Source: an uncultured Planctomycetia bacterium
GTDB lineage: Bacteria > Omnitrophota > Gorgyraeia > Pluralincolimonadales > Pluralincolimonadaceae
Length of the DNA: 64,000 nt
Direction of reading: 5' to 3'
NCBI GenBank assembly: GCA_964650515.1
Contig: CAZYUB010000001.1
Span: forward strand, 132,640-196,639
In this document: piece after piece, positions 1 through 64,000 of the stretch
How positions within the stretch are numbered: position 1 is the stretch's first letter
How the letters are laid out: each line of letters starts with the position of its first letter
Position numbers and translations under genes: made by a program
The notes under the pieces: model-generated
Told to the model about the DNA's origin: nothing
The model's input: the letters and a program-made list of their open reading frames with translations, nothing else
The model's database searches: none

Positions 1-133
1 AAAATTCCGTCGGCGCGGGGATAAGGTTCAGGGCGAAGTGGTTCGTCGCGCGGCTCGATTACGGATATCCGCTTAACAAGAACAAGGAGAAGCGCGAGGG
101 AAGGTTCCATTTCGGCGCGGGAGTGCCGTTCTG

Positions 134-763
134 ATGGTTACGCAGGCGACATCGGACAGGAATACCGCTCATAAGGAATTTTTGGATAAACTGGGTATAA
201 AAGAAGGCCGGCTCGCGCGTTTACAGCAGGTCCACGCAGGAACGGTGGTAATAGTCACCGGCAAGACGGGCCTCTCCGCGGAGATCCCGGGCGCCGACGC
301 GGCCGTGACGGAAGTGAAAGGCCTCGCGCTCTCGGTAAGGACCGCGGATTGCCTGCCGGTATTCTTCCACGACCCGGAGCACGGGGCGATAGGCATCGCG
401 CACGCGGGATGGCGCAGCACGAAGGAGAGGATATCGCCCGCCGTCGTGCGGATGATGGTTTCGGAGTATAAGTCCGACCCGTCGAAGCTCGTGATAAGCT
501 TCGGGCCGGCGCTGAGGCAGTGCTGTTACGAGGTCAACACGGAATTTCTGGTGCATTTTCCGGATTCAGTTGTTAAAATGGCGCATAAGCATTTTTTTGA
601 CTTAGCCGGGGAGAACGCGGAGCAACTGCTTTCGGCGGGCGTCGTATCGAAGAATATTTATGATTGCGGCATATGCACGTCGTGCAGGAACGCCGAGTAC
701 TTTTCGTACAGGAAAGAGAAGGCCGCCGCGGGCCGCATGCTTTCGGTTATAATGCTTAGGTAA
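134..763 (+). CDS. pgeF: YfiH/PgeF family (DUF152) purine nucleoside phosphorylase / peptidoglycan editing factor
   Basis: 209 aa. Conserved ADCLPV and GWR motifs and a C-terminal Cys cluster typical of YfiH. Nearest upstream in-frame stop is at 74-76; the first ATG is at 134. Confidence 0.8.
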   Translation: MVTQATSDRNTAHKEFLDKLGIKEGRLARLQQVHAGTVVIVTGKTGLSAEIPGADAAVTEVKGLALSVRTADCLPVFFHDPEHGAIGIAHAGWRSTKERISPAVVRMMVSEYKSDPSKLVISFGPALRQCCYEVNTEFLVHFPDSVVKMAHKHFFDLAGENAEQLLSAGVVSKNIYDCGICTSCRNAEYFSYRKEKAAAGRMLSVIMLR

Positions 764-789
764 AATACGCGACAACAGGAGGAATGCAG

Positions 790-1281
790 ATGAAGATAGG
801 CGTAATGTCGGATTCCCATGATAACGTCCCGATGGTCAAGAAGGCGGTGGACACCTTCAACGCCGAGGGATGCAGCCTTGTAGTGCACGCCGGAGATTTC
901 TGCGCGCCTTTCGCGGTAACGCCGCTCGAAAAACTGAAATGCAAATGGCTCGGCGTGTTCGGCAACAACGACGGCGACAAGAAGGCGCTCTCGATGAAAT
1001 CCAACGGGATGATCGTCGACCACCCTTACAGGTACGACCTTTCCAATATCAGGATGATAGTGACGCACGAGATTGAGGACGTCCAGGACGTCCTCGGCAT
1101 GATAGACAGGCAGGAGGTCCACCTGCTGATACACGGCCATACGCATAAGCCCGATATTAAGACGGTCAAGACATGCCTCATCGTAAATCCCGGCGAGACC
1201 GGAGGTTGGACGACCGGCAGGGCGACCGTGGCGATAGTGGACACCGAGACGATGACCGCTAGAGAGATAGAGCTTAAATGA
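790..1281 (+). CDS. YfcE/MJ0936-family metallophosphoesterase (phosphodiesterase)
   Basis: Contains GDxHD..GNND..GHTH metallophosphatase motifs. AGGAGG at 777-782 favours ATG 790 over ATG 784 in the same frame. Confidence 0.8.
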   Translation: MKIGVMSDSHDNVPMVKKAVDTFNAEGCSLVVHAGDFCAPFAVTPLEKLKCKWLGVFGNNDGDKKALSMKSNGMIVDHPYRYDLSNIRMIVTHEIEDVQDVLGMIDRQEVHLLIHGHTHKPDIKTVKTCLIVNPGETGGWTTGRATVAIVDTETMTAREIELK

Positions 1282-2351
1282 AATCGAAGGTATTCTTCAC
1301 AAGGGCGAAAAAAGACGAAGGCCTTGAGACGATCGGCGAGAAGACGCGCTGGCTGCTCAAGAGCGCGGGCCTTAAGGACATAATAAATAAGGGCTCGCTG
1401 GTCGCGCTGAAGCTGACGTTCGGCGAGAAGGGCAATACCGGACATATCGACGCGCGCCACGCGAAGTTCGTCGCGGAAGAGGTCGGCGCGCTCGGCGGCA
1501 AGCCGTTCTTTACGGATTCAAACACGCTCTACCTCGGGCAGAGGACGAACGCCGTCGACCATATGAACCTCGCTTACGAGCACGGCTTTACGCCGGATGT
1601 CTGCGGCGCGCCGGTCATGATTGCCGACGGGCTGCGCTCCGGCGGCGATTTCGAGGTGAAGATAAACGGCAACCATTTCAAGTCGGTCAGGATATCGCGC
1701 GGCTGCTCCGACGCCGACGCAGCCGTCGTGATGTCGCATGTGACGGGGCATATGGTCACCGGGTTCGCGAGCGCGGTCAAGAACCTCGGAATGGGTTTCG
1801 CGACCCGCGCGGGAAAACTCATGCAGCACTCGGGGGTAAAGCCGTCGGTAATAAAAGGAAAATGCACCGGGTGCGGCCTCTGCATAAAACACTGCCCGGC
1901 CGGCGCGATAACGATGAAGGATAAAGAAGCGTTCATCGACGAAAAGAAATGCATCGGCTGCGCGGACTGCCTTGTCGCCTGCCGCAGCGACGCGATAAAC
2001 ATTTCGTGGGGCGAATCGAGCGGCAACGTCCAGGAGAAGATGGCCGAATTTGCGCTCGGCGTAATGAACGACAAGAAGGGAAGGATACTGTTCCTGAATT
2101 ACGCTTTTAAGATAACGAAGGACTGCGACTGCCTCGCGAAAGACGAGCCGGCGGTCGCACCAGACGCGGGGATATTCGCCTCGACCGACCCCGTAGCGAT
2201 AGACAAGGCCTCGGCAGATATCGTCAACGCCGCCGCAAAGACAGACGCGTTCAGCAGGGAATGGCCGCAAATCGACTGGGCGAGGCAGCTTGAATACGGC
2301 GCGAAGATAGGTCTCGGAAGCTTGGATTACGAACTCGTGGAGAAGCCGTGA
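1278..2351 (+). CDS. DUF362 domain protein with two 4Fe-4S ferredoxin-type Cys clusters
   Basis: 357 aa. CTGCGLCIKHCP and CIGCADCLVAC motifs. ATGA overlap with the upstream stop. Confidence 0.8.
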   Translation: MKSKVFFTRAKKDEGLETIGEKTRWLLKSAGLKDIINKGSLVALKLTFGEKGNTGHIDARHAKFVAEEVGALGGKPFFTDSNTLYLGQRTNAVDHMNLAYEHGFTPDVCGAPVMIADGLRSGGDFEVKINGNHFKSVRISRGCSDADAAVVMSHVTGHMVTGFASAVKNLGMGFATRAGKLMQHSGVKPSVIKGKCTGCGLCIKHCPAGAITMKDKEAFIDEKKCIGCADCLVACRSDAINISWGESSGNVQEKMAEFALGVMNDKKGRILFLNYAFKITKDCDCLAKDEPAVAPDAGIFASTDPVAIDKASADIVNAAAKTDAFSREWPQIDWARQLEYGAKIGLGSLDYELVEKP

Positions 2352-3121
2352 AACGCATATTGCTGACAAATGACGACGGGATACATTCGCCGGGCATCCT
2401 CGAGCTTTACCGTAAAATTAAATCTCTCGGCGAGGTAACGGTCGTCGCGCCCGACGCGGAGCGTTCCGCGCAGGGCCACGCCATAACGCTGTCGGTGCCG
2501 CTTCGCGTGAATGAGGCGAGCCACGAGGGGAAGTTCTTCGGCTACGCCATCTCGGGCACGCCCGCCGACTGCGTGAAGATAGCGCTGATGTCGATAATGA
2601 AGAAGCATAAGCCCGACCTCATAATCTCGGGCGTGAACCGCGGGCCGAACCTCGGGGTAAACGTGCTCTATTCCGGGACGGTATCCGGCGCGACGGAGGG
2701 CGCTATACTCGGCGTGCCGTCGTTCGCGGTGTCGCTGAACTCGTTCAAGTGGGCAAGGTACGGGGCCGCCGTGGATTTCGCGCGCAAGCTCGCAAAGATG
2801 ATGCTTGAAAAGAAGATGCCGGTGAATACGCTGCTGAACGTGAACGTCCCGGCGCTTCCGGCTTCGAGGATAAAGGGAGTGAAGATAACGCGGCAGGGGA
2901 TGTCGACATTCTACAGGGAGAGCTACGACAGGCGCGAGGACCCGAACAAGCGCGTCTATTACTGGCTTTGCAGCCATAAGGCGGAGGTCGCCGGCGACGA
3001 AATGGTCGACGCAGTCGCCGTCCGCGACGGCTACATCTCGATAACGCCGCTGCACTACGACATGACGGATTACAAGGACCTTGAGATATTATCGGATGCG
3101 GGCAAAAAACTCTTTAAATAA
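2348..3121 (+). CDS. surE: 5'/3'-nucleotidase SurE
   Basis: N-terminal LLTNDDGIHSPGI and a later GTPADCV motif. GTG start overlaps the upstream stop. Confidence 0.9.
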   Translation: MKRILLTNDDGIHSPGILELYRKIKSLGEVTVVAPDAERSAQGHAITLSVPLRVNEASHEGKFFGYAISGTPADCVKIALMSIMKKHKPDLIISGVNRGPNLGVNVLYSGTVSGATEGAILGVPSFAVSLNSFKWARYGAAVDFARKLAKMMLEKKMPVNTLLNVNVPALPASRIKGVKITRQGMSTFYRESYDRREDPNKRVYYWLCSHKAEVAGDEMVDAVAVRDGYISITPLHYDMTDYKDLEILSDAGKKLFK

Positions 3122-3140
3122 CTGCAGGGAACTGGAAGCC

Positions 3141-3776
3141 ATGGCCGCCGCTGGGGGCGCGTCGGTATTCGGCGTCGCCGACGTATCCAAAATAAAGGAT
3201 ACGTTCTGCTTCGAGCCGAAGTCGGTTTGCGACGGGCTCGACCGCGGCATCTCGATAGGCGTGCGGCTCTCGCGGAGGGTCTTATCGACCGTTACGGACC
3301 AGCCGTCAAGGATCTACGCTTTCCATTATAAGAGGGTGAACTCACTGCTGGATGAGCTTGCCCTGAAGATCTCCAACCATATCCAGGACCGCGGTTATTC
3401 TGCGCTTCCGGTCCCCGCGAGCTTGATCGAGGACTGGGACAACATGCGCGGCGCGGTATCCCACAAGAAGATTGGGTATCTCGCGGGTAACGGGTTCATC
3501 GGGCGTTCGGGCCTGCTTGTGAACCCGAAGTTCGGAGCGGCCGTCAGGTACGCCACTATCCTGACCGACATGCCGCTGAAGGCCGGCAAACCCGTAAAAG
3601 CCGGATGCGGCGCATGCGCAGCGTGTGTTTCCGTATGCCCGGCAAAAGCAATAAAGAAGGACCCGAAGGAACTGGACGTGGCGGCCTGCCGCGAACTGTT
3701 GAAGACCTTTGCCAACAGGCCGGGGATAGGCCATTCGATCTGCGGTATTTGCGTCAAGGCGTGCAAAGGGAAATAA
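3141..3776 (+). CDS. 4Fe-4S binding protein, epoxyqueuosine-reductase (QueG)-like C-terminal domain family
   Basis: Cys motifs CGACAACVSVCP and CGICVKAC. ATG 3141 is chosen because the longer ORF from 3081 overlaps surE. Confidence 0.6.
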   Translation: MAAAGGASVFGVADVSKIKDTFCFEPKSVCDGLDRGISIGVRLSRRVLSTVTDQPSRIYAFHYKRVNSLLDELALKISNHIQDRGYSALPVPASLIEDWDNMRGAVSHKKIGYLAGNGFIGRSGLLVNPKFGAAVRYATILTDMPLKAGKPVKAGCGACAACVSVCPAKAIKKDPKELDVAACRELLKTFANRPGIGHSICGICVKACKGK

Positions 3777-3799
3777 CTTATCAATCTTAGGAGGGTTAA

Positions 3800-4330
3800 A
3801 TGGGGGCAGCAAAGTCGCACAAACCTGTGAAGCTTGTCATCGGGATGATATCGAACGAGCCCGACCTGATCATGAAAGTGGAGAAGCAGCTTGAATGGAA
3901 GTTCGGCAAGATAGATTTCAGGACCGCGTTACTGGATTTCTCGTATACGGACTATTACGCGCCGGAGATGGGGCAGAACCTCAAGAGGCAGTTCATATCG
4001 TTCAGGAAACTCGTGAACCCGGAGATGCTGCCTAAGATAAAGCACTTGACGAACAATATGGAGATCGGCCTCAGCAGGGAGCGCGGGAAGCCGTCTCGCA
4101 GGATAAATATCGACCCGGGATACGTGACCGACGCGAAGCTTATCCTCGCGACGACGAAGGACAACGCGCACAGAATATACCTTAACAGCGGCGTCTTCGC
4201 CGAGATAACGCTGCGTTACGTCGACAGGTCGTTCCTGCCGTGGGAATGGACCTACCGCGATTACCAGACGAGGGAGTATGTCGATATCTTCAACGAGATA
4301 CGCAAGATATACCTGCAACAGGCGAAATGA
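3800..4330 (+). CDS. DUF4416-like conserved hypothetical protein
   Basis: 176 aa soluble protein. Family assignment is from memory of DUF4416-type sequences. AGGAGG lies upstream of the start. Confidence 0.55.
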   Translation: MGAAKSHKPVKLVIGMISNEPDLIMKVEKQLEWKFGKIDFRTALLDFSYTDYYAPEMGQNLKRQFISFRKLVNPEMLPKIKHLTNNMEIGLSRERGKPSRRINIDPGYVTDAKLILATTKDNAHRIYLNSGVFAEITLRYVDRSFLPWEWTYRDYQTREYVDIFNEIRKIYLQQAK

Positions 4331-5442
4331 TAAGCTACCTGACGCAGGAGCCCGCGAAAAGGTATTCGCGGATAAAGAGCATTCTCTTCGGCGTAGAGCT
4401 CGTGCTGACCGTGCTCTTCCTCTATGTGATGGCGACACAGGGGCCCTCCGTATGGATACGCAACTTTGCAGAGCATATCTCGGAGAACCCGTGGGCCTCG
4501 ACGGCGGTCTATTACGCTGTATTCGGGGCTGTCTTTACCGCGGTGACGTTCACGCTCGACATGTACCAGGGCTATTCCATAGAGCGCAAGTTCTCACTCT
4601 CCAACCAGAGCTTCTCCGGGTGGCTTAAGGATTATTTAAAGAAACTCGCGCTCAGCGGCGGGATGTTCCTCATCCTGACGGAGATGCTGTATTTCTTCCT
4701 GAGGAGCTCCGGCAGGGCATGGTGGGCGTGGACCGCAGCGTTCTGGGTCCTGTTCACGATAGTCCTCAGCAAGGTAGCTCCCATCGTGATACTGCCGATG
4801 TTCTTCAAGATAAAGCAGCTCACCGACGAGGACCTTCGCTCGCGCGTGCTGAACCTCGCCGCGAAATGCGGCGCGAAGGTCAACGGCGTCTACGAGATAG
4901 ACCTCAGCAGCAAGACGGTCAAGGCGAACGCCGCGCTGGCGGGCCTCGGCAAGACGCGCAGGATACTGCTCGGGGACACGTTGCTTAAGGAATATTCGCA
5001 CGAGGAGATAGAGGTCGTCCTCGCGCACGAGCTCGGCCACCACAGGCGCGGGCATATAGCGAAAATACTCATTTTCGGGGCGATAACGTCGTTCGCGGGT
5101 TTCTACGCCGCCAGTTTGGTCTTCGAGAGGTTCTCGGAGATGGCGGGGCTGCGCGGCGTGTCGGACCTGGCGGGCTTCCCGCTGCTCGCGCTGATATTCA
5201 CGTTCTTCGCGCTGCTGATGATGCCCATCCAGAACGGCATCAGCAGGGCGTTCGAGAGGCAGGCGGACCGTTTCGCGCTCGAGATAACTCAGCATCCCGA
5301 CGCTTTCATATCGATGATGAACAAGCTCGGGGACCAGAACCTCTCCGACAAGGAGCCCGGGCGGCTCGAGGAGATATTCCTCTACGACCACCCGCCGATC
5401 GGCAAGCGAGTGAGGATGGCGGAGGCGTTTAAAGTAAGATAA
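4327..5442 (+). CDS. M48 family zinc metallopeptidase (Ste24/HtpX-like) with N-terminal TM segments
   Basis: HELGHH zinc motif plus a downstream glutamate. Multi-TM N-terminal half. ATGA overlap with the upstream gene. Confidence 0.85.
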   Translation: MISYLTQEPAKRYSRIKSILFGVELVLTVLFLYVMATQGPSVWIRNFAEHISENPWASTAVYYAVFGAVFTAVTFTLDMYQGYSIERKFSLSNQSFSGWLKDYLKKLALSGGMFLILTEMLYFFLRSSGRAWWAWTAAFWVLFTIVLSKVAPIVILPMFFKIKQLTDEDLRSRVLNLAAKCGAKVNGVYEIDLSSKTVKANAALAGLGKTRRILLGDTLLKEYSHEEIEVVLAHELGHHRRGHIAKILIFGAITSFAGFYAASLVFERFSEMAGLRGVSDLAGFPLLALIFTFFALLMMPIQNGISRAFERQADRFALEITQHPDAFISMMNKLGDQNLSDKEPGRLEEIFLYDHPPIGKRVRMAEAFKVR

Positions 5443-5475
5443 AAAGCCGGAATTATGTTAAATCCCCGATTGACA
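5443..5475 (+). terminator. putative hairpin (CCCGA..TCGGG) followed by a T-run after the M48 peptidase gene; TTGACA -35-like element at 5470-5475
   Basis: 5 bp stem and TTTTTGT tract. Weak. Confidence 0.3.
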
Positions 5476-5592
5476 CCCTCGGGTTTTTGTGGTAATTTAT
5501 AGCTCCACCAGTCAGCTTTCCTGGCTGATAGTTCATTGATAAAGGCGAACCGGTGGTTTTGCGCTGTTCGACAAAATTACGGGGGTTCGCCG

Positions 5593-6285
5593 ATGAAAGC
5601 GGAAGAAAGGAAGCTCGCAAGAGAGCTTCGTAAGCAAGGATGGTCGCTTAGGGCGATATCGAAACATACGGGGTGTTCTAAAGCTTCAATAAGCAACTGG
5701 ATACGAGATATCCCTCTTACAGATGAGCAGATAGCCCGTTTAAAGTCCAACCAGGACAAGGGAAGGGCAGCGGCGGCAAAGCATCCGAACGGCCCTAAAA
5801 TGAAATGGGCAAGGATACGTAAAGATATCTCAGATTCCGCGGAAAGAGAAATCCCCTTAAGGTATTCAACCTTCGTTCTGAAAATAGTAGGCATTGCGCT
5901 ATATTGGGGAGAAGGCTCGAAAGCGGGAAATAATACGGTGGGTTTTAGTAATTCCGATCCCGTCATGATCCGGTTGATGATGCGGTTTTTCAAAGATGTT
6001 TGTAATGTGAAGGGCTCTAAATTTCGCGGAGGGGTTCAAATCCATCCGCACCTGGATATAAAAAAAGCCGAAATATTTTGGTCCCAAATTAGCGGGATCC
6101 CATTAAAGCAATTTCATAAAACTAACATAGCCGTCAGCAGGGCGAGCAAAAACAAAAGAGACACGTTGCCGTTAGGCACATTCAAAATAGTAGTTTCCGA
6201 TGTCCGTCTCCAGTCCACGATAAAGGGTTGGATCGAGGGCATGAAAAGATGGTCGAATATAAGGGCGCTTAGCTCAGCTGGTTAG
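5593..6285 (+). CDS. HTH-domain protein with LAGLIDADG-like motif (putative homing-endonuclease-like), low G+C
   Basis: N-terminal HTH (LRKQGWSLRAISKHTGCSKASISNWI). IALYWGEGSK resembles the LAGLIDADG motif. A/T-rich codon usage unlike neighbouring genes. The last 7 codons are encoded by the 5' end of tRNA-Val. Confidence 0.6.
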   Translation: MKAEERKLARELRKQGWSLRAISKHTGCSKASISNWIRDIPLTDEQIARLKSNQDKGRAAAAKHPNGPKMKWARIRKDISDSAEREIPLRYSTFVLKIVGIALYWGEGSKAGNNTVGFSNSDPVMIRLMMRFFKDVCNVKGSKFRGGVQIHPHLDIKKAEIFWSQISGIPLKQFHKTNIAVSRASKNKRDTLPLGTFKIVVSDVRLQSTIKGWIEGMKRWSNIRALSSAG

Positions 6286-6341
6286 AGCGGTTGATTTACA
6301 TTCAACAGGCTTCAGAGGTTCGATCCCTCTAGCGCCCACCA
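6263..6341 (+). tRNA. tRNA-Val (anticodon TAC)
   Basis: Cloverleaf folded by hand: acceptor GGGCGCT/AGCGCCC, anticodon loop TTTACAT, T-loop TTCGATC, encoded CCA. Confidence 0.85.
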
Positions 6342-6355
6342 TATAGATTTACAGC

Positions 6356-6434
6356 GGGCCCGTGGTGCAGCCTGGTCTAGCACGTCAGATTGTCGATCTG
6401 AAGACCGCGAGTTCAAATCTCGTCGGGCCCGCCA
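6356..6434 (+). tRNA. tRNA-Asp (anticodon GTC)
   Basis: Acceptor GGGCCCG/CGGGCCC, anticodon loop TTGTCGA, T-loop TTCAAAT, encoded CCA. Confidence 0.85.
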
Positions 6435-6573
6435 TTAATTCCCCTACATGGGCGTAATGAATTACTCCGAGTTCAGCCGTGGAGGATTCCGGAGGAATCC
6501 GACCGGCGCTTTGAACGAGGAGTAAGAAGCATGAGGCGTTATAGATGGATAGTATAGGCACATAGGTAAACCC

Positions 6574-6606
6574 AAGGGCGTTAGGAAACTAACGCCCTTT
6601 TTTGTT
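6574..6606 (+). terminator. Rho-independent terminator after the tRNA-Val/Asp pair
   Basis: AAGGGCGTTA-GGAAAC-TAACGCCCTT stem followed by TTTTTTG. Confidence 0.75.
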
Positions 6607-6619
6607 TACAAGGCAGATC

Positions 6620-6883
6620 ATGGACCACATAACCATTCTCGGCATGCTTGCCGCCACATGCACCACCGTCGCCCTGTTCCCGCAGGCCTATAAGATCCAC
6701 CGGACGGGGCACACGCGCGACCTCTCCCTGCCGATGTGGATAATATTCTCCACCGGCATCTTGCTCTGGCTCATCTACGGCATTATAATAAGGAATCTTC
6801 CGATAATCTGCGCCAATACAGTTACTCTTGTATTATGCGCTTATATCTTGATAATGATGGTCAAGAACAGGAGGAAGCCATGA
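6620..6883 (+). CDS. SemiSWEET (PQ-loop / MtN3-like) sugar transporter
   Basis: 87 aa with 3 TM segments and a PQ motif (FPQAYKIHRT). Start moved to ATG 6620 because the 6602 start lies inside the terminator. Confidence 0.75.
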   Translation: MDHITILGMLAATCTTVALFPQAYKIHRTGHTRDLSLPMWIIFSTGILLWLIYGIIIRNLPIICANTVTLVLCAYILIMMVKNRRKP

Positions 6884-7605
6884 AACGCTTCGCGTTCTAT
6901 ATTATCTTCCTTTACGGCGCCATATTGGTGATCCTGACACAGCCGGTCATGCTCGCGTCTTTCGCTTCTGGTTCCGACGGATTCGACTGGAAAGAGATAT
7001 CGAAGATATTCGAGGCGTGGAGGTATTGGGTTCTCTTCGCGATAATGCTGTTGTGCGAGGCGGCCCTGCTCGGGGTATCCGTGAAGGCGGAGAGCAAGAG
7101 GCCCGTCACGAGGAAACCCGTGATCTTCTCGGTCATCGCCTCGTCATTCTTGGCAGCCTTCTTGATTCTGGGAATTGTTGCTGCCATCTCCGAGACGATA
7201 AATAAGGAGCCGGACCTGATAGCCGGTGTCATAGCGTTTATGGGTTTCCCCGAGCTGAAGGAAGCTTTCACGCAGGGGAATGCCTTAGGAGTCGGCGCCG
7301 CCGGATTCATCATCGTATGGCTTATATGGGCGCGCGTATTCTACAGGTGGAGTAAAAAACTCGAGCCGAAGACATTCATCGGAAGGCAATGCAAGGCGCT
7401 TTTCGCGGGCAGCGTCCTCGAATTGCTCGTCGCCGTGCCGACGCATATCCTCGCGAGGAGCAGGGATTACTGCTGCGCGGGGTTTTCGACATTTGTAGGC
7501 ATCGCGCTCGGGATATCGGTGATGCTGCTCTCGTTCGGGCCGGGCGTCTTCTTCCTGTATGCGGACAGGTGGAAGAAACTGCATCCAAGCCGCGCGGGAA
7601 AATAG
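6880..7605 (+). CDS. hypothetical polytopic membrane protein
   Basis: Hydrophobic segments throughout. ATG 6880 overlaps the SemiSWEET stop (ATGA). Confidence 0.5.
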   Translation: MKRFAFYIIFLYGAILVILTQPVMLASFASGSDGFDWKEISKIFEAWRYWVLFAIMLLCEAALLGVSVKAESKRPVTRKPVIFSVIASSFLAAFLILGIVAAISETINKEPDLIAGVIAFMGFPELKEAFTQGNALGVGAAGFIIVWLIWARVFYRWSKKLEPKTFIGRQCKALFAGSVLELLVAVPTHILARSRDYCCAGFSTFVGIALGISVMLLSFGPGVFFLYADRWKKLHPSRAGK

Positions 7606-7938
7606 ATGGACGAGAAGGCCTTTGAGAATTTGGTCGTCGAAGCAGTCGAGGGTCTCCCGGACGAGTTCAAGAGGAAGCTCGAGAACATAGATATCGTGAT
7701 AGAGGACGGGAAACCCGGCCGCCTGCTCGGGCTTTACCAGGGCGTGCCGCTGTCGCAGAGGACGCATTTTTACGGCAACGTACTGCCGGACAAAATAACC
7801 ATATTCAGGAACAACATTGAGAACGCGTGCCGCACCGACGACGAGATAAAGGAAGCCGTCAGGCGCACGGTCATACACGAGATAGCGCATTACTTCGGGT
7901 TGTCTGATGACCACATGAAGAACTCGGGGACATATTAG
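7606..7938 (+). CDS. zincin-like metallopeptidase family protein (PF06262-like, HEIAHYFG motif)
   Basis: 110 aa with a C-terminal HExxH motif. Confidence 0.75.
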   Translation: MDEKAFENLVVEAVEGLPDEFKRKLENIDIVIEDGKPGRLLGLYQGVPLSQRTHFYGNVLPDKITIFRNNIENACRTDDEIKEAVRRTVIHEIAHYFGLSDDHMKNSGTY

Positions 7939-7946
7939 GAGGCAAT

Positions 7947-8312
7947 GTGAAAAATAATTTCATTAAGCGGGTGTTAAGCGTTATAATCCTGTTGGGTTGC
8001 CTCGTGACGCCCGTTTATGTCCGGGCGCTGGATAACGTCATCCGGGAAGATGCCGGATATTACGCGGACCAGAAGAGCGCCGAAGGCGCGGTGACCTCGA
8101 TAGACGGCGACGGCGGTGTTTTCACGATAAGGCCGTTCGACGCCTCGCAGACGAACAGCGACCAACTGATATTCCGCGTAATGCCCGATACGCAGGTATA
8201 TAAAGCCGGAAAGAGCATCGATTCGTCGGATATCCAGGTGGGCGATGTCGTCGCGGTCGAATACCTCGATGACAAGGCGGGCCTCAAGGCGGTCACGGTC
8301 GACGTCCAGTAG
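7947..8312 (+). CDS. secreted hypothetical protein
   Basis: Signal peptide. GTG start 4 nt after AGGAGG. Confidence 0.5.
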   Translation: MKNNFIKRVLSVIILLGCLVTPVYVRALDNVIREDAGYYADQKSAEGAVTSIDGDGGVFTIRPFDASQTNSDQLIFRVMPDTQVYKAGKSIDSSDIQVGDVVAVEYLDDKAGLKAVTVDVQ

Positions 8313-8328
8313 GAGAGCGGAGGCGGGA

Positions 8329-8703
8329 ATGCCGGCACCGGGCAGTAAGATACTGATAATAGACGACGAGATAGACCTCGCCGCGATAGCGAAGGAGCGG
8401 CTCGAGGCGGCCGGATATACCGTGCTGTGGGCGTCCAACGGCTACGAGGGGATAAAGACAGCGGTAAAAGAAAACCCCGACTTGATCCTGCTCGACATAT
8501 TGATGCCGAAGATGGACGGTTTCGAGACACTGCGGGCGCTGAAAGGCGATATGCAGACGTGGGGGATACCCGTCGTGATGCTATCGATCAAGACGGAATC
8601 GGACATGCTCTTCAAAGCGCGCGAACTCGGCGCGGCGGATTATTTCATAAAGACGGACGACTGGAAAGACCTGCTAAAATACATAGAAAGGTACATCAAA
8701 TGA
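8329..8703 (+). CDS. single-domain response regulator (CheY-like receiver)
   Basis: IDDE..D(54-like)..LLDILMPKMDG..K motifs. No output domain. Confidence 0.85.
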   Translation: MPAPGSKILIIDDEIDLAAIAKERLEAAGYTVLWASNGYEGIKTAVKENPDLILLDILMPKMDGFETLRALKGDMQTWGIPVVMLSIKTESDMLFKARELGAADYFIKTDDWKDLLKYIERYIK

Positions 8704-9287
8704 ACAGGAAGACAGCTATGGCGCTTATGCTTGCTGCGCTGGCCGTGGCGGCAACATTTGCTCCGGCCTTTGCCGCATTGCAGAACAAGGACAGCGAACT
8801 TTGCAACGCCGCAATGACAGGTGATATCAAGAAAGCGGAGAGGTATTTAAGGCAGGGCGCCTTTGTGAACGCGAAGAACTGCGACGGCAAGACGCCGCTG
8901 ATGCTCGCGCTAGAGAACAACCACCAGTACGTAGCCGAGATGCTGATAAAAGCGGGCGCGAACCCGAATTTTGCCGACTCCGGGGGGACTACGCCGCTGA
9001 TGATAGCCGCGCAAAAAGGGCTTGTCGATACGGTGAAACTGCTTTTATCCAAAGGCGCGAACCCGAACACGCAGCAGAGCAACATCAAATCCGTCTACGC
9101 CAGCGAGAACAGGACCCCGATAATGTTCGCCGCGGAAGGCGGCAATCCCGATATAGTCAAGATGCTCATAGCGAAAGGCGCCAATGTGAACAAGAAGTCG
9201 CGCGACGGCAAGACCGCGCTGAAGATAGCGGAAGAGAAGGGTTTTTCGGACGTGGCGGAGATACTCAAAAAAACCGGCGCAAAATAA
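8700..9287 (+). CDS. secreted ankyrin-repeat protein
   Basis: Signal peptide then about 5 ANK repeats (TPLMxAA..G..vv.LLL.GANPN). ATGA overlap with the upstream gene. Confidence 0.8.
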   Translation: MNRKTAMALMLAALAVAATFAPAFAALQNKDSELCNAAMTGDIKKAERYLRQGAFVNAKNCDGKTPLMLALENNHQYVAEMLIKAGANPNFADSGGTTPLMIAAQKGLVDTVKLLLSKGANPNTQQSNIKSVYASENRTPIMFAAEGGNPDIVKMLIAKGANVNKKSRDGKTALKIAEEKGFSDVAEILKKTGAK

Positions 9288-9300
9288 AAGGAGGATTGGT

Positions 9301-10557
9301 ATGAACAGGATGAAAGCCCCGATAATTTTATTGGCGGCAGCGTTATTCTCCGGTTTCCTTGCGGCGGACGCGTATGGCGCCGGAAAGGACGGCCCGCTGC
9401 CGGTTATATTGACCCTGCAGGGAAAGATAAACTCTTCGTTCGCCAAAATGGACGCCGAAGTCGCGGCGGCGGCCAAAGAATTGGCAAAGACCGGCATAAA
9501 AGGCGACGAGGCGAGGAAGATAATACGCAAGTTAGCGAAATCCAACCGTTACTGCGTCGACTGTTCGACGGTAGACATGAAAGGCAACATGGTCATCGTC
9601 GAGCCCGAGGAGTACAAAAAATACGAGGGCACGAATATTATCGGGCAGGACCAGGTAGCCCTTCTGCGCAGGACAAAGCGCCCGGTACTCGGGGATGTAT
9701 TCATGTCGGTCGAGGGCTTTTATGCCACGGCGCTCGAGCATCCGGTATTTTCCGATAAGGGCGAGATGATCGGCTCGATCAGTTTACTCTTCAGGCCGGA
9801 ATATTTTTTCAAGTCGGTGGTCGAAGCCGAGGTAAAGGGGCTTCCGGTCCACGTATGGGTGATGCAGAAAGACGGCAGGGACATCTATGACGACGACCCG
9901 AAACAGATCGGCAAGAACATACTCACCGACCCGATGTATAAGCCGTTCCCGACCGTGGTGAATTTCGCGAAAAAGATCGCCGCGGACCAGACCGGCTCGG
10001 GCTCGTATGATTTCTACGATATAGGGACGAAGGAAGTGATAAAGAAGGACGCGGTCTGGACGACGGTCGGACTCTACGGCGTGCAATGGCGCCTCGTGGT
10101 CACGAAGAAAGAAGCGCTCCCGTCGGGCAACGCGGAACAGGACGCTTCGGCGAAGAGCGCGACGCAGGCGGCGGCAAGCATGCTGCAGGGGATATACGAC
10201 AAGCATAAGAAGGGCGAGTTCACGCTCGAGCAGGCAAAGAAGCTCGGCGCCGACCTGCTCAGGCAGCTGCGCTACGGCGACGGCGGCAAAGAGTATTTCT
10301 GGGCCGATACGCCCGAAGGCCTGAACATCGTGCACGCGACAGACCCCGGGCTTGAAGGAAAGAACCGCTACGACGCGAACATAAACGGCGTTTATTATAT
10401 CCGCGAGCTTATCGCCAACGGGAAGAAGCCGGGCGGCGGGTACACGGTATACTGGTTCCACAAGCCGGGCGGGAAAGTGCCGGAGAAGAAGAGGGCTTAC
10501 AGTTTACTTTTCAAGCCGTTCGGGTGGGTGATAGGCACCGGCTATTATCTGGAGTGA
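9301..10557 (+). CDS. periplasmic Cache-domain protein (C-terminal sCache_2-like) without transmembrane or output domain
   Basis: Signal peptide. C-terminal EYFWAD..IVHATDPGLEGKNRYD..GGGYTVYWFHKPGG matches a Cache_2 signature. Confidence 0.65.
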   Translation: MNRMKAPIILLAAALFSGFLAADAYGAGKDGPLPVILTLQGKINSSFAKMDAEVAAAAKELAKTGIKGDEARKIIRKLAKSNRYCVDCSTVDMKGNMVIVEPEEYKKYEGTNIIGQDQVALLRRTKRPVLGDVFMSVEGFYATALEHPVFSDKGEMIGSISLLFRPEYFFKSVVEAEVKGLPVHVWVMQKDGRDIYDDDPKQIGKNILTDPMYKPFPTVVNFAKKIAADQTGSGSYDFYDIGTKEVIKKDAVWTTVGLYGVQWRLVVTKKEALPSGNAEQDASAKSATQAAASMLQGIYDKHKKGEFTLEQAKKLGADLLRQLRYGDGGKEYFWADTPEGLNIVHATDPGLEGKNRYDANINGVYYIRELIANGKKPGGGYTVYWFHKPGGKVPEKKRAYSLLFKPFGWVIGTGYYLE

Positions 10558-10584
10558 AAAAAGTTTTTATGGTAAAATCCTGAC

Positions 10585-10908
10585 ATGACATTCAAAGAAC
10601 TGATGGAAGAGGTTAGGGCTGTCGATTTTGATACCGTAAGGGTGGACAGTTATTACTATTTCGAGGCCGTTGTGCTCCGGGACAGGATCCCGCTGCTGAA
10701 GGAGAAGCTCGGGAAGGTCTTCGGCGAGCCGGTCTGCCCTTCGAAGAAGAAGCTCGGCGCCGACATACGGCAGGCGATAGAGGATTTCGGCGGGATACGC
10801 GACGACCAGGTCCTGTATTTCCTGAAGGACAAGGAGTTCTCGTACTTCGCTATGCTCTGGCCGTGGACCGACGAATACCATATAACCGTAAAGGTAGGGA
10901 GAAAATGA
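10585..10908 (+). CDS. hypothetical protein
   Basis: 107 aa ORF in the same orientation as the operon. No recognisable motif. Confidence 0.4.
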   Translation: MTFKELMEEVRAVDFDTVRVDSYYYFEAVVLRDRIPLLKEKLGKVFGEPVCPSKKKLGADIRQAIEDFGGIRDDQVLYFLKDKEFSYFAMLWPWTDEYHITVKVGRK

Positions 10909-11276
10909 GGATACTTCCGCTGCTTCTCGCGATGGCCGCGTTGTCCTGCGCGCCGTTTTGCCGCGCCGACGGCATCGGTACGCTGATGCAGGTCGGCAGC
11001 AGCATGGACGACGCGGAGAAGACGCTCGCGAAGGAGACCGCGCAATACGAAAAGGTCAAAGCGGGCTTCGACGGCGGCGAGATAAAGAAAGGGCTGCCCA
11101 AGGACGCGGTCATGAAGAAATATGGGACTCCGCAGGTCGCGTTCAAGGATTCGCTGACAAAGAGGGACAAATGGGTCTACAAGCCCGGTTCGTCGAATTA
11201 CTTTGAGGGCGAGAAGATCTACATCTTCTTTGACGGCCAGGGCCTTATCGACGAGGCGCAGCTGGTAAAAAAGTGA
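10905..11276 (+). CDS. secreted hypothetical protein
   Basis: Signal peptide (LLLAMAALSCAPFCRA). ATGA overlap with the upstream ORF. Confidence 0.5.
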   Translation: MRILPLLLAMAALSCAPFCRADGIGTLMQVGSSMDDAEKTLAKETAQYEKVKAGFDGGEIKKGLPKDAVMKKYGTPQVAFKDSLTKRDKWVYKPGSSNYFEGEKIYIFFDGQGLIDEAQLVKK

Positions 11277-11283
11277 GGCACCT

Positions 11284-11736
11284 ATGATACTCGACAAACT
11301 GGTCAACGCGGAAAGGTATTACAACCTGCATGCCGGTTTCAAGAACGCGTTCGAGTTCCTTTCCAGGCATGATATCGCCGACCTTCCCGACGCGAGATAC
11401 GAGATAGACGGCAAGCGCATCTACGCGACGGTATTCGAGGGCCAGGGGAAGGGCCGCAAGGCCTCGAAGCTCGAGGCCCACAACAAATACATAGACATAC
11501 ATTACGCGATCTCGGGTTTCGACGAGATCGGATGGAACCCCGTCCAGGAATGCTCCGTGAAAGACGGCGGATATGACGGGAAAAAAGATTTCCAGCTCTA
11601 CTCCGACGTCCCGAAGATATGGATACCGCACGCCCCGGGGACGTTCATCGTCTTCTTCCCGGAAGACGCCCACGCCCCTATAACCGTCGCGAAGGACCTG
11701 CATAAGGTCGTGGTAAAGGTGGCGGTCAAGTGGTAA
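11284..11736 (+). CDS. YhcH/YjgK/YiaL (DUF386) family protein
   Basis: 150 aa. Family-typical segments ...IDIHYA.SG.D..GW.. and PGTFIVFFPEDAHAP. Confidence 0.75.
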   Translation: MILDKLVNAERYYNLHAGFKNAFEFLSRHDIADLPDARYEIDGKRIYATVFEGQGKGRKASKLEAHNKYIDIHYAISGFDEIGWNPVQECSVKDGGYDGKKDFQLYSDVPKIWIPHAPGTFIVFFPEDAHAPITVAKDLHKVVVKVAVKW

Positions 11737-12158
11737 AGGCCTTCGCCGCGGCGTTTATTGCGGCCGTTTCCGTCTTTTTTCCTGCTTGCGGCGCCTTCGG
11801 GGACCTTGAGGAGGGGCTTACAGCGAAAAAGACGCTGCGCCCCGACGGGACCGTGCAGAAAGTCGAAGTGACTGACCGCGGCGGAAGGAAGGTATACGAG
11901 GCGTTCTACGGCCCTGACGGGAAACTCGCCTTGGACCCGGTGGATAACTGGGCCGCGAAGAAATGGGTATACGACGGCGCGAATCTCGTAAAAGAGAAGG
12001 TATACGGCGACGACGGCCGCGTCAAGGAGACGAAAGAATTCAACCATTCAGGCGACCTCATAGGGAAAAAATATTTCGGAGGCGAAGATAAGATCGATGA
12101 ATATGAAGAATACGGCACCCAGATCTTCCCGTACGGCACGGTCGAGATGTATGAGTAA
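11730..12158 (+). CDS. hypothetical lipoprotein
   Basis: Lipobox-like FFPAC. GTG start overlaps the upstream stop. Confidence 0.45.
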   Translation: MVKAFAAAFIAAVSVFFPACGAFGDLEEGLTAKKTLRPDGTVQKVEVTDRGGRKVYEAFYGPDGKLALDPVDNWAAKKWVYDGANLVKEKVYGDDGRVKETKEFNHSGDLIGKKYFGGEDKIDEYEEYGTQIFPYGTVEMYE

Positions 12159-12483
12159 AACAGCCGTTTTTCTCACGACTGTTTTAATCGTGGTAACGGC
12201 CGTCGCGCCGAATGCGCCCGCCGCGGAGATAAAGACAGTGAGCGGGCAGTTGGTCGACATAGACTGGGCCGGCGCTAAGATAGTCGTCAGTTGGCTCAGC
12301 CAGGACGACAACACGTTCCATGACGTCGCGATAAATGTGCCGGACAGCGCGAAGATCAGGCGCGGCGCGAATGAGATAAACTTTTCCGAGCTCGAGACGC
12401 CTTCCGACGTTACGGTAAAATATTCCGAAGACACCTACGGGAATGCGGAGCTCATAACCCTCAGCGTGACGAATCCCTACTGA
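12151..12483 (+). CDS. small secreted hypothetical protein
   Basis: Signal peptide ending APNAPAA. ATG 12151 is in frame with the 12097 ORF and overlaps the upstream stop. Confidence 0.45.
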   Translation: MSKTAVFLTTVLIVVTAVAPNAPAAEIKTVSGQLVDIDWAGAKIVVSWLSQDDNTFHDVAINVPDSAKIRRGANEINFSELETPSDVTVKYSEDTYGNAELITLSVTNPY

Positions 12484-12494
12484 ACGGAGATAAT

Positions 12495-12899
12495 GTGCGT
12501 AAATACTTTCTCGCGGCAGCCGCAGCTGCCCTAACCCTGGCCGTAATAGCGGGCTGCGCGCAGGGCGGCTCGAGAGAAGCCAAGAAGATCATCGAAAAGG
12601 ACTCGGGCAAGACCATCGAGATGAGGGTCGGGGGCAGCATACTCGTAGAGCTCCCCGGGAACCCGTCGACCGGTTATATGTGGGAAGTGTCATCGATGGA
12701 CCGCTTGGTCCTGCAGAAGATAGGTGACCATAAGTTCTCCACGAATTCGAACGTCATCGGCGCGCCCGGGAAAGTATCGATGCGGTTCAGGGTCATCGGG
12801 CCGGGCAGGACGAATCTGGCCCTCGCCTACCGCAGGCCGTGGGAAAAGAACGTGCCTCCGGCGAAGGCCTTCTCCGTGGATGTCATAGCGGTGAAATAA
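12495..12899 (+). CDS. chagasin-family (I42) peptidase inhibitor lipoprotein
   Basis: Lipoprotein signal (AGC). NPSTGYMWEV matches the NPTTG[YF]xW chagasin motif. Confidence 0.7.
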   Translation: MRKYFLAAAAAALTLAVIAGCAQGGSREAKKIIEKDSGKTIEMRVGGSILVELPGNPSTGYMWEVSSMDRLVLQKIGDHKFSTNSNVIGAPGKVSMRFRVIGPGRTNLALAYRRPWEKNVPPAKAFSVDVIAVK

Positions 12900-12900
12900 G

Positions 12901-13779
12901 ATGCCGGCGCCCGTGCTGACCGTGACACTGAATCCCGCGGTAGACAGGACCGTCGACGGCCCGCGCGTCAAGCTGAGTGCCGGCGGCAAGGGCATAAATG
13001 TCTCCCGCGCGCTGAAGGCGCTCGGCGTGGAAAGCGTGGTTACGGGATTCGCCGGCGGTAAGACGGGAGATTTCATAAGGTCCGCGCTGAAGGAAGAGCG
13101 CATAAGCGGGCGTTTGGTCCGTATCCGCGGCGCATCGAGGCAGAACCTCACCGTGATCGGCAGGGGCGGCAAGATAACGCGCCGTATCGAAAAGGGCCCT
13201 GCTGTCTCTACGGAGGAATTCAGGAAATTTAAAAAAGTATTCGAGAAGCTCCTGCGCGGCCGGCGTTATGTGGTATTTTCCGGCGCCAACGCGAACGGCC
13301 TAAAGGACTCGGCTTACGCGGAACTCATAAGGATAGCGAAAAAGAACGGCGTAATGACCGCCCTCGATACGAGGGACGCCGCGCTTAAAGAAGGCCTTAA
13401 GGCAAAACCGGATATCGTGAAACCGAATATCAAGGAAGCGCGGTATATTTGCGGGAAAGCCCCGCTGGAATGTTTGCGCGATAAAGGGGCGCGGACGGTC
13501 CTGTTGACGATGGGCAAGGCAGGCGCCGCGGCTACGGACGGCAGGGATACGGCCATCGCGCGCCCGCCTAAAGTGAGGGCGGTAAATGATGTCGGCTGCG
13601 GTGACGCGTTCCTCGCGGGTTTCATCGCTTACAGGTTGAAGGGAAAGGATTTTAAAGAGTCGGTCCGGGCGGCAACTGCCGCAGGCGCCGCGAATGCTGC
13701 GGCGAAAGCCGCATGCGTCGTCCCGGGTTCGTTTAAAAGGCAGGATTTCCTGGAGATCCTCAGGCGGACGGATGTATAA
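12901..13779 (+). CDS. PfkB-family sugar kinase (1-phosphofructokinase/tagatose-6-phosphate kinase-like)
   Basis: C-terminal DVGCGDAF and an N-terminal GG(K)G.N motif. Confidence 0.8.
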   Translation: MPAPVLTVTLNPAVDRTVDGPRVKLSAGGKGINVSRALKALGVESVVTGFAGGKTGDFIRSALKEERISGRLVRIRGASRQNLTVIGRGGKITRRIEKGPAVSTEEFRKFKKVFEKLLRGRRYVVFSGANANGLKDSAYAELIRIAKKNGVMTALDTRDAALKEGLKAKPDIVKPNIKEARYICGKAPLECLRDKGARTVLLTMGKAGAAATDGRDTAIARPPKVRAVNDVGCGDAFLAGFIAYRLKGKDFKESVRAATAAGAANAAAKAACVVPGSFKRQDFLEILRRTDV

Positions 13780-15370
13780 GATAAAAGAAAGTGATATAAT
13801 AGAGACTTTCGTAAGGTCCGGCGGCCACGGCGGGCAGAACGTGAACAAGGTCTCGACCTGCGTGCACCTTAAGCATATCCCGACGGGCATAGAGGTGAGA
13901 TGCTCGCGGGAACGTTCGCAGGCCGCGAACCGCATGATAGCGCGGCACATACTCGCGATGAAGGTCGAGGAGAAGCTGCTCGGCCGGCAGTCGGAGATAC
14001 GGCAGAGGATAGAAAAGATACGCAGGCAAAAACGTAAACGCTCAAAGAGGGCTAAAGAGAAGATGCTAGCCGACAAAAAAATGCATTCGGAGAAGAAGTC
14101 CTTGCGCAGGAAGGTCACGGCTTTATCGGTTGTGTTATTGTTGTCCGTGCAGTCGGCCGCCTTCGCCATCAACTGGCGCGCGAACCTGCAGGATGCGATC
14201 AAGACGGCAAAGGACGGCAACAAGCCGGTCATGGTGGATTTCTATACCGACTGGTGCGGCTGGTGCAAGAAACTCGACAGCGAGACGTATTCTAATCCCA
14301 AGGTCTCTAAACTGGCGGAAAAATTCGTCTGCGTGAAGGTAAACGCAGAAAGGGAGCCGGCGCTCGCGGCAAAGTACCAGGTCACGGGATACCCGACGAT
14401 ACTCTTCCTCGACGGCAGCGGGAAGTCCCTGGCAAGGATACCCGGCTACCTGCCTCCCGACCGCCTGTATAGCGAGATGAACAAGGTTTTGCTGACGATG
14501 CCCCAGGTAGAGGACAAGGCGGGCGAGGGCAAGGGCGGCGGTTTCATAGTCCTTGATGACGGGCCCAAACTGGACAAGGACGGCAAGCCGGTCCCGCCGA
14601 AAACGGTAAAGCAGGATTTTGTGTATAACGGGTTCGTCGAAGCCAAAGGCGACGAACTAATGGTCCAGATAAATTACAAGGGAGAGACGTATTACGTGAC
14701 CGAGGGCGAATCGTTTGGCGGCTTTACGGTCAAGTCGGCGAACAAGGATAAAGTGGTCCTCTCCGGCCCCGGCGGCGCGGAGACCGTGCTGGAATTCAGG
14801 AAACCCGTAAAATCCGGCGAAGCGCTCGGTGCGATTAAAGACATGTTCGTCGAAATATCGCCGTCCGACGAACCGGTCGAATACGACACCACGGCGTCAG
14901 CTCCCGACATGATGGCAGGCAGGGCGAGGACGATCGTCTCGCTGCTTCCTATTGTAATATTCCTGCCGATCATGCTCGTCTTTTATGTTTATTATTCCCT
15001 CTGCCTGCAGTTCATCGCGCAGAAGACGAAGGCGGATAATATATGGCTCGCGTGGATCCCGGTAATAAACGTCTTCCTGCTGCTTAACATAGCGAAGATG
15101 AAATACAGGACATTCCTGTTCCCGGTGTTTGCGCTCATCGCGCTGACCGCGCTGCCGTTATTCGGGGCGTTCACGCCCCTGATCGGGCTGGTCCTGACGC
15201 TTGTCATGATGCTGACCGCGATCTATTTCATATTCCTTATGGTCTTCGTCTGGTACAGGATATCCGTGGAAAGGGGCAAATCGACGGGGCTGTCGGTCGT
15301 GCTCGCGATACTTATGTTCATATCCCCGCTGAACCTTTTTGCGCTCGGATACCTGGCTTTCTCTAAATAG
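13772..15370 (+). CDS. arfB: ArfB-like peptidyl-tRNA hydrolase (GGQ) reading frame continuing without a stop into a signal-peptide / thioredoxin-like (WCGWC) / multi-TM protein; the second protein may start at ATG 14086
   Basis: GGHGGQNVNKVST and a basic tail typical of ArfB (about 105 aa). Then MHSEKKSLRRKVTALSVVLLLSVQSAAFA resembles a signal peptide, followed by a thioredoxin fold (DWCGWCKK) and a C-terminal polytopic membrane domain. There is no in-frame stop between them; an A7 run sits at the junction. Confidence 0.6.
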   Translation: MYKIKESDIIETFVRSGGHGGQNVNKVSTCVHLKHIPTGIEVRCSRERSQAANRMIARHILAMKVEEKLLGRQSEIRQRIEKIRRQKRKRSKRAKEKMLADKKMHSEKKSLRRKVTALSVVLLLSVQSAAFAINWRANLQDAIKTAKDGNKPVMVDFYTDWCGWCKKLDSETYSNPKVSKLAEKFVCVKVNAEREPALAAKYQVTGYPTILFLDGSGKSLARIPGYLPPDRLYSEMNKVLLTMPQVEDKAGEGKGGGFIVLDDGPKLDKDGKPVPPKTVKQDFVYNGFVEAKGDELMVQINYKGETYYVTEGESFGGFTVKSANKDKVVLSGPGGAETVLEFRKPVKSGEALGAIKDMFVEISPSDEPVEYDTTASAPDMMAGRARTIVSLLPIVIFLPIMLVFYVYYSLCLQFIAQKTKADNIWLAWIPVINVFLLLNIAKMKYRTFLFPVFALIALTALPLFGAFTPLIGLVLTLVMMLTAIYFIFLMVFVWYRISVERGKSTGLSVVLAILMFISPLNLFALGYLAFSK

Positions 15371-15379
15371 GGGAGCGGC

Positions 15380-16513
15380 ATGTTCTGGAAAAGATTCTTT
15401 ATAGTAATAGGCATACTGGTCATACTGGCTTTTCTCGCGCAGCTTTTGATCGCGCCGCGACTGAAAGACCTGCTGACCAAGGCGATCAGGGACTCGCTCG
15501 GCATCGAGGTCTCCGTCGGGGACTGCGAGCTCAGCATGCTGAAGAGGAAGATCGTCCTTTCCGATGTGGCGATAATGAACCCCGAGAAGAAGGACGACTA
15601 CCTGCTGAAGGCGAGGCAGATAAGCGCGGACTTCTATTTCCTCCCGATATTGTTCAACAGGCAGATATTGAGGGTCGTGTCCCTTACGGACCCGGAAGTA
15701 ATACTCTACCTCGACGAATCCGGCAAGTTCAGGATACCCGAGATAAAGCGGGACACGAAAAAGGTGCCGGGCAGGGGAACGGGCGAGCTCCTGTTCAAGA
15801 AACTCGAGGTCAAGAACGGCAACTTCAAGTTTATAGACCAGAAGGTCTCAAAGCCGGCGACCATAACGCAGGTCTCGAACATAAACGGCAAGGTCGTAAA
15901 CTCGATATCGCTCTCCGACAGGACGGTGATAACCAACGTGAACGTCAAAGGAGCCATAGAGGGGCAGGGGACGTTCTCGGTGGACGGCAAGGGCGCGTTC
16001 CTGCAGAAGCCGCCCAGCTTCGACGGCACCGTGAAGTTGAGCAAGGTCCCCCTGCAGAAGTTCTCGCCTTATTACGGCAGCAACCTTTCGGTCAAGGTCA
16101 ACAGGGGCGACCTTTACCTTGATACCGCGGCGCTTTGCGAAAAGGGCCTGTTGAACGTCAAGAGCGAGGTCAAGATAGAGAACGTGGAGCTCGAGCCCGT
16201 CGGGGACCCGACGCAGACCGTGCTCTTCGAGATAAAGACGAGCGACGTCATAGAGTTCCTGAAGGACGAGAACAACACGGTAAAGTTCAGCTTCGAGATA
16301 AACGGCGACCTCAGCAAGCCGGACTTCAAATGGGGCGCCGAGATGACGCGCGCGCTGCGGAATTCCATGCTGAAGGCCTTCACTGACGGCGTGATCCGGC
16401 TTTTCAGGACGCCGGAGAAGGCCGGAGAGACGATAGGCGGCCTGCTCGGCGGAGAAGCAGGCGAGGCGGCGAAGAAGATAGGCGAGAAGCTGCAGGGTAT
16501 ATTGGGAAAATAG
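15380..16513 (+). CDS. membrane-anchored AsmA-like/DUF748-like protein (hypothetical)
   Basis: N-terminal TM segment, then a beta-rich periplasmic region. Family assignment is tentative. Confidence 0.45.
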   Translation: MFWKRFFIVIGILVILAFLAQLLIAPRLKDLLTKAIRDSLGIEVSVGDCELSMLKRKIVLSDVAIMNPEKKDDYLLKARQISADFYFLPILFNRQILRVVSLTDPEVILYLDESGKFRIPEIKRDTKKVPGRGTGELLFKKLEVKNGNFKFIDQKVSKPATITQVSNINGKVVNSISLSDRTVITNVNVKGAIEGQGTFSVDGKGAFLQKPPSFDGTVKLSKVPLQKFSPYYGSNLSVKVNRGDLYLDTAALCEKGLLNVKSEVKIENVELEPVGDPTQTVLFEIKTSDVIEFLKDENNTVKFSFEINGDLSKPDFKWGAEMTRALRNSMLKAFTDGVIRLFRTPEKAGETIGGLLGGEAGEAAKKIGEKLQGILGK

Positions 16514-16515
16514 GG

Positions 16516-16544
16516 TTGACTTGCCGGCCCTAAAATTATATAAT
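16516..16544 (+). promoter_or_regulatory. sigma70-type promoter for tRNA-Phe (TTGACT-17-TATAAT)
   Basis: Exact consensus -35 and -10 hexamers with a 17 nt spacer, about 30 nt upstream of the tRNA. Confidence 0.7.
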
Positions 16545-16576
16545 AACCGAACCTTTCGTAGATCCGTAAACTTATG

Positions 16577-16651
16577 CCGAGGTAGCTCAGTTGGTAGAGC
16601 GCGGGACTGAAAATCCCGGCGTGAGCGGTTCAATTCCGCTCCTCGGCACCA
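16577..16651 (+). tRNA. tRNA-Phe (anticodon GAA)
   Basis: Acceptor GCCGAGG/CCTCGGC, anticodon loop CTGAAAA, T-loop TTCAATT, encoded CCA. Confidence 0.9.
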
Positions 16652-16683
16652 TTTCACATACAAATAAAGAGGAGGGAGCGGTC

Positions 16684-16968
16684 ATGGCAAAGCTCGTGAA
16701 GAAGGCCGGGGCGAAGAAGGTAACGTTCAAGCTTATAGCGCCCTACGCCAACAGTGTCAGTGTCGCCGGAGATTTCAACAATTGGGACGTCAACGGGGCC
16801 CCGATGAAGAAGGACTGGAAGGACGACTGGACAGCCGCCCTTAACCTTAAGCCGGGTCGTTACGAATATAAATTCTATGTCGACGGTTCATGGCAGAATG
16901 ACCCGAGCTGCGACGTTTGCGTGCCGAACGAGTTCGGAAGCACCAACTGCGTCGTCGAGGTAAAATAA
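16684..16968 (+). CDS. CBM48 / AMPK-beta-like glycogen-binding domain protein (standalone)
   Basis: 94 aa. KFYVDGSWQNDP and FKLIAP..SVSVAGDFNNW are typical of CBM48/AMPK1_CBM. ATG 16684 follows GAGGAGGG. Confidence 0.7.
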   Translation: MAKLVKKAGAKKVTFKLIAPYANSVSVAGDFNNWDVNGAPMKKDWKDDWTAALNLKPGRYEYKFYVDGSWQNDPSCDVCVPNEFGSTNCVVEVK

Positions 16969-16973
16969 GCCAA

Positions 16974-17049
16974 GCTGGCGTAGCTCAGTTGGTAGAGCAG
17001 CGGTTTCGTAAATCGCGGGTCGGAGGTTCAATCCCTCTCGCCAGCTCCA
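16974..17049 (+). tRNA. tRNA-Thr (anticodon CGT)
   Basis: Acceptor GCTGGCG/CGCCAGC, anticodon loop TTCGTAA, T-loop TTCAATC, encoded CCA. Confidence 0.85.
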
Positions 17050-17067
17050 TAAACTTCAGAGTCCAAT

Positions 17068-18342
17068 TTGGCGAGATTCAGGGAAGTCCTAAAAGAACGT
17101 AATTTCTTCCTGCTCTGGCTTGGGCAGATAATCTCGCAGTTCGGCGACAGGCTCAACCAGATGGTCCTCATCGCGATCGTCTACGCGAGGACCCCCGGCT
17201 CGCCTTTTGAGCTCGCGAAATTCTTCTCGTTCACCATTATCCCGTCTTTCTTCGTGAGCCCGCTCGCGGGCGCGTTTATCGACAGGTGGGACAAGAAGAC
17301 CACGATGATCGTCTGCGATATCCTGCGCGGGCTTGTCGTCCTGGCGATCCCGCTTCTGTTCGTGGACGTGAGCTCCGCGCCGTCAGTCCCGATATATGCT
17401 GCGGTCTTTATAATATTCGCGGTAAGCTGTTTCTTCCTCCCGGCGCGGCTTTCGATAATCCCGGACCTCGTCTCGAAGGAGAAGCTGCTCGTCGCGAACT
17501 CGCTCTTCACGGTGACGGGGATGATCGGGGCGATCTTCTGGTTTGTCGTCGGCGGGGTGCTAGTCGAGATGGTAAAGGTCAGGAACGGCCTCCTGTTGAA
17601 CGCGCTGATATATTTCTTGTCGGCGGCGGCGATAGTATTCATAGCGGGCCACCACAGGCGGGCGAAAAAAGCCGCCGGCCCGGTCAGCGCGGCCAATATA
17701 GAAAAGATCATAAAGACCTCGATCGTCAGGGAGATAACCGACGGGCTCAAGTACCTGAAGCATAACCGCGAGGCAAGGTTCGCCTTCCGCGTGCTCTTCG
17801 TCATGATGGCGGGCGCCGGCGCGGCGTATTCGGTCATAATCATATTCATACAGGACTCGATGGGCTCGATAACGAAGGACCTCGGCCTGCTTGGCCTTTT
17901 CCTCGGGGCGGGGTTTTTCGCCGGCTCGCTGGCCTACGGCAAGGCGGGCCACCGCGTTTCCATGCACAAGACGATATTCGGGTGCTTCATCGCGGCCGGT
18001 TTCGCGATGCTCTCGTTCACGATGCTGCTGAAATGGACCCAGTCGTTCATGGCCGCGTCTGTGGCGGCGATGGTCCTCGGCATATTCCTCGCGCCGATAG
18101 GGATCTCGACGAACACGATGATACACGAGATGGTCGTTGAGAACATGCGAGGCAGGATATTCAGTTCGCTAGGTATCGCGATGAACATCGCGTTCCTGAT
18201 ATTCATGCTCTGCTCGTCGAAACTTGCGGAGACGCTGGACAGGAGCTATATATTATACGCGGTCAGCGGTTTTTACGTCGTAGCGGGGATACTCGGGTTT
18301 GCGGACCTTTACTTTTTCAAGGAGAAACATATAAATGCCTGA
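17068..18342 (+). CDS. MFS transporter
   Basis: About 12 predicted TM helices. FIDRWDKK motif in loop 2-3. TTG start. Confidence 0.8.
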   Translation: MARFREVLKERNFFLLWLGQIISQFGDRLNQMVLIAIVYARTPGSPFELAKFFSFTIIPSFFVSPLAGAFIDRWDKKTTMIVCDILRGLVVLAIPLLFVDVSSAPSVPIYAAVFIIFAVSCFFLPARLSIIPDLVSKEKLLVANSLFTVTGMIGAIFWFVVGGVLVEMVKVRNGLLLNALIYFLSAAAIVFIAGHHRRAKKAAGPVSAANIEKIIKTSIVREITDGLKYLKHNREARFAFRVLFVMMAGAGAAYSVIIIFIQDSMGSITKDLGLLGLFLGAGFFAGSLAYGKAGHRVSMHKTIFGCFIAAGFAMLSFTMLLKWTQSFMAASVAAMVLGIFLAPIGISTNTMIHEMVVENMRGRIFSSLGIAMNIAFLIFMLCSSKLAETLDRSYILYAVSGFYVVAGILGFADLYFFKEKHINA

Positions 18343-19264
18343 TCTCGACGTTATCATAATCGGCGGCGGGCCGGCGGGGCTCACGGCCGGCATTTACGCC
18401 TCGCGCGCGAGGCTGAAGGCGCTGCTGCTTGAGAAGATGATGCCGGGAGGGCAGATATTGACGACGCCCCTGCTCGAGAATTACCCCGGTTTTTCAGAAG
18501 GGGTTGTGGGGCTCGGCGTAATAGAAGAGATGGTCAAGCAGGCCCAGCGTTTCGGGCTCGAGATAAAGACGGCGGAGGTAACAAAGATAGAGGATAAGGG
18601 CTTCGTGAAGGCCGTGGCTTCCGACGCGGGGATTTTCAACGCGTCGGCGGTGATCTTTGCGATGGGCGCGAGCTATTCCAAGCTCGGCGTCCCCGGCGAG
18701 GAGAAACTGGCCGGCCGCGGAGTATCATATTGCGCGACATGCGACGGCCCGCTCTTCAGGAACAAGGAAGTGGCTGTTGTCGGAGGCGGCGATACCGCGA
18801 TAGAGGAAGCCCTGCACCTCGCGCATTTCTGCTCCAGGATAACCGTGATACACCGCAGGGACGAATTGCGCGCGACAAAGATACTTCAGGAGCGGGCGTT
18901 CGCGGAGAAGAAGATAAATATCGCCTGGGACAGCGTCGTCGCCGAGATATTGGGGACGGAGAAAGTCGAAGGCGTCATGACGAAGAACGTCAAGACGTCC
19001 GAGCAGAAGATAGTGCCCGCCGCGGGCGTCTTCTTTGCCGTCGGGTTCACGCCGCATACAGGTATCGCAAAAGGGCTTGTCGCGACGGACGATAAGGGGT
19101 ATATTATAACGGATGACGACATGGCCGCCTCGCGCGCGGGATTCTTCGCCGCAGGGGATTGCCGCAAGAAACTGCTGCGCCAGTTCGTGACGGCCTGCGG
19201 GGACGGCGCTACGGCCGCATTCGCCGCGCAAAGATATATCGAACAAAAAGGAGGGGTAAGATGA
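18335..19264 (+). CDS. trxB: thioredoxin-disulfide reductase
   Basis: GGGPAG FAD motif. CATC redox site. GGGDTA NADPH motif. Confidence 0.9.
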   Translation: MPDLDVIIIGGGPAGLTAGIYASRARLKALLLEKMMPGGQILTTPLLENYPGFSEGVVGLGVIEEMVKQAQRFGLEIKTAEVTKIEDKGFVKAVASDAGIFNASAVIFAMGASYSKLGVPGEEKLAGRGVSYCATCDGPLFRNKEVAVVGGGDTAIEEALHLAHFCSRITVIHRRDELRATKILQERAFAEKKINIAWDSVVAEILGTEKVEGVMTKNVKTSEQKIVPAAGVFFAVGFTPHTGIAKGLVATDDKGYIITDDDMAASRAGFFAAGDCRKKLLRQFVTACGDGATAAFAAQRYIEQKGGVR

Positions 19265-19671
19265 AGAGAGTTTTATTGGCAGCCGCGATAGTCGCGTTGA
19301 GCGCCGGGCTGTGTTTTGCCGCGAGCCCCGAAAAGAAAGCCAAGTCCGCGGCCAATAACTGGCTGGAGATGATAGACAATAAGGATTACGCGCAGAGCTA
19401 TGACGCCTCGGCCTCGTTCTTCAAGGCGAATATCAACAAGGGCGACTGGATCCAGACCTGCGGGTCGCTCAGGGACATGCTCGGCAAGGCCGAATACAGG
19501 AAACTCGTATCCTCAAAGCGTGAAAGCAGGATGCAGGGCGCCCCGGACGGCGAGTACGTGATACTTATCTATGAGACGGATTTCAAGAAGAAGAATAACG
19601 CGCAGGAGATAGTCGTGCCGATGCTCGACAAGGACGGCAAATGGCGCGTATCGGGATACCACGTCGATTAA
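19261..19671 (+). CDS. secreted DUF4019-like protein
   Basis: Signal peptide. ATGA coupling to trxB. Confidence 0.5.
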   Translation: MKRVLLAAAIVALSAGLCFAASPEKKAKSAANNWLEMIDNKDYAQSYDASASFFKANINKGDWIQTCGSLRDMLGKAEYRKLVSSKRESRMQGAPDGEYVILIYETDFKKKNNAQEIVVPMLDKDGKWRVSGYHVD

Positions 19672-19692
19672 GGGCTAACAACGGAGTTGACC

Positions 19693-20022
19693 ATGTCTGA
19701 CAACGTTTTACATTTAAAGGACGCGGATTTTGACAAGCAGGTGATCGAGGCGAAAGGCGTTGTGCTCGTGGATTTCTGGGCCGAATGGTGCATGCCGTGC
19801 AAGATGCTGGCTCCCGCCATTGAGGCGGTCGCTAAGGACTACGCTGGCAAGGCGATATTCGCGAAGGTCGAGGTCGACGAGGCCGGAGAGACCGCCTCGC
19901 GCTTCAATGTAATGAACATCCCGACGCTGATATTCTTCAAGGACGGCAAAGAAATGAGCCGCGCCGTGGGAGTGGTCTCGAAGGAGGAGATATCAAGAAG
20001 GCTCGACGCGCTTCTGAAATGA
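19693..20022 (+). CDS. trxA: thioredoxin (active site WCMPC)
   Basis: Thioredoxin fold. FWAEWCMPCK. GGAG is 6 nt before ATG 19693. Confidence 0.85.
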   Translation: MSDNVLHLKDADFDKQVIEAKGVVLVDFWAEWCMPCKMLAPAIEAVAKDYAGKAIFAKVEVDEAGETASRFNVMNIPTLIFFKDGKEMSRAVGVVSKEEISRRLDALLK

Positions 20023-20618
20023 ATTTCGCGGTATTCTGCTCGGGGCAGGGGACGAACCTGCAGGCGATAATCGATGCGGTTAAGCAAAAACGCTTAACCG
20101 CGCGGCTCGCGCTCGTCGTCTGCGACAACCCCAAGGCCTATGCAGTCGTGCGGGCCCGTAAGGCGGGTGTGCCGGCGGCGGTCTTCGACCCGAAGGATTT
20201 CCCGTCGAAGAAAGAGCTCGAATCCGCTATGATCCGCGAACTTTCCGCGAGGAAGATAGGGCTTATCGCGCTGGCCGGTTATATGAGGATATTGAGCGAT
20301 GGTTTCGTCAGGAAATACAGGAACAGGATAATCAACGTCCACCCGGCGCTCCTGCCCGCATTTAAAGGTGGACAAGCGATAAAAGATGCGATACAATACG
20401 GAGTCAAAGTAACGGGCCCGACGGTTCACTTCGTGACCGAGGAGGTCGACGGCGGTCCCATCATCCTACAGGAAGCGTGCCCCGTAAAAGACAACGATAC
20501 GGAAAAGACACTCCTGGCGCGCGTCCATAAACTGGAACATAAGCTGTATCCCGAAGCGATAGGGCTTTTCGCGAGGGGGAAGCTTACGGTAAGGGGCAGG
20601 AAGGTAATCGTAAAGTAG
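20019..20618 (+). CDS. purN: phosphoribosylglycinamide formyltransferase
   Basis: N-terminal SG.GTNLQAI and central INVHPALLP/HFVTEE.D.GPII motifs. Confidence 0.9.
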   Translation: MNFAVFCSGQGTNLQAIIDAVKQKRLTARLALVVCDNPKAYAVVRARKAGVPAAVFDPKDFPSKKELESAMIRELSARKIGLIALAGYMRILSDGFVRKYRNRIINVHPALLPAFKGGQAIKDAIQYGVKVTGPTVHFVTEEVDGGPIILQEACPVKDNDTEKTLLARVHKLEHKLYPEAIGLFARGKLTVRGRKVIVK

Positions 20619-23611
<2,993 letters not shown>

Positions 23612-23622
<11 letters not shown>

Positions 23623-24115
23623 CGCAGTCAAGACGGATGCTGTAAAGATCGACGATGTAGTGGAAGCCGAAGTCATCAAGATAACGGATTTCGGCGCGTT
23701 CGTGAAGTTCGGAAGCGGAAAGAAAGGCCTCATACATATCTCGCAGGTCTCCGACGCTTACGTCAAGAAGGTCGACGACCACCTGAAGATAGGCGATAAG
23801 GTCAAGGCGAAGATAATGAAGGTCTCTCCGGACGGCAAGATAGACCTTACGCTCAAGAGCGGCGCGCCAACCCCGAGGAAAGACGATTCGAACGGGCGCC
23901 AGCAGGGCGGGCAGAGGCCTTACAGGGGAGACCAGGGCGGCAGCCGCAGGCCCGGTAACCGCGATAACAGCTTCCGCGAGAACATGTCGTCCGCTCCGGA
24001 CGGCAAGTCCTTCAAGAACTCGACGTTTGAGGATAAGTTCAAGCATTTCCTCGCAGAGAGCGACGAGCGCCAGACCGACCTCAAAAAGCACATCGAAGAG
24101 AAACAGCCCAGGTAA
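23612..24115 (+). CDS. S1 RNA-binding domain protein with basic/low-complexity tail
   Basis: S1 domain (GAFVKFGSGKKGLIHISQVS...GDKVKAKIMKV). Confidence 0.8.
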
Positions 24116-24133
24116 ACCGGCTATATTAGGCCT

Positions 24134-24161
24134 TGCTATTACGCGCACGGTCTGTTATAAT
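24134..24161 (+). promoter_or_regulatory. sigma70-type promoter (TTGCTA-16-TATAAT) driving the intron-containing tRNA-Met
   Basis: -10 consensus hexamer about 24 nt upstream of the tRNA 5' end. Confidence 0.55.
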
Positions 24162-24184
24162 CTAGTTCCCTAAGAAATCTACCG

Positions 24185-24477
24185 CGGGGTGGAGCAGCCT
24201 GGTAGCTCGCAAGGCTCAATGTCCTGTCAAAGAACGGGACGATGGGCTCCTCGGCCGGAAACGGCCGAAGGATAGTCTGTCAAATTCGGTGAAGCCCGAA
24301 AAGGTAATACCGAGCCAAGCCTGTCGAAAGACGGGAAGGTGTAGAGACTAAACGGCAGATCCCGGTTTTCCGGGAAAGATATAGTCCAGACTACGAACTC
24401 CCGAAAGGGAGGCGGCGAAAGCCGAAGTAGCATGCATAACCTTGAGGCCAGAGGTTCAAATCCTCTCCCCGCTACCA
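24185..24477 (+). tRNA. initiator-like tRNA-Met (anticodon CAT) gene interrupted by a group I intron; exon 1 is 24185-24216, exon 2 is 24435-24477
   Basis: Exons give acceptor CGCGGGG/CCCCGCT+A+CCA with a C1/T72 mismatch. D-arm GGAGCAGCCTGGTAGCTC is identical to E. coli tRNA-fMet. Anticodon stem CAAGG/CCTTG with loop CT|CATAA. T-loop TTCAAAT. Confidence 0.8.
24217..24434 (+). mobile_element. group I (self-splicing) intron in tRNA anticodon loop
   Basis: Contains the exact group I S element AAGATATAGTCC and the R-like AGAGACTAAAC. Terminal G precedes the 3' exon. Inserted after U33 of the anticodon loop. Confidence 0.75.
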
Positions 24478-24480
24478 ATA

Positions 24481-24513
24481 GCCCCTGCAACTTAACCGTT
24501 GCGGGGGCCTTTT
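24481..24513 (+). terminator. Rho-independent terminator after tRNA-Met
   Basis: GCCCCTGCAAC-TTAACC-GTTGCGGGGGC followed by CTTTTTG. Confidence 0.75.
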
Positions 24514-24545
24514 TGTTGATATAAAATATATAAAAAGGAGCGATA

Positions 24546-25328
24546 ATGCGCATTATCTCTGCGGCGGTAATAACGGTGATCCTGTGCACGGGTACGGCAT
24601 TCGCGGACTCGAGGGAGGACGCGTTGATAGCCGCAGCGGCGTCCGGTGACGCTAAGAAAGTGGCGTGGTACGTCGGCGAGACGGTCAACATCAACTGCCG
24701 CGGGCAGGGCGGGACTACGCCTCTCATCGAAGCGGCTAAGAACGGGCAGGAAGCCGTCGTGAAATACCTGCTTATGCATTACGCCTCCGTCAACCTCGAC
24801 GACAACAATAACGCCTCGCCGCTGATGTATGCCGCGAAGGGCGGGTATACGGCCATAACGTCCGAACTGCTTTCGGCGGGGGCCAATCCCGCCAAGCAGG
24901 ATGTAGACGGCAACACGGCATTGATATATGCCGCGGAGAACGGGCATAGCGATACCGCGAAAGCGTTGCTCGATAAAGGCGCCGACCCTAACCAGAGGAA
25001 CACCGCCACCGATACCGCGCTTACCGTCGCGATCGAAGGCAAATACAAAGATATGGCGCAGCTGCTTTTGTCGAAAGGCGCCGACCCGAACACGAAGCTT
25101 ACCGAAGGCACTTTTTACGGCAGGCACGGCGACCGCAGCGGAAACGACGGCATCACGGCCCTGATGAGGGCAGCCCAATCCGGCAGTATCGATATAGTGC
25201 AGATGCTCCTGGATAAGGGCGCCAAGGTCAATGAAGTTACCACCACGAACGAAACCGCCCTTTCGTATGCCGTCGCAGGCGGGAATAAAGAGATCGCGGA
25301 CCTGCTCAGGAGCAAGGGCGCCAAGTAG
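24546..25328 (+). CDS. secreted ankyrin-repeat protein
   Basis: Signal peptide, then about 7 ANK repeats (G.TPL..AA..G....V..LL..GA..N). Confidence 0.8.
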   Translation: MRIISAAVITVILCTGTAFADSREDALIAAAASGDAKKVAWYVGETVNINCRGQGGTTPLIEAAKNGQEAVVKYLLMHYASVNLDDNNNASPLMYAAKGGYTAITSELLSAGANPAKQDVDGNTALIYAAENGHSDTAKALLDKGADPNQRNTATDTALTVAIEGKYKDMAQLLLSKGADPNTKLTEGTFYGRHGDRSGNDGITALMRAAQSGSIDIVQMLLDKGAKVNEVTTTNETALSYAVAGGNKEIADLLRSKGAK

Positions 25329-25349
25329 CAAATACGCAATATTTTGTAT

Positions 25350-25385
25350 CAGATTTATTTTGACACCACAACCCGATTGTGGTAT
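25350..25385 (+). promoter_or_regulatory. putative pur operon promoter TTGACA-17-TATAAA with inverted repeat CCACAA..TTGTGG in the spacer
   Basis: Read directly from sequence. About 105 nt leader before purB. Confidence 0.45.
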
Positions 25386-25490
25386 AAATAATCGTAGTAT
25401 AAGCCTACATCAAACAAGTATTCCTCGTTAAAAGAAGAAAAATATGTCCCTCGGACTGTCCTTAATTGACGTTGCGTCATTGGAGGCAAG

Positions 25491-26783
25491 ATGATCGAGA
25501 GGTATACCCTGCCCAGGATGGGTAAGATCTGGGAAGACCAGAACCGTTTCCAGCGCATGCTCGACGTGGAGATAACCGCCTGCGAGGCATTCGCGAGGAA
25601 GAAACTCATACCAAAATCCGCCCTTTCCGAGATAAAAAAGAGGGCCCGCTTCGACGTAAACCGCATCAAAGAGATCGAAAAAGAGACCAAGCACGACGTG
25701 ATCGCTTTCATAAAAAGCATATCCGAGAACGTCGGGCCCGACGCGAAGTATATACACATGGGCCTGACCTCGAGCGACGTGCTCGATACCGGCCTTTCGC
25801 TGCAGATGCGCGACGCGGCCGACATCATCATAGACGACCTGAAGAGGTTACTCATAGCGCTCGAGAGGAAAGCCAAAAAATACAAGAATACCCCGTGCGT
25901 CGGAAGGACACATGGAGTGCACGCCGAACCGATGACCTTCGGGCTCAAGTTCGCGCTTATATATGCCGAGACACAGCGCAACATCGCGCGCATGAAGGCC
26001 GCGCGCGAGGCGATAAGCGTCGGTAAGCTCTCCGGCGCGGTCGGCACGTTCGCGAACGTCGACCCGTGGGTCGAGGAGTACGTTTGCAAGCGCCTGAAGC
26101 TCGAGCCCGCGCCGATAGCCACACAGGTCATCCAGCGCGACAGGCACGCGCAGTTCCTTTCCACGATTGCGATAATAGGCGGCACGCTCGAGAAGTTCGC
26201 CACCGAGGTCAGGGCGCTTCAGAGGACCGAGGTCCTCGAGGCGGAGGAGCCGTTCACCGAGGGGCAGAAGGGCTCGTCGGCGATGCCGCACAAGCGCAAC
26301 CCCGTCATCTGCGAACGCATCGCGGGGCTCGCTAGGGTCCTTCGCGGGAACGCGCTCGCGTCGATGGAGAACATCTCGTTGTGGCACGAGAGGGACATCT
26401 CGCACTCGTCGGTGGAGCGCGTGATCCTGCCGGATTCGTGCATACTTATCGACTACATGCTTAACCTCGCGACAGATGTCGCGATGCACATGGCCGTATA
26501 CCCCGAGAGGATGATAGAGAACCTCGACAGGATGAAGGGCCTCGTCTTCTCCCAGAGGGTGCTTCTCGCGCTTATAGGCAAGGGCGTAACGAGGAACGAG
26601 GCGTACGACCTGGTCCAGCGCTGCGCGATGCGCGTCTGGAAGGAGAACGTGGGTTTCAGCGCCGCATTGGCGGACGATATCGAGGTGACGAAGTATCTCG
26701 CGCAGGAAGAGATAGAGGCATGCTTCGACCTTGGATATTACACAAAGAACGTGGACAGGATATACAAACGGTTAGGGCTATGA
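25491..26783 (+). CDS. purB: adenylosuccinate lyase
   Basis: Fumarate lyase signature GSSAMPHKRNP. Confidence 0.95.
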   Translation: MIERYTLPRMGKIWEDQNRFQRMLDVEITACEAFARKKLIPKSALSEIKKRARFDVNRIKEIEKETKHDVIAFIKSISENVGPDAKYIHMGLTSSDVLDTGLSLQMRDAADIIIDDLKRLLIALERKAKKYKNTPCVGRTHGVHAEPMTFGLKFALIYAETQRNIARMKAAREAISVGKLSGAVGTFANVDPWVEEYVCKRLKLEPAPIATQVIQRDRHAQFLSTIAIIGGTLEKFATEVRALQRTEVLEAEEPFTEGQKGSSAMPHKRNPVICERIAGLARVLRGNALASMENISLWHERDISHSSVERVILPDSCILIDYMLNLATDVAMHMAVYPERMIENLDRMKGLVFSQRVLLALIGKGVTRNEAYDLVQRCAMRVWKENVGFSAALADDIEVTKYLAQEEIEACFDLGYYTKNVDRIYKRLGL

Positions 26784-27685
26784 CAGAGAAGACAAAAGAA
26801 CAGGTGATACTCGCCACCGAGGGAGTGCCGCTGAAATTCTTCAAGCGCGGCAAGGTAAGGGACATTTACGAGTTTGACAATAACCTGCTGATCGTCGCGA
26901 CGGACAGGATATCCTGCTTCGACGTAGTGCTGCAGGAGGGCATCCCGTTCAAGGGCAAGGTCCTGACGCAGATATCGGGTTTCTGGTTCTCTTTCCTGAA
27001 AGACCTTACGGAAAACCATATCATTACCTTCGACATGGATTCCCTGCGCGACAGGTTGGGGTCTTCTACGGACATGCTGCGCGACCGCTCGATGCTCGTA
27101 AGGAAGACGCGTCCGCTGCCGATAGAGTGCGTCGTCAGGGGATACCTCTCCGGGTCGGGATGGAAAGAATACAAGGAGAACGGCGAGATCTGCGGCATAA
27201 AACTGCCGAAGGGCCTGAAAGAATCCGACCAGCTGCCCGAGCCGCTGTTCACGCCGTCGACGAAAGAGGACATAGGCCACGACATCAACATGACCGAGAT
27301 CGGAGCGAGAAAAAAACTCGGCGACCGGCTTTTCGAGCTCGTGAAATGCAAGGCCATATCGATATATAAAAAGGCCGCCGAATACGCGGATTCGAAAGGC
27401 ATAATAATTGCCGACACGAAGTTCGAGTTCGGAGTGACGGAAGAGGGGAAGACGATACTGATAGACGAGGTGCTCACGCCTGATTCGTCGCGGTTCTGGC
27501 CGAAAGAGAAGTACAAGCCGGGCGGGCCGCAGATGAGTTTCGACAAGCAGTTCGTGCGGGATTACCTCGAAGGCCTCGACTGGGGTAAGACGCCTCCGGC
27601 GCCGAACCTGCCGGAGGATATCATAAAGAAGACGAGCAAGAAATACCTGGAGGCGTTAAAGAAACTGACAGGCAAGGAGATCTAA
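26780..27685 (+). CDS. purC: phosphoribosylaminoimidazole-succinocarboxamide synthase (SAICAR synthetase)
   Basis: SAICAR synthetase family. ATGA coupling to purB. Confidence 0.9.
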   Translation: MTEKTKEQVILATEGVPLKFFKRGKVRDIYEFDNNLLIVATDRISCFDVVLQEGIPFKGKVLTQISGFWFSFLKDLTENHIITFDMDSLRDRLGSSTDMLRDRSMLVRKTRPLPIECVVRGYLSGSGWKEYKENGEICGIKLPKGLKESDQLPEPLFTPSTKEDIGHDINMTEIGARKKLGDRLFELVKCKAISIYKKAAEYADSKGIIIADTKFEFGVTEEGKTILIDEVLTPDSSRFWPKEKYKPGGPQMSFDKQFVRDYLEGLDWGKTPPAPNLPEDIIKKTSKKYLEALKKLTGKEI

Positions 27686-30592
27686 GTGCTCTGGCGCGTT
27701 GAAGTAAGCGGAAAGGACGGGGCGCAGGACCCCGGCATAAAGAAGGATATCGAGGACCTCGGAGTCAAGGGTGTTGATTCCGTCGAGGTAGTGCAGGTAT
27801 ATATCATCGAGGGTGATATAGGCCAGCAGGAGGTCAGGAGGATATCCTCTGAGCTGCTCGCGGACCCGGTGACCCAGCGTTATTCGTCCGGCCGCGGGCC
27901 GGCCAGCAGCAAAGGCCCCCTGGGAGGCATGGGCAGGTCCGCGAAACACGCCGTCGTCGAGGTCACGTATAACGCCGGCGTAATGGATCCCGTCGAGGAG
28001 AGCGTCAGGAAAGGCATCCTCGACCTCGGCATCAACGGCGTCGAGACGGTCAAGACCGCGAAGAAATACATCATCTCAGGGAAGGTCGCGGAGAAAGACC
28101 TGAAGACGATAAGCGAGAAACTCCTATTCAACAAGGTCATACAGCATGTCGTATCCGGGCGTGATTCATACACCTCAAAGAACCCACCGAAATATGAATT
28201 TGAACTGATAACGGTAAAGATGCTCGGCGCGTCCGGCAGGGAGCTCGAGAGGATAAGCAGGGAAGGCCAGCTCTTCCTAGACCTCGCCGAGATGCGGCGC
28301 ATACAGGAATATTTCACGCGGCTTGGGCGCAACCCGACCGACATAGAGCTCGAGACGCTCGCGCAGACATGGTCGGAACACTGCGCGCACAAGACGTTCC
28401 GCGGCATGGTCGACTACGAGGCGGGCGGGAAGAAACGCCGCATAAAGAACCTGCTGAAGGAGACCGTCATGAAGGCGACCGCGGAGCTTAAAAAGCCGTG
28501 GTGCGTATCGGTCTTCAAGGACAACTCGGGCGTCATACGTTTCGACGAAAAGAACAATATATGTTTTAAGGTGGAGACGCATAACCACCCGTCGGCTATA
28601 GAGCCGTACGGCGGGGCGAACACCGGCCTCGGCGGCGTCATACGCGACCCGCTCGGCACCGGCCTCGGCGCGAAACCCATACTGAACACCGATATCTTCT
28701 GTTTCGGCGAGCCGGATTACCCGTTCTCGCGCCTGCCGAAAGGCGCGCTGCACCCGAAGAGGGTCATGAAGGGCGTCGTCGCAGGCGTCAGGGATTACGG
28801 CAACAAGATGGGCATACCGACGGTGAACGGCGCGGTGCTCTTCGACAACAGGTATATCGGCAACCCGCTCGTTTACTGCGGTAACGTCGGGATAATGCCT
28901 AAGGATAAGTCGTTCAAGGAAGTAGAGAGCGGCGACCTGGCGGTCGTCGTCGGAGGCAGGACAGGCCGCGACGGCATACACGGCGCGACGTTCTCGTCGG
29001 GGGAACTTACCTCGGAATCGGAGCAGGTCTCCGCGCAGGCGGTGCAGATCGGCAACCCGATCGAAGAGAAGAAGATGGCCGACTGCATACTTAAGGCCCG
29101 GGACCTCGGGCTTTATGACGCGATAACCGATTGCGGCGCGGGCGGGCTCTCGAGCGCGGTCGGCGAGATGGGCGAGAAGACCGGCGCGGTGATCGACCTT
29201 TCGAAGGTCCCGATCAAATACGGCGGGCTTACCTATACCGAGATATGGATATCCGAGGCGCAGGAGAGGATGGTGCTCTCCGTCCCGAAAAATAAGGCGA
29301 AGAAACTGCTCGAGGTCTTCGAGGCGGAAGACGTAGAGGCGACGGTCATAGGCGAATTCACGAAGACGAAGAAACTCGAGTTGTTTTACGGCGACGAGAA
29401 GGTCTGCGACCTCGGCATGGATTTCCTGCACGGCGGGAACCCGAAAGAGGTCAGGAAGGCGAAATGGAAGGCGCCGAAATTCTCCGAGCCGAAGTTCGCG
29501 TGCCCGAAGGACCTCACGCCTTCGCTGCTGGGCCTGCTCTCGAACTGGGACATCTGCAGCAAGGAATGGATAATAAGGCAGTACGACCACGAAGTGCAGG
29601 CGGGCTCCGCCGTCAAGCCGCTTGTGGGCGTATGCAACGACGGCCCGTCCGACGCGGCGGTCGCGATACCCGTGCTCGGCTCAAAGAGGGGCGTCGTGAT
29701 CTCGAACGGAATCAACCCGCGCTACGGAGACATAGACCCGTACTGGATGGCGGCCTCGAATATCGACGAGGCGCTGAGGCAGATAACCGCCGTCGGCGGC
29801 GAGCTCAAGGAAGTCGCTATACTCGATAATTTCTGCTGGGGCGATACCGACCAGCCGCCGCAGCTCGGAAGTTTGGTCAGGGCTTCTTTCGGATGCTATG
29901 ACGCGGCGAAAGCGTTCGGCACGCCGTTCATCTCCGGCAAGGACAGCTTGCATAACGAATATATCGTCGGCAACAGGCGTGTCTCGATACCGGGCACGCT
30001 GCTCATCTCCGCGATAAGCGTGACCGAGGACGTCACGAAATGCGTGACCATGGATCTCAAGGAGGCGGGCAGCCTTATATATATCGTCGGCATGACGTTC
30101 GATGAGATGGGGGGCTCCCATTATTACGGCCTCAACGGAGCGACCGGAAATTCCGTGCCCACCGTCGACCTGAAACGCGCGCGGTCCGTAATGGAGAAGC
30201 TCAGCGCGGCGATAAGGTCAGGCCTTGTCAGCGCGTGCCACGACTGCTCCGAAGGCGGCATAGGCGTAGCCGCGGCTGAGATGGCCTTTGCCGGCGGCCT
30301 CGGTGCGGAGATATCGCTGAGCGACGTGCCTTTCAGGAACAGGTATTCCGCCCGCGGCGCGAAACGCAGCGACAATGTGCTCTTCTCGGAGTCGAACACG
30401 AGGTTCATAGCCGAGGTCTCGAAGGAGAATCGCGAGGCGTTCGAGAAGGCGATGAAGGGCGCCGTGACAGGAATGATAGGAAGGGTCATCAGCCACAAGG
30501 ATCTTGTAATATACGGGTTGGACGGCAAGGTCGCGGTAAGGTCGGATATAGACGAGCTAAAGGAGGCATGGCAGGGTCCGCTGAAATGGTGA
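27686..30592 (+). CDS. purL: phosphoribosylformylglycinamidine synthase, PurS-PurL fusion (two N-terminal PurS-like repeats + FGAM synthase II)
   Basis: N-terminal about 170 aa has two PurS-like modules. The rest is AIR-synthase-related PurL (HNHPS..EPYGGA, GKDS motifs). GTG start. Confidence 0.9.
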   Translation: MLWRVEVSGKDGAQDPGIKKDIEDLGVKGVDSVEVVQVYIIEGDIGQQEVRRISSELLADPVTQRYSSGRGPASSKGPLGGMGRSAKHAVVEVTYNAGVMDPVEESVRKGILDLGINGVETVKTAKKYIISGKVAEKDLKTISEKLLFNKVIQHVVSGRDSYTSKNPPKYEFELITVKMLGASGRELERISREGQLFLDLAEMRRIQEYFTRLGRNPTDIELETLAQTWSEHCAHKTFRGMVDYEAGGKKRRIKNLLKETVMKATAELKKPWCVSVFKDNSGVIRFDEKNNICFKVETHNHPSAIEPYGGANTGLGGVIRDPLGTGLGAKPILNTDIFCFGEPDYPFSRLPKGALHPKRVMKGVVAGVRDYGNKMGIPTVNGAVLFDNRYIGNPLVYCGNVGIMPKDKSFKEVESGDLAVVVGGRTGRDGIHGATFSSGELTSESEQVSAQAVQIGNPIEEKKMADCILKARDLGLYDAITDCGAGGLSSAVGEMGEKTGAVIDLSKVPIKYGGLTYTEIWISEAQERMVLSVPKNKAKKLLEVFEAEDVEATVIGEFTKTKKLELFYGDEKVCDLGMDFLHGGNPKEVRKAKWKAPKFSEPKFACPKDLTPSLLGLLSNWDICSKEWIIRQYDHEVQAGSAVKPLVGVCNDGPSDAAVAIPVLGSKRGVVISNGINPRYGDIDPYWMAASNIDEALRQITAVGGELKEVAILDNFCWGDTDQPPQLGSLVRASFGCYDAAKAFGTPFISGKDSLHNEYIVGNRRVSIPGTLLISAISVTEDVTKCVTMDLKEAGSLIYIVGMTFDEMGGSHYYGLNGATGNSVPTVDLKRARSVMEKLSAAIRSGLVSACHDCSEGGIGVAAAEMAFAGGLGAEISLSDVPFRNRYSARGAKRSDNVLFSESNTRFIAEVSKENREAFEKAMKGAVTGMIGRVISHKDLVIYGLDGKVAVRSDIDELKEAWQGPLKW

Positions 30593-31395
30593 CCGTCAAG
30601 GGCAGGCCGAAAGTACTTGTATTGCGCGCCGCAGGGACCAACTGCGACGTCGAGACCGCGTTCGCGTTCGAGCACGCCGGCGCGTCCGCGGAGCGAGTCC
30701 ATATAAACCGGCTTGTCTCCGGCGAGAAGAAGCTGCGTGATTACCATATACTCGCGGTGCCGGGCGGTTTCACCTACGGCGATGATGTCGCGTCGGGAAA
30801 GATCCTCGCGAACGAACTTAAATACAAGCTGGCCACCGACCTCGAAAAGTTTGTCAGCGCCGGCAAGCTCATAATAGGCATCTGCAACGGTTTCCAGGTC
30901 CTCGTGAAAGCGGGCCTGCTGCCGGGCAAAGGCGAGGGCGGCGAGCAGCTTGAGGCGACCCTCACGACGAATGATACAGCGAGGTATGAGGACAGGTGGG
31001 TCTACCTGCGGATGGCGAAGAGCACGAACATGGAATCGCAGAACAGGTGCGTATGGACCCGCGGCCTTGATGAGCTGATATATATCCCCGCGGCGCACGG
31101 GGAAGGCAAGTTCGTCCCGAAGGACACGATAGTGCTCGGGAAATTATGGGCCAACGGGCAGGTCGTCTTCAGGTATGTCGACCCGCATGGGAAACTTGCG
31201 GGTTTTCCGTGGAACCCGAACGGCTCGACGGATAATATCGCTGGAATATGCGACATAACGGGAAGGATATTCGGCCTGATGCCGCATCCGGAAAGGCACT
31301 TGTTCTCGACTCAGCATCCCCGCTGGACGCGCGGGGAAGCGCAGCGCGAGGGCGACGGCGTCAGGATATTCAGGAACGGGGTAAAAAGCGTCTAG
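30586..31395 (+). CDS. purQ: phosphoribosylformylglycinamidine synthase I (glutaminase subunit)
   Basis: Class I glutamine amidotransferase (GICNGFQ, HPER). ATG 30586 overlaps the purL stop. Confidence 0.9.
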   Translation: MVTVKGRPKVLVLRAAGTNCDVETAFAFEHAGASAERVHINRLVSGEKKLRDYHILAVPGGFTYGDDVASGKILANELKYKLATDLEKFVSAGKLIIGICNGFQVLVKAGLLPGKGEGGEQLEATLTTNDTARYEDRWVYLRMAKSTNMESQNRCVWTRGLDELIYIPAAHGEGKFVPKDTIVLGKLWANGQVVFRYVDPHGKLAGFPWNPNGSTDNIAGICDITGRIFGLMPHPERHLFSTQHPRWTRGEAQREGDGVRIFRNGVKSV

Positions 31396-31403
31396 AGGTA
31401 AAC

Positions 31404-32804
31404 ATGGACGGAAGGATCAAGGAATACTGCGGGCTGTTCGGAGTATACGGCCATAAGGAAGCAGCGCGGCTTGCCTATCTTGGCCTGTATGCCCTGCAGC
31501 ACCGGGGCGAGGAATCGGCCGGAATAGCGTCTTTCGACGGTGAAACGACGCATACCCATAAAGGGATGGGCCTGGTCGCCGATGTATTCAACGAAGGTGT
31601 CCTAAGCGAACTGAAAGGCAGCGTCGCGATAGGCCATGTAAGGTATTCGACCACGGGCTCCACTACGTTGAAGAACGCCCAGCCCGTAGTCGTGGATTAT
31701 TCACGCGGGACGATAGCTGTCGGGCATAACGGCAACCTTGTCAACGGCGCGAGGCTGCGCGACGAGCTCGAGGCGCGCGGGTCGATATTCCAGACGACGC
31801 TCGACTCCGAGATAATAATACACCTGATGGCAAGGCCCGAGCACAAGAACCTCGAGGAAGGGCTCGTATACACGCTGAGGCAGCTTAAGGGCGCGTTCTC
31901 ACTCGTCATAATGAAAGAGGACATGCTCGTCGGCGTGCGCGATCCGCACGGCTGGAGGCCGCTGTGCCTCGGCAAATTAGGCGACGCGTATGTGCTCGCG
32001 AGCGAGACGACCGCGCTCGATCTCATAGAGGCGGAGTTCGTACGCGAGTTGGAGCCGGGAGAGGTGCTCTATATAAGCAAGAAGGGCCTGCGCTCGACTA
32101 AACCGTTCGGCGAGAGCAAAAAAGTCGCGCACTGCATATTCGAGCATATATATTTCGCGAGGCCCGATTCGTATATATTCGGAGAGTCGGTGCACCTTGT
32201 CAGGCAAAAACTTGGGCATGTGCTCGCGAAGGAGCATCCCGTAGACGCGGACCTTATCGTTCCCGTCCCGGATTCCGGGACGCCCGCTGCGCTCGGCCTT
32301 TCGCATGAGTCGGGCATCGAGCTCGAGATGGGTATCATCCGCAACCATTACGTCGGCAGGACGTTCATCCAGCCGCTGCAGCATATCAGGGATTTCAGCG
32401 TGAAGATAAAACTGAACCCGATAAAGGCGCTGCTGAAGGGTAAGAGGGTCATCGTCGTAGACGATTCGATAGTGCGCGGCACTACGTCGAAGGCGAGGAT
32501 AAAGAAACTTTACGACGCAGGCGCGAAGGAAGTCCATATGAGGATATCGTGCCCGCCGATAAAGTTCCCTTGCTTCTACGGGATCGATTTCCCGACGAAG
32601 AAGGAGCTGATCGCGGCGACGCATACGGTAGAGGAGATACGCAAGTACCTCGGTGTCACGACCCTCGGTTACCTTTCGGTCGAGGGGTTGTTAAGCTGTG
32701 TCGCGTGCCCGAATAATTACTGCACGGCGTGCTTTACCGGCGATTACCCGGTGCCGTTCGGCGGAGAGGCAAACAAGTTCGCTACTGAGCATAAAGGATA
32801 TTAA
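31404..32804 (+). CDS. purF: amidophosphoribosyltransferase (with short N-terminal propeptide before catalytic Cys)
   Basis: MDGRIKEYCGLFGVYG resembles the B. subtilis-type propeptide. PRTase motif VVDDSIVRGTT. C-terminal Cys cluster. GAGGT RBS. Confidence 0.9.
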   Translation: MDGRIKEYCGLFGVYGHKEAARLAYLGLYALQHRGEESAGIASFDGETTHTHKGMGLVADVFNEGVLSELKGSVAIGHVRYSTTGSTTLKNAQPVVVDYSRGTIAVGHNGNLVNGARLRDELEARGSIFQTTLDSEIIIHLMARPEHKNLEEGLVYTLRQLKGAFSLVIMKEDMLVGVRDPHGWRPLCLGKLGDAYVLASETTALDLIEAEFVRELEPGEVLYISKKGLRSTKPFGESKKVAHCIFEHIYFARPDSYIFGESVHLVRQKLGHVLAKEHPVDADLIVPVPDSGTPAALGLSHESGIELEMGIIRNHYVGRTFIQPLQHIRDFSVKIKLNPIKALLKGKRVIVVDDSIVRGTTSKARIKKLYDAGAKEVHMRISCPPIKFPCFYGIDFPTKKELIAATHTVEEIRKYLGVTTLGYLSVEGLLSCVACPNNYCTACFTGDYPVPFGGEANKFATEHKGY

Positions 32805-32805
32805 A

Positions 32806-33822
32806 ATGGGGCTTACCTACAAGAAGGCCGGTGTCGATACCGTTGAAGCGGGCCGTTTCGTCGGCGCGATAACCAAGTACACGCGCAGTACGGCGCGAAA
32901 AGGCGCCAGCTGCAAATTAGGCGGGTTCGGGGGGCTCTTCGACCTGAAGGCCTCCGGATACAGGGACCCCGTGCTTGTGTCGTCCACTGACGGCGTCGGC
33001 ACGAAACTTAAGATCGCCTTCCTTGCGGGCAAGCATGACACCGTAGGCATAGATATGGTCGCGATGAACGTGAACGATGTCCTTACGACCGGCGCGGAGC
33101 CGCTCTTCTTCCTCGATTATATCGCTACGGGGAAGATTGACAAGAAAGTCCTCGCGGACGTCGTGAAAGGAATAGCGGAAGGGTGCAGGCAGGCAGGTTG
33201 CGCTCTTGTAGGCGGCGAGACCGCGGAGATGCCGTCATTCTATAAGCCGGGAGAATATGACCTCGCGGGTTTCTGCGTCGGGGCGGTCGAGAGGAAGGGT
33301 ATAGTCGACAGCTCTAAAATGGAAGAAGGAGATATCGCCGTCGGGCTGGCCTCGAGCGGCCCGCATTCAAACGGCTATTCGCTCATCAGGAAGGTATTTT
33401 CAACTGCCGAGCAGAAGAAGCTCGCGAAAGAGCTGCTCGCGCCGACTAGAATATACGTGAAGCCCGTCCTCGAGCTCAAGAAGGTTGCGCGGGTCAAGGG
33501 CATCGCCCATATAACCGGCGGGGCGTTCTTCGAGAAATTGCCGCGCATCGTCCCGGACGGGAAGACGCTCGTCATAGAGAAGGGCTCGTGGGCTGTCCCT
33601 GAGATATTCAGGAAGATACAGGAGAAGGGCCGCATCGAGGAGGCCGAGATGTTCCGCACCTTCAACATGGGCCTCGGCATGGTCGTTGTAATGCCGCCGC
33701 AGGATTTTTGTAAGGCGAAGAGGATCCTCGCTTTACAGGGCATAGATTCGTGGATAGTCGGATCGGTCAATAAGGGAAGCAAGTCCGGCAAAGCCAGAGT
33801 AAGGATAATATGCGGGTTCTAG
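32806..33822 (+). CDS. purM: phosphoribosylformylglycinamidine cyclo-ligase (AIR synthetase)
   Basis: PurM family (DGVGTKL). Confidence 0.9.
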   Translation: MGLTYKKAGVDTVEAGRFVGAITKYTRSTARKGASCKLGGFGGLFDLKASGYRDPVLVSSTDGVGTKLKIAFLAGKHDTVGIDMVAMNVNDVLTTGAEPLFFLDYIATGKIDKKVLADVVKGIAEGCRQAGCALVGGETAEMPSFYKPGEYDLAGFCVGAVERKGIVDSSKMEEGDIAVGLASSGPHSNGYSLIRKVFSTAEQKKLAKELLAPTRIYVKPVLELKKVARVKGIAHITGGAFFEKLPRIVPDGKTLVIEKGSWAVPEIFRKIQEKGRIEEAEMFRTFNMGLGMVVVMPPQDFCKAKRILALQGIDSWIVGSVNKGSKSGKARVRIICGF

Positions 33823-35081
33823 TAATCGGTTCGGGCGGCAGGGAGCACGCGCTCGCCTGGAAGATAAAACATTCGACGCTCGTCGATAAGGTCTATTGCG
33901 CGCCGGGCAACGGCGGCATCTCGTCGATAGCCGAGTGCGTAGACATCAAGCCGGACGATATCACGGGCCTTATCGGGTTCGCGACGAGGAACAAGATAGA
34001 CCTCACCGTCGTCGGGCCGGAGGCGCCGCTCGCGCTCGGGATAGTCGACAGGTTCTGCGTGAACGGGCTCAGGGTATTCGGCCCGTCGAAGGAAGCCGCG
34101 AAAATAGAGGCAAGCAAGGCCTTCATGAAACAGCTCATGAAGAAATACAACATACCTACCGCGGATTTCGAGGTGTTCGAGGACAGCGCCCGCGCAAAGA
34201 AATATATCGGCGGGCTTAAAGGAAGTTTCGTGGTCAAGGCGGACGGGCTCGCGGCCGGCAAGGGAGTGGTCGTATGCTCGTCGAAAGAACAGGGAATATC
34301 CGCCGTGGAATCGATGATGGAACGGCGTGATTTCAGGAACGCGGGGAACAGGATAATAATCGAGGAATGCCTTGAGGGCGAGGAGGTCTCGATACTCGTG
34401 ATCACCGACGGGAAGGATTGCGTCCCGCTCGCGTCGGCGCAGGACCACAAGAGGATATTCGATGGGGACAACGGCCCCAATACGGGCGGCATGGGCGCTT
34501 ACTCGCCGGCGCCGGTGGCGACGCCGGGGCTTACCGATTCCGTGATGAAGGATATAATCAGGCCGACGATCGCCGCGATGGGCAGGGAGAATGCACGCTA
34601 TACGGGCGTGTTATACGCCGGCATAATGGTGACGGACGCGGGCCCCAAGGTCCTCGAGTTCAATTGCAGGTTCGGGGACCCGGAGACGCAGGCGATACTC
34701 CCTCGGCTAAAAAGCGACCTCGTCGAACTTATAGAAGCGTCTATAGACGACGAGATAGACATGGCCAAACCGGACTGGGACGAGAGGCCGTGCGTATCGG
34801 TCGTGCTCTCGTCGGGAGGATACCCCGGAGAATACGAGACCGGCTTTGAGATAGAAGGCCTCGACGCGCTCGATAAGGCGAGGGACGTCTACGTCTTCCA
34901 TGCCGGCACGAAATCTGCCGACGGCAAGACCGTCACGGCGGGCGGGCGCGTGCTGAACGTCACCGCTCTCGGTTCGGATATCAGGGACGCGATCGACAGG
35001 TGTTATAACGCGGTCAACCTCATCGAGTTCGAGGGCATGCATTTCAGAAGGGATATAGGGCACAGGGCGCTGAAGAGGTGA
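33810..35081 (+). CDS. purD: phosphoribosylamine--glycine ligase
   Basis: ATP-grasp GARS (MRVLVIGSGGREHALAW). Confidence 0.95.
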   Translation: MRVLVIGSGGREHALAWKIKHSTLVDKVYCAPGNGGISSIAECVDIKPDDITGLIGFATRNKIDLTVVGPEAPLALGIVDRFCVNGLRVFGPSKEAAKIEASKAFMKQLMKKYNIPTADFEVFEDSARAKKYIGGLKGSFVVKADGLAAGKGVVVCSSKEQGISAVESMMERRDFRNAGNRIIIEECLEGEEVSILVITDGKDCVPLASAQDHKRIFDGDNGPNTGGMGAYSPAPVATPGLTDSVMKDIIRPTIAAMGRENARYTGVLYAGIMVTDAGPKVLEFNCRFGDPETQAILPRLKSDLVELIEASIDDEIDMAKPDWDERPCVSVVLSSGGYPGEYETGFEIEGLDALDKARDVYVFHAGTKSADGKTVTAGGRVLNVTALGSDIRDAIDRCYNAVNLIEFEGMHFRRDIGHRALKR

Positions 35082-35097
35082 ACATAAGGAGTCTCGC

Positions 35098-35592
35098 ATG
35101 GCAAAACCAAAAATAGCTGTGATACTGGGATCGGATTCCGACCTGTCAACGATGGAAGAGGGGCTGAAGGTCCTCAAGGATTTCAAGGTCCCGTTCGATC
35201 TCAAAATAATGTCCGCGCACAGGAGCCCCGCTCTTGTGCACGCGTTCGCGAAGGCCGCTGAGAAGGAAGGCATACATGTCATCATTGCCGCCGCGGGCGG
35301 AGCGGCGCACCTCGCCGGCGTAATAGCTTCGATGACTCGCCTGCCGGTCATCGGCGTGCCGATGGAGACGAGCAGCCTCAACGGGATGGATTCTCTATTC
35401 TCGACGGTGCAGATGCCTTACGGCGTGCCGGTAGCGACGATGGCGATAGGCAAATCGGGCGCACGCAACGCGTCAATATTCGCGCTGCAGATACTCGCGC
35501 TCGAGGACAAGAAGGTCGCCGGCGAACTTAACGCCTTCAAGAAACGGCTTGAGGCAGACGTGATAGCGAAGAACAAAAAATTAAGCTTATGA
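35098..35592 (+). CDS. purE: N5-carboxyaminoimidazole ribonucleotide mutase
   Basis: PurE family (GSDSD, AHRSP, AGGAAHL). Confidence 0.9.
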   Translation: MAKPKIAVILGSDSDLSTMEEGLKVLKDFKVPFDLKIMSAHRSPALVHAFAKAAEKEGIHVIIAAAGGAAHLAGVIASMTRLPVIGVPMETSSLNGMDSLFSTVQMPYGVPVATMAIGKSGARNASIFALQILALEDKKVAGELNAFKKRLEADVIAKNKKLSL

Positions 35593-36197
35593 CGATAGTA
35601 GTGCGCATCGACGCCTCGCGGCCGGATGCGGCAAAGATAAAGGAAGCGGCTTCGGTACTCAGGAACGGCGGGCTTGTGGGTTTCCCGACCGAGACGGTTT
35701 ACGGCCTCGGCGCGAACCTTCTTGACGCCCGGGCGATCAGGAGGCTTTACAAGATAAAGAACCGCCCGCTGAATAAACCGCTTACCGTGCATATCGCGGG
35801 CCTGGCGGACGTGAAGAAGATGGCCGGCCGCATACCGCTGAAAGCGGCAAGATTGATGAAGAAGTACTGGCCCGGCCCGCTGACGCTCGTATTGAAGGAC
35901 AGGCGCGGCAGGAAGACCGGGTTCAGGGTGCCCGATAACAGGATAGCGTTGAGGCTAATCAGGGCGGCTGGCGTACCCGTAGTCGCGCCGAGCGCCAACA
36001 TATCAGGCAACAGGCCGCCGGTGAGCGCGAAAGAGGTCCTGCGGGACCTCGACGGCATGATAGAGGTCGTCATAGACGGCGGCAGGACAAAGATAGGGAA
36101 AGAATCGACGGTAGTTGATATGTCGGGCAGGAAGCCGGTGATATTGCGCGAGGGCGCGATCCCGGGGCCCAAAATATGCGAGGTCGCCGATGGTTAA
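35589..36197 (+). CDS. tsaC: L-threonylcarbamoyladenylate synthase (YrdC/Sua5/TsaC family)
   Basis: GFPTETVYGLGAN. APSAN.SG motif. Confidence 0.9.
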   Translation: MTIVVRIDASRPDAAKIKEAASVLRNGGLVGFPTETVYGLGANLLDARAIRRLYKIKNRPLNKPLTVHIAGLADVKKMAGRIPLKAARLMKKYWPGPLTLVLKDRRGRKTGFRVPDNRIALRLIRAAGVPVVAPSANISGNRPPVSAKEVLRDLDGMIEVVIDGGRTKIGKESTVVDMSGRKPVILREGAIPGPKICEVADG

Positions 36198-36663
36198 ATC
36201 CGTCCTTATGGTATGCACGGGCAACTCATGCCGCAGCGTAATGGCCGAAGGCCTACTGAAGAAATGGCTGAAAGAGCATAAGTGCGCGGAAGTCAGGGTC
36301 GCTTCTGCCGGCATCGCGACGATACCGGGCATGATGGCCAGTTCAAACGCCGTAGAGGTCATGAAGAGGGAGCATATCGACGTGTCGGGCCACCGGGCCC
36401 AGGTGGTATCGGGGCAGCTTATAAGAGAATATGACCTCATACTTTGCATGGAACCGGTGCACTCGCAGGCGATAAAAGAACTCCTGCCGGAGGCCTCGGA
36501 GAAGACACACCTGCTAGTCGAATACGCTTATGACGGGGACGCAGAAAAACCGAAGAACCTGTGGGTCACGGACCCGATAGGCAAGCCGAAGGAAGTGTAT
36601 GAATCGGTCCTTATGACTTTAAAGGACGCTATAGAAAGGGTGGGAAAGAAGATATGCGTATAG
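36190..36663 (+). CDS. low-molecular-weight protein-tyrosine phosphatase (YwlE-like)
   Basis: P-loop CTGNSCRS, and a DP motif. Confidence 0.9.
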   Translation: MVKSVLMVCTGNSCRSVMAEGLLKKWLKEHKCAEVRVASAGIATIPGMMASSNAVEVMKREHIDVSGHRAQVVSGQLIREYDLILCMEPVHSQAIKELLPEASEKTHLLVEYAYDGDAEKPKNLWVTDPIGKPKEVYESVLMTLKDAIERVGKKICV

Positions 36664-37094
36664 CTATAGGCGCCGACCACGGCGGTTTCGACCTGAAGGC
36701 GAAGATCATAAAGTACCTCAAGTCCAAAGGCCACGAGGTAAAAGATTTCGGGTGTTTTTCGGCCGAGTCCTGCGATTACCCGAAGTTCGGGTACGCCGTA
36801 GCGGACGCGGTAAGCAAGAAGAGATTCCCGAGAGGCGTGCTGATATGCAAGAGCGGGATAGGCATGTCGATAGTCGCGAACAAAGCGCGCGGTGTCCGCG
36901 CGGCGCTCGTTTCCGATATCGAAGGCGCGCGCTCTTCGCGCGAACATAACGACTCGAATGTCATCGTATTCAGCGCGAGGGCGACGAATATTTTCAAGGC
37001 GAAGAAGATGCTCGACGCCTGGTTCTCGACGAGGAGGGCGGGGGGAAGGCATTTGAGGAGAGTAAAGCAGATATCAGACCTGGAGGCGTTTTGA
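36654..37094 (+). CDS. rpiB: ribose-5-phosphate isomerase B
   Basis: RpiB/LacA/LacB family ([16 protein letters not shown]). Confidence 0.9.
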
Positions 37095-38347
37095 TGGACC
37101 ATCTCAAGAAGGCGGACCCGGAAACATACGAAGCGATAATCAACGAGACGAAGCGCGAGGAGGGCAACATAGAGCTTATCGCGAGCGAGAACTTCGTAAG
37201 CCGCGCTGTCCTCGAGGCGCAGGGCTCGGTGCTCACGAATAAATATGCGGAGGGCTATCCGTCCGCGCGCTGGTACGGCGGATGCGAGCATGTCGATGCC
37301 GCCGAGAAACTCGCGATTGACCGGGCGAAGGAGGTCTTCAAGGCGGAACACGCGAACGTCCAGCCGCACTGCGGCTCGTCGGCGAACATGGCCGTCTATT
37401 TTGCGGCTCTTAACATGGGCGATACCGTGATGGCGCTCGACCTCGCCTGCGGAGGCCACCTGACGCACGGGCACAAGGCGAACTTCTCCGGGAAATATTT
37501 CAATATAGTGCCTTACATGGTCGATCGCAAGACGGAGATGCTCGACTATGACGGGATAGAGAGGATAGCTGCCGAGTGCAAACCGAAGATGATACTCGCG
37601 GGAGCGTCGAACTACCCTCGCGCGATAGATTTTAAGAAATTCCGCGAGATATGCGACAGGGTCGGCGCGTACCTCATGGTTGACATGGCGCATTTCGCCG
37701 GCCTCGTGGCCGCGGGGCTGCATCCGGACCCGGTCCCTTACGCGGAATTCGTCACGACGACGACGCACAAGACGCTGCGCGGGCCGCGCGGCGGCATGAT
37801 ACTCTGCAGGAAGGAGTTCGCGAAGAAGATAGATTCGATGGTCTTCCCTGGTATACAGGGCGGGCCGCTGATGCACGTCATAGCGGCTAAGGCTGTCGCG
37901 TTCAAGGAAGCGCTCGAGCCGGAGTTCAAGGTTTACCAGGGGCAGATACTCAAGAACGCGCGCGCTCTCGCGGCATCCTTCCAGGAGAAGGGCTACAGGA
38001 TAGTGTCGGGAGGCACCGATAACCACCTCTTCTCGATAGATTTGAATAGCAAGGGCCTCAACGGCAAGGACGCGCAGGAGGCGCTCGACAGGGCGAGGAT
38101 AACCGTCAACAAGAACACTATCCCCTACGACCCGAACCCTCCGATGAAACCGAGCGGGATAAGGATAGGCGTCCCTGCGGTGACTACCCGCGGGATGAAA
38201 GAGAAAGATATGGAGGAGATCGCGTCGCTGGTGGACGAGGTCTTGAGCAATATAACGGACGCGCGGGCCGCGAACCGGGTCAGCGAAAAGGTCGGCTTGC
38301 TCGTAAAGAGGTTCCCGCTTTACGCCGACCTGCTGAAGGGGGCATGA
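37091..38347 (+). CDS. glyA: serine hydroxymethyltransferase
   Basis: SHMT ([17 protein letters not shown] site). Confidence 0.95.
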
Positions 38348-38348
38348 T

Positions 38349-38831
38349 ATGGTAAAAAGACCGTCCTCGAAGAAGAAGCGCCCTGAATGGGACGAGTACT
38401 TCATGAGGATCGCGGAACTCATATCCGAACGCTCGACCTGCCTCAGGAGGTCCGTCGGCGCACTGATTGTCAAGAACCGCAGGATACTTACTACGGGTTA
38501 TAACGGAACGCCGAGCGGCATCGCCCATTGCGAGGAGACGGGCTGCCTCCGCGATAAACTGAAGGTCCCCTCGGGCGAGCGGCATGAGCTCTGCAGGGGG
38601 CTCCACGCGGAGCAGAACGCGATAATACAGGCGGCGCTTTACGGCGTCGATATACATGGCAGCACGCTATACTGCACAAACCAGCCGTGTTCAATATGCG
38701 CGAAGATGCTCATCAACGCCGGCATAAAGGAGATCGTAATCGGCTCGGGATATCCCGACGAGATGGCGAGGAAATTCTTCGAGGAGGCTGGCATAACCGT
38801 AAGGACCGAACCGGTGAAGAGGAAGAGATGA
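38349..38831 (+). CDS. dCMP deaminase (ComEB-like cytidine/deoxycytidylate deaminase)
   Basis: HAEQNAI and PCSICAK zinc-binding motifs. Confidence 0.9.
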
Positions 38832-39310
38832 AATGCCCTTTCTGCGGCACTATAGAGGATAAGGTCATAGATTCGCGCATATCCGCCGAAGGCGACACGA
38901 TAAGGCGCCGGCGCGAATGCCTCAAATGCCAGAAACGGTTTACCACTTACGAGCGCCTCGAAGAGCACCAGATGATGGTTATCAAGAAGGACGGCCGCCG
39001 CGAGCCGTTCGACAGGAAGAAGCTCCTCTCCGGCATAGTCAAGGCATGCGAGAAGCGGCCGGTCCCGATGGACAAGACAGAAGGCATGGTCGATGAGGTC
39101 GAGCGCCTCATACAGCGCAATTACGAGAAAGAGGTCTCCTCGACGACGATCGGCGAGTTCGTGATGAAACAGCTGCACGACCTCGACGAGGTTGCATACG
39201 TCAGGTTCGCTTCGGTCTACAGGCAGTTCAAGGACATCAACCAGTTCATGAAGGAGTTGTCCGGCCTGCTCAAGGAAGGTCAGAAACCGGACGAGAAGAA
39301 CAGGTATTGA
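38828..39310 (+). CDS. nrdR: transcriptional repressor NrdR
   Basis: MKCPFCG..C.KC zinc ribbon plus ATP-cone. ATGA overlap with the upstream gene. Confidence 0.9.
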
Positions 39311-40161
39311 AAAAAGCGTTATACTGGGAAAATGCGGCCGTTACGGCGGCAGTGCACTGCCGCCTCTGCCCGCATGACTGCAAAATAGCGGATGGCGCGA
39401 CGGGAGTTTGCGGGGTGCGCCAAAATACCGGCGGCGCGCTCTACTCCCTCATATACGGCGAGACGACGTCCGTCGCGCTCGACCCCATAGAGAAGAAACC
39501 CCTCTACCATTACCATCCCGGCGAATATATCCTGTCGCTCGGCACGAAAGGGTGCAATTTCAAGTGCCCGTTCTGCCAGAACTGGGCGATATCACAGGAC
39601 GGCGGCGCCCCGTCCGAGAAGATAACACCCGAATGGGCCGTCGCGAAAGCGAAAGAACTCAGGTCATTCGGCATCGCGTATACGTATAATGAGCCGTTCA
39701 TCTGGTATGAGTTCGTCCTCGATACCGCGAAGCTGGCCAAAAAGGCCGGCCTCGAGAACGTGCTCGTGACAAACGGCTACGTGAACCCCGAACCTCTAAA
39801 GGAGATGCTGCCTTATATCGGCGCGATGAACATAGACCTGAAATCCATCGACGACGGGTTTTACAGGAAATACTGCAGGGGAAGTTTAGAGCCGGTCTTG
39901 CGCACAATAAAAACATCAGCGAAATCATGCCATATAGAAATAACCAACCTTGTCATAACGGGCCTCAACGATACCGACGGGGATTTTAAAAAATTATCCG
40001 ACTGGGTATGCGACAATACCGGGCCGGAGACGCCGCTGCATTTTTCGCGGTATTTCCCGTGCTACCAGATGAAGAACTTGCCGACCGACATCGAGACGCT
40101 TAAACGCGCCGGCGGAATAGCCGGGAAAAGGCTTAAATACGTCCATTTGGGGAATATATGA
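39307..40161 (+). CDS. AmmeMemoRadiSam-system-type radical SAM enzyme (PFL-activase-like)
   Basis: N-terminal [14 protein letters not shown] cluster plus [11 protein letters not shown] (Cx3Cx2C). TTG start overlaps the nrdR stop. Confidence 0.7.
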
Positions 40162-41222
40162 TTTTAGCGCCACAATATTTTAACGGAAAATTTTCTAAAG
40201 CCGCCTTAATATTCGGGATTTTTCTTTGTTCTATGCCGGCCTTATACGCCGACACCATCCGTCTTAAAAGCGGGAAGGCCTTGTTGGGCGAGATCATAGA
40301 CCAGAATAGCGCCTATATTGAATTGAGGATGCCCGCTGGGAAGACGAGGATAAGACTCACCGAGATAGAATCGATCGAAGAGGGGGAATTGCCCCCCGGC
40401 TTCTTTGAGGGAGCGGCTCCCGAAAAAGAGACTGTCACCGAACAAGGCGGACAGGAGAAGATATCCTGCAGCATCTCTTTGAACGCCGAATATTCGGTCG
40501 AGGACGGGAAAGACATCGTGGATATAAACGGTACGACAAACCTTCCCGACGGCGCGCTCATCTATATTTTCCTTAAAAGGCTGGACAGTTTCATCTCATC
40601 ATGCGAGACTTCGGTCAAGAGCGGGCAATTCTCGTTAAAACTCGGGCCATTTGACAAGCGCCTGGTATCAGGCAAGTATTCGGTCGAGGGGGATTTTATT
40701 GCCTATAGACAGACCGAAGAGGTCTTGATGAAAGTAAAGGCCGCTTTTGGCAGCCGGCCCGATGATAACGTGCATGCCGCGATAATCCTCAACATCAATA
40801 AAGGGGAAGATCCGCAGCTGAGCGAGGAGAGGGTGAAAAACGAGATAGTCTCATGGGCAGGCGAATTGACCAGGTTAAAGGAGGACCTGCAGAGAGAGTA
40901 TGTCTCCGGCAAAAAGAATTTCGATTCAGGGCGATGGAACCGCTGGTCTAAGGGGTGGCAATCCAAGCTTAATACGATCGAGGCAAAGATAAATAAGACG
41001 TCGGAAGAGGAGACGCCTTTATTCCCTCGCGCCCAGGAGAACCTTAAGATCGCGGTACAGCTGTTATCGGGCCTTTATAACGCCTACCAGATGGAGTTAA
41101 AGAAGCCGGCGAAATTCGAAAAGATATCAAAAGACCCGGACGCAAGAGCGAATTCCCAGGTCATGAGCAAATGCTTTAAAGAGATGATTGACAGCGCGAT
41201 AAAAGAGGCGGATTTAAATTAA
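40158..41222 (+). CDS. secreted hypothetical protein (low G+C)
   Basis: Signal peptide (cleavage near ALYA/D). No recognisable domains. Confidence 0.55.
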   Translation: MILAPQYFNGKFSKAALIFGIFLCSMPALYADTIRLKSGKALLGEIIDQNSAYIELRMPAGKTRIRLTEIESIEEGELPPGFFEGAAPEKETVTEQGGQEKISCSISLNAEYSVEDGKDIVDINGTTNLPDGALIYIFLKRLDSFISSCETSVKSGQFSLKLGPFDKRLVSGKYSVEGDFIAYRQTEEVLMKVKAAFGSRPDDNVHAAIILNINKGEDPQLSEERVKNEIVSWAGELTRLKEDLQREYVSGKKNFDSGRWNRWSKGWQSKLNTIEAKINKTSEEETPLFPRAQENLKIAVQLLSGLYNAYQMELKKPAKFEKISKDPDARANSQVMSKCFKEMIDSAIKEADLN

Positions 41223-43627
41223 TGTCTAGGAAAGGCATCGCCATGGTCATGGCGCTAGGAGTGCTTTCGCTGCTTGCGCTTATCGGAACGGTCTTTGCCA
41301 TTAACAGCATATTGGAACGGAAGCAGGCCTGGAATTATATCAACAAGGTAAAGGCGAGATATCTGGCGGAAGGCGGCTTAGCAAGGGCCATTGCCGAGCT
41401 GAAATACGGTTCAGAAGGCGTCCGCGCGAACGCAGTCGACACCGCTGCCGAGGTCTGGTATTCGAGCGGTTATAGCGACTCGAGCTTCTTCTCGGGGAGC
41501 GGAAGCTATTCGGTAGCGGTAGTGGATTGCGCCAGCAGGATAAACCTTAACGACCAAAATACTAATTTGCGATTATCGCAAATCCTGCAGAACCTGAACG
41601 CCATCATAGGAGCATCACTCACGGTTGCTGACTGCGACAATATAGCTTTCAACAGGCCTTATTCCGGGAAGGAAGAGGTCAAGATGTACCTGTCAGGGAG
41701 CCAGGCCGAGGTAGACGGCAAGTATGCCGCTATAGAGCCATATATTACCATTTATGGTTTTGTCGATGGCAGTGTCGTAAATCCTATTGACCTGTCGACA
41801 CCCGTATATCCTCTTCAGCCCAGGGCGCCCGTCAATGTCAATACCGCTTCGCAGCAGGTGATCCAGGCGGTGCTTACGGGTTTGCGCTCAAACAAGAATT
41901 GCCCTAACTGCGGGGGAGACGGATATATCAGGGCTGCCTACGGAGGAAACCCCAGTTGCTCAGCATGCAACGGCTCAGGTAATCTCCTTATAGATTCGAC
42001 AGAAGCCCAAGCCCTAGCCCAATATATAGTGGCAAACAGGCCTTATTCCACATGGCGCCAATTTTACGCGTCCATTCAATCATGCCCTTCCATAGGCCCG
42101 AGGGACTCCGACCTGGTCATGGCGAACTCTAACCCCAATACCGGATTCTCGTGGATCAGGCTCGATAGATGGGCTCGTAATTTGGGATATCTGGGAAAGT
42201 ACGTTCTGGATTTCAATTATAACCATAACTGTGACAGCGCCGATCCGGGCCTTGCGATCTCTACGACCGAGTTCAGTTTTGATTCGGGAGGTTATTACGA
42301 GATCAACTCCACAGGCGCAATGCTGGCTTCCCGGCAGGTCATCGGAGCGGTTGCTAAAATCTATGATATTTACAGGGAAACCACGCAAGCGCAGTTTGAG
42401 GCCGGCACTAAAAACTTAGTGGACACATACCCGGAACCTTTTGCGGCAGGAGTGAGCGCGGCGACTTATGACGGCCAAATTATGTTGGCAAAGAAGGCGC
42501 ATACGACGCCAAACAGCCCTTCATACTTCAGGGCCGATTACCGGACTACGGTCAATGCCGATGCCGGAGGAGGAAACCTTGCCCTACTGAACACGGCGAA
42601 TAAACCCAACATCTCAAGCGTCGTGGATTTTTCATCTTCCCTAATGCGGGGAGAATTACAGCCGGACGGAGACCTGATAGATTACTTTGATACCGTCCGC
42701 CCCTATTATTACCCGGTATCTAACATATCCCCCAGCGCCGGTACGATAGAGATATGGTTCAAGCCCAAATATAACAGTTTTGACTCGATGATATACGGGG
42801 ATTCCGACCAGGACAGGAAGATGTTCAGGTTTACCAGCGGTATATCTATCCCGCCCCACACACCCCCGAACGGCCTGCCTTTTGAAACATTTTTTTTCTG
42901 GTCAGATAACGGTTTTCTGTGGGCCGGGCTTATAGGGGGAGGAGGTTATTATAACGGTACCGATTGGTCGCACGTATGGGGATGGCAATGGGGATGGACG
43001 CCAGCCGGAGTAAGCTGGGATGCCGGAAAATGGAATCAATTAGTCGTCTCCTGGAGCAATCCCCCGGACCCTATGGACCCTACCCATTATACTACCTCCC
43101 TTAATCCCATAGTCTTATATATTAACGGCACTAAGAGGGTCACGAGTGTCTATTATTATCATACCCCCTACACCGATTCCACCGCGGATTATGCCATAAT
43201 GCCCGGCTTTGAGTATGGCCAGTGGAATGGCAATCAGATGGAGCTTTCGAATGCCATTATAGGTTCCGTGAGGATTTGGAATTCACAGTTGACCGATAAC
43301 GCCGTTCAGGCGGAATACAACAGCGGCCTCTACGAAGCGAGCGGAGACTTCACCTCTCCGGTTTTTTCCCCCGGAAGTACGGTTGACTGGGGGACGATCA
43401 CCTGGACATCGGACAGTGGCGGCCTGGTCTTCGATGTGGATACGGGAAGCGGCTCCTTTGCTGGTAATTGGGCATCCCCCGGGACCGGCCAGCCCATTAA
43501 CGCCAGCAGCAATTCGATAAAGTACAGGGCGAGCCTTAGGACATCTTCGCCATATACAAACACACCCGTATTGGAAGATGTAACGATCACTTACCTTACA
43601 AGGACGCAGATCTTATATTACAAATAG
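41222..43627 (+). CDS. GspK-like type II secretion/type IV pilus minor pseudopilin homolog with zinc-ribbon insert and C-terminal LamG/concanavalin-like domain
   Basis: N-terminal RKGIAMVMALGVLSLLALIGTVFA. VNVNTASQQV helix-hairpin-helix motif. Zinc-ribbon-like CPNCGGDG...CSACNGSG. C-terminal SVRIWNSQLTDNAVQAEYNSG (LamG-like). Confidence 0.6.
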   Translation: MSRKGIAMVMALGVLSLLALIGTVFAINSILERKQAWNYINKVKARYLAEGGLARAIAELKYGSEGVRANAVDTAAEVWYSSGYSDSSFFSGSGSYSVAVVDCASRINLNDQNTNLRLSQILQNLNAIIGASLTVADCDNIAFNRPYSGKEEVKMYLSGSQAEVDGKYAAIEPYITIYGFVDGSVVNPIDLSTPVYPLQPRAPVNVNTASQQVIQAVLTGLRSNKNCPNCGGDGYIRAAYGGNPSCSACNGSGNLLIDSTEAQALAQYIVANRPYSTWRQFYASIQSCPSIGPRDSDLVMANSNPNTGFSWIRLDRWARNLGYLGKYVLDFNYNHNCDSADPGLAISTTEFSFDSGGYYEINSTGAMLASRQVIGAVAKIYDIYRETTQAQFEAGTKNLVDTYPEPFAAGVSAATYDGQIMLAKKAHTTPNSPSYFRADYRTTVNADAGGGNLALLNTANKPNISSVVDFSSSLMRGELQPDGDLIDYFDTVRPYYYPVSNISPSAGTIEIWFKPKYNSFDSMIYGDSDQDRKMFRFTSGISIPPHTPPNGLPFETFFFWSDNGFLWAGLIGGGGYYNGTDWSHVWGWQWGWTPAGVSWDAGKWNQLVVSWSNPPDPMDPTHYTTSLNPIVLYINGTKRVTSVYYYHTPYTDSTADYAIMPGFEYGQWNGNQMELSNAIIGSVRIWNSQLTDNAVQAEYNSGLYEASGDFTSPVFSPGSTVDWGTITWTSDSGGLVFDVDTGSGSFAGNWASPGTGQPINASSNSIKYRASLRTSSPYTNTPVLEDVTITYLTRTQILYYK

Positions 43628-43761
43628 GATATCTATTGGCCTTGACAACCTCACCCGGCTTCTGATATCCTATATTCCAGAAGACAAAGGCGTCTACCTA
43701 ATATAAGCGACAAAGGGGACGCTTTTTTTGTTTCTATAAAACTATAAAAGGAGCCAGCAAA

Positions 43762-45102
43762 ATGCCCAGCAAGAAGATCGAAGATTTTATGTCCAAGGTC
43801 ATCGCAAGGGACCCCGGCCAGCTCGAATTCCACCAGGCGGTCCAGGAAGTCGTGGAGTCGGTCACCGAGTACGTCGACGACAACCCGAAATACCAGGAAG
43901 AGAAGATACTCGAAAGGATGGTCGAGCCCGAGAGGGTCATCATGTTCAGGGTCCCCTGGACCGATGACAAGGGCAACATCCACATCAACCGCGGTTTCCG
44001 CATCGAGATGAACAGCGCCATCGGCCCGTACAAGGGCGGCCTGCGCTTCCATCCGAGCGTGAACCTCAGCATACTGAAATTCCTCGCGTTCGAGCAGGTA
44101 TTCAAGAACGCGCTGACGACGCTGCCTATGGGCGGCGGCAAGGGCGGTTCGGACTTCGACCCGAAGGGCAAGTCCGACGACGAAGTCATGAGGTTCTGCC
44201 AGAGCTTCATGACGGAACTGCAGAGGCATATAGGGCCCGATACGGACGTCCCTGCGGGCGATATAGGTGTCGGCGGCCGCGAGATAGGTTTTCTCTTCGG
44301 CCAGTATAAGAGATTACGCAACGAGTTTTCCGGCGTGCTGACCGGAAAAGGCCTGAAATGGGGCGGAAGCCTCATTAGGCCGGAAGCGACCGGTTACGGA
44401 TGCGTTTATTTCGTCGAAGAGATGCTAAAGACCAGGGGCGAGAGCCTAAAGGGCAAGGTCTGCGCGGTATCGGGCGCGGGCAACGTAGCCCAGTATACGG
44501 TCGAGAAGCTCATCGAACTTGGCGCCAAGGTCGTGACCCTCTCCGACTCGAACGGGTTCATATACGACGAAGGCGGCATAGACAAGAAGGAGCTCAGTTG
44601 CGTATTGGAGCTCAAGAACGTCCGCCGCGGCAGGATCAAGGATTGCTCGAAAGAGTTCAAGTGCAAGTATTATGATAACCAACGCCCGTGGGGCGTGAAA
44701 TGCGACGTCGCTTTCCCGAGCGCGACGCAGAACGAGATCAGCGGCGAAGACGCAAAGATGCTCGTCAAGAACGGATGCATCGCTGTAGGCGAAGGCGCGA
44801 ACATGCCTACGGCCCCCGAAGGCATAAAGGTGTTCCAGAAGGCGAAGATACTCTACGCCCCCGGAAAGGCCTCAAATGCCGGCGGAGTGGCAACATCAGG
44901 GCTCGAGATGTCGCAAAACAGCATGAGGCTCTCATGGACCCGCAAGGAAGTCGACGAGAGGCTCCACGACATAATGATAGCTATACACGAACAGTGCGTG
45001 AAATACGGCAAGGAAGGCAATTCCGTAAATTACGTGAAAGGCGCGAATATCGCCGGCTTCGTGAAGGTGGCGGATGCGATGATAGACCAGGGCCTGGTCT
45101 GA
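43762..45102 (+). CDS. gdhA: NADP-specific glutamate dehydrogenase
   Basis: GDH motif KGGLRFHPSVN and Rossmann GxGNVA. Confidence 0.95.
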   Translation: MPSKKIEDFMSKVIARDPGQLEFHQAVQEVVESVTEYVDDNPKYQEEKILERMVEPERVIMFRVPWTDDKGNIHINRGFRIEMNSAIGPYKGGLRFHPSVNLSILKFLAFEQVFKNALTTLPMGGGKGGSDFDPKGKSDDEVMRFCQSFMTELQRHIGPDTDVPAGDIGVGGREIGFLFGQYKRLRNEFSGVLTGKGLKWGGSLIRPEATGYGCVYFVEEMLKTRGESLKGKVCAVSGAGNVAQYTVEKLIELGAKVVTLSDSNGFIYDEGGIDKKELSCVLELKNVRRGRIKDCSKEFKCKYYDNQRPWGVKCDVAFPSATQNEISGEDAKMLVKNGCIAVGEGANMPTAPEGIKVFQKAKILYAPGKASNAGGVATSGLEMSQNSMRLSWTRKEVDERLHDIMIAIHEQCVKYGKEGNSVNYVKGANIAGFVKVADAMIDQGLV

Positions 45103-45125
45103 CAGCCGCCGCGTATATGATAAGG

Positions 45126-45161
45126 ACAAGGGCGTCCCAAAGGGCGCCCTTGTTTATTTTT
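45126..45161 (+). terminator. Rho-independent terminator after gdhA
   Basis: ACAAGGGCG-TCCCAAAGG-CGCCCTTGT followed by TTATTTTT. Confidence 0.75.
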
Positions 45162-45175
45162 GAGACGGAGGCCTT

Positions 45176-47758
45176 GTGGCTATAAGCACGGGACTGAAAG
45201 GGCTCGATAAGGTCATTACCGGCCTGAGGATCGGCGATAATGTCGTATGGCAGATCGACGATGTCAGGGATTACCAGCATTTTCTCGCGCCGTTCGTGAA
45301 GAAAGCGCTAGAAGAGAAGAAGAAGGTAATATACATAAGGTTCGCCAACCACAAGCCCCTGCTTGAGCAAATCAAGGGCATCCTTGTATACAAGCTCGAC
45401 GCGTATGAGGGCTTCGAGTCCTTCTCGACGAAACTCAACGGCATAATAAAAGAACACGGCGAAGGCGTATATTACGTCTTCGATTGCCTCTCCGACCTCC
45501 TGCCGGCATGGGCTAACGACCTGATGATAGGCAATTTCTTCAAAATAATGTGCCCGTACCTTTACGAGCTGAACACGATCGCCTATTTCTCTATACTGCG
45601 AAACAAACACTCCTTCAGGACGGTCGCCCGTATACGCGAAATAACCCAGCTGCTGATAGACGTCTACGAATACGAAGGCAGGTATTATGTCCACCCGCTG
45701 AAGGTCTGGAACCGGTATTCGCCGACGATGTTCCTTCCGCACCTGATAAGCCGCGACCGTTTCGTCCCGATAGCCAACAGCGCAGATACCGCGCGGCTCT
45801 TTTCGGACATATTGAAGAAGGGGACGAAGAGCACGCGCAGGAACCTCGATTACTGGGACCGGCTCTTCATGAAGGCAGAGGATCTCGCGTTAAAGGCGGG
45901 CTCGCAGGACGAGAAGAAGGATATGCTGCAGCGCCTCTGCAGGATAATGATCGCGCGGGAGGAAAAACTTCTCGCGCTGTCGGAGAGGAACTTTTCGCTT
46001 GAGGACCTCCTGGCCGCCAAATCGAAGATGATAGGCACGGGTTTCATAGGCGGCAAGGCCGTCGGCATGCTGCTCGCGAGGAGCATCCTCATGAAAGAGC
46101 GTTCGCTCGGCATGGACGGGTATTTCGAGCCGCACGACTCGTTTTACGTCGGTTCCGACGTCTTCTACACGTATATGGTCGAGAACGGATGGTGGAAGCT
46201 CAGGATGGAGCAGAAGACGAAAGACGGTTATTTCACCGTCGCGGAGTCGTTGCGCGAAAAGATGCTCGCGGGTGTGTTCCCCGACGAGATAAAGGAGCAG
46301 TTCCGGCAGCTCATCGAATATTACGGACAGTCCCCGATAATCGTGCGTTCGAGCTCCCTGCTCGAGGACAGTTTCGGCAACGCGTTCGCCGGCAAATACG
46401 AGAGCATCTTCCTCGTGAACCAGGGAACGCCGGAGGAGAGGTACGCGAAGTTCACCGAGGCGGTCAGGCGCGTCTACGCGAGCACGATGAACAAGGACGC
46501 GCTCGCCTACAGGCACCAGCGCGGCCTCGACCTGTCGGACGAGCAGATGGCCCTGTTGGTCCAGAGGGTGTCCGGCGCCTACCATGCGGATTACTTCTTC
46601 CCCGACATGGCCGGCGTCGGCATATCGTACAACACTTTCGTATGGAACAGCCAGATGGACCCGAAGGCGGGCATGCTGCGCATAGTAGTCGGCCTCGGCA
46701 CGCGCGCGGTCAACCGCGTCGAAGGCGATTACCCGAGAATAGCCGCGCTCGATATGCCGCTTGCGAAACCGCAGGCCGGCGCGAAAGATATCCAGAGGTT
46801 CTCGCAGCACGACCTCGACGTGCTTAACATAAAAGAGAACAAGCTCGAGACGGTACCGCTGCGGAAACTGCTCGCGCAGGGCGTGGACGTCAACCTCGAG
46901 TTTTCCGGCGTAAAGGATTATGAGGCCTCCCACAGGATGGAGGAGCTGGGAAGGACCGGCGAAGAATTCTGGGTGCTGACCTTCGACAAGCTTTTTACCG
47001 GAACGCAGTTCGGCGAGATCATGCAGAAGGCGTTGAAGTGCCTTGAGCGCCATTACGGATATCCTCTCGATATAGAATTCACGGTGAATTTCAAGAACAA
47101 CAGGGAATTCCGGATAAACCTCCTGCAATGCCGCCCGCTCCAGGCGAAGGGGCTCGGGACGAGGAAGGTCGAATTCCCGAAGAAGGTAGAGAATGACAAA
47201 GTCCTTCTCATGTCGAAGGGGTCTTTCCTCGGGGGCAACGTCTCGCAGCCGATAAGAAGATTGGTATACATCGACCCGCATAAGTACAGCGCCCTCCCGC
47301 TATCGTCTAAATACGACATCGCGCGGGCCGTCGGGGAGATCAACAGGGCAATAGGCGACAGGGATATGATGCCCGTGTTCCTAGTTGGGCCGGGCAGGTG
47401 GGGCACGACTACGCCGTCGCTCGGCGTGCCGGTATCTTTCTCGGAGATAAATAATATCGCGGTCCTCGGGGAACTCGCGTTCACCGAAGCGGACTATGCG
47501 CCGGAGCTCTCGTTCGGCACGCATTTTTTCCAGGACCTCGTCGAGGCGAACATCTTCTACCTCGCGGTCTTCCCGGACAGCGAGCACACCTTCTTCAACA
47601 GGGGCCTCATAGAGTCGTTCCCGAACTCGTTCAGGGGCATCGCGCCGTCTTTCGGGAAATATGAGGACGTCATAAAAGTGTACGACCCGCCCAAGGACCG
47701 GATGCGGCTTCTGGCCGACATCATCTCACAGGATGTCATGGTATATACCCAAAAATAG
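45176..47758 (+). CDS. PEP/pyruvate-binding (PPDK_N, PEP-synthase ATP-grasp-like) domain protein with degenerate N-terminal KaiC/RecA-like domain
   Basis: N-terminal ISTGLKGLDKV resembles KaiC but lacks the Walker A motif. Central region is PPDK_N-like (PF01326). No phospho-His or PEP-utilizing domains. GTG start. Confidence 0.65.
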   Translation: MAISTGLKGLDKVITGLRIGDNVVWQIDDVRDYQHFLAPFVKKALEEKKKVIYIRFANHKPLLEQIKGILVYKLDAYEGFESFSTKLNGIIKEHGEGVYYVFDCLSDLLPAWANDLMIGNFFKIMCPYLYELNTIAYFSILRNKHSFRTVARIREITQLLIDVYEYEGRYYVHPLKVWNRYSPTMFLPHLISRDRFVPIANSADTARLFSDILKKGTKSTRRNLDYWDRLFMKAEDLALKAGSQDEKKDMLQRLCRIMIAREEKLLALSERNFSLEDLLAAKSKMIGTGFIGGKAVGMLLARSILMKERSLGMDGYFEPHDSFYVGSDVFYTYMVENGWWKLRMEQKTKDGYFTVAESLREKMLAGVFPDEIKEQFRQLIEYYGQSPIIVRSSSLLEDSFGNAFAGKYESIFLVNQGTPEERYAKFTEAVRRVYASTMNKDALAYRHQRGLDLSDEQMALLVQRVSGAYHADYFFPDMAGVGISYNTFVWNSQMDPKAGMLRIVVGLGTRAVNRVEGDYPRIAALDMPLAKPQAGAKDIQRFSQHDLDVLNIKENKLETVPLRKLLAQGVDVNLEFSGVKDYEASHRMEELGRTGEEFWVLTFDKLFTGTQFGEIMQKALKCLERHYGYPLDIEFTVNFKNNREFRINLLQCRPLQAKGLGTRKVEFPKKVENDKVLLMSKGSFLGGNVSQPIRRLVYIDPHKYSALPLSSKYDIARAVGEINRAIGDRDMMPVFLVGPGRWGTTTPSLGVPVSFSEINNIAVLGELAFTEADYAPELSFGTHFFQDLVEANIFYLAVFPDSEHTFFNRGLIESFPNSFRGIAPSFGKYEDVIKVYDPPKDRMRLLADIISQDVMVYTQK

Positions 47759-47787
47759 TCGACAGTATGGGGCTTAACTGGTATAAT
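47759..47787 (+). promoter_or_regulatory. putative promoter TCGACA-17-TATAAT upstream of larA
   Basis: Hexamers read from sequence. 11 nt to ATG 47799. Confidence 0.45.
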
Positions 47788-47798
47788 ATCAGCACGTT

Positions 47799-49085
47799 AT
47801 GAAGATAAAGATACCTTACGGTAAAACCCAGATTGACGTTTCAGTCCCCGACAGGAACCTCCTCGGGGTCCTCCATCCGAAACGCGCCCATATCAAGAAA
47901 AGCGAAACACGGATAATCAGGGACGCTGTGCTCAATCCCATGGGATGCTCGCGCCTGAAGGATATCGTCTCGCCCGGCGACACCGTCGCGATCGTCGTGC
48001 CGGATCTCGCGCGGGTATGCCCGAGGAAACTTATATTGCCTATCATCCTCGAGGAGCTCGCTAGGGGAGGGGTAAAGGACAGGGGCGTCACGATATTCAT
48101 GGCAGTAGGCATGCTTACCCCGCCCGTAAAAGAAGACCTCGTGGCCGCCTTCGGCAAGGACATAGTCAGGCGCATAAAGATAAAGGTGCACGACCCGTCG
48201 GACCCGGCGAAGCTCACGCATCTCGGGTATGTGGCGAACGGCGTGCCGGTCGTCGTGAACAAGGAGCTTCTCTATAACGACCATGTCATATCGATAGGCG
48301 TGATCGAGCCGCACCTGCATGCCGGTTTCTCCGGAGGCCCCGAGACCCTCAGCATCGGCATGGCCGGCGAAGAGACGATAAAGTTCACGCATTCCCCGAA
48401 ATTCATCGACAAGCCCGGCGCGAAGCCCGGCGTCATAAAAGATAACCCGTTCCACCGCTGGATCATGGAAGTTGCCTGCATAGCGAAACTGAAATTCATA
48501 ATAAACGTGATGAACGACGAGCTCGGGCACACCGTATTCGCGACGGCTGGCGAACCACAGCTCGCGTTCTATAAGGGCATCGAGCACGCGATGCTCTATT
48601 ACAGGGTAAAAGTCGACGAGCCCGCCGATATCGTGATCTGCGGCGTCGGCTGGCCGAAAGACGTCAACATTTACCAGGCGTCGCGCGCGCTGACATATCT
48701 CACGAATACGCAGAAACCGGTCATCAGGAGGGGCGGGCTTATACTGATACCCGCGACGTGCGAGGACGGCATAGGCAGGGGCCTCGGCGAGAAGAGGTTT
48801 TACGGGGCGATGATGAAGGCGAAGAGCGCCGAAGAGATCGTCCGGAAGATGAAGGGCAAGAACTGCCTCGCCGGCGAGCAGAGGGCGTATGCGGTCGCGA
48901 AATCCCTGATGTTCGCCGATTGCGCGATGGTAGGGACTAAGTTCCCCGGGCTTGTCAGGAACATGAAGATGATCCCGTTCAAGGACATGGACGAAGCGCT
49001 CAAATATGCGTTCGCCACCCGCGGCAGGGACGCCAAGGTCTACGTCGTCCCGCACGCTCTCGTGACACTGCCAGTATCGAAATGA
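47799..49085 (+). CDS. larA: lactate racemase LarA family (DUF2088) protein
   Basis: 428 aa. LarA-like N-terminal domain and conserved His residues. Family match from memory. Confidence 0.75.
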   Translation: MKIKIPYGKTQIDVSVPDRNLLGVLHPKRAHIKKSETRIIRDAVLNPMGCSRLKDIVSPGDTVAIVVPDLARVCPRKLILPIILEELARGGVKDRGVTIFMAVGMLTPPVKEDLVAAFGKDIVRRIKIKVHDPSDPAKLTHLGYVANGVPVVVNKELLYNDHVISIGVIEPHLHAGFSGGPETLSIGMAGEETIKFTHSPKFIDKPGAKPGVIKDNPFHRWIMEVACIAKLKFIINVMNDELGHTVFATAGEPQLAFYKGIEHAMLYYRVKVDEPADIVICGVGWPKDVNIYQASRALTYLTNTQKPVIRRGGLILIPATCEDGIGRGLGEKRFYGAMMKAKSAEEIVRKMKGKNCLAGEQRAYAVAKSLMFADCAMVGTKFPGLVRNMKMIPFKDMDEALKYAFATRGRDAKVYVVPHALVTLPVSK

Positions 49086-51835
49086 CATTATCGGATAAAG
49101 AGCTCAAAAGGGCCGTCAAAGGAGACGTCCTTTCGGACGATATTACCCGCCAGATCTATTCCTTCGGCGCTTCCATCTACAAGATCAAGCCAAAATGCGT
49201 CGTATTCCCGAAAGACAAGAACGACGTCAGCGAGACGCTTAAGTTCGCGTACCGGAATAATATCCCGGTGACCGCGCGCGGCGCGTGCACGAGCCTTGCC
49301 GGGCAGGCCGTCGGGAGCGGGATAATAATAGATTTCACGAAATACCTCAACAGGATAGTCGATTACGGCGGCGGCGATTCGGTCATTGTCCAGCCGGGCG
49401 TCGTATACGGCGACCTCAACAAATACCTCGCCAAATACGGCATGTTCTTCCCGCCGGACCCGTCGAGCGGCGACTACTGCACGATAGGCGGCATGATAGC
49501 TGATAATTCCGGGGGCCCGCATTCGGTCAAATACGGAAGCACTTCGGACTGGTGCGAGGAGCTCGAAGTTGTCATGTCAGACGGCAGCATCGTCCGGCTC
49601 AAGCCGGATTCAGCCATCAAATCGATATCAGAACCGCTCTCCGACCTATTCAGGGAGAACGCGGAGAATATAGAGAAATACGCCCCGAAAGTCAGGAGGA
49701 CCTCAAGCGGGTATAATGTTGCGCAGGCCGCAGGCCGCAGCACTACGAACCTCGTGAAACTCATAACGGGTTCCGAAGGTACGCTTGCCCTTGTTACCGA
49801 AGCGAAGCTGCGCCTCGCGCCGTTGCCGAAGAGCACCGCGTCGGTCATGATAATACTTAAGGATATATCGAAACTCGCCGATACGATATCAGGGCTGCAG
49901 CCCGCGCAGCCTTCGGCGATAGAGTTCATGGACGAGGTGTTCATAAAACTCGCGAGGGAAGCCGAACCCTCCGTGAAATCGATGCTGCCGAAGGACGCGA
50001 AGGGCGCGCTGCTCGTGGACCTTGAAGGCGCGGACGACGCGGATATCGACCTGTGCGTATCTATGGTCAAGAATGCGTCAGCCGTCGCAAAAGAACCCGA
50101 AGAACGCGACCGGCTCTGGGCCGTAAGGCGCGCGGCGGTCCCGATAATGAACAGGGTGAAAGGAAAGAAACGCCCGATACCCTTCATTGAAGACGCGATA
50201 GTACCTCCGGAGAACCTCGACGAGTTCGTGATAGGCGCGTACGCGATATTCGGGCATTACGGCGTCGAAGCGTGCGTCTACGGCCACGCCGGCGACGGCA
50301 ACATGCACATACGCCCGTTGATGGACATGAAAGACAAGGCCGACCTTGTCAAGATGGACAACATGGCCGACGATTTTTACAGGATGGTCATATCTCTTGG
50401 AGGTTCCGTATCGGCCGAGCACGGCGACGGGATGCTGAGGGTGCCCTACATGAAGAAGCAGTACGGTCCGCTCTACCCGATGTTCCGCGCGATAAAGGAC
50501 ATATTCGACCCGAAGGGCATATTGAATCCCGGCAAGAAGATAGGAAAGGACGAGAAGGTCGCGCACGACCTCGTATACGACGCCGGTACGAAATACGCGG
50601 TAACCGGCACGGCATTCGACTCTGAGGCCGTCAGGGAAGAGGTCGAAAAGTGCCACGCATGCGGCCTCTGCAGGAACGCCTGCCCGGTGAACGTCATCCT
50701 CCCGCAGGAGTTCGCGTCCCCGCGCGCTAAGGCCGCTGTCATAAAAGGCATAATGACCGGGGAGCTCGACGCCAAACTGCTGAAGGATCCCGCGATAAAG
50801 GAGCTTCTTGACCTGTGCATCAACTGCAAGTCATGCCGCGTCGAATGCCCGACCGGTGCAGACATGTCGCAGGTATGCTCGATGGCTAAAGAGATATACG
50901 TAAAAGAATGGGGGGTAGGATTTTCGCAGTCGGCGCTCGAGAAAGTGCGCCTGCTCTGCTCGTTGCCGGCGAAAGTGCCGGGCCTCGCGAAGATATTGTT
51001 CGGTTCGGCCCCGGGAAAATTCCTGTCGGAGCTCATGTTCGGCGTGGATAGCAGGAGGTCCCTTCCGGTCCCCTCGGGGAAAGCCCCGGCGGTTGGAAAG
51101 GCCGGCGGCGGGCATGCGGCAAGGAAGGCCGTATATTTCACGGGGTGTTATGTCGACCTGTTCAATGCCGAAGGCGAGGGCGCGGCGGTGATAAAAGTCC
51201 TGCAAAAGAACAACGTATCGGTAATGCTTGCCGGGCAGAGGTGCTGCGGCATGCCGGGAATATCATCGGGGAATATCGCGGGGACAAAGAAGGAGATATC
51301 CGCGAATATCAGGGATCTTTATGAGAATGTAAAGGCCGGCTACGATATCATCACAAGCTGCCCGAGCTGCGGCCTCGCGCTCAAGGAGGATTACCCGAGG
51401 ATATTCTCCACCCCCGAGGCGGTGCTCATCTCCCAGAACACGTATGACATACACGAATACCTTTGGATACTCCTGAACGAGGGCGGGATGAACACGAACT
51501 TCAAATCCTCGAATAAGGCTGTCGTTTTCCATACGCCGTGCCATCTTAAGGCGCAGGAGATAGGCGGGCTCCAGGAATCGCTGGTCCAGCTCATCCCGGG
51601 CATATCGATAATAAAGATAGATGACTCATGCTGCGGCATGGCAGGCACTTTCGGCCTCAAGAACGAGAATTACGACCTATCGGCATCCATAGGCGGGAAG
51701 CTTTTTGAGGGGATAAGGTCATCCGGCGCCGATTACGTCGTTACGGCGTGCGGTTCATGCAAGACGCAGATAGCGCAGTTCACTTCCGCGAAGATCGTCC
51801 ATCCCGTAGAACTTTTATCCGAGTATTATTTTTAA
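49082..51835 (+). CDS. FAD-binding oxidase (GlcD/D-lactate dehydrogenase-like) fused to Fe-S (2x CxxCxxCxxxCP) and CCG heterodisulfide-reductase-like domains
   Basis: N-terminal FAD-binding PCMH-type domain. Middle CHACGLCRNACP and CINCKSCRVECP. C-terminal Cys-rich CCG-like repeats. ATGA coupling to larA. Confidence 0.85.
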   Translation: MTLSDKELKRAVKGDVLSDDITRQIYSFGASIYKIKPKCVVFPKDKNDVSETLKFAYRNNIPVTARGACTSLAGQAVGSGIIIDFTKYLNRIVDYGGGDSVIVQPGVVYGDLNKYLAKYGMFFPPDPSSGDYCTIGGMIADNSGGPHSVKYGSTSDWCEELEVVMSDGSIVRLKPDSAIKSISEPLSDLFRENAENIEKYAPKVRRTSSGYNVAQAAGRSTTNLVKLITGSEGTLALVTEAKLRLAPLPKSTASVMIILKDISKLADTISGLQPAQPSAIEFMDEVFIKLAREAEPSVKSMLPKDAKGALLVDLEGADDADIDLCVSMVKNASAVAKEPEERDRLWAVRRAAVPIMNRVKGKKRPIPFIEDAIVPPENLDEFVIGAYAIFGHYGVEACVYGHAGDGNMHIRPLMDMKDKADLVKMDNMADDFYRMVISLGGSVSAEHGDGMLRVPYMKKQYGPLYPMFRAIKDIFDPKGILNPGKKIGKDEKVAHDLVYDAGTKYAVTGTAFDSEAVREEVEKCHACGLCRNACPVNVILPQEFASPRAKAAVIKGIMTGELDAKLLKDPAIKELLDLCINCKSCRVECPTGADMSQVCSMAKEIYVKEWGVGFSQSALEKVRLLCSLPAKVPGLAKILFGSAPGKFLSELMFGVDSRRSLPVPSGKAPAVGKAGGGHAARKAVYFTGCYVDLFNAEGEGAAVIKVLQKNNVSVMLAGQRCCGMPGISSGNIAGTKKEISANIRDLYENVKAGYDIITSCPSCGLALKEDYPRIFSTPEAVLISQNTYDIHEYLWILLNEGGMNTNFKSSNKAVVFHTPCHLKAQEIGGLQESLVQLIPGISIIKIDDSCCGMAGTFGLKNENYDLSASIGGKLFEGIRSSGADYVVTACGSCKTQIAQFTSAKIVHPVELLSEYYF

Positions 51836-52954
51836 GGCCGCTTCGGCGGCGCGTTTGCTTGCGCCGGGCCCGCCAAGTTTATTTTTTATAGCGGCGAGAT
51901 GGGTCTTCATGCCTTCACTGCGGGCCGGCGACTGTAGTATTGATACCGCCTCATTCGCTATCCTGGAAGGGTCTATGCGGAAACCGACGAACTCCGGGAC
52001 TATCCTGCTTCCGGCGACTATATTCACTAGCCCGATATGCGGTATCCTCACGAGCAGTTTGCCGAAGAGCCAGGTCAGCAACGATACCCGGTAGATTATG
52101 ACCATGGGTTTTTCGAGGATCGTCGTCTCGAGCGTTGCCGTGCCCGACGCGACGAGGACGAGGTCCGCCGCGTTAACGCAATCGTAGGTCTCATCCTCGA
52201 TGAGTTCCGGCCTGAAACCTTCCATCCCGAGAGTTTCCTCATAAAGGTTGGCGTCCATTCCGCCGGGTTTCGCGACCATGAACTGGACGCCGTTACCGAG
52301 CTTTTCCCTGATGAGTTCCGCGGCCTCGGCCATCAGCGGCAGGTTCTTCTCGACCTCCGTGCGGCGTGAGCCCGGAAGTATCGCGACGGTCTTCTTTGAG
52401 GCATCAAGGCCGTGCCGTTGCAGGAATTCGCCCCGCGAAGACAGCGTGACTACGGAATCAAGCAGGGGATGGCCGACGAATTCCGCGTCCACCCCGTATT
52501 TCGCGTAAAAATCCTTTTCGAAACCTAGGATGACCAGCATCTTGTCGACATATTTCTTTACGGCCTTAACGCGCCCCTTGCGCCAGGCCCATATCTGCGG
52601 GCTTATGTAATAAATCACGGGGATGCCGCGTTTTTTCGCTTCGCGAGCGAAGCGCAGGTTGAACTCGGGGTAATCTATCAGCACGACGCAATCGGGTTTT
52701 TCGCTATCAAGTTTATCCGCGAGCAGGCGAAAGGCGCTCTTGAACTTCTCCAGGCTGGCGAGGACCTCGCCGAGGCCTATGACCGAGAGTTCGCTGATGT
52801 CCTGGAAGGAGCGAAGCCCCGCTTTCACCATCAGCGGCCCGCCCATACCGATGAACACGGTATCCGCAGAGAGCTTTTTGATCTCGGATATGAGGTTAGA
52901 GCCGTGGAGGTCGCCGGAGGCCTCGCCGGCGATGATGAATATCTTCTTAGGCAT
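51815..52954 (-). CDS. lpxB: lipid-A-disaccharide synthase
   Basis: N-terminal MPKKIFIIAGEASGDLHG. Confidence 0.9.
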   Translation of the reverse strand: MPKKIFIIAGEASGDLHGSNLISEIKKLSADTVFIGMGGPLMVKAGLRSFQDISELSVIGLGEVLASLEKFKSAFRLLADKLDSEKPDCVVLIDYPEFNLRFAREAKKRGIPVIYYISPQIWAWRKGRVKAVKKYVDKMLVILGFEKDFYAKYGVDAEFVGHPLLDSVVTLSSRGEFLQRHGLDASKKTVAILPGSRRTEVEKNLPLMAEAAELIREKLGNGVQFMVAKPGGMDANLYEETLGMEGFRPELIEDETYDCVNAADLVLVASGTATLETTILEKPMVIIYRVSLLTWLFGKLLVRIPHIGLVNIVAGSRIVPEFVGFRIDPSRIANEAVSILQSPARSEGMKTHLAAIKNKLGGPGASKRAAEAALKIILG

Positions 52955-53879
52955 TGTTTTTCAGGTTCTCTTTTATGGCGTCTTCTATCTGCAGGGCTAT
53001 CTTGAGCGCGTCGCGGCCTTCCTCGCCGGAGACGAGCGGCCGCTCGCCGGCCTTCAGGCACTCTACGAACGCTTCAAGTTCTTTCTTCAGCGGTTCCTCT
53101 TTCTTGATATTTATGAGCTTGCCGGTTATCCTGTTGTTTATCTTGCGGTAGATGACCGACTCCTGCTTGATATAGTCGAGCGATATGTAGCAGTCGTCCT
53201 TGAAGAGGCGTATCTTGCGCATCTCCTTGTCGGTCACGCGGCTCGCCGTCAGGTTCGCGACGGCGCCGTTCTTGAAACGTATCCTGACGTTCGCGAGGTC
53301 CTCGTGGCCCGTGAGGATGTTCACGCCTACGGCGTCAATGGACGCGATCTCCGACTTGACGAGCGCGAGTATTATATCTATGTCGTGTATCATGAGGTCA
53401 AGCACTACGCCGACGTCGAGCGCGCGTTTCTTGAAGGGACCGAGACGGTGGCATTCTATGAACCGGACGTTTCCGGGGATCTCGTCGAGCGCGCGGACAG
53501 CCGCGTTAAACCTCTCGATATGCCCGACCTGTATGGTCAGGCCTTTGTCTTTCGCGATGGCCAGCAGGTCCTCGGCTTCGCCGACGAACTTCGTCATCGG
53601 TTTCTCTATAAGGACGGATATGCCGTTCTGGAGGCAGTCCTTCGCGACCTGGTAATGGAAATCCGTGGGTACCACGACGGAAGCGCAATTGACTACGCCA
53701 AACATCTCCTTGTAATCGGAGAATGCGGTCGTCTTGTATTTGCGGGCGAACTGTTTCGCGCGGCTTATATCCGTATCGCAGATGCCGGCCAGCTCCACGC
53801 CGTCCATATCCGCGTATATGCGCGCGTGATGCTGCCCGAGATGCCCGACCCCTATGACACCGACTTTTATCTTTCCCAT
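52947..53879 (-). CDS. Gfo/Idh/MocA family oxidoreductase
   Basis: N-terminal Rossmann GVIGVGHLGQHH and a later EKP motif. Confidence 0.85.
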   Translation of the reverse strand: MGKIKVGVIGVGHLGQHHARIYADMDGVELAGICDTDISRAKQFARKYKTTAFSDYKEMFGVVNCASVVVPTDFHYQVAKDCLQNGISVLIEKPMTKFVGEAEDLLAIAKDKGLTIQVGHIERFNAAVRALDEIPGNVRFIECHRLGPFKKRALDVGVVLDLMIHDIDIILALVKSEIASIDAVGVNILTGHEDLANVRIRFKNGAVANLTASRVTDKEMRKIRLFKDDCYISLDYIKQESVIYRKINNRITGKLINIKKEEPLKKELEAFVECLKAGERPLVSGEEGRDALKIALQIEDAIKENLKNNA

Positions 53880-53996
53880 ATCATCGCCTCCGCCACTATT
53901 CTATCAATTAGCGCCGTTATCGGCAATAACTATTAGTTTGTCTTGACAGCCAAATGAATATATAATGGGCAAAACGGCTCTATAAAGGAGGGTAAC

Positions 53997-56900
53997 ATGA
54001 AAGGTAATCGCGGTTTCGCGGCATTATCGACCCTAGCGCTGATCCTTTCAACCGGTTTTTACTCCTATGCAGATGTAGTTACGGTAGCTGACGATGAGAG
54101 CAAATCCTGGGCAACAGCCCCGGCGACCGACGGCATAAGGTTCACCGGCAGTAACGCTTCCGGGACGTATTCGACGACCGGCGGCGCCGACGGCAACACG
54201 ATCGCGGCGGTCACGGTAGATAACACCGCTTTGCTCGGTGTCGGCACGCTCGATTTTTACCACAGCACGACAGTATCCGGCGATATCGGCGACGCCAGCC
54301 ACAATCTCTCCGTAATACAATTGAAGACCGCCGGCAAGACGGTGACTATCAACGGCGACTCCTATGTCGCGGTGCTCTTCGATTTTGACGCGGACGGCAC
54401 GCTCGCGATAGCCAACGGCAAGGACTTTTCGGGAATAATATGCGGGAACGTCCTCGAGCCGGGCGATGACAATATAGGCACGCTGTCGCTCGGAGGGGAT
54501 AACAACTTCTCGCAACTGGTCGGGTGGAACAATACCTTAAGGCTGAAACAGGTTACCGGCGCCGCTACCGGCACATCGACATTTTACGGCGACGTCTTCG
54601 CGAAGGACATCGAGGTCTCTACGGGAAAGATCGTCTTTACAGGCGATCAAGTTGATACGGGAGCCGGCGGTGTGTTGAACTTTGCGGCCGCGGGCACGGT
54701 AGAGGTCGAAGACAACTGCAATATCGAATCGGCCATTACGGCAGCCGGAGGTGCCGGCGGGATCCTTACATTTGACGGCACATCTAACGTGAACACGACC
54801 GGCGGTTTTGATATCGGCCAGGCCGGCGCGGCGCTTACGATAAACGCGAACGGCGGCCTAGGCGAGACGCTGACACTCGGGGGCAATACGTATGCAACAA
54901 CGCTGAACTTCGGTGGCAACGGCACGGTCTCGGTCGCGGACAACAAGAACCTTACTGCGGCCGTAACGACATCCACTCCGAACACGGGCACGTTGAATTT
55001 TGCGGGCACCAGCACGGCGACCGGGCAGATAGGGACGATCGCGAACCCGCTGTTGCTCGTTAAAGCCGCAGGGTCTCCCGAAAGTTTGACATTGAACGGC
55101 GATGTTTATGCTTCGGAGATCTATGTCGCGGATGACGGGACCGTCGTCTTCTCCGACGGTGCCGATTATAACAACGGCGCGGCCGCCGGCAGTATCACGA
55201 CCGAGTCGGATTGGTACGGTTATATTCAATTCAGGGGTTCGAGCGTCATTAATGGTTCGATTGGTACCGCGCTGGAAAACTTTTATGAGATAAGGTTGGA
55301 CCAGGCGGATCCTTCGGATGTCGTCGAGGTAACAGGCGACCTTTATATAATAGACGGCAACGGCGTGAATTTCGACAGTGACGGCGAATTGATAATAGGC
55401 GGGGATTTTTACGGAGTGATCGAAAATGACACAGCCGGTACGGCCGGCACGGTGACGTTCGGCGGGAACGCTGAGTTAGAATGGCTCGGATTCCCGCTGA
55501 GACGGGTCAACGCGAACGGCACAGGCACCTCGATAGTCGCCACTTATGGTTTCGAGACCGAGACCCTCAGTTTCGGCGGTGACGGGACAGTGACGCTGGA
55601 GGACGGGACGATCACGATAGGCAGCGTATTGAACAGCAGCGGAACGGATAGTTCAGGAACGCTGGGGTTCCATGCTGATAGCACCGTGACGGGCAATGTA
55701 GGCGCGCCCGGCGCTTCACTTAAGGCGATACTCCTTGATAACAACAACGTCAATCTGGACCTGCAGGGGGACGTCTATGCCGGCACCCTCGGTTTCGGCG
55801 AAGGGGAGGAACACTCCGACGGCGAGATAGAGATAGGCGGTACGGCCGTCATCGGCCCCGTAACGACGCTCTATGATGATTTCGGCACATTGACGCTCGA
55901 AGGCAACGGCACCGTCAACGGCGATATGGGCGCCGACGGCGCCGCGTTGAGGGCGGTAAATATCGTCGGAGCCGCCGGCACGACGGTCACGGTCAACGGC
56001 GATATCTGGGCTTTTGACATGACGGTCGACGCAGGTTCACTGCTGATGAACGGCTCGTTCACCGACCCCGGGGATCCTCCCACAACGCTTAACTTCTCAT
56101 CAGACGGTTTCGTGACTTTGGCCGCCGGAAACAATATCAGCTCAAATATCACGACCGGCACTGACGGCACGGGCACGCTGTCCCTTGGAGGCGCAAACAC
56201 GATCACCGGAAATATAGGCGGCGCGGGCGCGGCCCTGAAACTGATAGAATTGACCGGCTCCGGCGCGACGGTCACGCAGGCCGGCAATACGGTCACGAAA
56301 GGGATAAGTCTCGGTTCTGGCAGGATGGATATCGACGGTACCTTCGATATTTCCGACGGCGGAAGCATCGCGGCCGGAATCGAGGGGACCGCTTCCTGCG
56401 GAAAAGTGGTCTCAACCGGAGCGGCAACAGTCCCGGCAACGGCGACGGTAAACGTCAGCGTGAGCGGATACGTGCCTTCCGGGGCTACATTCACGATCGT
56501 CGACGGCACCGGCGGGACCGGCGTCGCAGGCGGCTTACCCGTCACTTCTAACAGCAGGATACTTACATTCGCCGCGGTCGCAACGGATTCCGAAGACCTC
56601 ATGCTTACCGCGACGAGGGCGCATTCTTACGGCAATGCGACCACCGGCGAAGCGAGCGTGATAGGCGCGATCCTCGAGCAGATAGGCGAGAGCGGAGCTT
56701 CTGGCGATATGCTCACGATATTGAACGAGCTCGATACGCTTCCCGACGATGAAAGCTTACAAGCCGCGCTCGATACGCTGGCACCCGTTGTCGACAGCGG
56801 CACGGTCACTGCAAGCAATACCTCATTGAACCAGTTCATAGCGACCGTCATCGACCGGCTCGGGGCCCTATTCGCGCGTTCGCACGGCTCCGCCGGCCCA

Positions 56901-57773
56901 GAGACCGGCGTCTCGGCCGGAAGCAGCGGCAAGAGCGGCCTTGAGGCATGGGGCCAGGGCTTCGGCGAATATGTGAAACAGAAACCGCGCGGCACGAGCA
57001 ACGGCTACCGCGCGACGGTCTGGGGCACGGCGCTCGGTGCAGACATCCCGGCCTTCAACGACAGGGTCCGCCTCGGATTAAGCGGCGGTTATGCGGCGAC
57101 CGGCATCAATTCGAAGGATAACAGCGGCAAGACCGACATAGACAGCTACCAGGGCACGTTATACGCCGGCTATATAGACCCCGAACACCCGTATTACCTG
57201 AACGGCTCGTTCTCGTTCGCGTATAACAAGTACGAGGGCAAGAGGCATATAGCGGTCGGCACCATAACCAGGACCGCGGACGCCGATTACGACGGCCAGC
57301 AGTATTCCGTTCTGCTTGACGGCGGCTATACGTTCAAGGCCAAGCCCGTGAACATAACTCCTGTCGCCTCCCTGCAGTATATGCGTCTGCATCTCGAGGG
57401 CTATACCGAGACGGGCGCGGGCGCGCTGGACCTGAATATGAACAGCCAGAACTACGACATGCTGCAGTCGGGCCTCGGCGTCAAGTTCGACCGCGCGTTC
57501 GAGACAGGATCCGGCACGGTCATTCCCGAGGTCCATGTCAGATGGCTCCATGATTTCATCGGGGACAGGCAGGAGACGACCTCGACATTTGCCGGAGGAG
57601 GCGGCTCTTTCGCGACGCAGGGATTCGAACCGGCGCAGAACGCCCTTAACGTCGGAGCGAAGCTTGCCCTGATAACAAGGGGCAGCTGGAGTATTGAGAC
57701 GAATTATGACTTTGAATATAAAGAGGACTTCGCCGCCCATACGGGTTGGGCCGAGGCGAGATATAAATTTTGA
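53997..57773 (+). CDS. large autotransporter (type Va) with repetitive beta-helical passenger and C-terminal beta-barrel domain
   Basis: Signal peptide. About 900 aa Gly/Thr/Asn-rich repeats. C-terminal about 280 aa autotransporter beta-domain ending in Y-K-F. Confidence 0.8.
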   Translation: MKGNRGFAALSTLALILSTGFYSYADVVTVADDESKSWATAPATDGIRFTGSNASGTYSTTGGADGNTIAAVTVDNTALLGVGTLDFYHSTTVSGDIGDASHNLSVIQLKTAGKTVTINGDSYVAVLFDFDADGTLAIANGKDFSGIICGNVLEPGDDNIGTLSLGGDNNFSQLVGWNNTLRLKQVTGAATGTSTFYGDVFAKDIEVSTGKIVFTGDQVDTGAGGVLNFAAAGTVEVEDNCNIESAITAAGGAGGILTFDGTSNVNTTGGFDIGQAGAALTINANGGLGETLTLGGNTYATTLNFGGNGTVSVADNKNLTAAVTTSTPNTGTLNFAGTSTATGQIGTIANPLLLVKAAGSPESLTLNGDVYASEIYVADDGTVVFSDGADYNNGAAAGSITTESDWYGYIQFRGSSVINGSIGTALENFYEIRLDQADPSDVVEVTGDLYIIDGNGVNFDSDGELIIGGDFYGVIENDTAGTAGTVTFGGNAELEWLGFPLRRVNANGTGTSIVATYGFETETLSFGGDGTVTLEDGTITIGSVLNSSGTDSSGTLGFHADSTVTGNVGAPGASLKAILLDNNNVNLDLQGDVYAGTLGFGEGEEHSDGEIEIGGTAVIGPVTTLYDDFGTLTLEGNGTVNGDMGADGAALRAVNIVGAAGTTVTVNGDIWAFDMTVDAGSLLMNGSFTDPGDPPTTLNFSSDGFVTLAAGNNISSNITTGTDGTGTLSLGGANTITGNIGGAGAALKLIELTGSGATVTQAGNTVTKGISLGSGRMDIDGTFDISDGGSIAAGIEGTASCGKVVSTGAATVPATATVNVSVSGYVPSGATFTIVDGTGGTGVAGGLPVTSNSRILTFAAVATDSEDLMLTATRAHSYGNATTGEASVIGAILEQIGESGASGDMLTILNELDTLPDDESLQAALDTLAPVVDSGTVTASNTSLNQFIATVIDRLGALFARSHGSAGPETGVSAGSSGKSGLEAWGQGFGEYVKQKPRGTSNGYRATVWGTALGADIPAFNDRVRLGLSGGYAATGINSKDNSGKTDIDSYQGTLYAGYIDPEHPYYLNGSFSFAYNKYEGKRHIAVGTITRTADADYDGQQYSVLLDGGYTFKAKPVNITPVASLQYMRLHLEGYTETGAGALDLNMNSQNYDMLQSGLGVKFDRAFETGSGTVIPEVHVRWLHDFIGDRQETTSTFAGGGGSFATQGFEPAQNALNVGAKLALITRGSWSIETNYDFEYKEDFAAHTGWAEARYKF

Positions 57774-57809
57774 TACAAAAATTTCCCCAAAATTAGCATT
57801 TTAATTATC

Positions 57810-57837
57810 TTGACACCGGACCGTAATAGGGTATAAT
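57810..57837 (+). promoter_or_regulatory. sigma70-type promoter TTGACA-16-TATAAT for LacI-family regulator; overlapped by TGCACACGTG motif at 57839-57848
   Basis: Consensus hexamers. The motif is repeated at 58883-58892. Confidence 0.55.
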
Positions 57838-57854
57838 ATGCACACGTGAACAAT

Positions 57855-58865
57855 ATGAAGAAGAGACCAACGATCGTAGATGTAGCAAAAGGCGCCGGGG
57901 TAACGCATTCGACGGTTTCCAGGGTCATCAACAACAACCCTGCAATAAGCCAGGAGACCAAGACGAAGGTGCTCCAGGTCATAAGCGAGATGAGATACCA
58001 GCCGAACCTGATCGCCCGCAGCCTTGTAAGGAAGAAGACGCGCTCTTTCGCGATAATAGCGCCCGACCTCCACCCGCATGTCCTGCCCATATTGAAAGGC
58101 ATAACCGACACCTGCAGGAGGAACAATTACGCGCTTATGCTCTTCTCAACCGATTACTGGGCCGATGAAGGGCTATCGTGCAGCGACATAGTCAGGAACT
58201 GGCTCGTTGACGGCTTGATCGTCTATAACGTCGCGTACCATAAAGATATTCCGGATAACATAAAAGAATTGCAGAAAGAGGGCGTTCCGCTCGTCTTCAT
58301 CGATAAGTACCTCGGGACGAAGAAGGTGAACAATATCAGCCTCGATAACGACGACGCGATGCGGCAGGCGGTAGGCCACCTGGTCAACCTCGGCCATAAG
58401 AAGATAGGCATGATGAACGGCGGGCTTATGTCCGTTGACGGGATCGGCCGTTCCGAGGGTTATAAAAATGCCCTGAAGAAGTTCGGGCTCGAGTATGACG
58501 AAAATATCACGGGCAACGCGGACTTTTTCTTCCATGAAGCGTATGAAGAGATGAAGAGGATCCTCTGCTTCCCGTCAAAACCGGACGCGATGATCTGCGC
58601 CAACGACGAGATGGCGGCCGGTGTCATAAAAGCGGCGCAGGATAAGGGGATGAAGGTCCCGCAGGATATAGCGGTAATGGGCTTCGACGATTGGGAAGGG
58701 GCAAAGTTCCTGAAGCCGTCCCTGACGACCTTGAGGTTCCCTCTCGAGGACATCGGAGGCAAGGCGATAGATATGATGCTGAACCTCATAGAGGACCCCA
58801 AGAGGCCGGTGGAGGAAGTGGCCCTTCGCGCGAGGCTTATAGTACGTGAATCAACGGAGAAGTGA
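57855..58865 (+). CDS. LacI-family transcriptional regulator
   Basis: N-terminal HTH (PTIVDVAKGAGVTHSTVSRV) plus a periplasmic-binding-protein-like effector domain. The 57846 GTG is an alternative start. Confidence 0.85.
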   Translation: MKKRPTIVDVAKGAGVTHSTVSRVINNNPAISQETKTKVLQVISEMRYQPNLIARSLVRKKTRSFAIIAPDLHPHVLPILKGITDTCRRNNYALMLFSTDYWADEGLSCSDIVRNWLVDGLIVYNVAYHKDIPDNIKELQKEGVPLVFIDKYLGTKKVNNISLDNDDAMRQAVGHLVNLGHKKIGMMNGGLMSVDGIGRSEGYKNALKKFGLEYDENITGNADFFFHEAYEEMKRILCFPSKPDAMICANDEMAAGVIKAAQDKGMKVPQDIAVMGFDDWEGAKFLKPSLTTLRFPLEDIGGKAIDMMLNLIEDPKRPVEEVALRARLIVRESTEK

Positions 58866-58922
58866 TATTTTTTTGCCCATCAATGCACACGTGGGCATAA
58901 ACCAGAGAAAGGAGGGTGCAGT

Positions 58923-59567
58923 ATGAAGAACGTGTTTGCAGCGGTATTGGCAGTAGCGGTAGTGTTGGTCGTGGCACCGTCGGACGTTTTCGCTAACTTG
59001 TTGACCAACGGGGACTTTGAGTCCGGCACAATGGGTTACTACGGGGATGCGGCCACCGTTATCGACGGTTGGACGAGGTGGGGAAACAGCGGTTGGTATC
59101 ACAATGATTACAACCATACCTCAGCCGGCGCGAGAGGCATCAAGTCATGGTCCGATGATACAGGTACATACCAGGACTTTGCCGTCACATCGGGTACCCA
59201 GTATAATTTAAGCGGTTTCGCTTACGCCCCTTCAGCCGACGCTCCTGTCGGTTGGGACGGCGTCTTTAAGGTCGAATGGTTCAACACTGACACGAAACTT
59301 TCCGAGAACGAGATCGGCCGGTTTGTCGGCGGAACTGACGCGGTGAATACGTGGAAGTCGCTCTCAGGGACATTCGTTGCCCCGACTGACGCAAATAAGG
59401 CCCGCGTCGTTTTGAACCTTGCCGACGCTAACGGCGCGACGCCGAACGGCGGTTCTATCGGCTGGGATGATATGGACGCGCAGGCGGTCCCGGAACCCGC
59501 GAGCTTATTGCTTCTCGGATCGGGATTGGCAGGATTGATAGGCCTTAGGAAAAAGACAACCAGGTAA
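58923..59567 (+). CDS. PEP-CTERM sorting-domain protein with CBM4/9-like (carbohydrate-binding) domain
   Basis: Signal peptide. NLLTNGDFE CBM-like opening. C-terminal VPEPASLLLLGSGLAGLIGLRKK. Confidence 0.8.
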   Translation: MKNVFAAVLAVAVVLVVAPSDVFANLLTNGDFESGTMGYYGDAATVIDGWTRWGNSGWYHNDYNHTSAGARGIKSWSDDTGTYQDFAVTSGTQYNLSGFAYAPSADAPVGWDGVFKVEWFNTDTKLSENEIGRFVGGTDAVNTWKSLSGTFVAPTDANKARVVLNLADANGATPNGGSIGWDDMDAQAVPEPASLLLLGSGLAGLIGLRKKTTR

Positions 59568-59686
59568 TTTCGAAAGATCTTCCTTCTAACCCGAGGAAGA
59601 ACGGGGCAAGGGCCCCGAGAGCATACCCGGATAGTAAGCTCAAAGGCCTTTGCCCCGCACCCCCTATTTTAAAAAGAAAGGCACCG

Positions 59687-60250
59687 ATGAAAAGATATTA
59701 TCTTCTGTTGATAGCTATGGCGATGGGTATCACGGCCCCGGCAATTGCCGCGGAAAGCCCGATACCGAACGCGAGTTTTGAAGAGCCGTCCGGCGCCGCG
59801 GGCGGGGAGCCCGCCGGATGGTGGTCCTGGAACGGCGACTACAACGGTGTCACTACCGACGCCGCGAATACGGGCGCGCAGTCTATATATGTGAGCTCGG
59901 AGGCGAAGCCGGAGTGCGCGAGCGGCATATTGTACAACTTCAAGCCGGTGACGCCCGGCAAGACCTATTCGTTCTCGTGCTATGTCCGTAATTCGTCCAC
60001 AGACCCTATCACGGGCGGAGCGTACGGGCAGGTAAGTTTAGAATGGCGCAAGGGCGACAGGGAGATAGACGGCACCCGCACCTGGGGCGAGACATGGGGC
60101 CCGGACCTTCCGGATTCGGATTGGAAGCTCGTCAACGTGACAGCGCCGGCTCCCGAGGGCGCTGACTCATGCAACCTGGTCATACAGTTCTTCAATAAGG
60201 ACGGCAAGGGGACTTTTTACGCCGACGACGCCGCAATATCGGAAAAATAG
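59687..60250 (+). CDS. secreted CBM4/9-like domain protein (paralog of upstream gene, no PEP-CTERM tag)
   Basis: Signal peptide. NASFEEP opening. Confidence 0.6.
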   Translation: MKRYYLLLIAMAMGITAPAIAAESPIPNASFEEPSGAAGGEPAGWWSWNGDYNGVTTDAANTGAQSIYVSSEAKPECASGILYNFKPVTPGKTYSFSCYVRNSSTDPITGGAYGQVSLEWRKGDREIDGTRTWGETWGPDLPDSDWKLVNVTAPAPEGADSCNLVIQFFNKDGKGTFYADDAAISEK

Positions 60251-60312
60251 CCCCAAATGAGCGGCCGCATTACCTTTGACACTCCCGGGCAGGTGTGGTA
60301 AGATTTACAGCT

Positions 60313-62133
60313 ATGAAGCTCTACCTTCGGCTGCTTAAATTCGTAAAACCGCACCTGCCGACGCTCGTTTTCGCAAACCTATGCATGATAATAAACAGCG
60401 TCGTCTTCGGTGTTGTCTCGACAACGGCCATAATGCCCGTAGTGAACAACATACTGCGTGGCGAGCCGATGTCTATCCCGGAGGGTATGCCCCAGTTCGC
60501 GAAAGAGTTAATAGCCGCGATAAATTCCGTCCCGAGACTTCCGTTGCTGGGCTGGCTAATAACCGGCATAATATCGGCATTCTTCCTTAGGGGCCTGTTC
60601 ATGTTCCTTCAGTCGTATTTAATGACGGACGTGAGCACGAAAGTACTAACCGACCTCAGGAGGGTGGTTTACGATAAATTGCTGGAATTCTCCCTGGACT
60701 TTTATAATAAATCCCACACCGGCGCGCTTGTCTCACGCATTACCTACGATACGAGCATAATCCAAAACTCAATAACTGAGGGCGTGACAAACCTTATATA
60801 CCAGAGCTCCCAGGTAATTGTTTATATTGCCATGATTTTCCTATTAAGGTCGTGGTTTGGCATCGACTGGATGTTGCTTATAATCATTTTTATAGTCCTG
60901 CCGCTTATATTGTTTCCGATAGTCCGTGTAGGCAAGAAGCTCAGAAAGATATCAAAGCAGACCCAGGAGCAGATGGGTTCGGTCACTACTACGCTCATAG
61001 AGACGATAAGCGGCATGCGCATAGTAAAAGCGTTCTCTATGGAGGAGGAAGAAAGGAAGAAATTCTCATCGCAAAACCAGGGTCTCTATAAAATGTTCAT
61101 GAAGTCCGCGAAGAGGGAGAAACTCCTCGATTGGGCGATAGAATTTATAGGTATCTCGGTAGTTTCCTTCGCTTTATGGCTCGGAGGAAAGCATATAATA
61201 GTCAGCAGCGGAGACCCGGGCGGTTTTATAGCTTTTATAGTAGCTGCCTTCCTGATCGCAAGGCCGTTAAGCCAACTCGGCAAGATCAATTCGATAAACC
61301 AGAAAGCTCTCGGTGCCGCAGAAAGGATATTCGATATACTTGACGCCAAGTCAACCATTTGCGAGAAACCAGGCGCAGCAAACCTGGGCCCTTTCAACGA
61401 CAGGATAGTATTTGATGACGTCGATTTCTCCTACGGCGAAGAGGCTGTACTTAAAAACGTCAGTTTAGAAGCGAAGAAAGGCGAGATAATCGCGATAGTC
61501 GGCCCGAGCGGGAGCGGAAAATCGACCATCGTTAACCTGATCCCGCGCTTCTACGACGCCGGCAAGGGCAACATAACTATTGACGGCACAGGGATTAAGG
61601 ATGCCGCGATCGCCTCACTGCGCGGGCAGATAGCGATAGTCACGCAGGAGACGATACTCTTCCACGATACTATAAAGTCGAACATCTCCTACGGCAGGCA
61701 GGGGGCCTCCGAGGAAGATATAACAAGGGCGGCTAAGATAGCCAACGCGCATGACTTCATATCGAACCTGCCGGAGGGGTATGATACGGTCGTGGGCGAG
61801 CGGGGCCACCGTTTGTCCGGCGGCGAACGCCAGAGGATAGCGATAGCCAGGGCCGTGCTCAAGGACGCGCCCATCCTGATACTCGATGAGGCGACCTCAC
61901 AGCTTGACATGGAGTCCGAGGCGGTAGTCCAGGACGCCATCGAGAAGCTTATGAAGGGCAAAACAGCCTTTGTGATAGCCCACCGCCTCTCGACGGTCAA
62001 GTTTGCCACGAAAATAATCGTTTTGGAGAAGGGAAAGATAATAGAGACGGGCACCCACGAAGAACTGCTCCGCAGGAACGGCCTCTACAAGCGCCTTTAC
62101 GACCTCCAATTCCTCGAAGAGGGGATTGCCTGA
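60313..62133 (+). CDS. ABC transporter permease/ATP-binding protein (MsbA-like exporter)
   Basis: 6-TM domain plus NBD with Walker A GPSGSGKST, signature LSGGERQR, Walker B ILILDEATS. Confidence 0.9.
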   Translation: MKLYLRLLKFVKPHLPTLVFANLCMIINSVVFGVVSTTAIMPVVNNILRGEPMSIPEGMPQFAKELIAAINSVPRLPLLGWLITGIISAFFLRGLFMFLQSYLMTDVSTKVLTDLRRVVYDKLLEFSLDFYNKSHTGALVSRITYDTSIIQNSITEGVTNLIYQSSQVIVYIAMIFLLRSWFGIDWMLLIIIFIVLPLILFPIVRVGKKLRKISKQTQEQMGSVTTTLIETISGMRIVKAFSMEEEERKKFSSQNQGLYKMFMKSAKREKLLDWAIEFIGISVVSFALWLGGKHIIVSSGDPGGFIAFIVAAFLIARPLSQLGKINSINQKALGAAERIFDILDAKSTICEKPGAANLGPFNDRIVFDDVDFSYGEEAVLKNVSLEAKKGEIIAIVGPSGSGKSTIVNLIPRFYDAGKGNITIDGTGIKDAAIASLRGQIAIVTQETILFHDTIKSNISYGRQGASEEDITRAAKIANAHDFISNLPEGYDTVVGERGHRLSGGERQRIAIARAVLKDAPILILDEATSQLDMESEAVVQDAIEKLMKGKTAFVIAHRLSTVKFATKIIVLEKGKIIETGTHEELLRRNGLYKRLYDLQFLEEGIA

Positions 62134-62146
62134 GGGCCAAATAACG

Positions 62147-62175
62147 CTTGAAATAGCCCCTTAATTGTGTTAATA
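62147..62175 (+). promoter_or_regulatory. putative promoter TTGAAA-17-TAATAT upstream of rpsB
   Basis: Hexamers read from sequence. AAGGAGG RBS at about 62207. Confidence 0.4.
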
Positions 62176-62224
62176 TTACCCAATTCCGTAGTCCAATAAC
62201 GAAAACTAAAAGGAGGAAGTACAA

Positions 62225-63079
62225 TTGGCAGCTACACAGACGATTAAGCAGTTGCTTGAAGCCGGCGTCCACTTCGGCCACCAGAAGAAGCGCTGGAACC
62301 CCAAGATGAAGAAATTTATCTTCGGAGAGAAGAACGGTATCTATATAATCGACCTCGAGAAGACGGAGAAGGCCCTCGAGAAGGCCCTCGGTTTCCTCAG
62401 GGAGACGGCCTCAAGGGGCGAAGCGGTCCTCTTCGTAGGCACGAAGAAGCAGGCGAAGGACGTGATAAAGGAAGAGGCCCAGCGTTGCGGCATGTTCTAC
62501 GTCGTTGAGCGCTGGCTCGGCGGCATGCTCACGAACTACGCCACGATAAAGAAATCGATAAAGAGGCACAAGGAGATCACGAAGATGCAGGAGGACGGCA
62601 CCTTCGAGAAACTCTCCAAGAAAGAGACCGCAAAACTCGGCAGGGAACTCGCGAAACTGAACCGCGACCTCGAGGGCGTGCTGGACATGGGCAAGCTCCC
62701 GGCCGCGTTATTCATAGTCGATTCGAAGAAGGAAGAGATCGCCGTTTCGGAGGCGAATAACCTCGGAATAGCGGTGGTCGGGCTTATAGACACGAACTGC
62801 GACCCGGAAAAGATATCCCATCCGATACCCGGCAACGACGATGCGATACGCTCGATAAAGCTCATATCGGGCCTCGTCTCTAACGCCGTATCAGAGGGGC
62901 GCAAGGCGTACCTCGACAATAAGGCGGCGGAAGAGGCAAGGCAGGCCGCCGAGGACGCGGATGAGAAGGTAGAAGTCGATGAAGATGCGGCCGAAGAGCT
63001 GAAGAAGAAGGTCCTTAAGGGAAAGAAGATCGAAGAGGCCGAACCGGCCGTAAAAAAGAAAAAGACAACAAAGGCATAA
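62225..63079 (+). CDS. rpsB: 30S ribosomal protein S2
   Basis: LLEAGVHFGHQ..RWNPKM. TTG start. Acidic/Lys-rich C-terminal extension. Confidence 0.9.
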   Translation: MAATQTIKQLLEAGVHFGHQKKRWNPKMKKFIFGEKNGIYIIDLEKTEKALEKALGFLRETASRGEAVLFVGTKKQAKDVIKEEAQRCGMFYVVERWLGGMLTNYATIKKSIKRHKEITKMQEDGTFEKLSKKETAKLGRELAKLNRDLEGVLDMGKLPAALFIVDSKKEEIAVSEANNLGIAVVGLIDTNCDPEKISHPIPGNDDAIRSIKLISGLVSNAVSEGRKAYLDNKAAEEARQAAEDADEKVEVDEDAAEELKKKVLKGKKIEEAEPAVKKKKTTKA

Positions 63080-63080
63080 A

Positions 63081-63599
63081 ATGACGACCACGATAAAAGC
63101 GGAAGACGTAATGAAACTGAGGGAATCCACCGGCGCCGGCGTGATGGCCTGCAAGGACGCGCTGACGAAGTCCGGCGGCGACACGAAGAAAGCCATAGCT
63201 ATATTGAAGGAGAAGGGGCTAAAGACTGCCGAGCTGAAGTCGTTGCGCAAGGCGAAGGCGGGCACGATCCACTCCTATATACACCACGACTCGAGGATAG
63301 GCGTGCTCGTCGAGGTAAATTGCGAGACGGATTTCGTCGCGAGGACGGATGACTTCCAGAAGCTCGTAAAGGACCTCGCGCTGCAGGTGGCGTCCACGAG
63401 CCCGAAATACATGAAGAAGGAAGACGCGCCGAAAGACCTCAGCGACGAAGAGATAAAACAGCTCTGCCTTTTCGAGCAGCCGTTCGTGAAGGACCCGTCG
63501 CTGTTGATGAAGGATTACGTTACGCAGGTGATCGCGAAGACCGGCGAGAACGTAGTCGTAAAGAGGTTCGTAAGGTTCCAGTTAGGCGAAGAGGCGTAA
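63081..63599 (+). CDS. tsf: translation elongation factor Ts (short form)
   Basis: LRE.TGAG.M.CK.AL UBA-like N-terminus and [10 protein letters not shown]. Confidence 0.9.
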
Positions 63600-63603
63600 A
63601 ATA

Positions 63604-64000
63604 ATGGCAAAGCCGAGCAAACCGCTGTTCAAAAGGGTGCTCCTCAAGATAAGCGGCGAATCGTTAAGCGGCCCCCACGGCCACGGCATCGAGCCGAAGG
63701 CATGCTCCGAGATCGCGGAAAAGATCAAAGAGGTCCGTGATCTTGGCATAGAGATAGCCGTTGTCATCGGCGGCGGCAATATCATCCGCGGAGAGAAGTT
63801 CGCCTCGAAGGGGATGGACCGCTCTACCGCTGACTACATGGGCATGCTTGCGACCGTCATAAACGGGATGGCCCTGCAGGATTCGCTCGAGAAGCTCGGA
63901 TGTTTTACGAGGGTCATGACGGCCATACAGATGGAGCAGATCGCCGAGCCGTATATCAGGCGCAGGGCGATGCGCCATCTGGAGAAGGGAAGGGTCGTCA
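63604..64000 (+). CDS. pyrH: UMP kinase (partial, continues beyond window end)
   Basis: [10 protein letters not shown] and VIGGGNI motifs. No stop before the window end. Confidence 0.85.

Follow-up and report, generated by a model that had tools for sequence, protein, structure and literature searches.

A candidate homing endonuclease in a cassette that reads into a tRNA-Val gene of an Omnitrophota bacterium

Between the promoter of a tRNA operon and nucleotide +1 of its tRNA-Val gene, in the operon leader, an Omnitrophota genome carries 740 nt of additional DNA that holds a single open reading frame (ORF). We consider this cassette (positions 5523-6262) to be, on balance, probably a compact mobile element for a candidate free-standing homing endonuclease specialized in tRNA junctions, an analogue of SegB of phage T4. 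The window, meaning the whole stretch of DNA that was analyzed, is 64,000 nt long, and all features of the locus described below lie on its plus strand.

How is the locus laid out? A promoter, consisting of TTGACA (5470-5475), a 17-nt spacer, and TAATTT (5493-5498), is followed by a tRNA leader (5499-5522) that ends in ...gctttcc and, in alignments of filled and empty alleles, is common to relatives with an empty site. Within and beyond the cassette runs an ORF of 230 amino acids (5593-6285) with an ATG at 5593, an alternative TTG start at 5536, and a TAG at 6283-6285. Directly downstream are tRNA-Val(TAC) (6263-6341) and tRNA-Asp(GTC) (6356-6434), both found by ARAGORN and Rfam and sharing a transcription unit that probably ends at a terminator-like hairpin followed by a T run (6574-6599). 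Because the ORF ends at 6285 and tRNA-Val begins at 6263, the two overlap by 23 nt. Nucleotides 1 to 23 of the tRNA thus double as the final seven codons and the stop of the ORF, the latter being the TAG in the D-loop. A first-pass annotation, made from the sequence alone, had noticed both the free-standing gene adjoining tRNA genes and its tRNA-encoded end, and it was right on both. It took the stop to have been recruited from tRNA sequence upon a recent insertion, whereas a stop inside the tRNA turns out to be a conserved design feature and no accident of this locus. It also assigned the promoter to the gene itself. The element is indeed there, but it is kept at the same place in three relatives that lack the gene (L086, L087, and L088), with tRNA-Val starting 23 to 28 nt after it, and it is therefore the promoter of the tRNA operon (5470-5498), which transcribes the cassette too. 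A scan for consensus promoters misses it, as its -10 hexamer agrees with the consensus at only 3 of 6 positions.

The composition of the ORF is as foreign to the window as had been suspected by eye. The G+C content of 5593-6261 is 0.451 versus 0.559 for the window, a value as low as that being found in just 0.3% of 670-nt segments. The ORF is the most A+T rich of the 42 in the window and has the lowest GC3 (0.49 versus 0.72 +/- 0.07). The codons singled out earlier are abundant as described (per 1,000, ORF versus window: AAA, 77 versus 25; TTA, 18 versus 5; ATA, 54 versus 38), as is AGA (18 versus 2.6). As a sign specific to this locus, however, low G+C fails, since the family as a whole shares it, its genes falling below their flanks in G+C at almost every locus.

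What does the site look like without the cassette? In L086, L087, and L088, it is precisely empty within the same gene order, so that promoter, leader, and tRNA-Val simply follow one another; the absence from relatives for which the first-pass annotation suggested looking is thus real. No match to the protein family is found anywhere in these three loci. The window, L085, and L003 carry the cassette at this site, and comparison with the empty sites resolves the boundaries to the nucleotide. By four neighboring proteins, the empty genomes are nested between filled ones, with identities to the window of 90 to 97% for L085, 67 to 87% for the empty genomes, and 64 to 78% for L003. A conserved Leu-Val-Phe-Gly tRNA array carries the cassette in the Val-Phe spacer in L024 and L058 and in the Phe-Gly spacer in L041, L048, L060, L063, and L070.

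The closest relative, L085, is ~92% identical around the locus and differs in its nuclease domain and in the 5' part of tRNA-Val. Along the DNA, the two are 85 to 100% identical up to ~5800, then 52 to 77%, and finally 95 to 100% again. The low-identity tract takes in the nuclease domain and then two-thirds of tRNA-Val from its 5' end, reaching to ~6320, and from the alignment such a mosaic is consistent with co-conversion of the flanking target. One observation counts against homing: filled and empty alleles hardly differ in the 5' half of tRNA-Val, which leaves the escape of the filled allele from cutting unexplained.

Could the gene instead be an old, nonmobile resident of the tRNA operon, the empty sites being clean deletions and the tie to tRNAs a matter of cotranscription only? 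Its fixed position relative to tRNA-Val throughout the Omnitrophota, the conserved gene order, and a divergence similar to that of its neighbors all fit a resident. A deletion, however, would have had to take exactly 740 nt and rejoin promoter, leader, and tRNA with single-nucleotide precision, and to have done so one or more times in a lineage nested within carriers. Neither the occupation of different spacers of the same array in different genomes nor a mosaic tract between ~92% identical genomes sits well with this idea, nor does a G+C content persistently below that of the host. Furthermore, the Val-linked clade of the protein spans two phyla and is closer across them than to the Glu-linked clade of its own phylum. 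We regard a resident gene as quite improbable.

If the cassette is mobile, does it leave traces where it lands? Truncated 5' fragments of pseudo-tRNA-Val lie upstream of it in 6 of 24 loci, where 0.7 would be expected (P = 0.001), the loci with clear fragments being L003, L005, L008, L013, L015, and L020. In the window, a possible decayed copy of tRNA-Val nucleotides 1 to 14 occupies 5523-5536 (TGGCTGATAGTTCA versus GGGCGCTTAGCTCA, 9 of 14 identical) and falls in register with the empty-site tRNA in the alignment; an ungapped test of this fragment gives 7 of 12, which is not significant. Such short fragments, present in some loci, are the only repeats there. An integrative element of the kind that targets tRNA genes was considered and rejected: there are no att repeats and no integrase or recombinase gene, and no recombinase domain is found in the cassette.

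The protein combines a helix-turn-helix (HTH) at residues 1 to 41, a helical linker (residues ~42 to 90), a LAGLIDADG-fold domain (residues ~91 to 222), and a disordered, tRNA-encoded tail (residues 223 to 230). The N-terminal HTH, already proposed, matches Pfam HTH_23 over residues 5 to 38 (E = 2e-5) with a score exactly at the gathering threshold. The LAGLIDADG-like segment is a more intricate matter, as fold and profile evidence upholds it and neither any Pfam LAGLIDADG model nor Foldseek does. The motif, GIALYWGEGSK (5890-5922, residues 100 to 110), is a dodecapeptide type that closes with a conserved acidic residue followed by Gly, Glu107 being the putative metal-binding residue. A profile of the family matches I-DmoI (E = 0.002) at the motif with the catalytic Glu, pairing GIALYWGEGSK with the second I-DmoI motif, LYVAEGDKT. 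In a set of 109 diverse members, all have G108, and at least 90% conserve each of E107, G100, and Y104. The domain has an alpha-beta-beta-alpha-beta-beta-alpha core whose motif helix lies at the domain interface, and the assignment of a LAGLIDADG fold is supported by these fold and profile data. Natural tandem fusions (P0195, P0215, P0220, and P0223) keep the E-G motif in both copies, and in AF2 models their two domains pack as in I-DmoI. The 230-amino-acid protein would probably form a homodimer.

Searches with existing models see little of this. For the whole protein, Pfam, NCBIfam, and PHROGs return the HTH only, with no nuclease model matching the C-terminal domain and no GIY-YIG match in any of the three. 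Pfam LAGLIDADG_1, _2, _3, and WhiA match neither the window's protein nor eight isolated C-terminal domains, the family consensus included, and no LAGLIDADG or WhiA model features in the list of the 25 families matched most often by the 109 members, whose HTH domains match DNA-binding families. On long homologues, Pfam finds repeated HTHs only. Foldseek against the PDB yields weak OmpA-like matches and no LAGLIDADG protein, and phmmer with the single protein against PDB sequences yields chance leucine-rich-repeat matches only.

The family to which the protein belongs comprises ~3,000 clusters at 50% identity (E <= 1e-10), has no Pfam model for its domain, and is undescribed in the literature that we searched. 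Annotation pipelines label such genes "hypothetical" or "HTH domain protein." Its hosts are Omnitrophota, Patescibacteria, and some actinomycetes; no phage or viral relatives are found in INPHARED or IMG/VR. Of the 83 assessable copies, 75 have a tRNA gene no more than 150 nt away, and protein clades track the type of the adjacent tRNA across phyla. Even the actinomycete fusions sit 40 to 80 nt upstream of tRNA-Gln. Within single loci of the family, divergent second copies adjoin other tRNAs. The 23-nt read-in to tRNA-Val occurs in at least 16 Omnitrophota genomes, with proteins 58 to 77% identical. An arrangement that recurs across the phylum in this way is not unique, nor is it the recent insertion that the first-pass annotation had supposed. 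Is the gene purely selfish? Nonsense or frameshift mutations occur in a few copies and ~94% are intact, while in syntenic genome pairs the protein is at least as conserved as its housekeeping neighbors. A function useful to the host therefore fits at least as well.

How might expression be controlled in a gene that runs into a tRNA? In most relatives, an alignment of upstream regions reveals an internal promoter (TTGACA, 17 nt, TATAAT). At the corresponding position in the window (5536-5564), the -35 box is TTGATA (5536-5541) and the -10 position (5559-5564) reads TTGCGC and is degenerate. A hairpin, GGCGAACC...GGTTCGCC (5544-5591), ends 1 nt before the ATG and is predicted to partly sequester the Shine-Dalgarno sequence GGGGG (5581-5585). 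Its minimum free energy is -23.7 kcal/mol (z = -3.37), and none of 200 shuffled sequences is equally stable. The hairpin is found family-wide. Its outer arms, GAACC...GGTTC, are almost invariant, with the two motifs occurring together in 23 of 76 loci versus a background of 0.09%, and its inner pairs vary and covary. By our tally of pair-type counts, there are ~24 cells of the G:U type versus ~7 of A:C, and at 31 of 49 loci the sense strand folds more stably than the antisense (P = 0.025). The loop ranges from 4 to more than 20 nt. Since loop length varies so widely and G:U exceeds A:C, an RNA hairpin is favored, and a DNA operator of fixed spacing was rejected.

The same features bear on the possibility that the protein is a domesticated, WhiA-like LAGLIDADG protein that has lost its nuclease activity and, as a DNA-binding regulator of itself and the adjacent tRNA operon, binds GAACC/GGTTC half-sites resembling the T-loop-coding box of tRNA genes. 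The near-invariant outer arms with their variable inner pairs suit such half-sites, and I-TevI of T4 doubles as an autorepressor (PMC2988022). A regulator would also account for conservation on a par with, or above, that of housekeeping neighbors and for the retention of the gene, often in several copies, in the very small genomes of Patescibacteria. On the other hand, several divergent paralogues, each with a different tRNA, are hard to justify in reduced genomes, and precise presence or absence in close relatives, together with exchange of the domain along with tRNA sequence, is unexpected for a core regulator. The variable loop and the excess of G:U point to RNA structure rather than an operator, and the acidic residue of the motif, which WhiA is not known to have, is kept in at least 90% of members. 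We consider a regulator unlikely.

Returning to a mobile homing endonuclease, we can sketch how the parts would work together. When cassette-free DNA of the tRNA-Val locus enters the same cell, the dimer would cut it, and repair would copy the cassette and part of the adjacent tRNA gene, with the conserved tRNA sequence serving as a homology arm. Transcripts from the strong tRNA promoter would bear the hairpin that hides the ribosome-binding site, which would hold nuclease levels low and stop ribosomes from entering the tRNA precursor. Most relatives have a second promoter, whose -10 box lies within the 5' arm of the hairpin and which would give translatable mRNA; the degenerate -10 box of the window's copy counts against that scheme here. 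Cleavage by RNase P at tRNA-Val +1 would cut the stop codon away from the ORF, and only unprocessed precursors could then yield a normally terminated protein. A more elaborate version, which is possible but less likely than not, is that of an intron-less element in an RNA gene. It would insert into tRNA-Val with its own replacement 5' part, the source of the stop codon, leaving the host's original 5' fragment behind as the pseudo-fragment; the protein would find tRNA genes through the T-loop-coding GGTTC/GAACC box, which it would also retain at its start to serve as a regulatory clamp.

Might the protein act on RNA instead, as a maturase-like factor or a tRNA-processing cofactor that binds its own precursor? 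Group I intron maturases include some LAGLIDADG proteins, the gene is cotranscribed with tRNAs, and group I introns abound in the host phyla. One such intron, mentioned in the first-pass annotation for this genome, is matched by Rfam at 24216-24413. No link between it and the cassette emerged: the intron lies 18 kb away in a tRNA-Met(CAU) gene and has no ORF. The tRNA types to which the family is tied are many, the window's intron-bearing one not being among them, and the tRNAs adjacent to the cassette are intron-free. Relatives with empty sites have the same, intact tRNA genes without the protein, and the HTH domains speak for binding to DNA. We find this role very improbable.

If the homing endonuclease reading is correct, its consequences are 3-fold. 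(i) The family, with its ~3,000 clusters and a domain that Pfam does not model, would be a very large, unannotated branch of the LAGLIDADG endonucleases. LAGLIDADG endonucleases serve as meganucleases, and this branch would add an HTH tether and natural single-chain versions, making it a candidate source of new site-specific nucleases. (ii) Homing endonuclease genes would be colonizing tRNA junctions in bacterial chromosomes, beyond phage T4, which could explain differences in spacer length and order among tRNA arrays of Patescibacteria and Omnitrophota. Should replacement of tRNA-Val sequence also prove true, a general, tRNA-type-specific drive system would be shaping the arrays of these two phyla and of some actinomycetes. 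(iii) With an ORF ending inside a tRNA and a hairpin predicted to block translation, the locus is a clean natural case in which the interplay of tRNA processing, translation, and control of a selfish gene is directly testable.

How does the cassette compare with known systems? Endonucleases of the I-DmoI/I-CreI type have a like motif, the acidic residue aligning with the second I-DmoI motif, and occur, as here, in single-domain and fused two-domain forms. Unlike them, the cassette's gene lies outside any intron or intein, and its domain escapes the Pfam LAGLIDADG models and follows a long helical linker and an additional HTH at the N terminus. In WhiA (DUF199), a transcription factor and fixed housekeeping gene product, a pair of degenerate LAGLIDADG domains precedes a C-terminal HTH, and catalytic acidic residues are not known. 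The cassette's protein, with one domain after an N-terminal HTH, its Glu retained, no match to Pfam WhiA, and a gene present or absent among close relatives, was rejected as a member of that family.

The closest parallels are in T4. SegB is a homing endonuclease whose gene stands free between tRNA genes and spreads those neighbors along with itself, much as the exchanged tract here includes tRNA-Val (PMC2330249). SegB recognizes a TpsiC-coding motif of tRNA genes, and the GGTTC/GAACC motifs conserved next to the cassette's gene are candidates for such a role. SegB, however, is a GIY-YIG enzyme of a phage, while the cassette's protein has a LAGLIDADG fold with an N-terminal HTH and is therefore a Seg-type analogue, not a member. 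The cassette's family, moreover, lives in chromosomes of Omnitrophota, Patescibacteria, and actinomycetes, has thousands of members in clades tied to particular tRNAs, and differs from SegB in that the cassette's ORF ends inside a tRNA. The likeness extends to control. I-TevI, SegB, and MobE have an RBS-hiding hairpin with a promoter inside it, the stated rationale being that ribosomes are kept out of structured RNA that the ORF enters (PMC2988022). As in I-TevI, I-TevII, I-TevIII, and Aeh1 MobE, the RBS in the cassette's family is sequestered on read-through transcripts and the in-hairpin promoter would give translatable mRNA, a design from which the window's copy departs in its degenerate internal -10 box. 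The family's promoter is of the sigma-70 type, whereas the T4 system uses a late promoter. The rationale of an ORF extending into structured RNA fits both, that RNA being an intron in the T4-type systems and a tRNA in the cassette.

The gene for the HTH-LAGLIDADG-like protein, a 230-amino-acid ORF as read from the sequence, runs on the forward strand from an ATG at 5593 to a TAG at 6283-6285. It is followed on the same strand by tRNA-Val(TAC), which starts at 6263, tRNA-Asp(GTC), which starts at 6356, and, beyond about 140 nt to which no feature is assigned (6435-6573), a terminator-like hairpin at 6574-6599. Since tRNA-Val begins before the ORF ends, the final 23 nt of the ORF, stop codon included, are the acceptor and D-arm of the tRNA. 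RNase P cleaves at tRNA +1, and a cut at tRNA-Val +1 would also remove the stop codon from the mRNA. The gene has the highest A+T content of the 42 window ORFs (G+C 0.451 versus 0.559), its GC3 is 0.49 versus 0.72 +/- 0.07 for the window ORFs (n = 42), and AAA, TTA, ATA, and AGA codons are over-represented. These counts and the 23-nt overlap bear out the first-pass annotation, which had described a low-G+C gene rich in AAA, TTA, and ATA that reads into tRNA-Val. A patch at about 60500-61470 (G+C about 0.45), within a long ORF at 60295-62133, is the only other window region that matches it in A+T-richness.

Where exactly does the cassette sit? Syntenic relatives were collected via homologues of the upstream M48 peptidase, in the gene order DUF362, SurE, an unnamed gene, DUF4416, M48. 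The gene is present at the closest locus retrieved, L085 (neighbor proteins 90-97% identical to those of the window), absent from L086, L087, and L088 (67-87%), and present again at the more distant L003 (64-78%). In the empty genomes, the promoter TTGACAccc...TGGTAATTTATA is followed 23-28 nt on by GGGCGCTTAGCTCAG, the start of tRNA-Val. The window has the same promoter and leader (5470-5522), then 740 extra bases (5523-6262), then the same tRNA, which places the cassette in the tRNA leader. The TTGACA-17-TAATTT element had been taken for the gene's own promoter; it precedes tRNA-Val in genomes without the gene, and is therefore the promoter of the tRNA operon. The three relatives with empty sites share the M48-to-tRNA-Val synteny and fall between genomes that have the gene, so no fewer than two events are required: it was gained twice, or gained once and then lost with nucleotide precision. 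The Patescibacteria lead to the same conclusion: in one conserved Leu-Val-Phe-Gly array, genomes differ in whether the cassette occupies the Val|Phe or the Phe|Gly spacer, and spacers without it are just 4-21 nt.

Two further features of the locus deserve mention. A CCCGA...TCGGG hairpin followed by TTTTT (5465-5488) holds the -35 hexamer of the tRNA promoter in its loop; it could be an additional weak terminator of the M48 peptidase gene, and the terminator scan did not call it. Three relatives have contigs that stop at this locus, L087 at the 3' terminus of tRNA-Asp and L089 and L090 no more than 75 nt from the M48 gene, so the locus may be prone to assembly breaks.

The association with tRNA genes extends across a large family. 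A 90%-cluster database holds 410 relatives, and the nearest ones are for the most part exactly 230 amino acids long and end in RALSSAG, RAVGAIG, or RAVSSVG, so their ORFs also run into a tRNA. An exhaustive search returned 5,643 clusters (50% identity) at E<=1e-3 and 3,058 at E<=1e-10. Copies occur in at least 586 species genomes, belonging to Omnitrophota (52-75% identity) or Patescibacteria (31-49%). Of 86 copies at 82 loci, 75 have a tRNA gene no more than 150 nt away; three further copies among the 86 sit at contig ends, leaving 83 assessable for a tRNA neighbor. The Omnitrophota ORFs terminate inside a tRNA, either 23 nt (in some cases 10 nt) into tRNA-Val(TAC) or within tRNA-Glu(CTC). 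In Patescibacteria, the gene lies 58-60 nt 3' of one tRNA and directly abuts the next, at Val|Phe, Val|Leu, and Phe|Gly junctions and on the 5' sides of Pro, Arg, and Gly. Tandem-fused genes of the cultured actinomycetes Actinomadura parmotrematis and Allonocardiopsis opalescens (A. atramentaria also has a homologue) lie 40-80 nt 5' of tRNA-Gln(TTG), ahead of glmU-prs, at the two loci examined (L083, 3001-4599; L084, 3001-4515). In a neighbor-joining tree, the proteins cluster by adjacent tRNA type, with a Val(TAC) clade that covers both phyla and is distinct from the Omnitrophota Glu(CTC) clade. At some loci, a further copy with about 30% identity to the first lies beside another tRNA, and at nearly every locus the gene has a lower G+C content than its flanks.

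Is this a purely selfish element? A domesticated, WhiA-like DNA-binding role is a serious rival, because most family copies are intact, with nonsense or frameshift mutations in a few (L019, L022, L049, and L058), and because the protein is at least as conserved as its housekeeping neighbors in syntenic pairs of loci (86.7% versus 63-84% for L001/L008; 74.6% versus 57-68% for L017/L021). A dual role is possible. The evidence as a whole best fits a cassette for a free-standing homing endonuclease of HTH-LAGLIDADG type that is specialized for tRNA junctions.

The protein itself had been annotated as an HTH followed by a LAGLIDADG-like segment. The first half stands on Pfam matches of HTH families to residues 5-38 (HTH_23 E=2e-5, at the gathering cut-off); residues 90-230 have no match in Pfam, NCBIfam, or PHROGs, and support for the second half comes from a profile of 109 diverse family members that matches I-DmoI at E=0.002. 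This aligns the family's "LYWgEGsK" with the second motif of I-DmoI, "LYVAEGDKT," placing E107 at the catalytic Glu; E107 is kept in at least 90% of the 109 and the next Gly in all of them. A confident AlphaFold model built with 36 homologues (pLDDT 85.5) has a helix and then an alpha/beta domain, for which Foldseek recovered weak OmpA-like matches only and not the LAGLIDADG relationship. The Allonocardiopsis and Actinomadura fusions comprise two HTH-domain units per chain, and the homologue P0220 has one HTH and two domains, with the motif kept in both copies in each case; Pfam found the HTH and nothing further in the actinomycete fusions. The LAGLIDADG fold of the C-terminal domain is taken as established, and catalytic competence as likely.

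How might the cassette move? DNA identity between the window and L085 is 85-100% from 3800 to about 5800 (leader, hairpin, and first ~70 codons), drops to 52-77% over the nuclease domain and into the tRNA-Val anticodon arm, and returns to 95-100% over the remaining tRNA-Val, the spacer, and tRNA-Asp. This pattern indicates that one segment, made up of the nuclease domain and the 5' two-thirds of the tRNA, has been exchanged between close relatives. Of 24 Omnitrophota loci, 6 carry a truncated, 9-25-nt copy of the 5' end of tRNA-Val at 80-102 nt 5' of the ATG, versus 0.7 expected by chance (summed test P=0.001). The D-stem type of the L005 fragment differs from that of the working tRNA, and the window has a weak in-register likeness (9/14) at 5523-5536. 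Such fragments hint that a moving cassette brings along a new 5' portion of the tRNA, which would explain the stop codon inside the tRNA. Filled and empty alleles do not differ in the 5' half of the tRNA, so a target site limited to that half would not account for immunity. Elsewhere in the tRNA-Val, the variable region (6306-6314) is longer at the filled window and L085 (...GGCTTCAGAGG) than at empty L086-L088 (...GGTCAGAGG), and several other cassette-linked tRNA copies, not all, have one extra base; the difference could be a target-immunity polymorphism or meaningless. Gene order between the window and L085 (about 92% identical) breaks exactly past tRNA-Asp (downstream of 6438), making the 3' side of the tRNA pair a rearrangement point.

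In the control region, most relatives have TTGACA, 17 nt, and TATAAT immediately 5' of the ATG, with the -10 box within the 5' arm of an inverted repeat, GAACCnnnnnTATTAT...ATAATAnnnnnGGTTC, whose 3' arm holds the Shine-Dalgarno GAGG and stops 3-6 nt short of the ATG. The inner pairs covary among loci, and the outer GAACC/GGTTC are nearly invariant. Covariation, an excess of G:U-type combinations over A:C (about 24 versus 7, tallied from pair counts), more stable folding of the sense strand than of its antisense counterpart (31 of 49 loci, P=0.025), and widely varying loop lengths all argue for an RNA hairpin. In the window, it spans 5544-5591 on the forward strand (-23.7 kcal/mol, z = -3.4) and its internal -10 box is degenerate. 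GGTTC occurs no more than 16 nt from the start in 27 of 76 loci, versus a 1.4% background; the paired outer arms (window 5544-5551 and 5584-5591), almost invariant across two phyla, are found at the corresponding place in 23 of the 76 loci.

A group I intron, also noted in the first-pass annotation, is indeed present: 218 nt without an ORF (24217-24434, forward strand), between nt 33 and 34 of an initiator-like tRNA-Met(CAU) with a 1:72 mismatch (24183-24477, forward strand). ARAGORN missed this split gene on the raw sequence; the exons, once spliced, fold as tRNA-Met. The insertion position is that reported for cyanobacterial tRNA-fMet introns.

How does the cassette compare with known elements? 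The free-standing homing endonuclease gene is already known as a kind of element. New are the pairing of this fold with an HTH, the range of hosts, how strictly the copies are linked to tRNA junctions, an ORF that terminates within a tRNA, and the conserved hairpin cassette in bacterial chromosomes. The searchable literature yielded no description of an HTH-LAGLIDADG tRNA-linked family, whose members are named "hypothetical" or "helix-turn-helix domain-containing" in public records. The closest analogue is T4 SegB, a GIY-YIG enzyme whose gene lies between tRNA genes, and which recognizes a TpsiC-coding motif and spreads neighboring tRNA genes (PMC2330249). The paired pentamers GAACC/GGTTC resemble that motif, the T-loop-coding box GGTTCGAAnCC of tRNA genes. 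In T4 I-TevI, I-TevII, I-TevIII, and SegB and in Aeh1 MobE, the ribosome-binding site is hidden on read-through transcripts and a promoter inside the hairpin yields translatable mRNA, the stated rationale being to keep ribosomes off structured RNA that the ORF enters (PMC2988022). The control region of most relatives has this layout; here, the structured RNA would be the tRNA precursor.

Follow-up and report, generated by a model that had tools for sequence, protein, structure and literature searches.

A C12orf65-type GGQ hydrolase gene probably joined in frame, by deletion, to a Sec-exported thioredoxin membrane protein in an uncultured Omnitrophota bacterium

Results

The window, by which we mean the whole 64-kb stretch of DNA analysed here, carries a single uninterrupted open reading frame on its forward strand (13772..15370, +; 532 aa and a TAA stop) whose product consists, in order, of a GGQ domain, a basic tail, the h and c regions of a signal peptide, a thioredoxin domain, a small beta domain and a multi-TM C-terminus. 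Its start ATG shares bases with the stop codon of an upstream pfkB-family kinase gene (12901..13779, +; ATGTATAA), a synteny that is the same in L001-L004, and a DUF748/AsmA-like gene (15380..16513, +) lies downstream, a neighbour kept in fused and unfused relatives. Pfam matched aa 3-109 to RF-1 (PF00472) with 79.6 bits, above the cut-off of 35, and aa ~127-238 to thioredoxin families; in the hydropathy profile, aa 114-135 form a hydrophobic segment and ~aa 380 to 531 a hydrophobic block. The initial annotation was therefore right that a GGQ frame without a stop of its own runs into a signal-peptide-like, thioredoxin and multi-TM protein; the current product names, 'peptide chain release factor-like protein' and 'thioredoxin-related protein', each cover one half only. 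Scanning 12400-17100 for promoters and terminators gave nothing above shuffled expectation and no internal signal at the junction, and a tblastn search of the window for a second arfB-like copy matched only the query itself.

The GGQ peptidyl-hydrolase (RF-1) core (13772..14026, +; aa 1-85) is of the classical-ArfB / C12orf65 type. It contains GGHGGQNVNK at aa 17-26, with the GGQ itself at aa 20-22 (codons 13829..13837). The Pfam search of the fused protein gave no match to PF03462, the PCRF / codon-recognition domain. The best relative of solved structure is human C12orf65/mtRF-R (PDB 7a5h_C, E 9.6e-19), to which aa 4-107 align without gaps at residues 55-157, whereas the E. coli ArfB chains in the PDB reach only E ~1e-4. 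Burroughs & Aravind 2019 (PMC6514570) separated classical ArfB from ArfB class 1, whose GGQ domain has a helical insertion, alpha-i, between its last two beta strands. Query aa 6-115 align to ArfB residues 12-135, ArfB being 14 residues longer, and the alpha-i insertion is absent both in this alignment and in the ungapped one to the insertion-less C12orf65. With E. coli ArfB (YaeJ)/ICT1, the class 1 proteins, the fused factor shares the GGQ motif, a similar pattern of basic tail residues (R..SK..K..LA.K....S..K..R.KV) and, presumably, stop-codon-independent peptidyl-tRNA hydrolysis, but it is without their roughly 14-25-aa insertion. By sequence comparison, human C12orf65/mtRF-R ('classical ArfB') is thus a closer relative of the GGQ part than E. 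coli ArfB is. The label 'ArfB' given to it earlier holds for the GGQ and basic tail, but the NCBIfam ArfB equivalog NF006718 reaches only 40.9 bits where the cut-off is 100, in a match limited to aa 2-34, and the closest solved relative is C12orf65/mtRF-R.

The polybasic C-terminal tail of the GGQ protein (14027..14116, +; aa 86-115, net charge +12) includes 'MHSEKKSLRRK'. Within an alignment of 14 sequences the tail pattern RRQKRKRSKRAKEKML..K..HS.KK..R is invariant or nearly so, and the family alignment shows the tail kept in full up to RRK(V) in the fused proteins. Since the conserved basic tail reaches ~V115 by way of 'MHSEKKSLRRK', as both the Pfam RF-1 hit and the alignment of the family show, the GGQ protein does not end at the A7 run, and what had been taken for a new n-region beginning after that run belongs to the rescue factor's own conserved tail; this tail now sits where the n-region of the signal peptide would be. 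Like the fused protein, human C12orf65/mtRF-R and bacterial classical ArfB (PMC6514570) have a GGQ domain that lacks the alpha-i insertion and, after it, a positively charged helix at the C-terminus. Standalone proteins of this type measure ~120-170 aa and keep that helix free, whereas here the C-terminus runs on into the core of a signal peptide and an exported protein of 400 aa, with 417 more residues in frame after the tail. The standalone homologs stop 1-13 residues past the tail, and their bacterial classical-ArfB members have at their very end a conserved acidic pentapeptide ((E/G)ADYE) that the fused protein lacks. This loss aside, the hydrophobic extension on the tail might itself harm ribosome binding.

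By homology to the signal peptides of unfused relatives, aa 115-132 (VTALSVVLLLSVQSAAFA; 14114..14167, +) are the signal-peptide h and c regions. The features of a signal peptide are recognisable as an n-region (KKSLRRK), an h-region (VTALSVVLLLSV; Kyte-Doolittle maximum 2.48) and a c-region (QSAAFA/I; the slash in this and like motifs marks the cleavage point) with small residues at -3 and -1, and signal peptidase I is predicted to cut between A132 and I133 (between 14167 and 14168). All 27 of the 27 unfused homologs have canonical signal peptides of 24-27 aa, nearly all ending A-x-A/I-x-W; the motif AxA/I.W is present in nearly all of the 31 family members, and the fused proteins retain AFA, VFA or TFA ahead of INW. 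A Sec signal peptide lies at the extreme N-terminus, whereas this h-region begins at residue 115-116; a signal sequence ~104-116 residues from the N-terminus is not canonical. AlphaFold2 (AF2) models a single helix over aa 50-126, from the tail into the h-region, with pLDDT <50 at aa 121-130 in the c-region.

Beyond the predicted cleavage site lies a thioredoxin-fold domain (14168..14497, +; aa 133-242) with a CGWC active site at aa 162-165 (Cys codons 14255..14257 and 14264..14266). Pfam matched it to PF13098 (2.4e-17), PF13899 (2.9e-15), PF00085 and PF03190, and Foldseek to the C-terminal domain of DsbD (1vrs_D / 2fwh; 32% identity, TM 0.76-0.80, with 1vrs_D at 0.76). The domain is DsbD-gamma-like, a periplasmic type. 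It shares the thioredoxin fold, the CxxC motif, PF13899 and PF03190 with DsbD gamma and DsbH-type periplasmic thioredoxins; unlike in DsbD, no alpha and beta domains precede it, and it is succeeded by a beta domain, uncharacterised so far, and by a multi-TM domain of an unnamed family. The former (14618..14794, +; aa 283-341) is modelled by AF2 at pLDDT ~80-93 between low-confidence linkers and had no Pfam match. The latter, a C-terminal multi-helix membrane domain recognised from hydropathy and AF2 (14900..15367, +; aa 377-532), has hydrophobic segments at 380-416, 423-443, 445-499 and 504-531 that AF2 models as helices at pLDDT >90; a Pfam search with the C-terminal half that admitted E values as high as 10 returned only sub-threshold noise (PagP, DUF5684) and assigned no family.

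The same fusion, with identical junction logic, occurs in P0001, P0002 and P0003, at 90, 75 and 73% identity, respectively. The exact P0001 protein, which comes from anaerobic digester or sediment samples, is found on 17 contigs from JGI, NCBI and ENA assemblies; four of these loci were shown, from JGI 3300009776, JGI 3300025706, NCBI GCA_029567255.1 and ENA ERZ27257456. Comparison of the window with L005 and L006 (dS ~0.8) gave dN/dS values of ~0.06-0.07 for the ArfB-like part (GGQ core 0.07-0.08, tail 0.02-0.04), 0.36-0.38 for the signal-peptide h/c region and 0.11-0.13 for the thioredoxin domain. Since the ArfB-like value is below that of unfused ArfB-like pairs (0.11-0.13), constraint was not relaxed after the fusion. 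Both halves have been under purifying selection since they were joined, the GGQ domain and tail being the most constrained.

In the unfused loci L007-L010 and L177 an arfB-like gene lies directly upstream of the thioredoxin (trx) gene, and a GGAG(G) motif stands 7-9 nt ahead of the trx ATG. The coding sequences of the pair share 8 nt at the upstream gene's stop and the trx start (ATGAATAG); L007, L009, L010 and L177 carry GAT TAT GAA TAG / ATG AAT AGG. The nearest unfused pair is 86% identical in the ArfB-like part and 73% in the thioredoxin part. Standalone Omnitrophota pairs (such as, on L177, P0121 and the gene after it, and, on L007, P0004 and the arfB-like gene before it) thus have two open reading frames where the window has one, in the same neighbourhood, with ArsP_1 or PfkB upstream and DUF748 downstream. 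The ancestor was therefore a pair of translationally coupled genes, one for a classical-ArfB/C12orf65-type GGQ protein of 120-140 aa and the other for a Sec-exported DsbD-gamma-like thioredoxin membrane protein. A stop codon between the two halves is absent from the fused relatives and present, with its 8-nt overlap, in the unfused ones. The earlier view that there should be two genes describes the ancestral state; here the two are truly joined, and the premise that a signal peptide cannot work in the middle of a protein was not supported.

As read from the alignment with L007, L009, L010 and L177, the junction at K114-V115-T116 (14111..14119, +) traces to one 3n+1 deletion of ~22-31 nt. From the first gene, whose product in the unfused loci ends 'ME(A/T)(D/G)(Y/D)E*', it took the stop and the 5-6 acidic codons before it, and from trx the Shine-Dalgarno sequence, the start 'MNRK..' and the first n-region codons, so that the polybasic tail now abuts the hydrophobic core that belonged to the signal peptide of the partner. 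The window has one open reading frame because this deletion removed the stop/start overlap.

The A7 homopolymer (14075..14081, +), across which the initial annotation saw the frame run, is incidental: it falls in Lys codons of the tail (AAA AAA A/TG), and the in-frame ATG that it enters (14081..14083, Met104) is conserved no more than the run itself. Two fused relatives, L005 and L006, lack the run and have ATC (Ile) at this position, within AATAAGAAGATC and AACAAAAAGATC, respectively. Three-frame translation of ~14030-14180 in the window and six relatives found no nearby stop after A7 in the +1 or -1 frame of the window, as the initial annotation had already noted for single-base changes; L001, L005 and L006, unlike the window, have a +1-frame TAG ~33 codons further on. 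Since homopolymers are prone to error and two genes were the ancestral arrangement, an assembly or indel error at or near A7 that hides a stop between two real genes deserved consideration. The same open frame nevertheless recurs across independent assemblies and in relatives whose identity goes as low as 73%, two of them without the A7, and the junction differs from the unfused state by a deletion of ~22-31 nt rather than by a 1-nt indel. We reject such an error and regard the chance of one as negligible.

The gene family works in rescue and termination, and prfB has a programmed +1 frameshift, which brings to mind either a stop-less arfB ended by ribosome rescue or a similar programmed frameshift at AAAAAAA. 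Here, however, the frame carries on through a downstream protein that is conserved and under selection, to finish at an ordinary TAA, the A-run is neither a conserved slippery site nor trailed by a stop in any frame of the window, and no terminator or RNA structure rises above shuffled expectation. Frameshifting at A7 was rejected, and we give practically no credence to either version. Internal initiation, by which a separate thioredoxin precursor would start at Met98 or Met104, leaving the long fusion as a minor by-product, has in its favour two in-frame ATGs (14063 and 14081) with purine-rich sequence before them and, for a start at Met98, a long but plausible n-region. A conserved start at Met104 was rejected on the Ile in L005 and L006. 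Met98 belongs to the tail, being just as conserved in the standalone factors and replaced by Ile in L007, P0039 and P0045. Moreover, the ancestral trx Shine-Dalgarno sequence and ATG were deleted and, as there is no stop, ribosomes on the GGQ part must run on into trx. We consider internal initiation very unlikely.

Discussion

Our analysis shows a genuine in-frame fusion, fixed in one lineage of uncultured Omnitrophota, that arose by deletion and whose two products would be re-separated by export and cleavage; we hold this reading as a whole to be probable. From the retention of the h-region and of AxA/INW, we infer export with the tail as n-region, followed by signal peptidase cleavage. The GGQ domain would fold in the cytoplasm, the Lys/Arg tail would serve as a positive-inside n-region, and the internal h-region would direct the chain to SRP/Sec. 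Signal peptidase I would then cleave AFA/INW, yielding the same mature periplasmic thioredoxin-membrane protein that the unfused relatives make and a GGQ factor of ~132 aa with a short C-terminal hydrophobic anchor, which might stay tethered to the membrane or be freed by signal-peptide proteases. The fusion may have been tolerated because ordinary signal-peptide processing splits the two proteins again. The natural comparison is with Sec signal peptides cut by signal peptidase I and with the internal signal sequences of polyproteins. Like Sec signal peptides, the fused protein has a positive n-region, a hydrophobic core of ~11 residues, AFA at -3/-1 and a mature part as in the unfused homologs; unlike them, its n-region is the functional tail of a folded 115-aa cytoplasmic protein rather than a few residues after fMet. 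The retention of AxA could in part come from constraint on the mature N-terminus (FA/INW) and not from cleavage.

The protein could instead remain uncleaved as a bifunctional membrane protein, the segment acting as a type II signal-anchor that permanently tethers the GGQ factor to the cytoplasmic face, possibly to rescue ribosomes or 50S-peptidyl-tRNA stalled at the translocon. The continuous AF2 helix from aa 50 to 126 into the membrane segment, the strong conservation of the GGQ domain and tail since the fusion, and the recurrence of fusions to membrane-targeted partners would all fit, as would the mitochondrial case, in which C12orf65 acts on the large subunits of mitoribosomes bound to the membrane (10.1101/2021.03.10.434893; PMC9757039). 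Yet the hydrophobic core is only ~10-11 residues long (ALSVVLLLSV) and is followed by a polar c-region and the conserved A/V/T-x-A, the segment is homologous to the cleaved signal peptides of 27 unfused relatives, and, in other fusions of this kind, a lipoprotein partner (P0039) and a patatin-Omp85 outer-membrane partner (P0045) need cleavage to mature. We therefore think a permanent anchor unlikely and favour cleavage.

Those other fusions place the locus in a wider setting. Among the matches listed, five further proteins (P0045, P0043, P0039, P0042 and P0289) independently join a tail of this type to the signal peptide of an unrelated exported partner, which brings the recurrent fusions to at least six. 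P0045, with its patatin and Omp85 partner, is on 5 contigs (3 loci shown, from 3 samples) and P0043, with a DUF3108 partner, on 2; P0039, P0042 and P0289 are each supported by one or two contigs, the partner having a lipobox (ISGC) in P0039 and an AWA/Y site in P0289. Such fusions are rare. A scan of genome contigs with GGQNVNK gave 13 informative loci out of 80, all standalone (0/13 fused); most of the 80 were canonical release factors, because GGQNVNK also matches RF1/RF2. None of the 80 metagenome matches listed was fused (0/80), these being a background sample of relatives at 50-75% identity that lies outside the fused clade. Re-separation by signal-peptide processing would explain why, among the matches listed, fusions with an intact tail join only signal peptides. 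Our literature search found no ArfB/C12orf65 fusion to a transmembrane or signal sequence and nothing relevant on ribosome rescue in Omnitrophota; Burroughs & Aravind 2019 (PMC6514570) reported a C12orf65-MJ1316 fusion but none to a membrane protein or signal peptide.

It is conceivable, though we would not wager on it, that the fusions were selected and not merely tolerated. A membrane-anchored C12orf65-type GGQ hydrolase, made 1:1 with a secretory protein, would then release nascent chains from ribosomes or 50S-peptidyl-tRNA stalled at SecYEG, and the six fusions would be convergent translocon-proximal rescue factors. In mitochondria, mtRF-R acts with MTRES1 on split large subunits (10.1101/2021.03.10.434893). 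If true, the selected fusions would be a bacterial equivalent of the membrane-associated rescue by mtRF-R in mitochondria.

The apparent paradox of a rescue-factor gene without a stop codon is thus resolved as a clean, datable event, a frame-restoring deletion at an overlapping stop and start. It exposes an unusual compatibility between two genes, in that the polybasic tail of a rescue factor can double as a Sec n-region, and export could re-separate the products. An active anchored product would make this the first GGQ rescue factor tethered to the membrane in bacteria and would offer a handle on the uncharacterised bacterial relatives of human C12orf65/mtRF-R.

Results

A single unbroken reading frame of 532 codons, closed by TAA, occupies 13772..15370 (+); its start and the stop of the pfkB-family kinase gene just upstream overlap by 8 nt (ATGTATAA; 13772..13779). 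The N-terminal part carries GGHGGQNVNK (GGQ codons 13829..13837, +) and matches the RF-1 domain (PF00472, aa 3-109, 79.6 bits against a cut-off of 35). Pfam places thioredoxin-family domains at aa ~127-238. In the hydropathy profile aa 114-135 form a single hydrophobic segment, and ~aa 380 to 531 are hydrophobic as a block. An A7 run lies at 14075..14081 (+), directly followed by the in-frame ATG of Met104 (14081..14083, +). Three-frame translation around the junction found no nearby stop in either alternative frame downstream of the A-run, confirming that a +/-1 change there creates none, as the initial annotation had stated. Its suggestion of a stop-less arfB awaiting ribosome rescue fails because the frame runs on to TAA.

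A whole-protein search with the fused frame recovered three full-length relatives having both domains: P0001 (532 aa, 90% identity; NCBI name 'peptide chain release factor-like protein [Candidatus Omnitrophota bacterium]'), P0002 (531 aa, 75%) and P0003 (539 aa, 73%). The identical P0001 sequence is found on 17 contigs, and the four loci shown (JGI 3300009776, JGI 3300025706, NCBI GCA_029567255.1 and ENA ERZ27257456) all have the order PfkB - fusion - DUF748 in common with the window; P0003 and P0002 lie on other JGI contigs in the order ArsP_1 - fusion - DUF748. The same frame therefore occurs in independent assemblies and is intact through ~27% protein divergence, which rules out assembly error and bears out a real fusion. 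In addition, the fused relatives L005 and L006 lack the A7 run (AATAAGAAGATC, AACAAAAAGATC) and encode Ile (ATC) at Met104; since neither feature is conserved, the homopolymer is incidental, and the proposed homopolymer error is refuted.

An ArsP_1 (PF03773) permease gene lies directly upstream of the arfB-like gene in L007-L010, L005, L006 and L011-L013, a pairing that spans trx-linked lineages and an unrelated patatin-Omp85 fusion lineage. The window and the P0001 lineage have no ArsP_1 there, pfkB adjoining the fusion. ArsP_1 and the arfB-like gene may form a conserved operon.

The initial annotation took MHSEKKSLRRK as the start and n-region of a second protein. However, the RF-1 profile match extends across MHSEKK, and RRQKRKRSKRAKEKML-x-KK-x-HS-x-KK-x-x-R-x-K is (near-)invariant in an alignment of 14 close homologs of the GGQ part (A1). 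By this match and alignment, and with Ile replacing Met104 in relatives, the segment is the basic tail of the rescue factor rather than the n-region of a second protein that starts there. Standalone GGQ proteins stop just 5-6 residues past this tail, usually in acidic '(E/G)ADYE'. Their C-termini include EADYE, GADYE, xxDE and xME (A1; L017-L033, L097-L176); this conserved acidic end has no described role and is precisely the piece deleted by the fusion.

With the NCBIfam ArfB equivalog model the score is 40.9, below the cut-off of 100, and the match is confined to aa 2-34. The best solved-structure match is human C12orf65/mtRF-R (7a5h_C, E 9.6e-19, aa 4-107 against 55-157, ungapped), whereas E. 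coli ArfB chains match at ~1e-4 only and are 14 residues longer across the aligned span. Burroughs & Aravind, 2019 (PMC6514570) recognise two classes: 'ArfB class 1', to which E. coli ArfB and ICT1 belong, has an alpha-i insertion, and 'classical ArfB' lacks it and groups with C12orf65; judged by its sequence, the window protein matches the latter side. C12orf65/mtRF-R is reported to work on the large subunit alone, together with the S4-domain protein MTRES1, whereas the ICT1/ArfB tail probes the empty mRNA channel (10.1101/2021.03.10.434893; PMC9757039). Standalone members number thousands of matches, mostly 120-140 aa, many from Omnitrophota and others from Planctomycetia, Verrucomicrobiota, Myxococcales, Elusimicrobia and further groups. 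In P0051, P0057 and P0066 the same domain is C-terminal, behind long unrelated stretches that are either low-complexity sequence or a fragment of arginyl-tRNA synthetase; given their normal end after the tail, these seem to be ORFs called too long or read through from upstream, not functional fusions.

The downstream part also has more distant homologs (P0004-P0033, ~360-427 aa), which have no RF-1 domain. All 27 unfused homologs (27/27) begin with a canonical signal peptide of 24-27 aa, in which M-(N/S)-K-(K/R) precedes a hydrophobic core and, in nearly all, A-x-A|I-x-W comes last; the fused proteins retain the core, with AFA, VFA or TFA preceding INW. The thioredoxin domain (CGWC, aa 162-165) most resembles the C-terminal (gamma) domain of DsbD, which is periplasmic (NCBIfam; Foldseek against 1vrs_D/2fwh, 32% identity, TM 0.76-0.80). 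These signal peptides and this likeness indicate that the mature protein has to be exported. An AlphaFold2 model (45-sequence alignment, mean pLDDT 81) has the GGQ domain and a single long helix (aa 50-126) that continues from the tail into the hydrophobic core. Confidence is low in the c-region (aa 121-130); beyond it come the thioredoxin domain (aa 134-242), a small domain of beta strands (aa 283-341) and a helical membrane bundle (aa 377-530), the last two with no Pfam family. A few genes downstream of the fusion, the syntenic relatives (L001, 9304..12263; by synteny, window ~17200..20700) encode a flavoprotein resembling thioredoxin reductase (Pyr_redox_2), a DUF4019 protein and a thioredoxin of 109 aa, suggesting a second, cytoplasmic thiol-redox module near the periplasmic thioredoxin-like protein.

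In L007-L010 the two parts are separate genes, in the order ArsP_1 - arfB-like (120-139 aa) - trx-membrane (422-427 aa) - DUF748, with an 8-nt overlap between arfB-like stop and trx start. The arfB-like gene ends AAA ATG GAG GCC GAT TAT GAA TAG (K M E A D Y E *), the trx gene begins one frame over with ATG AAT AGG AAT ACA (M N R N T), and GGAGG sits 7 nt 5' of that ATG. The nearest unfused outgroup, L177 (P0121; 86% identity to the window in the ArfB-like part, 73% in the trx part), likewise has two overlapping genes, RRKMETGDE* over MNRKMATVAAAIALLMSVQAAAFA|INW, where the fused genes read ...RRK-VTALSVVLLLSVQSAAFA|INW. The fused genes are shorter by ~31 nt than L177 and ~22 nt than L007, both 3n+1, exactly the shift that puts the trx gene, one frame over, in phase with the arfB-like gene. 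By this comparison the deletion took the acidic end of the arfB-like protein together with its stop codon, the Shine-Dalgarno sequence, and the start codon and opening n-region residues of trx. The junction is shared by 4/4 fused sequences, making one event in their common ancestor the parsimonious reading. Eight-nt stop/start overlaps recur in the cluster, at pfkB/fused ORF and at arfB-like/trx (ATGAATAG; L007/L010/L177), which suggests tight translational coupling; such overlaps are a ready substrate for deletions restoring frame.

Between the window and L005/L006 (Nei-Gojobori, dS about 0.7-1.2), dN/dS was 0.06-0.07 for the whole ArfB-like part (core 0.07-0.08, tail 0.02-0.04), 0.36-0.38 for the signal-peptide h/c region, 0.11-0.13 for the thioredoxin domain, 0.16-0.18 for the middle region and 0.18-0.21 for the TM domain. 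Unfused ArfB-like pairs (L177, L007, L010) gave 0.11-0.13, so the fusion brought no relaxation of constraint. No other portion of the fused gene is as conserved as the GGQ domain with its tail, which opposes the idea of a decaying leader.

Fusions of the GGQ family are rare overall: 0/120 best ArfB-only matches, 0/13 informative GTDB loci, 0/80 sampled metagenome loci and a handful at most among the 150 best cluster representatives. Among the matches listed, at least five further proteins have an intact tail, then a signal-peptide-like segment and an unrelated exported protein: P0039 (...RRAPARD-ILLVLLLATMISG|C, a lipobox), P0042 (...-IAIIILIFLNLSVFSC), P0043 (...LRKF-SLILFCVFCIKTSLVYS|E; DUF3108; NCBI and ENA contigs), P0045 (...LRKTP-ILVILIFFSMVINGNLEA|R; patatin and Omp85; 5 contigs, the 3 loci shown coming from 3 samples) and P0289 (...RKPVQLG-MILVFIMQLMRGAWA|Y). 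Truncated-tail fusions have other partners, a carbinolamine-dehydratase-like domain (P0366) and a permease-like membrane domain (P0382). By a crude check, ~4/46 genes downstream of standalone members encode a signal-peptide-like N-terminus. Exported partners in 6/6 are unlikely by chance (~1e-6 to 7e-4) if a 10-30% background applies, an estimate qualified by the non-exhaustive lists behind the fusions and by the trx clade, whose exported neighbour was fixed prior to fusion.

Elsewhere in the window, an initiator-type tRNA-fMet(CAU) gene at 24184..24478 (+) is split in its anticodon loop by a group I intron (24216..24413; Rfam RF00028, full-length model, 57.3 bits against a gathering score of 50), which leaves cgcggggtggagcagcctggtagctcgcaaggctca on the 5' side and taaccttgaggccagaggttcaaatcctctccccgctacca on the 3' side; ARAGORN made no call for the split tRNA there. 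Group I introns in tRNA-fMet are known from cyanobacteria; this one is in an Omnitrophota-like genome.

Discussion

Comparison of the sequences establishes that the genes are fused, how the fusion arose, that both halves are under selection and that the signal-peptide core is kept with its -3/-1 residues. We propose that the GGQ domain folds in the cytoplasm and that its Lys/Arg tail (net +12) would serve as a positive-inside n-region, the ~11-residue core and QSAAFA c-region engaging SRP/Sec. Signal peptidase I would then cleave after A132. One product would be the mature thioredoxin-membrane protein that unfused relatives also make, and the other a GGQ factor of ~132 aa bearing a short hydrophobic C-terminal extension. 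This GGQ fragment might stay membrane-anchored, or be freed if signal-peptide proteases of the RseP/SppA type trim the anchor. The fusion would thus be tolerated because ordinary export processing separates the halves again. The main rival is an uncleaved signal-anchor tethering the GGQ factor permanently; however, the hydrophobic core is short, the cleavage motif is conserved, and partners in other fusions require cleavage, all of which argue against it.

None of the parts is new in kind: the GGQ factor is of the classical-ArfB/C12orf65 type, the signal peptide is a Sec one and the thioredoxin is DsbD-gamma-like. Targeted literature searches found no description of a rescue-factor tail as signal-peptide n-region, nor of its recurrence; Burroughs & Aravind (PMC6514570) do not mention transmembrane or signal-peptide fusions, and public annotation of the fused protein covers one half only. 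The fusion is a tidy, somewhat surprising evolutionary event. The fusion would be of greater importance if the anchored GGQ factor turned out to be active in ribosome rescue close to the translocon.

Follow-up and report, generated by a model that had tools for sequence, protein, structure and literature searches.

A 218-nt group I intron at position 33/34 of a Candidatus Omnitrophota tRNA-fMet gene, probably the endonuclease-less form of an I-Ssp6803I-type homing element

The Azoarcus tRNA-Ile(CAU) intron is a small, ORF-less IC3 ribozyme in the anticodon loop of a bacterial tRNA. The tRNA-Leu(UAA) intron is usually regarded as anciently inherited, and the tRNA-fMet intron as sporadic. ORF-less tRNA-fMet introns were reportedly described from Scytonema and Dermocarpa in 1994. 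The tRNA-fMet intron of Synechocystis sp. PCC 6803 is 655 nt long and contains a 150-codon ORF for I-Ssp6803I (PMC1995217; structure PDB 2OST), which is a PD-(D/E)XK homing endonuclease (PMC1995217, PMC3384342) with a 23-bp pseudo-palindromic target (PMC3384342). Close homologs of I-Ssp6803I have been described as generally cyanobacterial (PMC1995217, PMC3384342). A survey of 4,934 complete genomes (mSystems 2026, PMC13011429) recovered 333 tRNA group I introns from 18 phyla. In that survey, position 33/34 of tRNA-fMet is a commonly found and previously reported site, and IC3 introns at this site are listed for Bacteroidota, Desulfobacterota, Nitrospirota, and Omnitrophota (PMC13011429, Table S5). 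PD-(D/E)XK ORFs were found in the tRNA-fMet introns of two cyanobacterial genomes only, and it was concluded for complete genomes that horizontal transfer is probably infrequent and tRNA-intron endonucleases are rare (PMC13011429). Self-splicing was shown for other tRNA introns only (Asn and Asp, position 35/36; PMC13011429).

The window analysed here, by which we mean the whole 64-kb stretch of DNA, carries housekeeping genes next to the tRNA gene under study (phosphoglucomutase, enolase, an S1-domain protein, purB, purC, and purSL). The best matches of its enolase are 85-97% identical, and their named sources are all Candidatus Omnitrophota/Omnitrophica MAGs. Therefore, the genome is not cyanobacterial, in agreement with the original prediction. 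Positions 24183-24477 (+ strand) are occupied by a tRNA-fMet(CAU) gene, which is interrupted between U33 and C34 by a 218-nt intron (24217-24434). The original prediction had placed the gene at 24185-24477; the end was correct, but the gene opens 2 nt upstream, with CGCGGGG at 24183. On its sequence, this is very probably a Candidatus Omnitrophota tRNA-fMet(CAU) gene split at position 33/34 by a group I intron, probably of IC3 type, that represents the endonuclease-less stage of a homing element and is predicted to splice. The gene and its flanking signals are as follows:

24133-24161, + strand: promoter-like site, -35 TTGCTA, 17-nt spacer, TG-extended -10 TATAAT (consensus scan, 10/12 matches)
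24183-24216, + strand: tRNA-fMet exon 1, positions 1-33, with the acceptor 5' strand, D-arm, stem 5' strand CAAGG, C32, and U33
24217-24434, + strand: group I intron, 218 nt, without an ORF, probably IC3-type, CAATG...GCATG, ending in G
24435-24477, + strand: tRNA-fMet exon 2, with the anticodon CAU, A37 A38, CCUUG, variable loop, T-arm, acceptor 3' strand, A73, and CCA
24481-24518, + strand: intrinsic-terminator-like hairpin (24481-24508; 11 pairs, 8 of them GC) followed by the tail CTTTTTGTTG, a T-run

Exon 1 opens with CGCGGGG and closes with CAAGGCT, the last base being U33, and exon 2 runs CATAACCTTG...CCCCGCTACCA with the CCA encoded in the gene. The predicted spliced junction joins ...CAAGGCU to CAUAACCUUG, which gives the anticodon loop CUCAUAA, and the ligated 77-mer folds as a canonical cloverleaf that is called tRNA-Met(CAT) by ARAGORN with the -i option. 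In this intron mode, ARAGORN also reported the split tRNA-Met(cat) gene in the window, with i(35,218), as expected from the intron-aware search that the original prediction had proposed. Default ARAGORN reported four other tRNAs in the 64-kb window and missed the split gene. Default tRNA finders miss the gene, and therefore the genome would seem to be without an initiator tRNA.

Several features identify the tRNA as an initiator. There is no Watson-Crick pair at 1:72 (C1xU72), the D-stem (GAGC/GCUC) has A11:U24, and bases 1-27 (acceptor 5' strand and D-arm) are identical to those of the E. coli tRNA-Met genes in the four-gene cluster adjoining amiC, which we take to be the metZWV initiator cluster. 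Thus, the identity of the D-arm to E. coli tRNA-fMet noted earlier was borne out. Three consecutive G:C pairs in the anticodon stem are typical of bacterial initiators, and the initiators of some bacteria are without the first of them. Here G30:C40 and G31:C39 are present and 29:41 is A:U. This A29:U41 pair is common to all orthologs of the clade and to other family exons with the stem CAAGG or UAAGG; since the intronless orthologs have it too, it is a lineage trait and not damage. An elongator tRNA-Met or a lysidine-modified tRNA-Ile2 would share the CAU anticodon, which is common to all three tRNA types, and the A:U pair in place of one initiator G:C pair would suit either of them. The homologous genes were even labelled 'Ile2' by tFind (PMC13011429, Table S5), but they were reassigned to fMet by homology to intronless genes (PMC13011429). 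Against the C1xU72 mismatch, A11:U24, and the identity to the amiC-adjacent E. coli genes, it is extremely improbable that the tRNA is anything other than an initiator.

Intronless orthologs fixed the splice junction. Syntenic loci of the nearest relatives were located through their enolase proteins (90-97% identical, all named Omnitrophota). Ten of these loci (L149-L153, L155-L159) have the same upstream S1-domain gene, the same promoter motif, and an uninterrupted tRNA-fMet gene, which is identical to the predicted ligated 77-mer in nine (L149-L152, L155-L159) and differs by one base in L153. Therefore, the insert is exactly 218 nt and lies between CT and CATAA. The repeated CA permits other placements of the junction on paper. 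Only the chosen one has a U before the intron and a G at the intron end, both of which are required by group I chemistry. A split initiator-type tRNA-Met(CAT) gene, and a 218-nt intron inserted after U33 and ending in G before CAT, were what the original prediction had claimed, and the ARAGORN -i result, C1xU72, A11:U24, and the intronless orthologs agree with it. The predicted promoter (TTGCTA-17-TATAAT) and terminator of the gene were likewise located, at 24133-24161 and in the hairpin at 24481-24508 before the T-run. The closest relatives (L149, L156, L158, and L174) have both promoter hexamers unchanged, whether their allele is intronless or endonuclease-bearing, and the -10 reads TATACT in the more distant L153. 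The terminator sequence of the window differs from the one used by the relatives.

The intron matched the Rfam model Intron_gpI (RF00028), which had been suggested as a check, with 57.3 bits, above the gathering score of 50 (match 24216-24413; E=6.7e-12 over all 64 kb), and it was the sole group I match in the window. It has a P3-P8 core including the P3/P7 pseudoknot, a U.G pair at the 5' splice site, and G as its last base. The minimum free energy is -89.4 kcal/mol (z=-5.6 versus shuffles), and the minimum free energy fold recovers the local hairpins. The S element AAGATATAGTCC and the R-like element AGAGACTAAAC were found inside the intron, as predicted, at 24376-24387 and 24343-24353. Taken together, the tRNA, the intron elements, and the flanking signals are far more than coincidence would produce. 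The structure of the window's intron was counted on an alignment of 78 distinct ribozyme cores of the family (A1), and its parts are as follows:

24213-24218, + strand: P1 5' strand, exon GGCU plus intron C+1 A+2, complementary to the guide UGGGCU at 24243-24248
24221-24240, + strand: P1-loop hairpin GUCCUGU-CAAAGA-ACGGGAC, 20 nt, at the place where the sister alleles hold a homing-endonuclease ORF
24242-24248, + strand: internal guide sequence AUGGGCU, GGCU with the end of exon 1 (P1) and AUG with exon 2 CAU (P10), pairing read from the sequence
24249-24270, + strand: P2 hairpin with a GAAA tetraloop (24258-24261), compensatory changes at 9/9 pairs in the family
24276-24281, + strand: P3 5' strand UCUGUC, paired with GGCAGA at 24354-24359 (99.8% of cells paired, both-sided changes at 4/6 pairs)
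24285-24314, + strand: P4-P5 domain, P4 24285-24290/24309-24314 and P5 24294-24296/24303-24305
24315-24339, + strand: P6/P6a with a GAAA loop, covariation at 6/6 P6a pairs
24346-24350, + strand: P7 5' strand GACUA, inside the R element AGAGACUAAAC (24343-24353), paired with UAGUC at 24382-24386 (100% of cells paired)
24354-24359, + strand: P3 3' strand GGCAGA, partner of the P3 5' strand
24360-24375, + strand: P8 hairpin UCCCGG-UUUU-CCGGGA, covariation at 6/6 pairs
24376-24387, + strand: S element AAGAUAUAGUCC, J8/7 plus the P7 3' strand UAGUC (24382-24386)
24391-24430, + strand: P9 three-way junction, P9 CUAC/GUAG with P9a and P9b, each capped by GAAA
24434, + strand: terminal G (omega-G) at the 3' splice site, the same in every sequence of the family alignment

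The pairing of the guide was conserved throughout the family. The guide motif N-U-G-G-G-Y-N is present in 78/78 cores, and U33 (24216) faces the guide base G 24245, forming a U.G pair at the 5' splice site that is conserved across the family. The guide UG pairs with intron +1/+2 CA in P1; these two bases are CA in 67 family members and CG in 11, opposite the guide U-G every time. Over the 78 cores, 96.7% of 4248 cells were paired, compared with 30-44% when the partners were slid by 1-3 columns, and both-sided changes occurred at 39/56 pairs. The covariation score was 0.50 versus 0.06-0.09 in the slid controls, and 0/500 shuffles matched the observed values of pairing and covariation. In P4-P5, U49:A68 alternates with G:C (43 versus 35 sequences), and the outer P7 pair is found as A:U, U:A, G:C, and C:G within the family. 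P5 has 3 bp only, and the inner two pairs of P9a (helix 11) are 48.6% paired in a poorly aligned region. The covariation over the 78 cores indicates that the intron core is a conserved, selected RNA structure, and this includes the cyanobacterial members (Scytonema L042). Thus, the fold and guide pairing that had been proposed as a check are drawable from P1 to P10, with a covarying core in 78 homologs and a guide complementary to the end of exon 1. As drawn, the structure contains one P2 and is without P7.1/7.2, which we take to fit IC3. The IC3 class of the homologous tRNA-fMet 33/34 introns (PMC13011429, Table S5) likewise supports the view that the window's intron is probably of this type.

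If the intron splices as its sequence predicts, the promoter of the gene would give a precursor of ~300 nt. The guide UGGGCU (24243-24248) would form P1 with exon-1 GGCU and intron CA, which places the U33.G wobble at the cleavage site, and an external guanosine bound in P7 would attack after U33. The guide AUG would then pair with exon-2 CAU to form P10. Finally, the terminal G (24434) would enter the G site and the exons would be ligated, restoring the loop CUCAUAA and the 77-nt tRNA. If the organism has no other tRNA-fMet gene, ribozyme splicing is needed for every initiation of translation. The interrupted gene might instead be a dead, unspliced copy, with the initiator tRNA supplied by another, uninterrupted gene outside the window. 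The window shows just 64 kb of the genome, the loss of the endonuclease ORF is already a later stage of the homing cycle, and core positions 9:28 form a C.A mismatch in P2 when read in the family register, for which a bulged-A alternative exists. However, all core helices are intact, and the exons are identical to those of functional-looking orthologs. The promoter motif and the terminator hairpin are present, ARAGORN found no second tRNA-Met gene within the 64-kb window, and 10/10 orthologous loci have their tRNA-fMet gene at the same position. The four differences from an endonuclease-bearing allele (described below) are in loops or give a U.G pair. Thus, we consider a dead copy highly improbable and a spliced initiator tRNA gene the likely reading.

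The intron is of the same kind as those of cyanobacteria but differs from each described system. The Synechocystis PCC 6803 intron shares the host gene and the site 33/34 (PMC13011429). Through alignable cyanobacterial members (Scytonema L042 and the endonuclease-bearing Snowella L134), it is also judged to be of the same family. It has an ORF, where the window's intron has a 20-nt P1-loop hairpin, and the window's host is an Omnitrophota bacterium. The window's intron aligned over the whole core with those of Scytonema, Nostoc, and other cyanobacteria, with shared invariant blocks such as GTAGAGACT and AGTCC, and it has the family's insertion site, 33/34 of tRNA-fMet(CAU), with the junction CU|CAUAA. 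Since ORF-less members are already known, the absence of an ORF does not bar family membership. Therefore the window's intron can be placed, from its alignable core, in the same mobile family as the one first found in cyanobacterial tRNA-fMet genes. The ORF-less cyanobacterial introns have the same site, the same core blocks, and a length of ~240 nt, and that of Scytonema sp. PCC 10023 (L042, 244 nt) fits the structure. Unlike the window's intron, they are in the other main clade of a rough neighbor-joining tree, their P1-loop hairpin is ~42 nt (versus 25 nt), and their outer P7 pair is G:C (versus A:U). The anticodon stem is CAAGG/CCUUG in the window versus UCGGG/CCCGA in the fetched cyanobacterial loci.

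Two comparisons concern other tRNAs. The Azoarcus intron presumably has a similar J3/4-P4 CAAAUUCGG and J6/7-P7 GGUGUAGAGACUA and GAAA tetraloops on its peripheral helices; it differs in lying 3' of the anticodon (36/37) of another tRNA, in its 3-nt guide, and in its P9 region. The cyanobacterial and plastid tRNA-Leu(UAA) intron is IC3-type and likewise in a tRNA anticodon loop, and the Rfam model RF00028, which includes tRNA-Leu(UAA)-type sequences, recognises the window's intron. However, the tRNA-Leu(UAA) intron is in another tRNA and at site 34/35 (PMC13011429). The intron of the Omnitrophota genome GCF_004102945.1 (PMC13011429, Table S5) has an identical exon 1, site 33/34, and the IC3 class, is ORF-less, and shares 160/197 aligned bases with the window's intron. 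It differs in length (252 versus 218 nt), has a longer P5/P6 and no P1-loop hairpin, and comes with a different exon-2 T-arm from a different lineage of Omnitrophota.

Two metagenome contigs (L174 and L180) have the same upstream gene and exons identical to those of the window, but their introns are 614 and 613 nt long. The extra ~400 nt are in the P1 loop and hold a 145-aa ORF that starts from intron base 3. Its product matched I-Ssp6803I (PDB 2OST) over the whole length with E=2e-45 and Pfam PF11645 with E=5e-43, and it would presumably be an active homing endonuclease. The L174 core (from the guide to the end, the last ~195 nt) is 98% identical to that of the window. The four differing positions are an L5 indel, a U-A to U.G change in P6a, one L8 base, and one base near the 3' end. 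In the family, an I-Ssp6803I-like ORF was found in 38/38 introns of at least 514 nt, two of the ORFs being decayed, and all the length variation caused by the ORF is in the P1 loop (L1 is 2-84 nt without and 415-447 nt with an ORF). The original prediction of a short, ORF-less intron was right: the window's 218-nt intron has no PD-(D/E)XK homing endonuclease ORF (PF11645). No endonuclease homolog that could act in trans was found elsewhere in the 64-kb window (tblastn, best E=1.3). Since the sister alleles hold an ORF in the P1 loop and the window's intron does not, the window's copy is the endonuclease-less form. It cannot mobilise itself, it still splits the predicted target of the endonuclease, and it could be mobilised in trans. 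The P1-loop hairpin was also considered as a remnant of the ORF. MAFFT set 12/15 of its bases on endonuclease codons 27-31, but 894/2000 shuffles were equally good in an ungapped-match test, and therefore no ORF remnant can be claimed.

Judged from these sequences, one Omnitrophota clade contains empty, endonuclease-bearing, and endonuclease-less alleles. The locus thus captures three states of the homing cycle among close relatives that are all uncultivated. How the window's genome came to its state, by gain or by loss, we infer from flanks and cores. Over a single 480-nt upstream stretch, the identity of the window is 93% with the empty L155/L156 and 91% with the endonuclease-bearing L174, and the window and L174 cores are 98% identical, above the flanks. 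This pattern would fit an intron that passed between diverged strains and later lost its ORF, and a core more similar than its flanks is what transfer between strains would be expected to give. Alternatively, the intron might be old and vertically inherited, with the intronless relatives representing repeated precise losses, so that it did not arrive recently in the window's genome. Introns late in the homing cycle would be expected to have no ORF, a complete Omnitrophota genome also has a family member, and the rough neighbor-joining tree of the 78 cores, drawn without support values, agrees partly with the host phyla. In this tree, an Omnitrophota/Planctomycetia/Patescibacteria clade is apart from a cyanobacterial/Nitrospirota clade. 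There is also some discordance: Planctomycetia and Patescibacteria are in both main clades, and Acidobacteriota are nested among the cyanobacteria. Against vertical inheritance, the presence of the intron is patchy relative to the similarity of the flanks, the cores are closer than the flanks, and two metagenomes each contain an empty and an endonuclease-bearing allele (L149 and L174 in 3300009776; L159 and L180 in 3300029288). Thus, vertical inheritance with repeated losses is rather unlikely, though it deserves weight, and spread between strains followed by ORF loss is the reading that we prefer. It is, in our judgment, an evenly balanced question whether tRNA-fMet introns of the I-Ssp6803I type cycle actively as mobile elements far outside the cyanobacteria. 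If they do, this family is a natural system for studying, in uncultivated bacteria, how the cycle of homing proceeds and how the intron spreads across phyla. An actively cycling element runs against the published view that endonucleases are rare and horizontal transfer is infrequent (PMC13011429).

GTDB species representatives were scanned for an initiator-type 5' half followed by anything but CAT. At least 57 tRNA-fMet genes split at CT|...G|CATAA were found, in at least 10 phyla. Among the matches listed, the hosts are Cyanobacteria, Nitrospirota, Omnitrophota, Planctomycetota, Acidobacteriota, Methylomirabilota, Patescibacteria, Actinomycetota, Desulfobacterota, a gammaproteobacterial MAG, and Vulcanimicrobiota, and an ORF is present in 14/57 split genes, one of the 14 being cyanobacterial. 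Endonuclease-bearing copies are in at least nine non-cyanobacterial phyla. The original prediction had held that tRNA-fMet introns are rare outside a few cyanobacteria. This did not stand, given the split genes in at least 10 phyla and the description of 33/34 as a commonly found site (PMC13011429). The I-Ssp6803I-type element occurs far more widely than one would think from its reputation as a cyanobacterial one. The element in the window is itself ordinary, a further case of a known kind of intron, with a 33/34 IC3 intron in an Omnitrophota tRNA-fMet already listed (PMC13011429), and it leaves unchanged what is known of how such introns work. What it adds is modest, namely that one clade shows all three allelic states and that, in draft genomes, the endonuclease is frequent outside cyanobacteria.

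Viral sequences were considered as well. The exon-2 pattern GCATAACC...GTTCAAATC gave 28 matches in viral contigs. Two of these contigs (L007 and L010) were unrelated, and the other matches start at CATAA and cover the 3' portion of a tRNA gene with a CAU anticodon, mostly tRNA-fMet, with unrelated sequence upstream. The viral exon-2 matches had neither a recognisable 5' half nor an intron. They look like phage attachment sites, and the exon-2 pattern was left out of the genome scan. A viral scan with the endonuclease protein gave a single relative with 32% identity, and phages were not retained as carriers of the element.

A metagenome scan with the P7 region of the window's intron gave 44 further loci, nearly all of them split tRNA-fMet genes. 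About 14 metagenome loci were called tRNA-Leu(caa) by ARAGORN and were considered as a possible second host gene, but they are the same tRNA-fMet genes. Intron-aware ARAGORN often mislabels the homologs as tRNA-Leu(CAA) because the intron begins with CAA, which is misread as the anticodon.

Two metagenome contigs, L174 and L180, carry the same tRNA-fMet exons as the window, and their introns encode a homologue of I-Ssp6803I. The positions of these endonuclease-bearing alleles are as follows.

L174, 1251-1864, minus strand: endonuclease-bearing allele
L180, 189-801, plus strand: endonuclease-bearing allele

In both of them, intron base 3 is the first base of the ORF (CA|AUG), the AAGG of the tRNA anticodon stem is 6 nt upstream of this start, and the ORF shares sequence at its 3′ end with the guide and P2. 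In L180, P2 has a GUAA tetraloop, and the UAA in it is the stop codon of the ORF. The P2 loop of L174 is GAAA, and the reading frame there is 28 codons longer.

The split tRNA-fMet gene of the window (24183-24477) received no call at all from ARAGORN at default settings. Among the metagenome loci from the P7-region scan (L160-L203), about 14 homologous split tRNA-fMet genes were labeled tRNA-Leu(caa) in the intron mode of the program, because the intron starts with CAA. Therefore, standard annotation of such genes would either miss the initiator tRNA or list a false Leu tRNA.

Near-identical Omnitrophota genomes differ from one another in the stretch between tRNA-fMet and purB (window 24478-25490). 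In the window, this stretch holds a terminator of its own and one protein gene.

24546-25328: ankyrin-repeat protein, between tRNA-fMet and purB

In the relatives (L149-L159), the same interval is occupied by a flavin reductase gene and an unknown ORF, by two unknown ORFs, by a methyltransferase gene, or by an HTH_17 gene. The window and its relatives start to diverge 3-4 bases past the CCA of tRNA-fMet, and the variation suggests frequent integration or recombination at the 3′ end of the gene. Elsewhere in the window, the FGAM synthase gene (27686-30592) encodes a 968-aa product in which a PurS domain is fused ahead of the PurL AIRS domains.

Seven loci from the scan of GTDB representatives were rejected as intron-split genes. 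Six of them, from Marinobacter and Saccharospirillum (L063, L072, L076, L098, L112, and L131), have a truncated tRNA-fMet 5′ half ending in ...GGGCT, and the seventh, from Catenovulum (L118), has three 5′ halves of this kind. In all seven a complete tRNA-fMet gene follows about 130 nt further on. These truncated halves look like partial copies that remained from tandem tRNA arrays or from integrations. In L154 (GCA_003141835.1) the contig ends inside a tRNA-fMet gene, and the anticodon stem and T-arm (ATTGG.../GTCCGTTCGAATCGGAC) are unlike those of the otherwise identical locus L153, a difference that could come from joining during assembly or from another allele at the edge of the contig.

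Most of the 28 IMG/VR viral contigs from the exon-2 pattern scan (L001-L028) contain a tRNA-fMet 3′ part that starts exactly at the anticodon-loop CATAA and is preceded by unrelated sequence. Furthermore, the IC3-type core GGTGTAGAGACT...ATAGTCCAGAC is present in at least 120 IMG/VR contigs (L204-L323), and in about 95 of those listed ARAGORN placed it within a predicted tRNA gene roughly 280 nt long. The majority of these predicted host genes are called as tRNA-Leu(UAA), and others as tRNA genes for Tyr, Ser, Thr, Lys, Arg, Asn, Phe, and Met.

Follow-up and report, generated by a model that had tools for sequence, protein, structure and literature searches.

A predicted lectin-bearing GspK-type pseudopilin and its Sec-exported partner form a conserved gene cassette in Omnitrophota

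The window, by which we mean the whole 64-kb stretch of DNA analysed here, contains two open reading frames (ORFs) on the plus strand that lie exactly where the original prediction had placed them: gene 1 (40158-41222, 354 aa) and gene 2 (41222-43627, 801 aa). The stop codon of an upstream radical-SAM gene overlaps the ATG of gene 1, the stop codon of gene 1 overlaps the ATG of gene 2, and the pair comes last in a housekeeping operon. Its neighbours are this radical-SAM gene and gdhA, with no CAZyme locus adjoining; the nearest LacI and CBM_4_9 genes are 14 kb away. All features described below are encoded on the plus strand.

Structure prediction of gene 2, which had been proposed as a check, gave a confident AF2 model (pLDDT 92, pTM 0.88), and together with fold matches and homologs this model describes the protein as a GspK-type minor pseudopilin with a zinc ribbon, a LamG-like lectin module and a conserved C-terminal beta-sandwich. 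We regard the predicted combination of GspK fold, zinc-ribbon insert and LamG-like lectin module as highly secure. Gene 2 has 59 homologs, which belong for the most part to Omnitrophota. From the N-terminus, the protein presents a prepilin-like segment and alpha-1 spine (residues 1-62, 41222-41407; AF2 helix 4-62), consisting of a short basic leader, Gly5 at position -1 and a hydrophobic helix. The sequence is MSRKG followed by IAMVMALGVLSLLALIGTVFA, with the junction reading MSRKG-IAMVM, and position +5 is Met instead of Glu, a pattern that is shared across 43 homologs. This segment opens a GspK-fold module of approximately residues 1-403 (41222-42430, the boundary being estimated from secondary structure only), in which a pilin sheet receives an inserted alpha-domain. 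The sheet strands TTEFSF.SGGYYE are highly conserved in the family, including its dispersed copies.

Within the same module, the helix-hairpin-helix (HhH) motif RAPVNVNTASQQVIQAVLTGL (residues 201-222, 41822-41887; Pfam T2SSK match at 204-222) contains RAPVNVNTA, whose residues R201, N205, N207, T208 and A209 are invariant among 43 homologs; eight of 43 relatives also match HHH_3. The motif is followed by a four-Cys zinc ribbon insert, CPNCGGDG...CSACNGSG (residues 227-254, 41900-41983), which is clade-specific: 27 of 43 family members carry it and the others have a short SDG.N.IS loop. Profile matches to this insert (DnaJ_CXXCXGXG, DUF5351 and anti-TRAP) are all sub-threshold. The GspK-like N-terminus, the VNVNTA motif and the zinc ribbon had all been foreseen in the original prediction, and each is borne out. 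A LamG-like C-terminus had been proposed as well, which proves right as to the jelly roll (approximately residues 478-711, 42653-43354) and not as to the very end of the protein. Structure comparison places the jelly roll in the ConA/LamG superfamily fold, LamG/CBM40-like, and its matches are mainly carbohydrate-binding modules; Laminin_G_3 (PF13385) has no match in gene 2 itself at E <= 1 and matches 17 of 43 relatives (best E 1.2e-15). The extreme C-terminus is formed by a further conserved beta-sandwich (approximately residues 712-801, 43355-43624; AF2 strands 721-800) that ends in TPVLEDVTITYL..ILYYK, and in which T781, P782, L784, D786, V787, T790, Y791 and Y799 are nearly invariant. Members of 1030 aa have a CBM inserted ahead of this terminal sandwich, which stays at the extreme C-terminus, and a PA14-type K' paralog also keeps it.

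From the perspective of class membership, gene 2 shows the GspK fold, a pilin beta-sheet with a large inserted alpha-domain, and the K-class N-terminal pattern of basic leader, Gly at -1, hydrophobic alpha-1 and no Glu at +5; its best structural matches are GspK/XcpX of the type II secretion system (T2SS). Its sequence scores lie below the curated thresholds, with 32.2 bits (E 7.9e-8) against 130 bits for the GspK family NF037980 and 15.1 bits against 24.2 for Pfam T2SSK (PF03934). At the family level, PF03934 matches 32 of 43 relatives at E <= 0.01 (best 2.1e-10), and PilX_N matches 14 of 43, with a sub-threshold match to gene 2 at residues 4-54. The N_methyl/IPR012902 motif with Glu5 has no match in gene 2. 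The protein is at the same time modular, since in the AF2 architecture a pilin carrier is fused to an independent functional module, and its fold matches include PilC (7oa7/7oa8).

Gene 1 encodes a Sec-exported partner of this K-lectin pseudopilin family, as judged from the ORF, its adjacency to gene 2 and its identity to a homologous partner protein in the locus L095 (see below). Its N-terminus reads as a signal peptide (residues 1-31, 40158-40250) with predicted cleavage at ...ALYA-D and no prepilin signal; A31 is nearly invariant in the family alignment, and residues 1-29 have a pLDDT below 50 in an AF2 model that reaches 80 overall. A small N-terminal beta-barrel (40206-40376; AF2 strands 32-74) corresponds to the Lepto_7_Nterm domain (NF047433, residues 17-73, 44.6 bits against a cut-off of 43), which is optional and is missing from several members. 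It is followed by a conserved Ig-like beta-sandwich (residues 106-213, 40473-40796) with the motif TNLPD...FGPF.KR..G.Y.VE, and by a C-terminal helical bundle (residues 219-352, 40812-41213) whose extreme C-terminus is not conserved. Fold comparison returned generic matches only, among them the resemblance of the bundle to periplasmic 4HB sensor domains. A PilY1/PilC tip adhesin was considered and rejected, because gene 1 has neither the C-terminal beta-propeller (IPR008707) nor a conserved extreme C-terminal strand. Given these generic matches and the missing PilY1-type strand, the role of gene 1 is a guess, and any specific function offered for it below is tentative.

Across Omnitrophota bacteria, gene 1 and gene 2 recur together as a conserved cassette. 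In 23 of the 26 close loci a gene 1 family member lies next to the gene 2 homolog, usually 0-4 nt away, and gene 1 is an obligate, co-diverging partner of the K family; the original description as a secreted hypothetical protein misses that its presence is not incidental. A mirror-tree comparison of gene 1 and gene 2 gives r = 0.80 (Mantel 0/2000), a correlation that could come from linkage alone. The closest non-syntenic homolog of gene 2 (P0001, 59% identity) is found in L095 in the order GspH-GspI-GspJ-gene1-K-fusA, where the gene 1 counterpart is 45.5% identical. The K of L096 (P0002, 51% identity) is located among N_methyl/T2SSJ genes, relatives of 47-48% identity come after an H-I-J-K' series, and L089 has the tandem array GspH-I-J-K'-G1-G1-K-G1-K-fusA. 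More distant K-like genes lie directly 3' of two to five prepilin genes. Several cassette copies occur within single MAGs, some copies of the family form tandem arrays, and five of the seven dispersed contexts contain GH94, GH9, GH2, GH5, GH113, GH130 or GH35 genes, LacI/GntR regulators, ABC sugar transporters and CBM/PEP-CTERM proteins.

At the present locus the cassette stands apart from other pilus genes. As originally claimed, none of the ORFs tested by Pfam scan in the 64 kb is a gspG/H/I/J, secretin or ATPase gene, and a six-frame scan of the whole window for prepilin motifs returned nothing; for the pur genes at ~27.7-35.6 kb, the Pfam evidence comes from their syntenic counterparts in the relative L013, which have purine-synthesis domains only. 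Neither I/J partners nor a prepilin peptidase are visible in the window, and GspD secretin, GspE ATPase, GspC/L/M and a retraction ATPase are absent both from it and from every relative locus fetched. The pair is isolated here, as the term orphan had implied, but K is encoded with GspH/I/J-type genes in L095, L096 and L089. This goes part of the way towards what the original prediction had itself named as evidence against that view, the pair within a conserved gsp operon of close relatives. Since the closest homologs belong to H-I-J-K operons, the pair in the window is an operon component that has become detached or exists here as an additional copy, and no stand-alone invention.

Gene 2 probably belongs to the GspK/PilX-class initiator (tip) subunits, and the type IV filament that it serves would be a type IV pilus or a T2SS-like pseudopilus. 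A LamG-type lectin module and the terminal beta-sandwich would have been grafted onto this subunit, with gene 1 as its cognate partner. The gene 2 protein would enter the inner membrane through its alpha-1 helix, be processed by prepilin peptidase and join a pair of GspI-GspJ type whose genes lie elsewhere in the genome, and the filament that it caps would then show the lectin module at its tip. The module would most likely bind glycans, for which we see a little better than an even chance, on the strength of its CBM-like fold and of the CAZyme contexts of the family; LamG folds also bind proteins and lipids. Gene 1 may be a Sec-exported accessory that is specific to the cassette and acts on the cognate K subunit, either by chaperoning or holding the bulky lectin subunit in the periplasm or by associating with the tip as a partner. 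The cassette would be a duplicable unit that originated in a GspH-I-J-(gene1)-K minor-pseudopilin operon and was dispersed over Omnitrophota genomes, commonly into carbohydrate-utilisation loci, a distribution that suggests alternative, substrate-matched tips for one machine. A tip module for a filament encoded elsewhere, as first proposed, is therefore still the best reading, and its molecular identity now has structural backing; the status of gene 1 and the labels orphan and island are the parts that have changed.

A reading to which we give a lower, though still appreciable, probability is that of a T2SS-specific cargo selector. Gene 2 would then be the GspK tip of a secreting pseudopilus whose lectin and C-terminal modules recognise exoproteins, such as the neighbouring glycoside hydrolases or gene 1, and push them through the secretin without binding any environmental glycan, and gene 1 would serve as an adaptor or as a secreted substrate. 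This agrees with the structural matches to GspK/XcpX, with neighbouring pseudopilins in relatives that match GspH and T2SSJ models, with the many cassettes that adjoin secreted CAZymes and with the predicted Sec signal peptide of gene 1, as found in T2SS substrates. However, GspH/I/J/K-like sets also define the minor pilins of T4aP, so Pfam names cannot separate the two systems, and substrate-matched adhesion predicts just as well that each CAZyme locus has a K paralog of its own. Moreover, no locus has a secretin or GspC/L/M context, and the LamG matches are mainly to carbohydrate-binding modules.

It is less probable still that gene 2 is a membrane-anchored lectin and no filament subunit, the prepilin-like helix being a mere inner-membrane tether of a periplasmic or surface carbohydrate-binding protein, with detached copies that have lost their filament role and with gene 1 as a periplasmic binding partner working with adjacent sugar-uptake systems. 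The lack of adjacent I/J genes at this locus and at most close paralogs would fit such a protein, as would the linkage of the family to ABC sugar transporters and LacI, which also suits periplasmic glycan handling, and the 4HB-like bundle of gene 1. Against it, dispersed copies keep the complete GspK fold, the invariant HhH and the TTEFSF.SGGYYE strands, which argues for continued selection on filament-assembly interfaces, and the closest homologs lie within H-I-J-K operons.

Compared with T2SS GspK/XcpX (ETEC GspK 3CI0, P. aeruginosa XcpX 5VTM; NF037980, PF03934), the candidate tip subunit has in common the prepilin-like N-terminus without Glu5, the HhH VNVNTA motif and, in its closest relatives, the position after GspH-I-J. 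It differs in being 2.5 times larger, in carrying the zinc ribbon in the alpha-domain, the LamG jelly roll and the terminal beta-sandwich, in falling below the curated sequence cut-offs, in having a dedicated Sec-exported partner that canonical T2SS do not have, and in belonging to a multi-copy, dispersed family that is detached from H/I/J at this locus. In T4bP, the enlarged GspK-like initiator pilins CofB and TcpB have tip-located C-terminal domains of beta-rich or lectin type, and the operon of each also encodes a Sec-exported protein of ~35 kDa, CofJ or TcpF, which docks on the initiator pilin. Their resemblance to gene 2 and gene 1 is an analogy only, as no sequence or fold relationship between gene 1 and CofJ/TcpF was detected.

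Lectin modules on modular type IV pilins are already known, for example in Streptococcus sanguinis PilC (7OA7/7OA8), and the modular-pilin survey searched on IPR012902, the N_methyl signature (Raynaud et al. 2021, PMC8179133; PMC9934059), and may for this reason have missed the gene 2 family. In contrast to such pilins, the carrier of gene 2 is a K-class module without the IPR012902/Glu5 motif, and the family comes from a diderm candidate phylum, has a partner gene and occurs in CAZyme loci. The T4aP fimU-pilVWX-pilY1, MSHA mshDOPQ and Tad CpaL/TadG tip modules resemble the cassette in their H-I-J-K series and in the large non-pilin Sec-exported protein next to K, and CpaL is a K-like subunit with a large insert and a conserved extreme C-terminus, as in gene 2 (Ellison et al. 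2026, PMC13533445). In CpaL this C-terminus is folded back on the pilin sheet, an arrangement that gene 2 may share. They differ from it in that gene 1 lacks the PilY1 beta-propeller and conserved C-terminal strand and in that the adhesin-like module of the cassette is on K itself.

The cassette of the lectin-bearing pseudopilin thus extends the known idea of modular pilins and is not a new kind of system. If the filament-tip reading is right, the modular-pilin principle reaches the K-class initiator subunit, outside the N_methyl signature used in the published survey, and there is a direct tie between filament tips and carbohydrate-utilisation loci in a phylum that is little understood and for the most part uncultured. 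It would also give a testable handle on how the small cells of Omnitrophota hold on to polysaccharides or to other cells' surfaces, or harvest them. In terms of annotation, two hypothetical proteins become a recognisable cassette, and the gene 1 family, a small uncharacterised protein family, is likely a fifth component of the minor-pseudopilin operon. A bolder possibility, which we consider speculative, is that Omnitrophota use interchangeable tip cassettes, as would Planctomycetota and Auribacterota in a more divergent form: K pseudopilins with LamG, LamG plus CBM_4_9 or PA14, each with a cognate secreted partner. Each cassette would lie within a polysaccharide-utilisation locus and share its regulation, re-tipping one filament machine for whichever glycan is degraded, and gene 1 would represent a new class of tip-complex accessory, unrelated to PilY1.

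Finally, the cassette is set apart by its composition. Its region has a G+C of ~0.49-0.52 against 0.57-0.60 in the flanks, GC3 falls from a window mean of 0.73 +/- 0.06 to values of 0.62 and 0.59 in the two genes, and a tetranucleotide distance of 0.307 (0.179 +/- 0.035 over the 64 kb) is exceeded in only one of 122 sliding windows, which itself overlaps the region; the pair is the top compositional deviation of the window. The drop had been placed between 40158 and gdhA: the dip is real and recovers at gdhA, but it begins near 39.5 kb, in the 3' half of the radical-SAM gene. The designation as an island holds for this atypical composition and not for mobility, as Pfam scans of the tested ORFs found no mobility genes, the nearest tRNAs are >23 kb from the pair, no bracketing repeats were found around it, and the pair occupies the corresponding site in L013 (~82% nucleotide identity). 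This synteny, the lack of an integrase, tRNA or repeat at the pair, PHROGs matches that are weak and confined to the zinc-ribbon motif, and the chromosomal location of a family linked to pseudopilin operons make it very improbable that the pair represents a receptor-binding module of mobile or phage origin that was transferred recently, with a tail-fibre-like lectin and a mere resemblance to GspK at the N-terminus. The atypical composition is seen here and in L013 and not in most other genomes, and is no general property of the family. Lateral acquisition from a lower-G+C Omnitrophota lineage, ahead of the split from the L013 lineage, is the probable origin of the copy in the window; the G+C of L095, 0.52, matches the composition of the cassette.

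A K-class tip or initiator subunit is the best-supported reading of the 801-aa protein of gene 2, on the strength of its fold, its N-terminus and its operon origin. Taken alone, the library matches to its sequence are weak: NCBIfam T2SS_GspK gives an E value of 7.9e-8, yet its 32 bits fall far below the cut-off (130), and the Pfam models PilX_N, T2SSK and DnaJ_CXXCXGXG are all sub-threshold. A sequence search against PDB chains returned no match at E <= 1, and its relationships were revealed by fold comparison only. A database search retrieved 59 homologs with lengths of 770-1060 aa, almost all of them in MAGs of Candidatus Omnitrophota. Of these, 43 were used to build an AF2 model, which is of very high confidence (mean pLDDT 92, pTM 0.88) and has a predicted N-terminal helix of 59 residues. 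Fold comparison of this predicted structure, which is decisive for the identity of gene 2, matches the K module to most of the chain of XcpX, the GspK of P. aeruginosa, and Foldseek agrees. Among the 43 aligned members, Pfam detects T2SSK in 32, Laminin_G_3 in 17, PilX_N in 14 and CBM_4_9 in five.

The sequence features first noticed in gene 2 are all present. The pilin-type hydrophobic N-terminus is present (MSRKG followed by IAMVM..., with Gly at -1 and Met instead of Glu at +5), the missing Glu5 being a hallmark of the GspK/PilX class, and the VNVNTA motif belongs to a RAPVNVNTA stretch that is invariant among the homologs. The zinc-ribbon-like insert does contain a four-Cys ribbon, as a clade-specific insertion in the alpha-domain that is found in 27 of the 43 members and replaced by a short loop in the others. 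The LamG-like segment is indeed a jelly roll, but it does not end the protein, as it is followed by a conserved beta-sandwich of ~90 residues. The terminal strands of this sandwich (TPVLEDVTITY...ILY) rank with the most conserved stretches of the family; in members of 1030 aa they keep their place at the extreme C-terminus, immediately behind an inserted CBM_4_9-like domain, and they are also retained in a PA14-bearing paralog.

In the window, gene 1 (40158-41222, 354 aa) and gene 2 (41222-43627), both on the forward strand, lie exactly where they had been placed. The start codon of gene 1 shares bases with the stop codon of the radical-SAM gene before it (ATGA), as does that of gene 2 with the stop codon of gene 1, so that the pair reads as the tail of a long pur-glyA-nrdR-radical-SAM string, and the immediate setting consists of housekeeping genes. 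The 135 nt between gene 2 and gdhA hold a promoter-like site for gdhA (43642-43671), the plausible exception in a promoter and terminator scan whose counts were not above those of shuffled controls. As first noted, no pilus genes are nearby: Pfam scans of the tested window ORFs gave no pilin, secretin, ATPase or platform protein (the pur genes at ~27.7-35.6 kb are represented by their syntenic counterparts in the related locus L013, which carry purine-synthesis domains only), and a six-frame scan of the window found no G-[FYL]-T-L-[IV]-E prepilin motif.

The description of gene 2 as an isolated orphan holds at this locus, but not for its closest homologs other than the syntenic one. L013 shares ~82% nucleotide identity and gene order with the window, including the position of the pair; in its ortholog of gene 2 (L013 10166-11456) the zinc-ribbon coding region contains a frameshift, which is either an assembly error or the mark of a pseudogene. 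The closest other homolog, P0001 (59% identity, 809 aa), is found in locus L095 in the order GspH (RRGFTLIEM), GspI-like, GspJ (PF11612), gene 1 homolog (45.5%), K and fusA, and P0002 (51% identity) has N_methyl/T2SSJ genes all round. Relatives at 47-48% form arrays of the type GspH-I-J-K'(PA14)-G1-G1-K-G1-K-fusA, where G1 stands for gene 1 and K' for the PA14-bearing paralog, and more distant K-like genes of Omnitrophota, Auribacterota and Planctomycetota are located directly behind 2-5 prepilin genes. The orphan aspect is largely explained, since the cassette formed by gene 1 and K originates in a minor-pseudopilin operon. Single MAGs carry three or four copies of it, on different contigs.

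Some of these loci present distinctive features. The GspH-I-J-K' operon of L089 (87-4857) begins ~100 nt after a 23S-5S rRNA pair, and its K' (991 aa; L089 4935-7910, also L004 820-3795) has PA14 where others have LamG, keeps the conserved C-terminal beta-sandwich and has its own gene 1 partner. A lone 1009-aa homolog, P0024, is found without a gene 1 neighbour in L091 and L092 (10001-13030 in both), in a variable, defence-island-like stretch with ApeA HEPN, SMODS plus S_4TM and Fic genes. The large K-like proteins of Planctomycetota and Auribacterota (L048-L088, 950-1400 aa) have their N-terminal ~400 residues in common, and behind some of their genes lie weak gene-1-like genes (330-690 aa), an indication that the arrangement of K plus partner is older than Omnitrophota.

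Gene 1 encodes a protein with a Sec-type signal peptide and a small N-terminal beta-barrel that barely exceeds the cut-off of NCBIfam Lepto_7_Nterm (NF047433). Because a single-sequence word-indexed search returned only the protein itself and one ortholog, the family was assembled from the neighbours of gene 2 homologs. In all contexts looked at first, gene 1 relatives directly adjoin those of gene 2 (E values 1e-25 to 1e-31), and in an HMM survey of 88 loci a gene 1 homolog abuts 23 of 26 close gene 2 homologs, upstream or downstream and usually at 0-4 nt; a contig edge and a frameshift account for two of the three remaining loci. The core family is small: among 1.84 billion, E <= 1e-30 is reached by 25 cluster representatives and E <= 1e-10 by 58. 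Across 31 cassettes, pairwise identities of the two families are correlated (r = 0.80; as high in 0 of 2000 permutations of a Mantel test) and nearest neighbours agree in 22, so the cassettes are passed on and duplicated as units, although linkage alone could also give such a pattern. A role as PilY1/MshQ-like donor of a terminal beta-strand to K, an idea from PMC13533445, was rejected as default because the C-terminus of gene 1 is unconserved and the matched XcpX chain supplies the strand in cis. The simplest role for gene 1 would be that of a cognate chaperone in the periplasm or of a partner associated with the tip.

The pair had also been regarded as a low-G+C island, and its composition is indeed atypical. 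G+C is ~0.49-0.52 at the pair versus 0.57-0.60 in the flanks, and GC3 is 0.62 and 0.59 for the two genes versus 0.73 +/- 0.06 for 51 window genes. In tetranucleotide usage the region lies at a distance of 0.307 from the window profile (versus 0.179 +/- 0.035), a value exceeded in only 1 of 122 sliding windows, which itself overlaps the region; the dip begins at ~39.5 kb, slightly upstream of gene 1. Against an island, neither an integrase nor a nearby tRNA was found around the pair, the search for bracketing insertion repeats gave none, and the pair occupies the same site in L013. An intrinsically low G+C of the cassette family is ruled out, as the cassettes of most other genomes match their hosts in composition. 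In the window and in L013 the cassette is atypical, with a G+C close to the 0.52 of L095. This is most economically explained by an older lateral acquisition, or by a relocation, of the cassette inside Omnitrophota at a time when the window and L013 lineages had not yet diverged, rather than by a recent mobile-element insertion.

By analogy with the GspIJK crystal structures and the tip-complex models in PMC13533445, K and its I/J partners would nucleate a filament and K would occupy its apex, with the lectin module on display. Five of seven sampled dispersed copies are located in carbohydrate loci with GH94, GH9, GH2, GH5, GH113, GH130 or GH35 enzymes, LacI/GntR regulators, ABC sugar transporters and small CBM/PEP-CTERM proteins. 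These contexts and the variety of grafted modules suggest that LamG, LamG plus CBM and PA14 would be alternative tips matched to glycans. Alternatively, gene 2 may select T2SS cargo, or it may be a membrane-anchored lectin with no role in a filament. A phage-derived module is rejected, as a PHROGs search gave nothing beyond weak zinc-ribbon motif matches.

The proposed K-class tip subunit with its partner is not a categorically new system. Lectin-bearing modular pilins are already established, PilC being one example, and PMC8179133 counts GspK itself as a modular pilin and PF13385 and PA14 modules among its 264 architectures. That survey was keyed on IPR012902, which this K class lacks, and may for this reason have missed the family. 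CofB-CofJ and TcpB-TcpF are functional analogies only of the K-gene 1 pair. Literature on Omnitrophota pseudopilins or on GspK with LamG yielded no description of the family; what was not found described is the combination in which a K-class carrier bears both LamG and a zinc ribbon, has a dedicated secreted partner that diverges along with it, and in Omnitrophota is duplicated into dispersed cassettes that are associated with carbohydrate loci.

Other genes of the window deserve mention. At 57846-60250 a LacI-family regulator precedes two CBM_4_9 proteins, both small and secreted, of which the first has a PEP-CTERM anchor, and genes of these kinds also flank cassettes in L001, L094, L093 and L007. 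An 860-aa protein (45176-47758) has PPDK_N (PEP/pyruvate-binding) confined to residues 291-660, with no Pfam match in its N-terminal 290 residues. A mechanical ORF (13694-15370) with an RF-1 (peptidyl-tRNA hydrolase) domain and thioredoxin-like domains may be two genes or an unusual fusion. The HTH gene at 5536-6434, with the lowest G+C of the window (0.46; GC3 0.50) and directly before tRNA-Val and tRNA-Asp, may for these reasons be a remnant of an integrated element. Two ankyrin-repeat proteins (8427-9287 and 24546-25328) both give strong Ank matches, and a 1258-aa protein (53997-57773) combines an uncharacterised passenger domain with a C-terminal autotransporter beta-domain (PF03797, E 1.4e-64).
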